From the IMG/VR virus record IMGVR_UViG_3300028549_002288: a DNA stretch of 23,407 bases; one strand, written 5' to 3'. This DNA comes from a virus. The notes under the pieces are model-generated. The model worked only from the letters and a program-made list of their open reading frames with translations. It was not told the DNA's origin and did no database searches. Every line of letters starts with the position of its first letter. Positions within the stretch are counted from its first letter, which is position 1. The translations under genes and the position numbers were made by a program. This document shows positions 1 to 23,407 of the stretch, in pieces.

Positions 1-84
1 CATGTTATTTCTTTCTTGCCCCATAATGACGTTATCGTCAATATCCAACATTAACGGTTCGAACCAAACCGAGTTTATATTCAT
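1..84 (-). CDS. 5' end of a gene running off the left edge (MNINSVWFEPLMLDIDDNVIMGQERNNM...), function unknown
   Basis: ATG at 84-82 with AAGGAG RBS 5 nt upstream; frame open to position 1. Confidence 0.7.
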   Translation of the reverse strand, partial: MNINSVWFEPLMLDIDDNVIMGQERNNM

Positions 85-94
85 CGTAACTCCT

Positions 95-138
95 TTGACC
101 TCTTATTCTATCATTTAAGAGAGGTCAAGATTTTTTTT
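95..138. other. Imperfect hairpin (TTGACCTCT...AGAGGTCAA) followed by a plus-strand T-run, adjacent to the RBS of the downstream gene
   Basis: Inverted repeat read directly; T8 follows on the plus strand. Confidence 0.55.
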
Positions 139-139
139 A

Positions 140-1195
140 TTACCAGAAAAGCCTACCAAGTATCTTGAAGGCTTCCGATATAATACCCTCCCCTGCTTTT
201 ACGGTTAGTCTGTCCGCGACTTCGTTCGAGGCAGTGTTGTTTTTTGCCAACTGCGTATTGAGTTTGGCGTTTTCCAACTGGAGTTTCGAATTGTTTAGAA
301 TTAGTTCGTGATCAAACTGTTGTCTGTCGCTTAACAGACTGAGTTCGGCCTGAGCTATCTTTCCTTTTTCCTTATAAACATCCGCCATCGTTCGGAGGGT
401 ATCTAAATCTATGATACACTCCGCGGGGACTTTATAAAGCCCAAGCTTTTGATGAAAGACCAAAAGCTCTTTGTTACCAGGCGTATAAATTGGTATGTCT
501 TCGTAATACGCCTTAACATAAACGCCATCAAACTTTGACGGGTCTTTCGCCGATTTTAGCTCAAATATTTTCCCAAAGAGCTTGTAGTAATAAGACGTTC
601 CGGGCGTCTTATTATCCACTATATAAACCTGGTGACTATTACCCAGATTTCTTTGAGAATCGGGACTGATTCTCACGTCGCGCTTTGCTATAGGTGGTTT
701 GCCGATCGTTAGTAAGATGTTGGATATCTTGGACGGATACCCGCTACTACCGTTTTCCGCTACGTCGACATACGGGATATGCTCCACTACGACAAGTAAC
801 CTACCAGCCAGAAATGGATTTTTGGGTATTACGCACCCTAGCTCTCGTAGCTTGTTAGATACAGGACCGAAGAATTTTAAATCAGGGTCACTACCAGGAG
901 GATACCTGATAGCTCTGACTACGTATATCGTATCCTCTTTATTGCCATTATCTATTCTTGTAGCCATCAAGGCGTCCGACGAGAACCCTATAATGTCGTC
1001 TCTAGTAACGACAACTTCTCGATTGTACGGCCTGGTCGGATTAAAGTTTGTGAAAACTTCAACTATATCAAATCCAGTATACGATCCGAATTGGAACTCG
1101 GGTTTTGTAGGGTCGACGTTAGCGTCGATCAATATATTTTTGTTTCTCAACTGCCATAAAAATGGACTATTGAAGTCTTCTTCTATCGTAATCAT
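140..1195 (-). CDS. Hypothetical jumbo-phage protein with C-terminal coiled coil (positional equivalent of the gene after the MCP in phiKZ-like phages)
   Basis: 351-aa ORF, AAAGGAG RBS, heptad-like C-terminus (LILNNSKLQLENAKLNTQL); identity inferred from synteny only. Confidence 0.6.
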   Translation of the reverse strand: MITIEEDFNSPFLWQLRNKNILIDANVDPTKPEFQFGSYTGFDIVEVFTNFNPTRPYNREVVVTRDDIIGFSSDALMATRIDNGNKEDTIYVVRAIRYPPGSDPDLKFFGPVSNKLRELGCVIPKNPFLAGRLLVVVEHIPYVDVAENGSSGYPSKISNILLTIGKPPIAKRDVRISPDSQRNLGNSHQVYIVDNKTPGTSYYYKLFGKIFELKSAKDPSKFDGVYVKAYYEDIPIYTPGNKELLVFHQKLGLYKVPAECIIDLDTLRTMADVYKEKGKIAQAELSLLSDRQQFDHELILNNSKLQLENAKLNTQLAKNNTASNEVADRLTVKAGEGIISEAFKILGRLFW

Positions 1196-1222
1196 TCATA
1201 GTGCTCCTTTACATTTACATTT

Positions 1223-1236
1223 GTATAATATATGAA
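1223..1236 (-). promoter_or_regulatory. Putative early-type phage promoter TTCATATATTATAC
   Basis: Identical 14-mer at 17703-17716 upstream of the nvRNAP beta gene; resembles the phiKZ early motif TATATTAC. Confidence 0.6.
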
Positions 1237-1245
1237 CATAAAATG

Positions 1246-1285
1246 AAAAAAAACCATATCGTCTTCCCGTGCGGGAAGACGATAT
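1246..1285 (-). terminator. Intrinsic terminator after the major capsid gene
   Basis: Perfect 13-bp stem ATATCGTCTTCCC/GGGAAGACGATAT (1256-1285), 4-nt loop, then a T-run on the minus strand. Confidence 0.9.
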
Positions 1286-3334
1286 TTACATTTTCGTTGT
1301 AAATGCTTTGTATAAATTTGTTAGCGTCATGATCGCCATTATAGGAGTTGTATTGTGCATCTCGTAGCGTGGTCTGATGTAAGCCACTTTACCTATTCCA
1401 TTATTGTCCCTAATAGTAGGGACCACCATCGTAGGCGACGTGAGAGCGACTAATCCACTAAACGCTGTAACAGGTTCGTTTGGAATATCCGCAGATAGCG
1501 TAATGATTAATTTGTCTCTGAATCTTTTATCGATGAGGCCAGTTACTTGATAAACTTCAGTTTTTGTTTTTGAATTTATCGTGTCGATAATAGGCGCTAA
1601 CACTTTGGCGGTATGAGCATCGGATATGATTTTTACAATTGGAGTGGCATTAGCCTCATCTGCCAATCTTTCGGCAAATAGTGTAGAGATAATCATGTCG
1701 TCCACTTTCTTCGTCAAAAGCTCCTCTATCCATGTCCGTATAGATGTCCCAAGATCTTTCGTCTCATGGTTGTTTATTCTTTGCATTACATCGTACTCTT
1801 CTGATGTAAAGTAGTATCTTTCTCTAGGAAAGACTACGTTGTTTATAGTCAATGTGTTCTTAATGTTTGCTGGTTTGATTCCAGATTTTAACTGTGCTTC
1901 TATTTTTTGCACCAGTTTCAGTAATTTTTCTCTGAAATACTCCGCCCGAGCAAGTTTTACCCCAAGTTGAGTTTTTTCTACTTGTTTGGCAAAAGTTAAA
2001 TCTTCAGTTCCAGGTTCTGTCATGCTTCGTAGCAATCCCAAGGCTATAAATCCTGGTTTCCATCCAATCCCAATGAACCCTCGAGTACTTTCGGAATCAA
2101 GTATCGGACCGGTTTCTCTCATTCTGTCGTCTAGGACATTGTACAAAGGTTTGTACGACTGGAACTTGAGCTCTGCAATGAACTTTTTACAATCCTCAGT
2201 GAGCGGCATTTCGACGCCGTTACTATCGAACAGTACGCCCTTGACAGACATTTGCTTTGAAGTAAATAATCCACCCTTCAATGTACCTTCTACTATAATT
2301 CGAATTGAAATTCTCAATACATTAGAACCGAGCCATGCGGTGGCCGTGGAAACATTTCCATTAGCATCTAGCATATCTTTTACTAGGTCAAAACTAGGCG
2401 TGATATCTATCGCTACAGATGAATCCATACCAGCTACTGTTCCTGGAGATGTATTGTCTGGCGTATATTCTGTATCGACGGAGATAACGGATACCTTTCC
2501 TGCATCGGTAGGGTCTGTAACTTTTACGTTAATATTAGTTATTGATATATCTCGATCCAATTTGCTCAAACTGTCGTGTTCGTGGCCTTTGTTCAGAATT
2601 ACCTGTTCGTTCGCCAAGGTCAAGAAGTTTATTTGTGTATCTGCAAGAATAGGAGCGGTAAATTTACCTTCAATTAGCTCGTAGTTTGTTTTTAGCGACA
2701 AGTCTAATAGGTGCGAGTTCTTATCACTCACAATAATATCTACCCCGTTTCTTGTTAAATCGGTGAACCCGCGGTATTCGATTAAGTCATAGATGTTGAT
2801 TCTGTCTCTACTGTCCGTTCCGTACTCTTTTCGTACATCGTTGTTCTGTACATACGTAGTATAGTTAATTATCTCAATCCCACTCTGCTCGACTGGAAGC
2901 TGGATATGTTTAAATGCTTTTTCCAAAAACTCATCGGCTCTTAGATTTTCTTGAAATAACACGGCGAGATTAGCTGTTAAGTAATTCTTTAACTGACCTG
3001 CTGATTCGTTAGGTACCGAGCCTTTCGCCATGAGCACCAATTCATTATCATCTTTCCCGAAAGAAACACCGGTTGATAACTTGTTATGTATCATCGAAAG
3101 CATAATCGTGTTACGGCTAAATTTTTTATTTTTCTGATCATCTCCAAAATCGTAAGCGTCGTTGGCCATTCTCAACACAGCCTTATCTAAATACAATTCG
3201 GTCTCTTTGTCATTAACGAGATCGGAGAAATCCGCCCCGTGTTTACCCAGCGCAACTACAACTTCATTGTACCTTTCGGACGCGGTGGTGGCAACATCAC
3301 CCAAGTCGTAATTGTTCATTATCGCGTTGGTCAT
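1286..3334 (-). CDS. Major capsid protein, phiKZ gp120-like
   Basis: 682 aa; RADEFLEKAF and C-terminal RPRYEMHNTTPIMAIMTLTNL resemble conserved segments of phiKZ-type MCPs; strong terminator downstream; nvRNAP genes in the same window. Confidence 0.8.
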   Translation of the reverse strand: MTNAIMNNYDLGDVATTASERYNEVVVALGKHGADFSDLVNDKETELYLDKAVLRMANDAYDFGDDQKNKKFSRNTIMLSMIHNKLSTGVSFGKDDNELVLMAKGSVPNESAGQLKNYLTANLAVLFQENLRADEFLEKAFKHIQLPVEQSGIEIINYTTYVQNNDVRKEYGTDSRDRINIYDLIEYRGFTDLTRNGVDIIVSDKNSHLLDLSLKTNYELIEGKFTAPILADTQINFLTLANEQVILNKGHEHDSLSKLDRDISITNINVKVTDPTDAGKVSVISVDTEYTPDNTSPGTVAGMDSSVAIDITPSFDLVKDMLDANGNVSTATAWLGSNVLRISIRIIVEGTLKGGLFTSKQMSVKGVLFDSNGVEMPLTEDCKKFIAELKFQSYKPLYNVLDDRMRETGPILDSESTRGFIGIGWKPGFIALGLLRSMTEPGTEDLTFAKQVEKTQLGVKLARAEYFREKLLKLVQKIEAQLKSGIKPANIKNTLTINNVVFPRERYYFTSEEYDVMQRINNHETKDLGTSIRTWIEELLTKKVDDMIISTLFAERLADEANATPIVKIISDAHTAKVLAPIIDTINSKTKTEVYQVTGLIDKRFRDKLIITLSADIPNEPVTAFSGLVALTSPTMVVPTIRDNNGIGKVAYIRPRYEMHNTTPIMAIMTLTNLYKAFTTKM

Positions 3335-3364
3335 TTTCTTTTCCCTCTTTTTCTTTTTTTTTGT

Positions 3365-3856
3365 TTATGCATCCCGTTTAATCAAACGACACAATATCTG
3401 CACATCATTTACTTTTTCGTACAGAATATTGGCCAAATTAACTTCCAGCGGTTTACCATTCAAATAATAGTTTTTAATGGTCGAGTCAGCAACGCAGATA
3501 ACCACGTTATCGTTTTCGCCAACAAGTATATTTGTTATCTGATCTAATCCGTAGTGAGCAAACCTATCCAGCATTTTTTGCGGATATATAACATCGTCTT
3601 CCTGTTTATCTTCCTGATGTCTTTCTTTAAATTGGATAGTCTTATCAAGAAGCGTACTAAAATAATTAGTTAACAATTTAGTATGCGCTAAATCTACTTT
3701 TGTCAAAATAGAGCCTGTAGGTAGATAATCATACTGTAACAAAAAGCGTCGTGCTATATCAAACGGATCCGCTTTCGCCTCGACGATTCGTTCGTAGTTT
3801 ATAGCATCTAAAAATACTATATTTATCGAACCTACTTTGTATCCAATCTGGCTCAT
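3365..3856 (-). CDS. Hypothetical protein immediately upstream of the MCP
   Basis: 163-aa ORF, 4-bp ATGA overlap with the upstream gene. Confidence 0.7.
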   Translation of the reverse strand: MSQIGYKVGSINIVFLDAINYERIVEAKADPFDIARRFLLQYDYLPTGSILTKVDLAHTKLLTNYFSTLLDKTIQFKERHQEDKQEDDVIYPQKMLDRFAHYGLDQITNILVGENDNVVICVADSTIKNYYLNGKPLEVNLANILYEKVNDVQILCRLIKRDA

Positions 3857-4452
3857 GATTTTATATCGGTATTAATGAAATCCACGATCGTGGTTGCAAG
3901 GATTTCGTCTGCTGTCATCTTGCCGAATTTAGATCGTAACACCTCGGCCTTGGCCCATGTTTGATATCTTACCCTAACTACGGTGTCTCTTAAAACAGAG
4001 AGCTGACTTCCAGTAAGATTTATAATCATCCCTTCCGCTTTACCGTCGTCGGAAAGAACACCAACCTTTAATGTCTGTTCTGTCATTGTCGGGACCAAAG
4101 ATAGTGTCTTGGTAAGGACATCTTCCATTTCGCTACTAACCAATACTTTATACGGAACTGGTTCTTTAAAAGTCACGTATTCGAAGACTTTCTTCGCTTG
4201 TTGTTTTAAATAAGCAATTTTATCCTCTATAAGGCCGTTAATGTCGACCTCAGGGACATTCGTTTTCATCCATTCGGTAAACGTTTCTGTAATAACGGGT
4301 GGTATATTTTTGTCTGTAAAAATATACACATTGTCGTTTACGTAATATCGACGGGTCACTGTCCCGTCTTCGTTAGTCAAAAATAAAACTCTTACGTTTT
4401 TTATTTCGTCCTGTCTCACGTGTACTTCAAAAATTTCAAAAGCCATTGGCAT
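3853..4452 (-). CDS. Tail fibre assembly chaperone-like protein (DUF4376-like)
   Basis: 199 aa directly after the fibre genes; C-terminal pattern INLTGSQL...QTWAKAEVLRSKFGKMTADEI resembles DUF4376/Tfa proteins; AAGGA RBS. Confidence 0.55.
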   Translation of the reverse strand: MPMAFEIFEVHVRQDEIKNVRVLFLTNEDGTVTRRYYVNDNVYIFTDKNIPPVITETFTEWMKTNVPEVDINGLIEDKIAYLKQQAKKVFEYVTFKEPVPYKVLVSSEMEDVLTKTLSLVPTMTEQTLKVGVLSDDGKAEGMIINLTGSQLSVLRDTVVRVRYQTWAKAEVLRSKFGKMTADEILATTIVDFINTDIKS

Positions 4453-4493
4453 AATTCATCCTTTTCTTTTTTTTTCATAAAAATATTATTAAA

Positions 4494-6218
4494 CTACGGT
4501 AAAGCTCTTATTTGTTCACTATACCATTTTTTCGGAAACATCAGCAGATTGATACTTCTATATAATAACCACCCATTCGCGGAGTTGCAGTACGCGTGTC
4601 CCATTCCTTCGAATTTCCATTCGAACTTAGTCAAGTCTACAACATCTGTACATTTGATATGTAGTTCACTAGAACCAACAAACCCATACCTAATATCATT
4701 TACATAATCGGCATCCGGGGTCAAACCGCCACCGCTCGGAAGAGCTGGTGTTATTTCTTCAATTTTTTTAGTTAACATGTTATAACCATGTACTCCACCT
4801 GTCGATTCATTATAGCGCTGGTGTAAAAAAACTGAGTTGTTGATGTACTGATATGGATACCTCAACGATCTATCTAGATGGACGAGCTTCAGGTTCTGAT
4901 CTGTTGACTTTGCTATGGTGATATACGACACATCTGGTATCTCTATCGACTCCAGACATTTGAATAGTTCCACGTCGTAGAACTGTTTTTCTTTCTCTCT
5001 AGTTACACGTCCTGGATATAGAGCCAAATCGCTAACTTCCACGAAGTTATTAACTCCTTCCCACCACGCGACTGTTTCGTTAGTATCCATATTTAAAAAG
5101 TTTATTTTTAAATAATTTTCCGTACTTCTCCATGTCTCAGGACACGTCTTTAAGTCTATTAGGAAACTAACCTTCGTTTCTTGACCAGCTACGTGATCAA
5201 ATGAATATGTAGTCGTAGCCAACGTTTCTATATTAGGCTGGACATACGTATAGTTAACACCGTCTCTAGTTTCATTTGTTTCGTCAGGCACTATTTTTTC
5301 TATATAGTTCGTATCGAAGGAGTTCGTTCGCATTTTAATAACATATTTACCGGTTACGTTACCCTTAAATGTAAATTGTAAGGTCAAGAACTGTTCCGGA
5401 TATATCGACGATATATCTAATGCTCTGACCCTTACGCCGAACATCGCCAAGCTACCGGGACGCTTACCTTCAGCTGCCGGATCGGCGTAAACCGACCTGA
5501 TGCCGATACCATCGCCGTACGGGTCTGGCTTATAGAATAGTATATTTGCTCCGAAGTGAATTGGCAGATCGACACTAAATGTATCGAATATGTAAGCGGC
5601 ACCATAACCGACCCCGTCAGGAGAAAGCGTCATGACCTTTTCTTGATATAGGCTGTCTATGGATTTAAACGGCTCGTATTTCGAACTGATTGTTCCCATC
5701 TGATCTACATGGAACGCGGAGTTAATTATTAAATTACCAGTTCCGCTAGTATCAAGACCGTTAGGTCCCCTTTCTCCTTTTGCTCCTACGGAGCCTATTG
5801 TCCCATCCTTACCTCTCGTAATATTAATATATCCAATTTTATTCATTATCGTAATGAATAAAAGATCATTAACCATAGGAGTATAGTTAAGATGAACGTT
5901 CCTGTTATTCAAATTAACATTTACCTCTACGCCATCTACAATTATTTTCATAAGATTGGCTATATTTTTACCTAGACTATTAGAGACAAAGAAACCAATA
6001 GCCTTTAAATCGTTTTGGTTTACTTGTCCCGCCTCATGAGTTGAAATCTCGATTACGTTACTGGACGGGCTTTTATCCTCGTACACGACCTTTCTACTAT
6101 TTCCAATATTTATCCTCTCTACGCTGAGTCCTTTAGCATATAAAGGGGCTATTACATTATTAATAGCATTTATATCGTCGGCGTGTAGCGTATCGTCGAT
6201 ACTGAACTTCCTAATCAT
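4494..6218 (-). CDS. Tail fibre / receptor-binding protein, paralogue 3 (short collagen segment plus carbohydrate-binding-like domain)
   Basis: 574 aa; N-terminal DDTLHADDIN, (Gly-X-Y)7, NLIINSAFHVDQ, LTLQFTFKGNVTGKY and YDVELFKCLE resemble the fibre motifs NxIINGxF, TLSFxxKS and ELxxCxRY. Confidence 0.7.
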   Translation of the reverse strand: MIRKFSIDDTLHADDINAINNVIAPLYAKGLSVERINIGNSRKVVYEDKSPSSNVIEISTHEAGQVNQNDLKAIGFFVSNSLGKNIANLMKIIVDGVEVNVNLNNRNVHLNYTPMVNDLLFITIMNKIGYINITRGKDGTIGSVGAKGERGPNGLDTSGTGNLIINSAFHVDQMGTISSKYEPFKSIDSLYQEKVMTLSPDGVGYGAAYIFDTFSVDLPIHFGANILFYKPDPYGDGIGIRSVYADPAAEGKRPGSLAMFGVRVRALDISSIYPEQFLTLQFTFKGNVTGKYVIKMRTNSFDTNYIEKIVPDETNETRDGVNYTYVQPNIETLATTTYSFDHVAGQETKVSFLIDLKTCPETWRSTENYLKINFLNMDTNETVAWWEGVNNFVEVSDLALYPGRVTREKEKQFYDVELFKCLESIEIPDVSYITIAKSTDQNLKLVHLDRSLRYPYQYINNSVFLHQRYNESTGGVHGYNMLTKKIEEITPALPSGGGLTPDADYVNDIRYGFVGSSELHIKCTDVVDLTKFEWKFEGMGHAYCNSANGWLLYRSINLLMFPKKWYSEQIRALP

Positions 6219-7849
6219 ACGAATATCTCCTCTTTACCTTTGTTTGTGTACAAAGTATCCTTGCCTATGCCTGCTAAATCAGTATAATATACGAAAGCGT
6301 GTTGTCTTTTAACGGAGTAGTTTAAACTATTTCCAAGCGCCACCGACCCTGTTGTAAGTGGATAGATATGGTGTAGGTTACCTAAGGTCGCTGGGTCTAG
6401 AATATACTTGGTCGCCTTAGACCAAGTGTTATGCGGTTCTACTAAATCCGGATACGTGTCGTTCCAGAAAGTCGAATTGCCTATATAGCTTTGTAAAATA
6501 CCACTTCGAGGTCTATATTTTCTTATAGGCAAATCTAATACAACGGGCTGTGACGCGATGACATTAAATATCCTGAACGGTCGTATAGGTTCGATGTATC
6601 GCTTTACAAGATCCGTATCTTCGACGTAAGAACGCCATTTATGTTCGGACATCGGCACTGAAGTAAACGACAATTCGCTAAAGTTAAGCGATATCGCTAC
6701 AGGGTCTATTTTCGACCAATCTTTTAAACCGGAGATTGTTCTGTCTAAAACAATACCTCTAACTGTTGATGAAGAAAGCTCGTGTTTAACTCCTTCCTCC
6801 ACAATTTGTCCTGAGGAGAGCGTACATAACTGCACATTAAACCTGACACCGCTTTCCGGTTCGGCATATGCCGACCTTGTCACTGGAAAAGGTATAGAGA
6901 ATTTCTGCTCTTTATTTTCCGCAAGTCCGTTCTCGTACGTAAATCTCTTGATAATATACTCGCCGGTTACGTAATCGATAACTATGGCTGCGTAATCGCC
7001 GTTGGTGTTACCGCCGTTCTTTGTTCTCACTTCAAAAGCAAAATTTAAATAAAGCGTGTCGAACCAAGGCGTAGCCGTTACGATATCTGCCTCTCTATTT
7101 AACTCCACGTGTTGAGATATTGGAATTACTGTTTTTCCTACAGCCGGAGAAGTACCAGCTTCTAATCTGAAACAGTAAACTCCTCTGTTGCCCTTTAGAA
7201 ACGGAATGTCAGATTCTCTACTATAAAACGCATTTCGCAACGCCTTTAATTTTATATTTAGCGAAATGTCGTTTGAGTATGTAAAGAAACAATCCGCTCC
7301 ATACGCGAGCAATTCACCTTTTCCGTTATCTTTTAATACCTTTATAGGTACGTGGTCCAGATGCGCTGTATCCTCAAGACGGAGACCGTTGATTAATCTG
7401 TCGACATTACCCAAAACCCGGCCTCTATAGCCTCTTTCCCCGTATGGAGCTTTTTCTCCGTCCCTGCCGTCTTCACCTACTGTGTTTTGCACTATGGCAA
7501 ATTTATCACCGTTTCCAGATGTGTATAGGGTAACAATGTACGTTCCCGTACTGTTCTCTTTGAACGGCCTTGAGTCGCTCATCGTTATCCTGTACGGAAT
7601 TCCGTTGAATAAGACTATTGCGTAGTTTGATAAGCTTTTACCTAATGGTAAAGTCAATGCTACAACTGTCTTGTCAGGAACCGTGTTACCGTACGTATCA
7701 GTAATTACTATCTCGGCATCTTCAAACTTCACAGCTGGAATATGAAGTGCTGGATTAATATCACTATCTTCCTTTAAAAAAGAAAGTATTCTGTTCATAT
7801 CCTCAGCCGTCAATGTGTCGCCGACATGATCGATTTTGTGTTTTAACAT
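6215..7849 (-). CDS. Tail fibre / receptor-binding protein, paralogue 2
   Basis: 544 aa; GDTLTAEDMN, GEDGRDGEKAPYGERGYRG, RLING, RSYVEDTDLVKRYIE. Confidence 0.7.
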   Translation of the reverse strand: MLKHKIDHVGDTLTAEDMNRILSFLKEDSDINPALHIPAVKFEDAEIVITDTYGNTVPDKTVVALTLPLGKSLSNYAIVLFNGIPYRITMSDSRPFKENSTGTYIVTLYTSGNGDKFAIVQNTVGEDGRDGEKAPYGERGYRGRVLGNVDRLINGLRLEDTAHLDHVPIKVLKDNGKGELLAYGADCFFTYSNDISLNIKLKALRNAFYSRESDIPFLKGNRGVYCFRLEAGTSPAVGKTVIPISQHVELNREADIVTATPWFDTLYLNFAFEVRTKNGGNTNGDYAAIVIDYVTGEYIIKRFTYENGLAENKEQKFSIPFPVTRSAYAEPESGVRFNVQLCTLSSGQIVEEGVKHELSSSTVRGIVLDRTISGLKDWSKIDPVAISLNFSELSFTSVPMSEHKWRSYVEDTDLVKRYIEPIRPFRIFNVIASQPVVLDLPIRKYRPRSGILQSYIGNSTFWNDTYPDLVEPHNTWSKATKYILDPATLGNLHHIYPLTTGSVALGNSLNYSVKRQHAFVYYTDLAGIGKDTLYTNKGKEEIFV

Positions 7850-7850
7850 C

Positions 7851-9521
7851 TTATCTTAACCTCCCGTCATAGGCTATTTTATAGTCAATCCCATCGCCTA
7901 TTCCTACTCCAACTGAGTAAATACATTTTGCTGTACTATGCTGTGAAATTTTAGATCTAATCTTGAACCCGTACAGCTGGTGTTCTACTGAATCACCATT
8001 CGCCAAATACGTGCCGGTGGACTTTAACGTTCCGGATGTCGACGCAGCAAGAGAATAAATCCAGTAGCATTTGAACGGCGATGTGTCAAATTTATTTGTC
8101 TCGAAGACAATATTGTATTGTTTTGAAAACTTTGGTAGCCTGAACCTCACAGGGATCAAACCATCTCCTGTATCCTCGGCTAGTCCATTACTTACACCTC
8201 GAAGATAAGGACCGTAGCCACTTATTCCTTCGGACGAAAGAATATTTTCATAGTACACCAATGCTCTTACAGCGTCAATAGCATCTGTCTCTATCGATGT
8301 ATAATTAAAGTTGCCGTATTCGTTTAAAGCGGGTATCCTCTGTTCCATATAGCCAAAGTTGGTAAGTCCTGGACTTACAATTTCAACGCTTCCGCCTAAC
8401 TTCATATACTTCACGGCGTCTGGCGATAAACATGTTTTATTATCAGTTACTCCGTACATGTTTACATCTAACGGGTCCGAATAACAATGTCCTGTGCCGT
8501 CAAATGTCGGGGCGATGGCTACTTGAATTCCCCTTACGGAAGTTCCATCTAATGAAATATCGCTATTGTCTCTTATCGATAGTGGCTTATCAGCCACCGT
8601 GTCGTATATTGGCAAATATACCGCCATATAACCAGATACGTGTTCCGATGCTTTATACACCCAACTACGTTTTACTACTGTCTGTCTATTAGGCTTACCA
8701 AATCTCACAACGGCATCGTATTTTCCGTCGATGCTGGCTTTGAAGATAAACGATAAATACATCTTGTCGTCTCTTGCCAATAGATGACAGGCAATTCTAT
8801 TGTGAATCGGATGAACGAGTCCCGTGTTGATGTAATTCGTTGACGTTTCAACAGCTTTGTCTGCGTTAATTGTCAAACTTTGTGTAAAATTATCTGACCC
8901 TTTCCTCACAGTATACGCTACTGCATTTCCGATACTTTCGTTATAATAACCGTCGCAGATATAAATATCATTCAGTGTATTCGCCCCTGGCGGTCTTGTC
9001 TCTCTTGTCTTGAATTGCGTGATATTAAACGAACTGTTAAACATATAGTTCAACCTATCGCTAGTATACTGCTCAAACCCGATCGGACCATCTAGTCCCT
9101 TTGGTGAATCTTTACCGTCATAACCGCTCGGACCGTTTAGTTTTTTAATAGAAACAGCCCCGTCGTTTACTTGTATCGATAGGAGATCGCTAAACGAAAA
9201 TTTTGTGGATGCTATGCTGTGCTGAACCATATCCTCTTCATGAATAAATATAAGAGAATTAATACTTGCACTATCTTTGCCGTACATATTTTGTAAATCA
9301 ACAATAATGTTGAAGGGTCCGTCCGTAATTGAAACTCCTGATACTATCGTCATTGTAGAACCGACAACACTAGAAACAACACCCACATTGGATAACGATT
9401 CCATCTTCTTTTTGAATAAAATCTCACTGGCTGTATTGCCCAAGGTGTTTAACGGCTCCACAATATCTTCGTTTAATATATCGGAAGTGAGTACATCACC
9501 TACTTTAATGTCTTTCGTCAT
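7851..9521 (-). CDS. Tail fibre / receptor-binding protein, paralogue 1
   Basis: 556 aa; GDVLTSDILN, GPSGYDGKDSPKGLDGPIG, NYMFNSSFNITQ, YLSFIFKASIDGKY. Confidence 0.7.
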   Translation of the reverse strand: MTKDIKVGDVLTSDILNEDIVEPLNTLGNTASEILFKKKMESLSNVGVVSSVVGSTMTIVSGVSITDGPFNIIVDLQNMYGKDSASINSLIFIHEEDMVQHSIASTKFSFSDLLSIQVNDGAVSIKKLNGPSGYDGKDSPKGLDGPIGFEQYTSDRLNYMFNSSFNITQFKTRETRPPGANTLNDIYICDGYYNESIGNAVAYTVRKGSDNFTQSLTINADKAVETSTNYINTGLVHPIHNRIACHLLARDDKMYLSFIFKASIDGKYDAVVRFGKPNRQTVVKRSWVYKASEHVSGYMAVYLPIYDTVADKPLSIRDNSDISLDGTSVRGIQVAIAPTFDGTGHCYSDPLDVNMYGVTDNKTCLSPDAVKYMKLGGSVEIVSPGLTNFGYMEQRIPALNEYGNFNYTSIETDAIDAVRALVYYENILSSEGISGYGPYLRGVSNGLAEDTGDGLIPVRFRLPKFSKQYNIVFETNKFDTSPFKCYWIYSLAASTSGTLKSTGTYLANGDSVEHQLYGFKIRSKISQHSTAKCIYSVGVGIGDGIDYKIAYDGRLR

Positions 9522-10492
9522 TGATCGTCCTCCTTAATGATTGTTATCGGTAGCTTGACTGGTAAGAAATTGTCAGAAGTGTTTACAGTGTTGATAACCA
9601 AATATTCCCACGGTTTTTCATAGTGCGATATATAAGGCTTAATAGCCAACAGGTATGTTCTACCTTCTTCTAACAATGATACAAATTTTTGTATAATTTT
9701 AGTTTCATCGTTAGTACTGCCAGCATATACCTCGCTACCATCAAGAGTCAATCTTACTTCGAATTTAGTGGATAGGTAAATGTCCTCTATCATAAAATCC
9801 TCCGTATTATCATCTAGCACGACTATGTTCTCAGTCTTAGTAATAGGCTTAACATATCTACCACCTGCCGTGATAAACTCAAACGACGATGCGTCGCTAC
9901 TATCACCGGACGTGCTTTTGAAAATAGCCTTTACTTTATAAAGACGGTTTTTATCAAGAACAATCTTTGTAAGGTCGAAATACCCCATATTGTTCTTATC
10001 CTCGATAACAGAATGAATGACTTTATCGCCAGAATCTAAAAGAAAAAGAGATACGTCGTTCTTTTTTCCGTTACCGTTCACTTCAAAGCCACTTATGTTT
10101 ATTTTAAACTCGGTATGCGGATGGGTTGTTAACTCGTATGGCGAACTAATCGTCGGTCTAGCGACTAACGACGGGACCGGAATATTTATTACACTATTCT
10201 TCTCCATTATACTTTTTACGTCAATCACCTGGGCCGATTCAGTGGTCGGCATCTCTATTATGTTGCCGTTCGCATCTATACCTACGTTAAGTATAAATCT
10301 AACCTTGACAACATATTCTTTTTCTGGGTAATAGGGTATGTCGCTAAACACAAGCCTGCTGTTAGTGGACATGTCACCCGGGTCGCCGGACTTTTGCAAT
10401 ATCGTTGCAAAATTATCAATACCTAGTTTATACTCTACCCTCAGTACGGGGTATCGAGCTACTACTTTAGGTATATTAGAAAAAAATTTCAA
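9518..10492 (-). CDS. Beta-sandwich (Ig/FN3-like) putative virion protein; paralogue of 20173-22041
   Basis: 324 aa, TTG start with AAGGAG RBS; beta-strand-rich; shares a domain with the 622-aa protein. Confidence 0.55.
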   Translation of the reverse strand: MKFFSNIPKVVARYPVLRVEYKLGIDNFATILQKSGDPGDMSTNSRLVFSDIPYYPEKEYVVKVRFILNVGIDANGNIIEMPTTESAQVIDVKSIMEKNSVINIPVPSLVARPTISSPYELTTHPHTEFKINISGFEVNGNGKKNDVSLFLLDSGDKVIHSVIEDKNNMGYFDLTKIVLDKNRLYKVKAIFKSTSGDSSDASSFEFITAGGRYVKPITKTENIVVLDDNTEDFMIEDIYLSTKFEVRLTLDGSEVYAGSTNDETKIIQKFVSLLEEGRTYLLAIKPYISHYEKPWEYLVINTVNTSDNFLPVKLPITIIKEDDQ

Positions 10493-10564
10493 CTTACACT
10501 CCTTATTTTTATATCAATTAATAAGGTACCTAATTGCATTTGCATAAACGTGAAAAAGTAAGCG

Positions 10565-10604
10565 GTAAATAATCACGAGGGAATATTCCCTCGTGATTAT
10601 TTAC
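10565..10604. terminator. 40-bp perfect palindrome overlapping the stop codon of 10597-11295; probable terminator
   Basis: GTAAATAATCACGAGGGAAT|ATTCCCTCGTGATTATTTAC. Confidence 0.7.
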
Positions 10605-11295
10605 ATTTTTCACTATCAACCATACCTAAGAACTTTTGTTTTAGCTTTTCAGCCTCCGCAGCGTCCTCGAAGCCGGGAAATTTCTTGGGTGACGAAAATG
10701 GAAGACCTTTTTTTTTATTTTCTTTGCTTGCCGATGTCGTGATCATTTCGGCCAATTTCGTGTACGCCGCTAACACGTGATTATGTGCTTCCGCTGATGC
10801 GTAAATTCTGCTGATTAATAATTCTTTTTCGGTTAATGTTTCTACTTTAACAACATCCGCATTTGCGATTATCGCGGTGAGTACCTGCAACTGTTCGTTA
10901 TTTTTTGACTTCTTATCGAAAACAAACAACTCGACCAACTCGACCAACTCGACTTTTTCGGTGATATTCATTTCGTCGTTTGTTCTCACGGCGCATCCGG
11001 AATATTTCTTTAATAGAATTGATTCTGCTATGAAGCGTAAGAAGCATTCACACGGCGATTCTAAGTCTATGGAGTCGACGAAAACGCCGTTAATAAAAGA
11101 TACTTTCAACATAACTTGCTTATGAGGATATTGTTCGAAATTCATCGTCACTGCTTCTTTATCGTCTTTAAGTAAGGTTATATACCCAATCTCGCTATGG
11201 TTAACAGTGATGCCGACTATTTGCTGGTTCTTTCCGATATGAATTAAAAAATCATTACTTCCGAGCTCAAGACCATATTTTACTACATTTGTCAT
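10597..11295 (-). CDS. Hypothetical protein
   Basis: 232-aa ORF with AAAGGA RBS, flanked by a promoter-like motif and a palindrome. Confidence 0.75.
   Translation of the reverse strand: MTNVVKYGLELGSNDFLIHIGKNQQIVGITVNHSEIGYITLLKDDKEAVTMNFEQYPHKQVMLKVSFINGVFVDSIDLESPCECFLRFIAESILLKKYSGCAVRTNDEMNITEKVELVELVELFVFDKKSKNNEQLQVLTAIIANADVVKVETLTEKELLISRIYASAEAHNHVLAAYTKLAEMITTSASKENKKKGLPFSSPKKFPGFEDAAEAEKLKQKFLGMVDSEKCK
10927..10953. repeat. 9-bp tandem repeat (CAACTCGAC)x3 encoding VELVELVEL
   Basis: Three exact copies read directly. Confidence 0.9.
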
Positions 11296-11332
11296 TATTA
11301 TCCTTTATTATATGTCATATAACAAGCGTATG

Positions 11333-11373
11333 AAAAAAAAGATAATAATGACAAACCAACCGGTTTGTCATTA
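11333..11373 (-). terminator. Intrinsic terminator after the 288-aa gene
   Basis: 12-bp stem TAATGACAAACC/GGTTTGTCATTA (11346-11373), then T8 on the minus strand. Confidence 0.85.
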
Positions 11374-11376
11374 CTG

Positions 11377-12243
11377 CTAGTAGACCGCAGGTGTTTCGTT
11401 TACTGGAAGAATTGTCCCGGTAAGGTTGAAAACAACGCCGTTCGTAATCGTTTCACCCGGAGCAAGCGTGAAATTCAATTTGAAAGGATCAGCATTATCC
11501 ACTTGCGCAAGCGCTGTGTATAGTGTCCCGTCATTTGAAATAATCCAGCAATCTCCAGTATCTAGAACAACACCGTCGTAGAGGTCTCGCGATGGCGAAC
11601 CTACCTCATACAACAATACAGATGGTGTGTTCGTAGGGGTCGCGCTAACGATTTGTTTTGTAACAGCAACGTTATGGTCGATAACTATATTGATGATGTT
11701 CCTGATATAGTTGAACGCATCGACTTTGGTATCGTTTATGGTTTCAAAATCGTCGAGGCGTTGAGCTAACGGTCCAATTTCATTTTCCACCATCAGATTG
11801 TATTTTTGATCGGCATAAACCCGTGAAGCATTCGCCATTGCATCAATTTCACCTTTATTTTCATCAATGAAATTTTTCATTTCCAAGAACGTATCGGCAT
11901 CTATTGCAGCACCTTCGGTCAAAACATTAATTGCCGCGTCGGCGATCTCTTTTGCAATGGTATGAACAGAACCTACGGCTCCCGGGGCTGGGTTTATGAG
12001 TGTAGAAATATGTCCCATATATTCCGATTTTAATTCGGCTTTCATCGAACCTAGCGTGCTAGTTAAAGGACCGGCTGGTAGTTGATCTGTTAGGATGTCG
12101 AATTTTGCCAATAGCGAATTTGACGCGTTGTTAACGCCGTTGATGCTCGAATTAAGTGCAACGATACTGTTTTGTACTGCTGGGAATGCGCTGAGGTCGA
12201 GTTTAATTCGTGATGCGGGTGTGTATTCTCCAAAATGTCTCAT
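11377..12243 (-). CDS. Hypothetical protein, possibly virion-associated (helical N-terminus, beta-rich C-terminus)
   Basis: 288 aa, AAGGAG RBS, own terminator. Confidence 0.7.
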   Translation of the reverse strand: MRHFGEYTPASRIKLDLSAFPAVQNSIVALNSSINGVNNASNSLLAKFDILTDQLPAGPLTSTLGSMKAELKSEYMGHISTLINPAPGAVGSVHTIAKEIADAAINVLTEGAAIDADTFLEMKNFIDENKGEIDAMANASRVYADQKYNLMVENEIGPLAQRLDDFETINDTKVDAFNYIRNIINIVIDHNVAVTKQIVSATPTNTPSVLLYEVGSPSRDLYDGVVLDTGDCWIISNDGTLYTALAQVDNADPFKLNFTLAPGETITNGVVFNLTGTILPVNETPAVY

Positions 12244-12277
12244 TTTTTGGACTCCTTCGGTTTAAAAATAATCGGTG

Positions 12278-12307
12278 CTATTAACACCTTCAGTTAATAG
12301 TTTTTTT
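12278..12307. other. Short hairpin CTATTAAC/GTTAATAG followed by a plus-strand T-run
   Basis: 8-bp inverted repeat with 7-nt loop. Confidence 0.45.
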
Positions 12308-13010
12308 AAAAAACGCTGACGAACCTACCGTTGAACCCCTCTGTGTCTATTTCGAAAGTGTTTTCTAATCCTTCGACCTTATAATAACCGACTACTCTTA
12401 ATATCTCGCCGTCGACAGCATCGGCCCAGATAAGACATACGTTAACCTTATTCCCGCTCATGACAAACGACGGCGTAAATCTGTCATTTTCTATTACATA
12501 TCTCTCCCCTAAGATCAACGGGGTTTCGTCGGGAACAGTTGTCTTCTCACTACCCATTTCCCTTATCTCGCACTTGAAGCCAGTTTCTGTATGTAATATT
12601 CTATAAATATAAGTGGAACTAGGAGAAAGTCGTCCAGGAACTATAGAAGATTTGTAATACAAAACAGGAATTTCTTTCAGTCCCTCTAATCTAAATTCAG
12701 TTATGTGTGTAGCATTTTGCTCATCTGGAATGAATATACCAAATTTATTCCTTGCGTAACTATTGATATCGTTCAACGGGCCTCTATCGATAATCATAAC
12801 ACTCCCTTCCAAACGCATTTCGTCAATGACGGAACGCGACGTGGCATCTAACACTTTCGATACCTGATTATCATCCTCGTCCGAAATATTGAACCATCTC
12901 GATACGAGGTTTTTTAACTCGCTCATCAGGGGGTTTATATCCAAGGCCGACCATATAGAGCTTGAGCTGTTAGTATTATCCTGTTTACTGCTAAACTTTT
13001 TTACGCTCAT
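12306..13010 (-). CDS. Hypothetical protein
   Basis: 234-aa ORF with AAAAGGA RBS. Confidence 0.75.
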   Translation of the reverse strand: MSVKKFSSKQDNTNSSSSIWSALDINPLMSELKNLVSRWFNISDEDDNQVSKVLDATSRSVIDEMRLEGSVMIIDRGPLNDINSYARNKFGIFIPDEQNATHITEFRLEGLKEIPVLYYKSSIVPGRLSPSSTYIYRILHTETGFKCEIREMGSEKTTVPDETPLILGERYVIENDRFTPSFVMSGNKVNVCLIWADAVDGEILRVVGYYKVEGLENTFEIDTEGFNGRFVSVF

Positions 13011-13078
13011 GTTTATCCTTTTATTTTATTATCAAGTAAAAAGGCTTATGAACTATATTAGACGTATAACCGCACGAC

Positions 13079-13233
13079 GGCTACCCCGTAGCCTTACGTA
13101 CCTGCTGTTCCGTAGGAACAGAGAAGTAAGCATAGAGGGAGGCCGTAGCCTCCCTCTATGCTTATATATAATATATATAGTAATAATATATTATAATTAA
13201 CCCCTTAGCCTAAACCCCCTCCCGGGAACCCGG
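13079..13233. other. Structured intergenic element: hairpin cluster plus AT-rich tract (candidate origin or structured RNA)
   Basis: Hairpins at 13079-13093, 13105-13121, 13127-13164 (17-bp stem) and 13222-13233; 13162-13200 is 38/39 A+T. Confidence 0.5.
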
Positions 13234-13292
13234 TCGGTATATTTTATCTCTTCATATAATAGGTTTTTTAAAATAAAAAAAATACTTATTTA

Positions 13293-13324
13293 TACGGACA
13301 TCTCGTTTAAACGAGATGTCCGTA
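13293..13324. terminator. 32-bp perfect palindrome centred on the stop codon of 13307-13678; probable terminator
   Basis: TACGGACATCTCGTTT|AAACGAGATGTCCGTA; T-rich tract follows on the minus strand. Confidence 0.7.
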
Positions 13325-13678
13325 CTTTAACTTCATGTAGATATGAAGTACCGCGAGGTTATAAACGACCTCGTCCTCCTCGCATTGGTACAATAAACAT
13401 TTGTCTATTTCGTCCAAGGTCTCCCCTCCTTTTTCGTAAGGGTTCAACGAATGACCGTCTTGTATCGCCAACGAAAATTCCTTATCGTCATTGTACATAT
13501 CATTGTAAAATTTGATAAGTTTATAATTATAGAGATAATCTCTATAATTACGAATCTTTGACTCTTGTTTTATAAACTCGGAAATTAGTTCCGAGTTTAC
13601 TCCTCCATTCTCATTTACTACGTCTCTGTCATGCGACGGGACGAAGTTTTCTTTCCCTGCTATCAAAATTTGTAACAT
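13307..13678 (-). CDS. Hypothetical protein
   Basis: 123-aa ORF with GAGGA RBS. Confidence 0.7.
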   Translation of the reverse strand: MLQILIAGKENFVPSHDRDVVNENGGVNSELISEFIKQESKIRNYRDYLYNYKLIKFYNDMYNDDKEFSLAIQDGHSLNPYEKGGETLDEIDKCLLYQCEEDEVVYNLAVLHIYMKLKYGHLV

Positions 13679-13712
13679 TTTTTCCTCTTTGATTTATTAT
13701 ATGCGAATAGAG

Positions 13713-15626
13713 TTATTTTAAAAGCATATCTTCCGTAGGATGCGGATCCTTCCAGTTATTATAACTGAACGAACTCGCAAGGAAAGAGTTTAGCTGTCCT
13801 AGCACCATACTTACGTATATGTTGCTCATATGCAATTTCCTCTTGTAGTTGCCTATAACTCCGCCTTCTTCGTTTGTTAAAATAGGCTTTTCGTGGTCAA
13901 CTACATATAGCGATTTCACAAGAGTACTGACTATCGAAAAAGGTATATACATCTTCTGCGATAGAAACGCATGTAATTCCCTAGTCAAGTCATCTTTCGA
14001 CATATTCGTCGACGCTGCCGATATCAACATGGCGCTCAATTCGTCGGGCACCGTCTCGTATGTCATTCCTAAATTAGGGAATATCAAAACAGGTATCTTG
14101 ATATTATTTGTCAAGATATTATTGAGATATATCTTATACGTCGTGGAGTTGGCCGTTATTATGTTTCCGTATTTAGCCATCATACGTAACATGTATACCG
14201 AGAAGTGGAGGTTTTTAGTCTTTGACGTGGCTAGAGACAGTTTAATTTTCTCTGTCTTTCCTGTGTTCATGTGAGTGGACACAAGCATAATTGTCGAAAT
14301 ATTACTATAGGTACTTTCGTCCCTATTGTTATAATTCTCAAACAGCTTCATGTCTTTTATCCTAACATGAAGATGGTAATTATATTCGTCCAGATTGAAA
14401 ATTTCTGGACGAAAGAACAGCGTGCCATTGGCTATATAAAAGACATAATTAGCTGTTTCGTCCAGAATGTGCTTTTCGAGCTTACTACTACCAACAAAAT
14501 GTTTCGTCTTCAAAATAAATTGCGTCACGTACTTCACAAAATACTGTGCGCAATACACGCCAATATTACTGTCTTCCGGTACGTTATCTGACAACTCGCC
14601 AAAACACGTAGAGCATATATGTCTCGGGTTTGGCGATTTGCACGACGCGGGTAATCTAAATTTAAGCACCTTACCACCATGACCACGCCACTGATCACTT
14701 TCAAACAACTCAAGCTGTTGGTTTTTGAATAAAAACCAGTTGCCTTGAAGAGAATCTATGTTTCCGCTGACTGTATCGGAATTATCTACAAGCTTTATCT
14801 CTACGTAGCTCTGACTCCCGCAGTCGCCTGGGATGATTTTATTCATAAACATCATCAATAGCTTCATCCTTTTTCCGAAATCTTCGGATTTGGCTATCGC
14901 ACCGTTTTTTGTCATTTGCGCCTTAATGTTCGTATACGCATCGGCGACAATTGTATGCAAATCCATCGCGCCGAGTACATAACTAGTAGCAATAGGCTTG
15001 CTTAAGACTATATTGCTTAAGTTCTGTCTATATCCTAACGGACCAACTGATTGCTGAAATTGTTCCCTATTGATCGAATTTGATCTATAGGCGATGCCCA
15101 GTGGTGTATCGGCATATCTAGTCAGCATTAACTTATCGACAGTTCGTCTGCTTGTCTCGACAGCTTCCGGGGAATGGTCTGTATATATAGCCTCTATGGA
15201 AGCTGTAATGTCCTTATCTTTTTGGATCATGACGGCATCCACAATATCTACAGATAATCCATATTCTTCAATATAGAACGAGTTATTGTAGAGAGCTGAT
15301 TTAGCCTCCATCAAAGCCTCAAAGAAATCAGCTTCCTGAAGACGGTATTCTATATTACGAAAATAATATCTGACGATGCGAAACATCGCTTCATTTATTG
15401 CGTTTTCGTCTAGGAAGTCGCCTTTGAGATGACTGTCTATTAAATACTCTTTTTTTGGAGCTATATTAAGTCTATAACACAGTTCCCAAATCGGAGCATT
15501 TATAGATATGCTTTTTCTATGTAGGACCACGTCCTCATTTTCTATTCTCACCGAATGATACCCGGTGAGAGAATCTTTTATTTTTTCAAAATCTATTCTC
15601 CATAGAACGAGAGGGTCAAATACCAT
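13713..15626 (-). CDS. rpoC: Non-virion RNA polymerase beta' subunit, C-terminal part (phiKZ gp74-like)
   Basis: 637 aa; bridge-helix-like IAKSEDFGKRMKL, DCG, Zn-site CKSPNPRHICSTCFG, trigger-loop-like TQFILKTKH; no DxDGD, as expected for the C-terminal fragment. Confidence 0.88.
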   Translation of the reverse strand: MVFDPLVLWRIDFEKIKDSLTGYHSVRIENEDVVLHRKSISINAPIWELCYRLNIAPKKEYLIDSHLKGDFLDENAINEAMFRIVRYYFRNIEYRLQEADFFEALMEAKSALYNNSFYIEEYGLSVDIVDAVMIQKDKDITASIEAIYTDHSPEAVETSRRTVDKLMLTRYADTPLGIAYRSNSINREQFQQSVGPLGYRQNLSNIVLSKPIATSYVLGAMDLHTIVADAYTNIKAQMTKNGAIAKSEDFGKRMKLLMMFMNKIIPGDCGSQSYVEIKLVDNSDTVSGNIDSLQGNWFLFKNQQLELFESDQWRGHGGKVLKFRLPASCKSPNPRHICSTCFGELSDNVPEDSNIGVYCAQYFVKYVTQFILKTKHFVGSSKLEKHILDETANYVFYIANGTLFFRPEIFNLDEYNYHLHVRIKDMKLFENYNNRDESTYSNISTIMLVSTHMNTGKTEKIKLSLATSKTKNLHFSVYMLRMMAKYGNIITANSTTYKIYLNNILTNNIKIPVLIFPNLGMTYETVPDELSAMLISAASTNMSKDDLTRELHAFLSQKMYIPFSIVSTLVKSLYVVDHEKPILTNEEGGVIGNYKRKLHMSNIYVSMVLGQLNSFLASSFSYNNWKDPHPTEDMLLK

Positions 15627-17676
15627 TGCTTTCTCCTTGCTGGTCTCTTACTACCTCAACACCATATAGCTGTAGTATTATATTAAGTCTATCGACAGAC
15701 AAATCGTGCAACTTTGTCTTTTGTCTATCAACAAGCTTTTCGTGTACATCTTCCGGCTTATCTAGCATAGTATAATACATTATATTATAATAATCTGGCG
15801 ACGACATTCTTGTTATGACTTCTCTTATATCCATAGGCTCAGTTTCCTTTGCCCAACTATAGAGAAGTATCGTCTCCTGTTCGGATAAAATTCTAGGAGC
15901 CGCCCTCGAGAAGCTGTCGCTATATTTCGTGGCCTTCACATTCGGTGCCGGTTTTCCTTTTGGTTTCCAGTAACAAGCCGCGCCACCCATGCATTCGTCT
16001 GGGGATTTGGCCAAAAGCGAAAAGTATACAGGAAATACAGAAACGTTGAATTTAGACATTTTCTTCTTCCCTTTTACTGTCATTTCGATTGGCTCTTTTT
16101 TAAGAGCAAGCTCGCTTTCTTCAATCCTAAGTACCTTTTCCGCATTTATGTCGTTCACGTCGAACTCCAAAAGTGTGGAAAATTCCATACGTTCCGCAGC
16201 AGCGACTAATATTGTTTTTGCCGCATGGTTGTTTTCGATAGCGTCTAGCCTCGCTATTGACTTTTTTACTCCGAGTAGCTCTATATGCCTGTATATTATA
16301 TCAAAAGCCTCATCTACAGCCCTACGGCCGTTTCCGTACATGTTAATATGATCTCTCACTCTTTCATTACATGTTTCGATAAACCTTTGGAAATATGCAT
16401 CATACATAACACCGTAGTTTTGACGCGAAGTAACCGCACCGTGGTAGATGATTATATCCACGCCTTTTGGCATTTCGTCATCCGGCGCTACTCTTACTAT
16501 AATCCCCTTTCCCCCATATCTGTTAGATTCTTTCGCTCCTATGTACGGAGTCGTTCTGAATTTAACCGTTACTTCCGCAAAATAATGCGGAAGTTTTTCA
16601 TCACGCATTAATAGCGTCCGGCCGTCTTTGGGCCCTTTAATACGAATCATAGCGTCTAACGCTATTTTCCGAAACTCAGCTGATAAAAGGTCGCTTTTAC
16701 CTTCGCGTACATACTTGTCGTGTACGTCTAGAATACTTTTAAGATAGTTCTCCTCGAGTTCAGCATAGTATTCTATCTGTTCGTGAATATCAAGATATCC
16801 GACATTTTTATTAGTCTTCTTCGTTTGACTAATCGCCATAATGTCAATAACCTCACTATAATCCGCCAACATACCAATAATTTGTGCGGATGTATTCTCG
16901 CAAAACTCATTTGTTTCCAAAGAACTTTGCAAATATTCTACAAGTTTATAATCTTCCCTGGGCGTCTTTACTGAGAAGATAACTTGATCCTTACGAAGAG
17001 AATCTCCTATGTCGGGCAGTGGCTTGCCGTCGTTGATTGGCAATACTATATCCTTAACGTTTGCTTTAAGAACAAACTTTCTGATATAGTCAAACTGTTG
17101 TTTTTTAACAGCAGATTCGGAAACGACAATGCCGTCTTCGTTATTGTCGTTTGTATTCATAAACGCAGCTTTTAACAACACGCCGTCTCTATATCCTTTT
17201 CCGTCAGGATCTGATGGAATTCTTGTGAGAGCATCTCCTTCTCTATATACATCTCCGGGCCTGATATTAATTCTTTCGTGTTCAACACCGTACTTACCGT
17301 TGGTAGACGTGTACGGGATTATTTCCCTACCGCTAATCATTCCATTTGCATGGAAAGTAATGAATGTTTTCATTACTTTCTTTTTGTGTTTTTTAATCAC
17401 GACGTCGAGGACTATCATATCCTCATCGGCCGTATGATTAACCATGTTCTTAGCCAAAGGAATTTCCAATCCAGTGAATATGTATGGAAAGTCCGGATTA
17501 CATAAAATGGCGTTTGCTCCGGCAGTTGATCTTATACCCATGTTAATACGAGCCGGAGATGTGTTCGGCCAGCCGGGCACATACCATTTGAATCCAACGA
17601 ATTCTTTCGTTATTTCGATTGCTTCAGGGTCTCTTTTTATAATTAACCCCTGAACAACATTGCTGGTTTTTATCAT
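15616..17676 (-). CDS. rpoB: Non-virion RNA polymerase beta subunit, C-terminal part (phiKZ gp71-73-like); start revised to 17676 (686 aa)
   Basis: NNEDGIVVSES, GAKESNRYGGKGII (both conserved lysines), DDEMP, VDII, SRQNYG, PRILSEQE; AAAAGGA RBS before MIKTS. Confidence 0.9.
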   Translation of the reverse strand: MIKTSNVVQGLIIKRDPEAIEITKEFVGFKWYVPGWPNTSPARINMGIRSTAGANAILCNPDFPYIFTGLEIPLAKNMVNHTADEDMIVLDVVIKKHKKKVMKTFITFHANGMISGREIIPYTSTNGKYGVEHERINIRPGDVYREGDALTRIPSDPDGKGYRDGVLLKAAFMNTNDNNEDGIVVSESAVKKQQFDYIRKFVLKANVKDIVLPINDGKPLPDIGDSLRKDQVIFSVKTPREDYKLVEYLQSSLETNEFCENTSAQIIGMLADYSEVIDIMAISQTKKTNKNVGYLDIHEQIEYYAELEENYLKSILDVHDKYVREGKSDLLSAEFRKIALDAMIRIKGPKDGRTLLMRDEKLPHYFAEVTVKFRTTPYIGAKESNRYGGKGIIVRVAPDDEMPKGVDIIIYHGAVTSRQNYGVMYDAYFQRFIETCNERVRDHINMYGNGRRAVDEAFDIIYRHIELLGVKKSIARLDAIENNHAAKTILVAAAERMEFSTLLEFDVNDINAEKVLRIEESELALKKEPIEMTVKGKKKMSKFNVSVFPVYFSLLAKSPDECMGGAACYWKPKGKPAPNVKATKYSDSFSRAAPRILSEQETILLYSWAKETEPMDIREVITRMSSPDYYNIMYYTMLDKPEDVHEKLVDRQKTKLHDLSVDRLNIILQLYGVEVVRDQQGESNGI

Positions 17677-17702
17677 GTCTATCCTTTTAAAATTATTCAC
17701 TA

Positions 17703-17716
17703 GTATAATATATGAA
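17703..17716 (-). promoter_or_regulatory. Putative early-type phage promoter TTCATATATTATAC
   Basis: Identical to 1223-1236; about 27 nt upstream of the nvRNAP beta start. Confidence 0.6.
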
Positions 17717-17775
17717 TAAATTTTATTACAAACTATAAACATAACTTTTAAATGAAATAAAAAAAAGGACGACTG

Positions 17776-18549
17776 ATGAAAAAAATATTGTTTTTTTTGA
17801 TTTTAATACTATCTATTGGGTTCGGTAATGTTAAAACTACTTTACCGAAATTGGCAAACGATTATATACCAATTATATATGAGGAACAACAGAGGTTATG
17901 GAAAGACTTCAAGTATGTGTTCTTCCTATACGGACAGGTAGAGCAGGAGACCTGTTACAGTATGACTCATAAGAAGTGCTGGAACCCTAAGGTATATTTT
18001 CGAGGAATGAGGAATGGGGTAGTAGTCGAATTCGGTGGTGGTTTACCACAAGCGACAATGGCGGCTAGAGCCGTAAGGTTACCGAACGGCAGGTTTGTAC
18101 AAAAAATTAGATTTGATGCATTATCAGATCTGAAGATATCGTACCCCAGAGAACTGTCTGAGTTAACATGGAATAACCTTGCTAATAGACCAAGACTGCA
18201 AATTGTTTTTCTAATTTTAAAAAATAAACAGAACTGGGAACTTACTAGAAAGTACGCCGTTGACGATTTTAACGGCATAATGTTTATGTTAGCCAGTTAC
18301 AACGGGGGTGTCGGTGGACTTAGAAGTGAGATAAAGAGATGTATGAAGACACGAGGTTGTAATTCTGGCGTCTGGTTTGGTAACGTAGAACGTGTCGTGA
18401 TGAAATCACAAAAAGTTTTATGGGGTAATAAATCGCCATACCAAATAAACAGAGAATATGTATTTAACATCACCAGAGTAAGGGTAGAGAAATATATACA
18501 AAACCATCTTAGTAGAGACAATGACTATGAGTATGTAAGTGAGAAGTAA
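17776..18549 (+). CDS. Lytic transglycosylase (SLT / lysozyme-like fold) with N-terminal signal peptide; probable endolysin
   Basis: GQVEQET (candidate catalytic Glu), GGGLPQ, MLASYNGG, INREYV motifs; MKKILFFLILILSIGFG leader; AAGGA RBS. Confidence 0.85.
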   Translation: MKKILFFLILILSIGFGNVKTTLPKLANDYIPIIYEEQQRLWKDFKYVFFLYGQVEQETCYSMTHKKCWNPKVYFRGMRNGVVVEFGGGLPQATMAARAVRLPNGRFVQKIRFDALSDLKISYPRELSELTWNNLANRPRLQIVFLILKNKQNWELTRKYAVDDFNGIMFMLASYNGGVGGLRSEIKRCMKTRGCNSGVWFGNVERVVMKSQKVLWGNKSPYQINREYVFNITRVRVEKYIQNHLSRDNDYEYVSEK

Positions 18550-18566
18550 TTCTCACTTACATACTC
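18529..18566. terminator. 17-bp-stem hairpin (GTAA loop) between convergent genes; probable bidirectional terminator
   Basis: GAGTATGTAAGTGAGAA-GTAA-TTCTCACTTACATACTC. Confidence 0.7.
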
Positions 18567-19059
18567 TACTTAAAGCCGATATCATCGGTGTATAATCGTT
18601 ACTTGTAGGGGATTTAATTAACCACAGCGTATCGTCTATATCACTGAACATAAGAGTGTTCATGTTATCAACCAGATCTAGAAAATCGCTTATATTCATT
18701 TGTCTGAATTTCTCCAGAAAAGGATTAGTAGTATCATACTCGTCGTCTTTAATATTATCGAACAAATACGGACTTCTGCGTAACGACGCCTTATTTGTGA
18801 TAATCCTGTCTATATTAGACGTGATCTTGTGTGTGGCCGAGGAAACTTTCCGCTTATAATAATCATATAAATTAACTAGCTTAACATTACTTTTGAACTT
18901 ATTCATGAGTACAAAAGCTTCCTTGTCTCCGAATTCGTCCCGCAGTATTCTAAAAAGGCGATCGCCACATGCACTTTTTGTTGTTCTGTCGCTTTTAATT
19001 ATTTCGTCAAACTTTAAAAAGTTTGCTGCGATGATCGGTTGTAATGTATGGTAATGCAT
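18553..19059 (-). CDS. Hypothetical protein
   Basis: 168-aa ORF with AAAGGA RBS. Confidence 0.7.
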   Translation of the reverse strand: MHYHTLQPIIAANFLKFDEIIKSDRTTKSACGDRLFRILRDEFGDKEAFVLMNKFKSNVKLVNLYDYYKRKVSSATHKITSNIDRIITNKASLRRSPYLFDNIKDDEYDTTNPFLEKFRQMNISDFLDLVDNMNTLMFSDIDDTLWLIKSPTSNDYTPMISALSRVCK

Positions 19060-19069
19060 TTAAGTCCTT

Positions 19070-19804
19070 TTAATCGAAGACCCTTCGGCCTATTAATAAT
19101 TCCCTCTTATATTTTTCATATAGTTTTTCAGGAATATTATTCTGTTTTACGAACGCGTCAAGCGTCATTTCGCTTTTCTTATATCTAGTAACATTGTCTT
19201 TTTTCGACGTCAACGAGTCGGGTGTCCTATTCCATCGGTACGACACTACGTCAGACATTGTAACCTTATACCCGCGATATAAAACACCTAACATAAAACA
19301 CACATCTGTATGAAAGGACCCACCCTCTACGAACGGTAGTTCTATCATGATATCTCTTCTACACAACATGCCGTTTATGACAGCCCTGTTCCTTCTGATA
19401 AGGTTAACAATCGTAGGCTTCAACGGCATATTTGTCCCTATCCCCGCAAGCCATATATCTCCACTAAAATTATCAGGAAGATGCAAAAGCATATCATCGT
19501 GATCTAGCTTGCATATATACGTTGACGTGGCCGATCTGGTTCCTATATTACTTGCTCTAGCGTCTGAACCTGATGGTGACAAATCGTGTTCGTATCCGTT
19601 AGATACGAACACGATTTCGTTTTCCGACGAGATTCTTTCGGCTTCTTTGATAAACAAAGAAAGATCGCCCTTCTCATTTAACGGTCCGTCGTTGACCATA
19701 ATGATTTCTCTCGGTTCTTGGAAAACGGCCGACAATAAACACTTGCGTAATGTAATTATATCGGATCTGCATGTTGTTATGACAACAGACACATCCTTTT
19801 TCAT
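19070..19804 (-). CDS. Glycosyltransferase family 2 (GT-A fold)
   Basis: DVSVVITT, CLLSAVFQ, EIIMVNDG, ARASNIG, YICKLDHDD (DxD), D-x-x-F and YRW...SLT motifs. Confidence 0.88.
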   Translation of the reverse strand: MKKDVSVVITTCRSDIITLRKCLLSAVFQEPREIIMVNDGPLNEKGDLSLFIKEAERISSENEIVFVSNGYEHDLSPSGSDARASNIGTRSATSTYICKLDHDDMLLHLPDNFSGDIWLAGIGTNMPLKPTIVNLIRRNRAVINGMLCRRDIMIELPFVEGGSFHTDVCFMLGVLYRGYKVTMSDVVSYRWNRTPDSLTSKKDNVTRYKKSEMTLDAFVKQNNIPEKLYEKYKRELLIGRRVFD

Positions 19805-20163
19805 TAGACTTTACCTGTAGATAAAGCAATGAATAATAATACGCCGATAATTAGTAAGACAACGGAGAAGTCTTTTATCGCGTGCGCCAAAGCCACGAGT
19901 CCTAATTGACTCGGATTATCCTTGACCATCTGGTGTAATTTTTCCGGATCTTGTATTACTCTAGGACGGAAAGCGTCCAGTCCAATTTCCAAAGCCGAAA
20001 TAATTGGTAATGTATACACTAATGTTGCCGTCACTATTGATAAATTTGTCAAGACGCCGCTTTCTGCTATGAAAATAGCCCCTTGGTCGATAATGAATAA
20101 TATTAATATAGATATCAACCATATGGCTATGAGCGCCGTGACTCTTTTGTCGAGAACAAACAT
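19804..20163 (-). CDS. Small three-TM membrane protein, holin-like
   Basis: 119 aa with three hydrophobic segments; 1.3 kb from the transglycosylase; holin role inferred. Confidence 0.5.
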   Translation of the reverse strand: MFVLDKRVTALIAIWLISILILFIIDQGAIFIAESGVLTNLSIVTATLVYTLPIISALEIGLDAFRPRVIQDPEKLHQMVKDNPSQLGLVALAHAIKDFSVVLLIIGVLLFIALSTGKV

Positions 20164-20172
20164 TTTACTTCC

Positions 20173-22041
20173 TTATGTTAATTTTTCACCAACAAGATTG
20201 GTGACTCTTGTATTATAACTCAAGACGTCGCCGTCAGATAATTCAATAACAGACGGTACGCTTAAATGTCCTGAGTTCAATATCTTTCTATTCGTCCAGA
20301 TATTTCTTTCCTTATCCAGAACCATAGAAATTGGAATTGAGTTGTTATCCAACGTGTAGATAACGATCTCATTCTTTCTGTTTACGAGCTTTCTTATAGC
20401 GTTGTCGTGAACGTTTGTCGACGACAACGGCTGTAGAACATACGTCTCTTCCCCGTCGATAGTAGATAGTAAAACTTTCCTATCATTAAAAACTAATAGA
20501 ATAAATTTCTCGTCGTAATTAACTACAGCAGGAAGCGCCTGATTTGCAAATTCCTTATCGAAGTAAACGTGGCTGACCTTACCGCTTGTGCTTATAAATA
20601 GAAAATCTAGGTACCCTACGCTTTCATCCCTACTAAACACGCCTATTGTTTTTGTATCAGCAATGAAAAATTCAATATTATCGTCTTGTCTATATTTAGG
20701 ATTAACTGTTTTTGTAATAAAACCAGGGTATGTTTTACTGTAACTATTAATCCCTATTTCTTTTAACGATAACAAGGCTCCTGTATACTTATTAAAATGT
20801 ACGAGATATAGATACCTTTCGTAACCATTGCTAACTTTTTTCAGCACCGATACACCTACGAACGCGTCATTGATCGTCATTATCTTATTTCGCTCTACTG
20901 TTTTCGCGAGATGTTCCGGAAGATTCAATTGCCATATATTTTTGTTTTCAATGATGTCTTCTTCGTCGAAATGAGACATCTTTATACTGTTTGATTCGTT
21001 ATCGTACAGTGGTATCCATCTGTGAATTTCTTCACTCTGACAATCACCTGTCTTGAACGGCAAGCTGAAACCATCTATTGTCACTAGAGCATTTACAAAA
21101 GGTCTTGTAGATGATCTTCTAAACATGGAAACATTATCCACCACTACGTCGAACTGCTGAACCTCTATGTCAGAATTACTGAAACTAGATATTGCTGTTA
21201 CGGAATAAGTCATTTCATATAGCTGTTGAGTTTTTACAATCTCGACTATAGTATTTTTTCCGCTTACTATACCTTCTGCTACAGTATTTCCTTTTTTATC
21301 TGTAAATGAAATACTTGTCTGCACATGATCTGTTCTTTTATGTCGTAATCTAAGAAAGTTACTTTCAGCGTAGCTCTCTAGTTTAAAATCTTCTAGGTCA
21401 AATACTACATTGTACTTTTCAAACTCCCTTATAATAAATACTTTACTCGCCATATTTGAAAAGTTATTATTGTCCGTGCCAAACTGGCCCTTTAGGATAT
21501 ATATTTTATCCATTTCTAAATGAGGGATTGGTCCTATGGTAACTTTATTTTTGATGGCGTCTTCTGTTATATTCTTTTTAGAATACACAACATTCCCATT
21601 GACGTCGGTAATGTAAATGTTCGTTGCATGATGTTTACCGACGCCACTATAAATAGCAAAATCACTTAACAGTACATCAACTTCTTGTGTTTTGATAAGT
21701 TCCAAATTCGGACAGGTGATATCTGGTGTAACAACAATGACGCCGTTCACGGAATATCCGTTTCCGTTGTCACTTATTAACGCCGGTATCTCCCAGTCCG
21801 TTCGGACATCTATTTCCGGATCGTTATAAAATGGCTTAGAGGTGTAGTAGTACTTTTTACCATACCTCAAATCCAGTTCTATCTCCAAAGAGTCGATAAA
21901 CTCTGTGCTATTTAGAATTTCTTCGTACTCCCCTTTTTTGTACTTTTCAAGTGAAGTAAAAATTCTCCACGACATACTAACGACACCATCGTCGTGTACC
22001 GGACACTCGATTCTTACGGTCTTGAAATTAGCCCCGTCCAT
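20173..22041 (-). CDS. Putative virion protein with Ig/FN3-like domains and beta-rich C-terminus; start revised to 22041 (622 aa)
   Basis: AAAGGAG RBS before MDGANF; the longer 657-aa version runs through a terminator; paralogous to 9518-10492. Confidence 0.6.
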   Translation of the reverse strand: MDGANFKTVRIECPVHDDGVVSMSWRIFTSLEKYKKGEYEEILNSTEFIDSLEIELDLRYGKKYYYTSKPFYNDPEIDVRTDWEIPALISDNGNGYSVNGVIVVTPDITCPNLELIKTQEVDVLLSDFAIYSGVGKHHATNIYITDVNGNVVYSKKNITEDAIKNKVTIGPIPHLEMDKIYILKGQFGTDNNNFSNMASKVFIIREFEKYNVVFDLEDFKLESYAESNFLRLRHKRTDHVQTSISFTDKKGNTVAEGIVSGKNTIVEIVKTQQLYEMTYSVTAISSFSNSDIEVQQFDVVVDNVSMFRRSSTRPFVNALVTIDGFSLPFKTGDCQSEEIHRWIPLYDNESNSIKMSHFDEEDIIENKNIWQLNLPEHLAKTVERNKIMTINDAFVGVSVLKKVSNGYERYLYLVHFNKYTGALLSLKEIGINSYSKTYPGFITKTVNPKYRQDDNIEFFIADTKTIGVFSRDESVGYLDFLFISTSGKVSHVYFDKEFANQALPAVVNYDEKFILLVFNDRKVLLSTIDGEETYVLQPLSSTNVHDNAIRKLVNRKNEIVIYTLDNNSIPISMVLDKERNIWTNRKILNSGHLSVPSVIELSDGDVLSYNTRVTNLVGEKLT

Positions 22042-22101
22042 TATGGCTCCTTTATTTTTTATATCAGGAAAATAGAATTGGACAGTATAAAAAACAATAA
22101 T

Positions 22102-22141
22102 AAAAAAAAAGCATATGTCCCGAATAGGACATATGCTTTTT
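22102..22141 (-). terminator. Intrinsic, potentially bidirectional terminator
   Basis: AAAAAGCATATGTCC-cgaata-GGACATATGCTTTTT, T9 on the minus strand. Confidence 0.88.
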
Positions 22142-22142
22142 A

Positions 22143-22859
22143 TCAAACCCTAAATTTTGCGCGATGTCTGAGTCTATCAGCGGTGGACATTTGTTCGTAA
22201 ATGTCTATCGCTATTGTGGCCTTTCCCGTAGCCAAGGCTATTAAGTTAAGGCCGTATAGATCACTAGAGTGTATAAGCTCTAGATTTACTCCTCCGGCGC
22301 TTTGTCTATTTCGGCGCGAAATAGACAAATGGTTTTCCCTAAGGGAACTAAACATATCGTCCCCTAAGATAATAGATTCTTTTAATATTTTATTTATTTT
22401 CTTGGGGTATAGTTTTTTAATACTGTCCCTAAATTTTCTACCGTTGAAAATTACTTCGTACATCGTAGTGACCGCGAGTACGAAATCGACGGATGTTTCA
22501 TACTTATGCTCAGGGGTATTTTCCAAGAGCCCTTTAAATATCGCATGGAACTCATCGTCGCGCATGATAGTTTCCGTGAAGGAAACTATCATGCCGTGAT
22601 ATTTGCCCATACTTTTAATAAAGGTGTCGGTAAACACTTTACCGCCGTTAGCGTCGTATCGATTTGAAACGACTAAGGTGTTCTTGTCTAGTATATCCAT
22701 ATTGACAAGAGCTATTCTCAGTGTTATTTCGAAGAAAAGAACACTCTTTTCGAAATCGGACAAATGCTCGATGGCTTTTGTCGCCGACTTAAAGTCGTAA
22801 ACTTTTTCTTCCGGTTTAGGTAAAACCGGAATCCATGGTTTAGTCAGTACAGTTTTCAT
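22143..22859 (-). CDS. Hypothetical protein
   Basis: 238-aa ORF with AAGGA RBS, own promoter-like motif and terminator. Confidence 0.75.
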   Translation of the reverse strand: MKTVLTKPWIPVLPKPEEKVYDFKSATKAIEHLSDFEKSVLFFEITLRIALVNMDILDKNTLVVSNRYDANGGKVFTDTFIKSMGKYHGMIVSFTETIMRDDEFHAIFKGLLENTPEHKYETSVDFVLAVTTMYEVIFNGRKFRDSIKKLYPKKINKILKESIILGDDMFSSLRENHLSISRRNRQSAGGVNLELIHSSDLYGLNLIALATGKATIAIDIYEQMSTADRLRHRAKFRV

Positions 22860-22905
22860 TTATATCCTTAACGAGTTAAATTCATTTATATTATATATGA
22901 ATGAA

Positions 22906-22937
22906 TTTAACTAGGAGTCCAAAGACTCCTAGTTAAA
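22906..22937 (-). terminator. 14-bp-stem hairpin overlapping the stop codon of the last gene
   Basis: TTTAACTAGGAGTC-caaa-GACTCCTAGTTAAA. Confidence 0.7.
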
Positions 22938-23406
22938 ATACGAAATCTAAAATATCTACTATCGGGTTTCCTTTTAAACTCTGGTTAAACCCAGAGGCTC
23001 TATCGCCAGACGCGATATTGGCTAATTTAGAAAAATAGCTATTGTCTGTCGGAACATATTCGTCAGAGTTTCCAGAATATGCGTTGACGCTAGATTTAAC
23101 GTCGTTATATGTCTGTACAGGGTCTTTTAAATGATTACCCTTATCCATTTCATACTTCGCTACCTTATTGAGCAAACTGGCCTTATCCTGAGAATTTTTA
23201 TAAGTCGTTACGTTATCGCCTAATTGCGTTGCTGACTCAGATAGTAAATCCTTACTTACAGAATCGCTTCTAGATACAAAGGAGTTAATAGCTCCAGCAA
23301 GCGACTCATCTGATATGTTCGGAATTGCTAGCTTTACTCCTTCTATACCACCTTCGTAACCAAGACAGGCAAATCCAAATAATGTATTAGCAACCACAGT
23401 CTCTCT
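22933..23406 (-). CDS. 3' part of a hypothetical gene, probably truncated by the right edge
   Basis: Frame stays open beyond the GTG at 23397 to the window end. Confidence 0.7.
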   Translation of the reverse strand, partial: RETVVANTLFGFACLGYEGGIEGVKLAIPNISDESLAGAINSFVSRSDSVSKDLLSESATQLGDNVTTYKNSQDKASLLNKVAKYEMDKGNHLKDPVQTYNDVKSSVNAYSGNSDEYVPTDNSYFSKLANIASGDRASGFNQSLKGNPIVDILDFVF

Positions 23407-23407
23407 T

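Follow-up and report, generated by a model that had tools for sequence, protein, structure and literature searches.

Three adjacent, long-diverged paralogous genes for candidate collagen-stalked fibres in a phiKZ-like jumbo phage

The 23,407-nucleotide stretch of DNA analysed here (the window; IMG/VR record IMGVR_UViG_3300028549_002288) belongs to an uncultured giant phage of microbial mat origin, a very divergent phiKZ-like jumbo phage, and carries three consecutive genes, here called A, B and C, for putative fibre proteins (Table 1). The major capsid protein matches PF25620 with 86 bits against a cut-off of 27, as expected of a phiKZ-type capsid, and two genes encode RNA polymerase beta subunits (phrog_3015, E 9e-60; phrog_3295, E 2e-67), so that the window also has the split multisubunit polymerase genes of phiKZ-like jumbo phages. 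A tblastn search matched 177 jumbo phage records, each at less than 25% identity, with identity to cultured jumbo phages only about 22%; judged by these sequence matches, the genome that hosts the trio is a deep-branching phiKZ-like jumbo phage. The fibre cluster is placed between the RNA polymerase genes and the capsid gene; recognisable tail genes are not adjacent to it, and no recognisable tail or baseplate gene was found within about 10 kb.

The open reading frames, all on the minus strand, agree with the original prediction, which had described three genes of similar size in tight succession: ATGA overlaps join the 324-aa gene to A and B to C, and a single nucleotide separates A from B. 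Every start in this packed block is preceded by a strong Shine-Dalgarno sequence, the TTG of the 324-aa gene included, and the genes are translationally coupled. The whole locus spans about 5 kb, plus one candidate helper gene, and a hairpin between a 232-aa gene and the 324-aa gene probably marks a boundary between transcripts in front of the fibre genes.

Table 1. Features of the fibre locus and its flanks in the window
Feature	Coordinates	Strand	Remarks
Major capsid protein, phiKZ-type	1286..3334	-	PF25620, E 1.8e-24; phrog_3231; gene block downstream of the fibres
163-aa protein	3365..3856	-	4-nt overlap with the 199-aa gene; capsid gene follows closely
199-aa protein	3853..4452	-	Downstream of C, 41-nt gap; conserved in the relative
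Putative fibre gene C, 574 aa	4494..6218	-	N-domain 1-135, collagen-like stalk 136-156, head 157-574
Collagen-like segment of C	5751..5813	-	7 triplets, uninterrupted
Putative fibre gene B, 544 aa	6215..7849	-	N-domain 1-124, collagen-like stalk 125-145, head 146-544
Collagen-like segment of B	7415..7477	-	7 triplets, 4th Gly replaced by Ala (Ala-Pro-Tyr)
Putative fibre gene A, 556 aa	7851..9521	-	N-domain 1-129, collagen-like stalk 130-150, head 151-556
Collagen-like segment of A	9072..9134	-	7 triplets, 4th Gly replaced by Ser (Ser-Pro-Lys)
324-aa protein, TTG start	9518..10492	-	Upstream of A, coupled
Hairpin, 18-bp stem	10565..10604	.	Flanked by the 232-aa and 324-aa genes

An exhaustive protein search returned one full-length relative of C, on a 66.6-kb contig (L001) in a metagenome-assembled genome from a sulfidic cave. 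Gene order on this contig matches that of the window, with precisely three orthologues in 1:1 correspondence, which share 34-39% identity with the window's proteins: P0011 for A (39%), P0012 for B (38%) and P0007/P0010 for C (34%, E 1.3e-88), referred to below as A', B' and C'. The original prediction had asked whether relatives always carry exactly three paralogues, and the sole retrievable relative (n = 1) does, in the same order. The capsid proteins of the two phages are only 28-30% identical, so the fibres are better conserved than the capsid protein. Within the fibres, identity between orthologues is 35-39% in the heads and 24-33% in the N-domains; fibres better conserved than the capsid protein, and heads better conserved than N-domains, run counter to what receptor-binding proteins usually show.

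The flanking genes have kept their places as well, and two of them had been given functional labels that the searches do not bear out. The 324-aa protein, the best-conserved gene of the cluster (52% identical to P0014), had been called Ig-like; it has no Pfam, PHROG or PDB sequence match and no internal repeat detectable by BLASTP, and may serve as an adaptor for the fibres or in their attachment. The 199-aa protein (32% identical to P0013) had been called chaperone-like. It has no Pfam or PHROG match, known chaperone families such as those of the lambda Tfa and Caudo_TAP type included, and only weak, unrelated matches among PDB sequences; its resemblance to a tail-fibre assembly chaperone lies in its size and its place after the last fibre gene. 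The 163-aa gene has its counterpart in a syntenic 180-aa gene of the relative.

Neither Pfam (E <= 0.1) nor PHROG (E <= 0.01) holds a family for A, B, C or their orthologues, and their kinship emerges from comparison among themselves. All three open with a (G/D)DxLxxxxxN motif (residues 8-17 in A, 10-19 in B and 8-17 in C), as had been predicted, and profile comparison matches C both to A, over 175 residues from the N-terminus (E 6e-5), and to B (E 6e-3); the N-domains have diverged almost to the limit of detection and contain indels. In a tree of the N-terminal parts the orthologues pair up (99/99 for the B pair, 88/92 for the A pair), and the duplications are therefore older than the split of the two phages. 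Together with a motif common to the heads, these profile links agree with the prediction of highly diverged paralogues sharing an N-domain, a short collagen-like stalk and a head, and support at the level of sequence the conclusion that the three genes are genuine paralogues of great age that encode fibre-type virion proteins. A structural model of the N-domain of C gave a single outstanding fold match, the third 'bead' of the tail fibre gp47 of Pseudomonas phage Pa193 (PDB 9b45), with Z 5.3 and rmsd 3.5 over 86 residues against Z 2.9 for the runner-up. Confidence in the model is low (mean pLDDT 55) and the Z score lies below the level for claiming fold identity, so we take this modelled resemblance only as a lead. 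The Pa193 protein shares no sequence similarity with the trio; it is homotrimeric, each chain giving a four-stranded sheet to the bead (PMC11456595).

The seven Gly-X-Y triplets predicted for each protein are there in the translations, exactly seven in each, and a six-frame scan found no further run in the window. The predicted replacement of the fourth Gly at the same position in two of the proteins also stands: the codon is TCA (Ser) in A and GCT (Ala) in B, each followed directly by a Pro codon (CCA), and C retains Gly. Gly is thus in register in 7 of 7 triplets in C and 6 of 7 in A and in B, and in 6, 5 and 6 of 7 in A', B' and C', respectively. A segment with Gly in register in at least 6 of 7 triplets occurred in 5 of 20,000 shuffled versions of the fibre proteins, an approximate figure as the shuffles were drawn from gap-containing alignment rows; the likelihood that three such runs lie at one relative position by chance is low. 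The stalk occupies an equal position in all six proteins and is their best-conserved stretch between the two phages (43-57% identity versus 24-39% elsewhere). The Ser-Pro of the fourth triplet of A is kept in A' and the Ala of that of B in B', and C' also retains the fourth Gly, while the other Gly positions drift independently: B' has Ala at its third triplet as well, and C' has Ala at the seventh. None of the six proteins matches the Pfam Collagen model (PF01391), because seven triplets are too few for it. The stalk is a candidate rather than an assured triple helix: prolines are few (one to three per segment), and in one orthologue two neighbouring triplets lack their Gly.

The heads offer the one sequence link to proteins of annotated function. 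Residues 246-441 of C match P0008 (E 6.5e-6) and P0009 (E 4.5e-5) in a phmmer search of 1.8 billion proteins, two metagenomic proteins that in turn align with PHROG 4492, 'tail fiber protein', in its C-terminal part (E 5.8e-25 and 1.7e-40). Profile-profile comparison with hhalign gave this kinship a probability of 94% (E 1.4e-7), and by this chain of sequence matches the C head is homologous to proteins annotated as tail fibres; the PHROG 4492 model itself gave no direct match to A, B or C, and P0008 and P0009 differ from the trio in having neither a collagen stalk nor the shared N-domain. The head motif of C aligns weakly in A (E 0.014) and B (E 0.0064), each a single comparison, and strands of the Asn-x-x-x-Asn-x-x-Phe and Ser-Phe-x-Phe-Lys...Gly-Lys-Tyr types recur in all three; apart from this weak common motif, similarity between the heads of the paralogues is beyond detection by sequence. 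The heads had been labelled carbohydrate-binding, a label that no Pfam or PHROG family match sustains: neither the CBM_4_9 model (PF02018) nor the C1q domain of Pfam matches them. The ESM Atlas neighbours of A and C, which are leads only, are viral collagen or tail-fibre clusters, and CBM_4_9 occurs as a minority annotation (22%) of one neighbour cluster (scores 0.85-0.86).

We consider it probable, and the most likely reading of the locus, that each of A, B and C forms its own homotrimer, giving three separate fibres. Each chain would begin with a beta-rich N-domain of about 125-135 aa, opening with a short helix that bears the GDxLTxxDxN-type motif and presumably serving for attachment. A collagen-like stalk about 6 nm long, if helical, would follow, and then a beta-rich head of about 400 aa, starting with the Asn-x-x-x-Asn-x-x-Phe strand, carrying a second motif common to tail-fibre tips and probably folded as a jelly-roll. 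The particle would bear short fibres of three kinds, each with its own head, and their homologous N-domains would dock them, probably to the tail or baseplate. The mid-stalk non-Gly residue of A and B might give these stalks a hinge or a point of weakness. The sequences show the structure of the genes, their paralogy, their 1:1 orthology with those of the distant relative and the relationship of the C head to tail-fibre proteins, whereas the trimer state, the virion location and the binding function are inferred. The three heads are distinct and separately constrained, with no detectable likeness to one another and 35-39% identity to their orthologues, which is the pattern of separate-fibre sets. 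Precedent exists in the prophage collagen-like fibre EPclA, which trimerises when expressed alone and belongs to a family whose Gly-X-Y pattern carries a conserved break (PMC3368898), and in FibU of phage 80alpha, where a single gene encodes an N-domain, a short collagen-like segment and a C-terminal knob (PMC7048315). In a charge-pair score, a rough measure, AAA and CCC equalled or beat every ABC register in the window, and none of these registers scored well in both phages.

Placement on the tail is the weak part of this reading, because the cluster sits between RNA polymerase and capsid genes without recognisable tail genes. It is conceivable, if unlikely, that the proteins are homotrimeric fibres that do not serve as tail receptor-binding proteins, being instead decoration proteins or fibres of the capsid, neck or 'whisker' type whose genes travel with those of the head. 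In both genomes the major capsid gene comes directly downstream of the cluster, recognisable tail or baseplate genes are missing from the nearest 10 kb or so, and such conservation of the heads would be unusual in host-range determinants. However, the single sequence match that connects a head to other proteins leads to annotated tail fibres, the best fold lead for an N-domain is a tail-fibre bead, and the mixed gene content around the cluster makes the neighbourhood a weak guide.

The original prediction had gone further, proposing that A, B and C co-assemble 1:1:1. One chain of each would then share a single short collagen stalk with three different heads, as in C1q, and the stalk would kink at the fourth triplet, where two of the three chains are without Gly. 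The genes for the A, B and C chains of C1q lie next to one another, and C1q has a kink of its own, at an irregularity in two of its chains. Human C1q provides a precedent: in each of its three paralogous chains a globular head follows a collagen-like region, and the chains build heterotrimeric helices with heterotrimeric heads and a mid-stalk kink in the collagen part (PMC5902488). The trio resembles it in having three adjacent paralogous genes whose collagen parts are equal in length and position. The fixed number and order of the genes in both genomes, their translational coupling, and the Ser or Ala at one position in A and B and never in C, retained despite the low capsid identity, would also be expected of such a mixed fibre. 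C1q differs, however, in that it has been shown to be heterotrimeric and has heads of the gC1q/TNF fold, whereas the trio has a stalk about one quarter as long and is without a hydroxyproline system. No result of the analysis favours a heterotrimer over three homotrimers, be it the charge pairs, the diverged heads or the EPclA precedent. With a substitution in two of three chains, a mixed helix would still have a disrupted core at two levels in succession, the other Gly positions drift independently (third triplet in B', seventh in C'), heads and N-domains that have diverged with indels fit a pseudo-threefold interface poorly, and common descent alone explains the equal stalk length and position. 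We know of no heterotrimeric phage fibre shaft, and rate co-assembly as a distinctly unlikely outcome. If true, it would be a heterotrimeric collagen-like helix of a kind rarely met in nature beyond animals, a phage analogue of C1q in which the kink would be programmed by Ser and Ala at the fourth triplet of two chains, and three binding heads on one compact fibre would be of interest for fibre engineering. We give equally little credence to the reading of the Gly-X-Y run as a short Gly-rich interdomain linker, with the oligomeric state set elsewhere and no triple helix, since the few triplets and prolines, the sub-threshold Pfam score and the lapses in B' and C' would suit a linker, but the Gly register is the best-conserved stretch, lies at one position in all six proteins, is far above chance expectation and has counterparts in the comparably short collagen-like segments accepted in other phage fibres (PMC7048315).

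Collagen-like stalks in phage fibres and paralogous fibre sets are already known, and on the likeliest reading, three separate fibres, the trio is an orphan family of an ordinary kind in a very deep phiKZ-like branch. A close architectural parallel is FibU (gp68) of Staphylococcus phage 80alpha, an upper tail fibre and itself a peripheral, accessory component of the baseplate (PMC7048315). Like A, B and C, it joins a beta-rich N-terminal attachment domain (about 120-170 aa) to a short predicted collagen-like segment (residues 178-208) and a C-terminal knob of unassigned fold, and it adjoins a paralogous fibre, FibL, with a related N-domain (PMC7048315). Unlike the trio, FibU is a single gene with a head of about 180 aa instead of about 400, and its N-domain is BppU-like and Ig-like, a fold not recovered for the trio, with which no sequence similarity was found. 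EPclA, a side tail fibre of an E. coli O157:H7 prophage, has a collagen triple helix between globular end domains (PMC3368898), but its collagen domains are much longer and match Pfam Collagen, and PfN/PfC domains and a coiled coil are further parts of it; the trio showed none of these. Notable at the locus are a trio whose number and order are fixed across two phages with capsid identity of about 30% or lower, heads better conserved than the capsid protein, and a mid-stalk non-Gly residue kept in two of the chains and never in the third.

Judging from sequence, the fibre genes A, B and C encode phage fibre proteins with a collagen stalk, which make up an orphan family and occur as a conserved trio in a deep phiKZ-like lineage. 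The three seven-triplet Gly-X-Y segments described in the original prediction are real: a six-frame scan recovers exactly these three intervals and none elsewhere in the window, and such a run arises in about 5 of 20,000 shuffled versions of the fibre proteins. The fourth triplet opens with Ser (TCA) in A and with Ala (GCT) in B, in both cases followed by Pro, and with Gly in C. The tight packing of the genes was also confirmed, with ATGA overlaps between the 324-aa gene and A and between B and C, and a 1-nt gap between A and B; each of the three starts has a strong ribosome-binding site lying within the preceding gene.

Features of the window and positions of their counterparts in contig L001 of the relative
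Feature	Window	Strand	L001	Remarks
phrog_7727 gene	140-1195	-	15172-16326	
Major capsid protein, phiKZ-type	1286-3334	-	13016-15148	682 aa; PF25620, E 1.8e-24
Fibre gene C	4494-6218			574 aa; triplets begin at residue 136
Fibre gene B	6215-7849			544 aa; triplets begin at residue 125
Fibre gene A	7851-9521			556 aa; triplets begin at residue 130
Fibre genes together	4494-9521		6669-11767	
324-aa gene	9518-10492	-	5691-6656	
Hairpin	10565-10604			perfect 18-bp stem, 4-nt loop; between the 232-aa and 324-aa genes, ahead of the 324-aa gene
Split RNA polymerase beta subunits	13713-15626 and 15616-17742			type usual in phiKZ-like jumbo phages
Sole sizeable plus-strand gene	17776-18549	+		
244-aa protein	19070-19804	-		

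When C was used as the query of an exhaustive HMMER search, a single full-length relative came up (P0007, 34% identity, E 1.3e-88), along with two partial relatives. The genome that encodes P0007 (DZCE01000002.1, 66.6 kb, 35.5% G+C; contig L001) lies in a sulfidic-cave metagenome-assembled genome (MAG) labelled Arcobacter nitrofigilis, a placement that could be either a hint of a host among the Campylobacterota or a binning artefact. In this contig RNA polymerase beta is followed by three small genes, a 321-aa gene, the orthologues A' (577 aa), B' (530 aa) and C' (588 aa), a 194-aa gene, a 180-aa gene and the capsid gene, the same order as in the window. Identity between the two phages is 39% for A, 38% for B, 34% for C, 32% for the 199-aa protein encoded downstream of C and 28-30% for the capsid protein and, within each fibre, the stalk (43-57%) is more conserved than the head (35-39%) and the head more than the N-domain (24-33%). 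Better conservation of the fibres than of the capsid protein, and of heads than of N-domains, is the opposite of the usual pattern of receptor-binding proteins.

In the stalks of the relative, A' retains Ser-Pro at the fourth triplet, B' retains Ala and C' retains Gly, so that the pattern of non-Gly in A and B and Gly in C is conserved, but exactly seven perfect triplets are not kept, as B' has Ala also in its third triplet and C' has Ala in its seventh. At the fourth triplet Ser is encoded in both cases by a TCN codon, a single step away from Ala and two steps from Gly, which would fit a passage via Ala.

BLASTP alignment among A, B and C is confined to the collagen stretch. Profiles built from two sequences each align A with C over the entire N-terminal 175 residues (E 6.1e-5) and B with C over residues 68-153 (E 0.006), and the heads of the paralogues have in common only two short strand motifs, an Asn-x-x-x-Asn-x-x-Phe strand directly after the stalk and a second one about 90-110 residues further on. 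These profile alignments and head motifs show that the three are genuine paralogues of great age. When the six N-terminal parts are combined in an HMM, it detects three copies, no more and no fewer, in the window and likewise three, in the same order, in the MAG of the relative; paralogue number, which had been proposed as a check, is therefore constant in the one relative at hand. A tree built from the N-terminal parts joins the orthologues in pairs (B 99/99, A 88/92), which places the duplications before the split of the two phages. We also considered the shared Ser/Ala-Pro as a mark of A and B being sister paralogues and dropped it, because in the same tree A lies closer to C than B does, and a single inherited change at the fourth triplet cannot be asserted.

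Pfam and PHROGs gave no match for the six fibre proteins or the two flanking proteins, and PDB sequence searches with A, B, C, P0008, P0009 and the query alignments A10 and A11 returned nothing meaningful. P0008 and P0009, the partial metagenomic relatives of the C head, hit the C-terminal portion of PHROG 4492, 'tail fiber protein' (E 5.8e-25 and 1.7e-40, respectively), and the C family aligns to these two with 94% probability (E 1.4e-7); the alignment of A and B to the same motif is weak. In the ESM Atlas, A and C have as neighbours viral clusters annotated as collagen, tail-fibre, CBM_4_9 or Mtd_N, with scores that serve as leads only. An AlphaFold2 model of A from a two-sequence alignment was unusable (pLDDT 30), and a mediocre model of the N-domain from the six-sequence alignment (pLDDT 55) shows a helix and then about six strands. 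At E <= 0.001, Foldseek retrieved no PDB structure for the N-domain model; the sole outstanding match to this pLDDT 55 model is one bead of gp47, the homotrimeric tail fibre of phage Pa193 (Z 5.3, versus 2.9 for the next). Together, the link to PHROG 4492, the ESM Atlas leads and the gp47 bead make the assignment as fibre proteins, probably of the tail, reasonably supported, and next to it a location of A, B and C in the head or neck seems rather unlikely. That the heads bind carbohydrates is a guess.

We regard three separate homotrimeric fibres as the best reading of the trio, and as a fairly probable one. The original prediction was instead a 1:1:1 assembly of A, B and C into one mixed fibre. 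Such a fibre would resemble C1q, whose three paralogous chains build both collagen-like helices and heads as heterotrimers, with a mid-stalk kink (PMC5902488). Besides this precedent, the fixed number and order of the trio, the equal length of the stalks, the tight gene coupling and the conserved asymmetry at the fourth triplet would all suit such an assembly. However, descent alone yields equal stalk length and position, and a simple tally of charge contacts, favourable and unfavourable, over all 27 chain orders found no ABC register that scores well in both phages; in the window AAA and CCC score no worse than any mixed helix. Mixing the chains would not spare the helix a disturbance, since the Gly is missing from two of them, and the remaining Gly positions drift separately in each chain. 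Also, divergence among the paralogues, including indels, has brought their N-domains and heads to the edge of detectable similarity or past it, which better suits three independent trimers than a pseudo-symmetric assembly. Those collagen-like phage fibres that have been studied trimerise without a partner and may carry a conserved interruption (EPclA, PMC3368898), and FibU of 80alpha, which has the same three-part layout as A, B and C but comes from a single gene (PMC7048315), likewise counts against a mixed fibre. Complex prediction with the N-terminal parts and stalks of A, B and C scored 0.19 against a mark of 0.32, and is evidence neither way. The heterotrimer is left without positive support, and we consider it very unlikely. 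A Gly-X-Y run that is a non-helical linker, and not a stalk, is a highly doubtful reading.

The 324-aa gene, coupled to A, is the most conserved of the block. Its protein is 52% identical between the phages, far above the capsid protein or any fibre, and searches for it returned no known family and no PDB sequence match. The idea that it contains three internal repeats, one per fibre, was abandoned, as BLASTP detects none. This protein may be a docking partner of the fibres. The label 'chaperone-like' earlier given to the 199-aa protein found no backing in similarity to any tail-fibre chaperone; what the protein shares with them is position and size.

The word-index homologue search returned the query alone for A and for the capsid protein and, with the C-family alignment, three weak short matches without P0007, although the exhaustive search found P0007 in the same underlying collection. 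Because the word-index search also missed the 39%-identical orthologue P0011 (A'), its blanks mean little; collagen words may crowd its candidate list, which would make blanks weak for queries containing Gly-X-Y. The phage database gave no match by megablast with the locus or by tblastn with the capsid protein, C, A or B. No relative appeared in IMG/VR scans with A, the capsid protein, P0007 and alignments A4, A5, A6 and A10, or in JGI metagenome scans with alignments A2 and A10, and among 401 genomes from the order of the relative the search turned up the single MAG and no other.

The phage is very distant from any cultured phage: tblastn with the capsid protein found no match among 50,697 phage records, and the RNA polymerase subunit reaches jumbo phages at no more than about 22% identity. 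The locus is present in one DNA sequencing run, from a microbial-mat metagenome that is probably the sample of origin, with no RNA run listed. Nearly all genes of the window are on the minus strand, and the hairpin ahead of the 324-aa gene, the strongest terminator-like structure within 3200-11500, probably bounds the transcript. The sole sizeable plus-strand gene weakly matches an endolysin PHROG (phrog_669, E 5e-6), and the match of the 244-aa protein to glycosyltransferase family 2 falls short of the threshold (E 0.002, 18.5 bits; cut-off 23.3). The next gene past the capsid gene is a match to phrog_7727, of unknown function, in both phages, and in L001 a polymerase-like gene (phrog_2943, E 1e-24) comes after it, so that structural and replication genes are interleaved.
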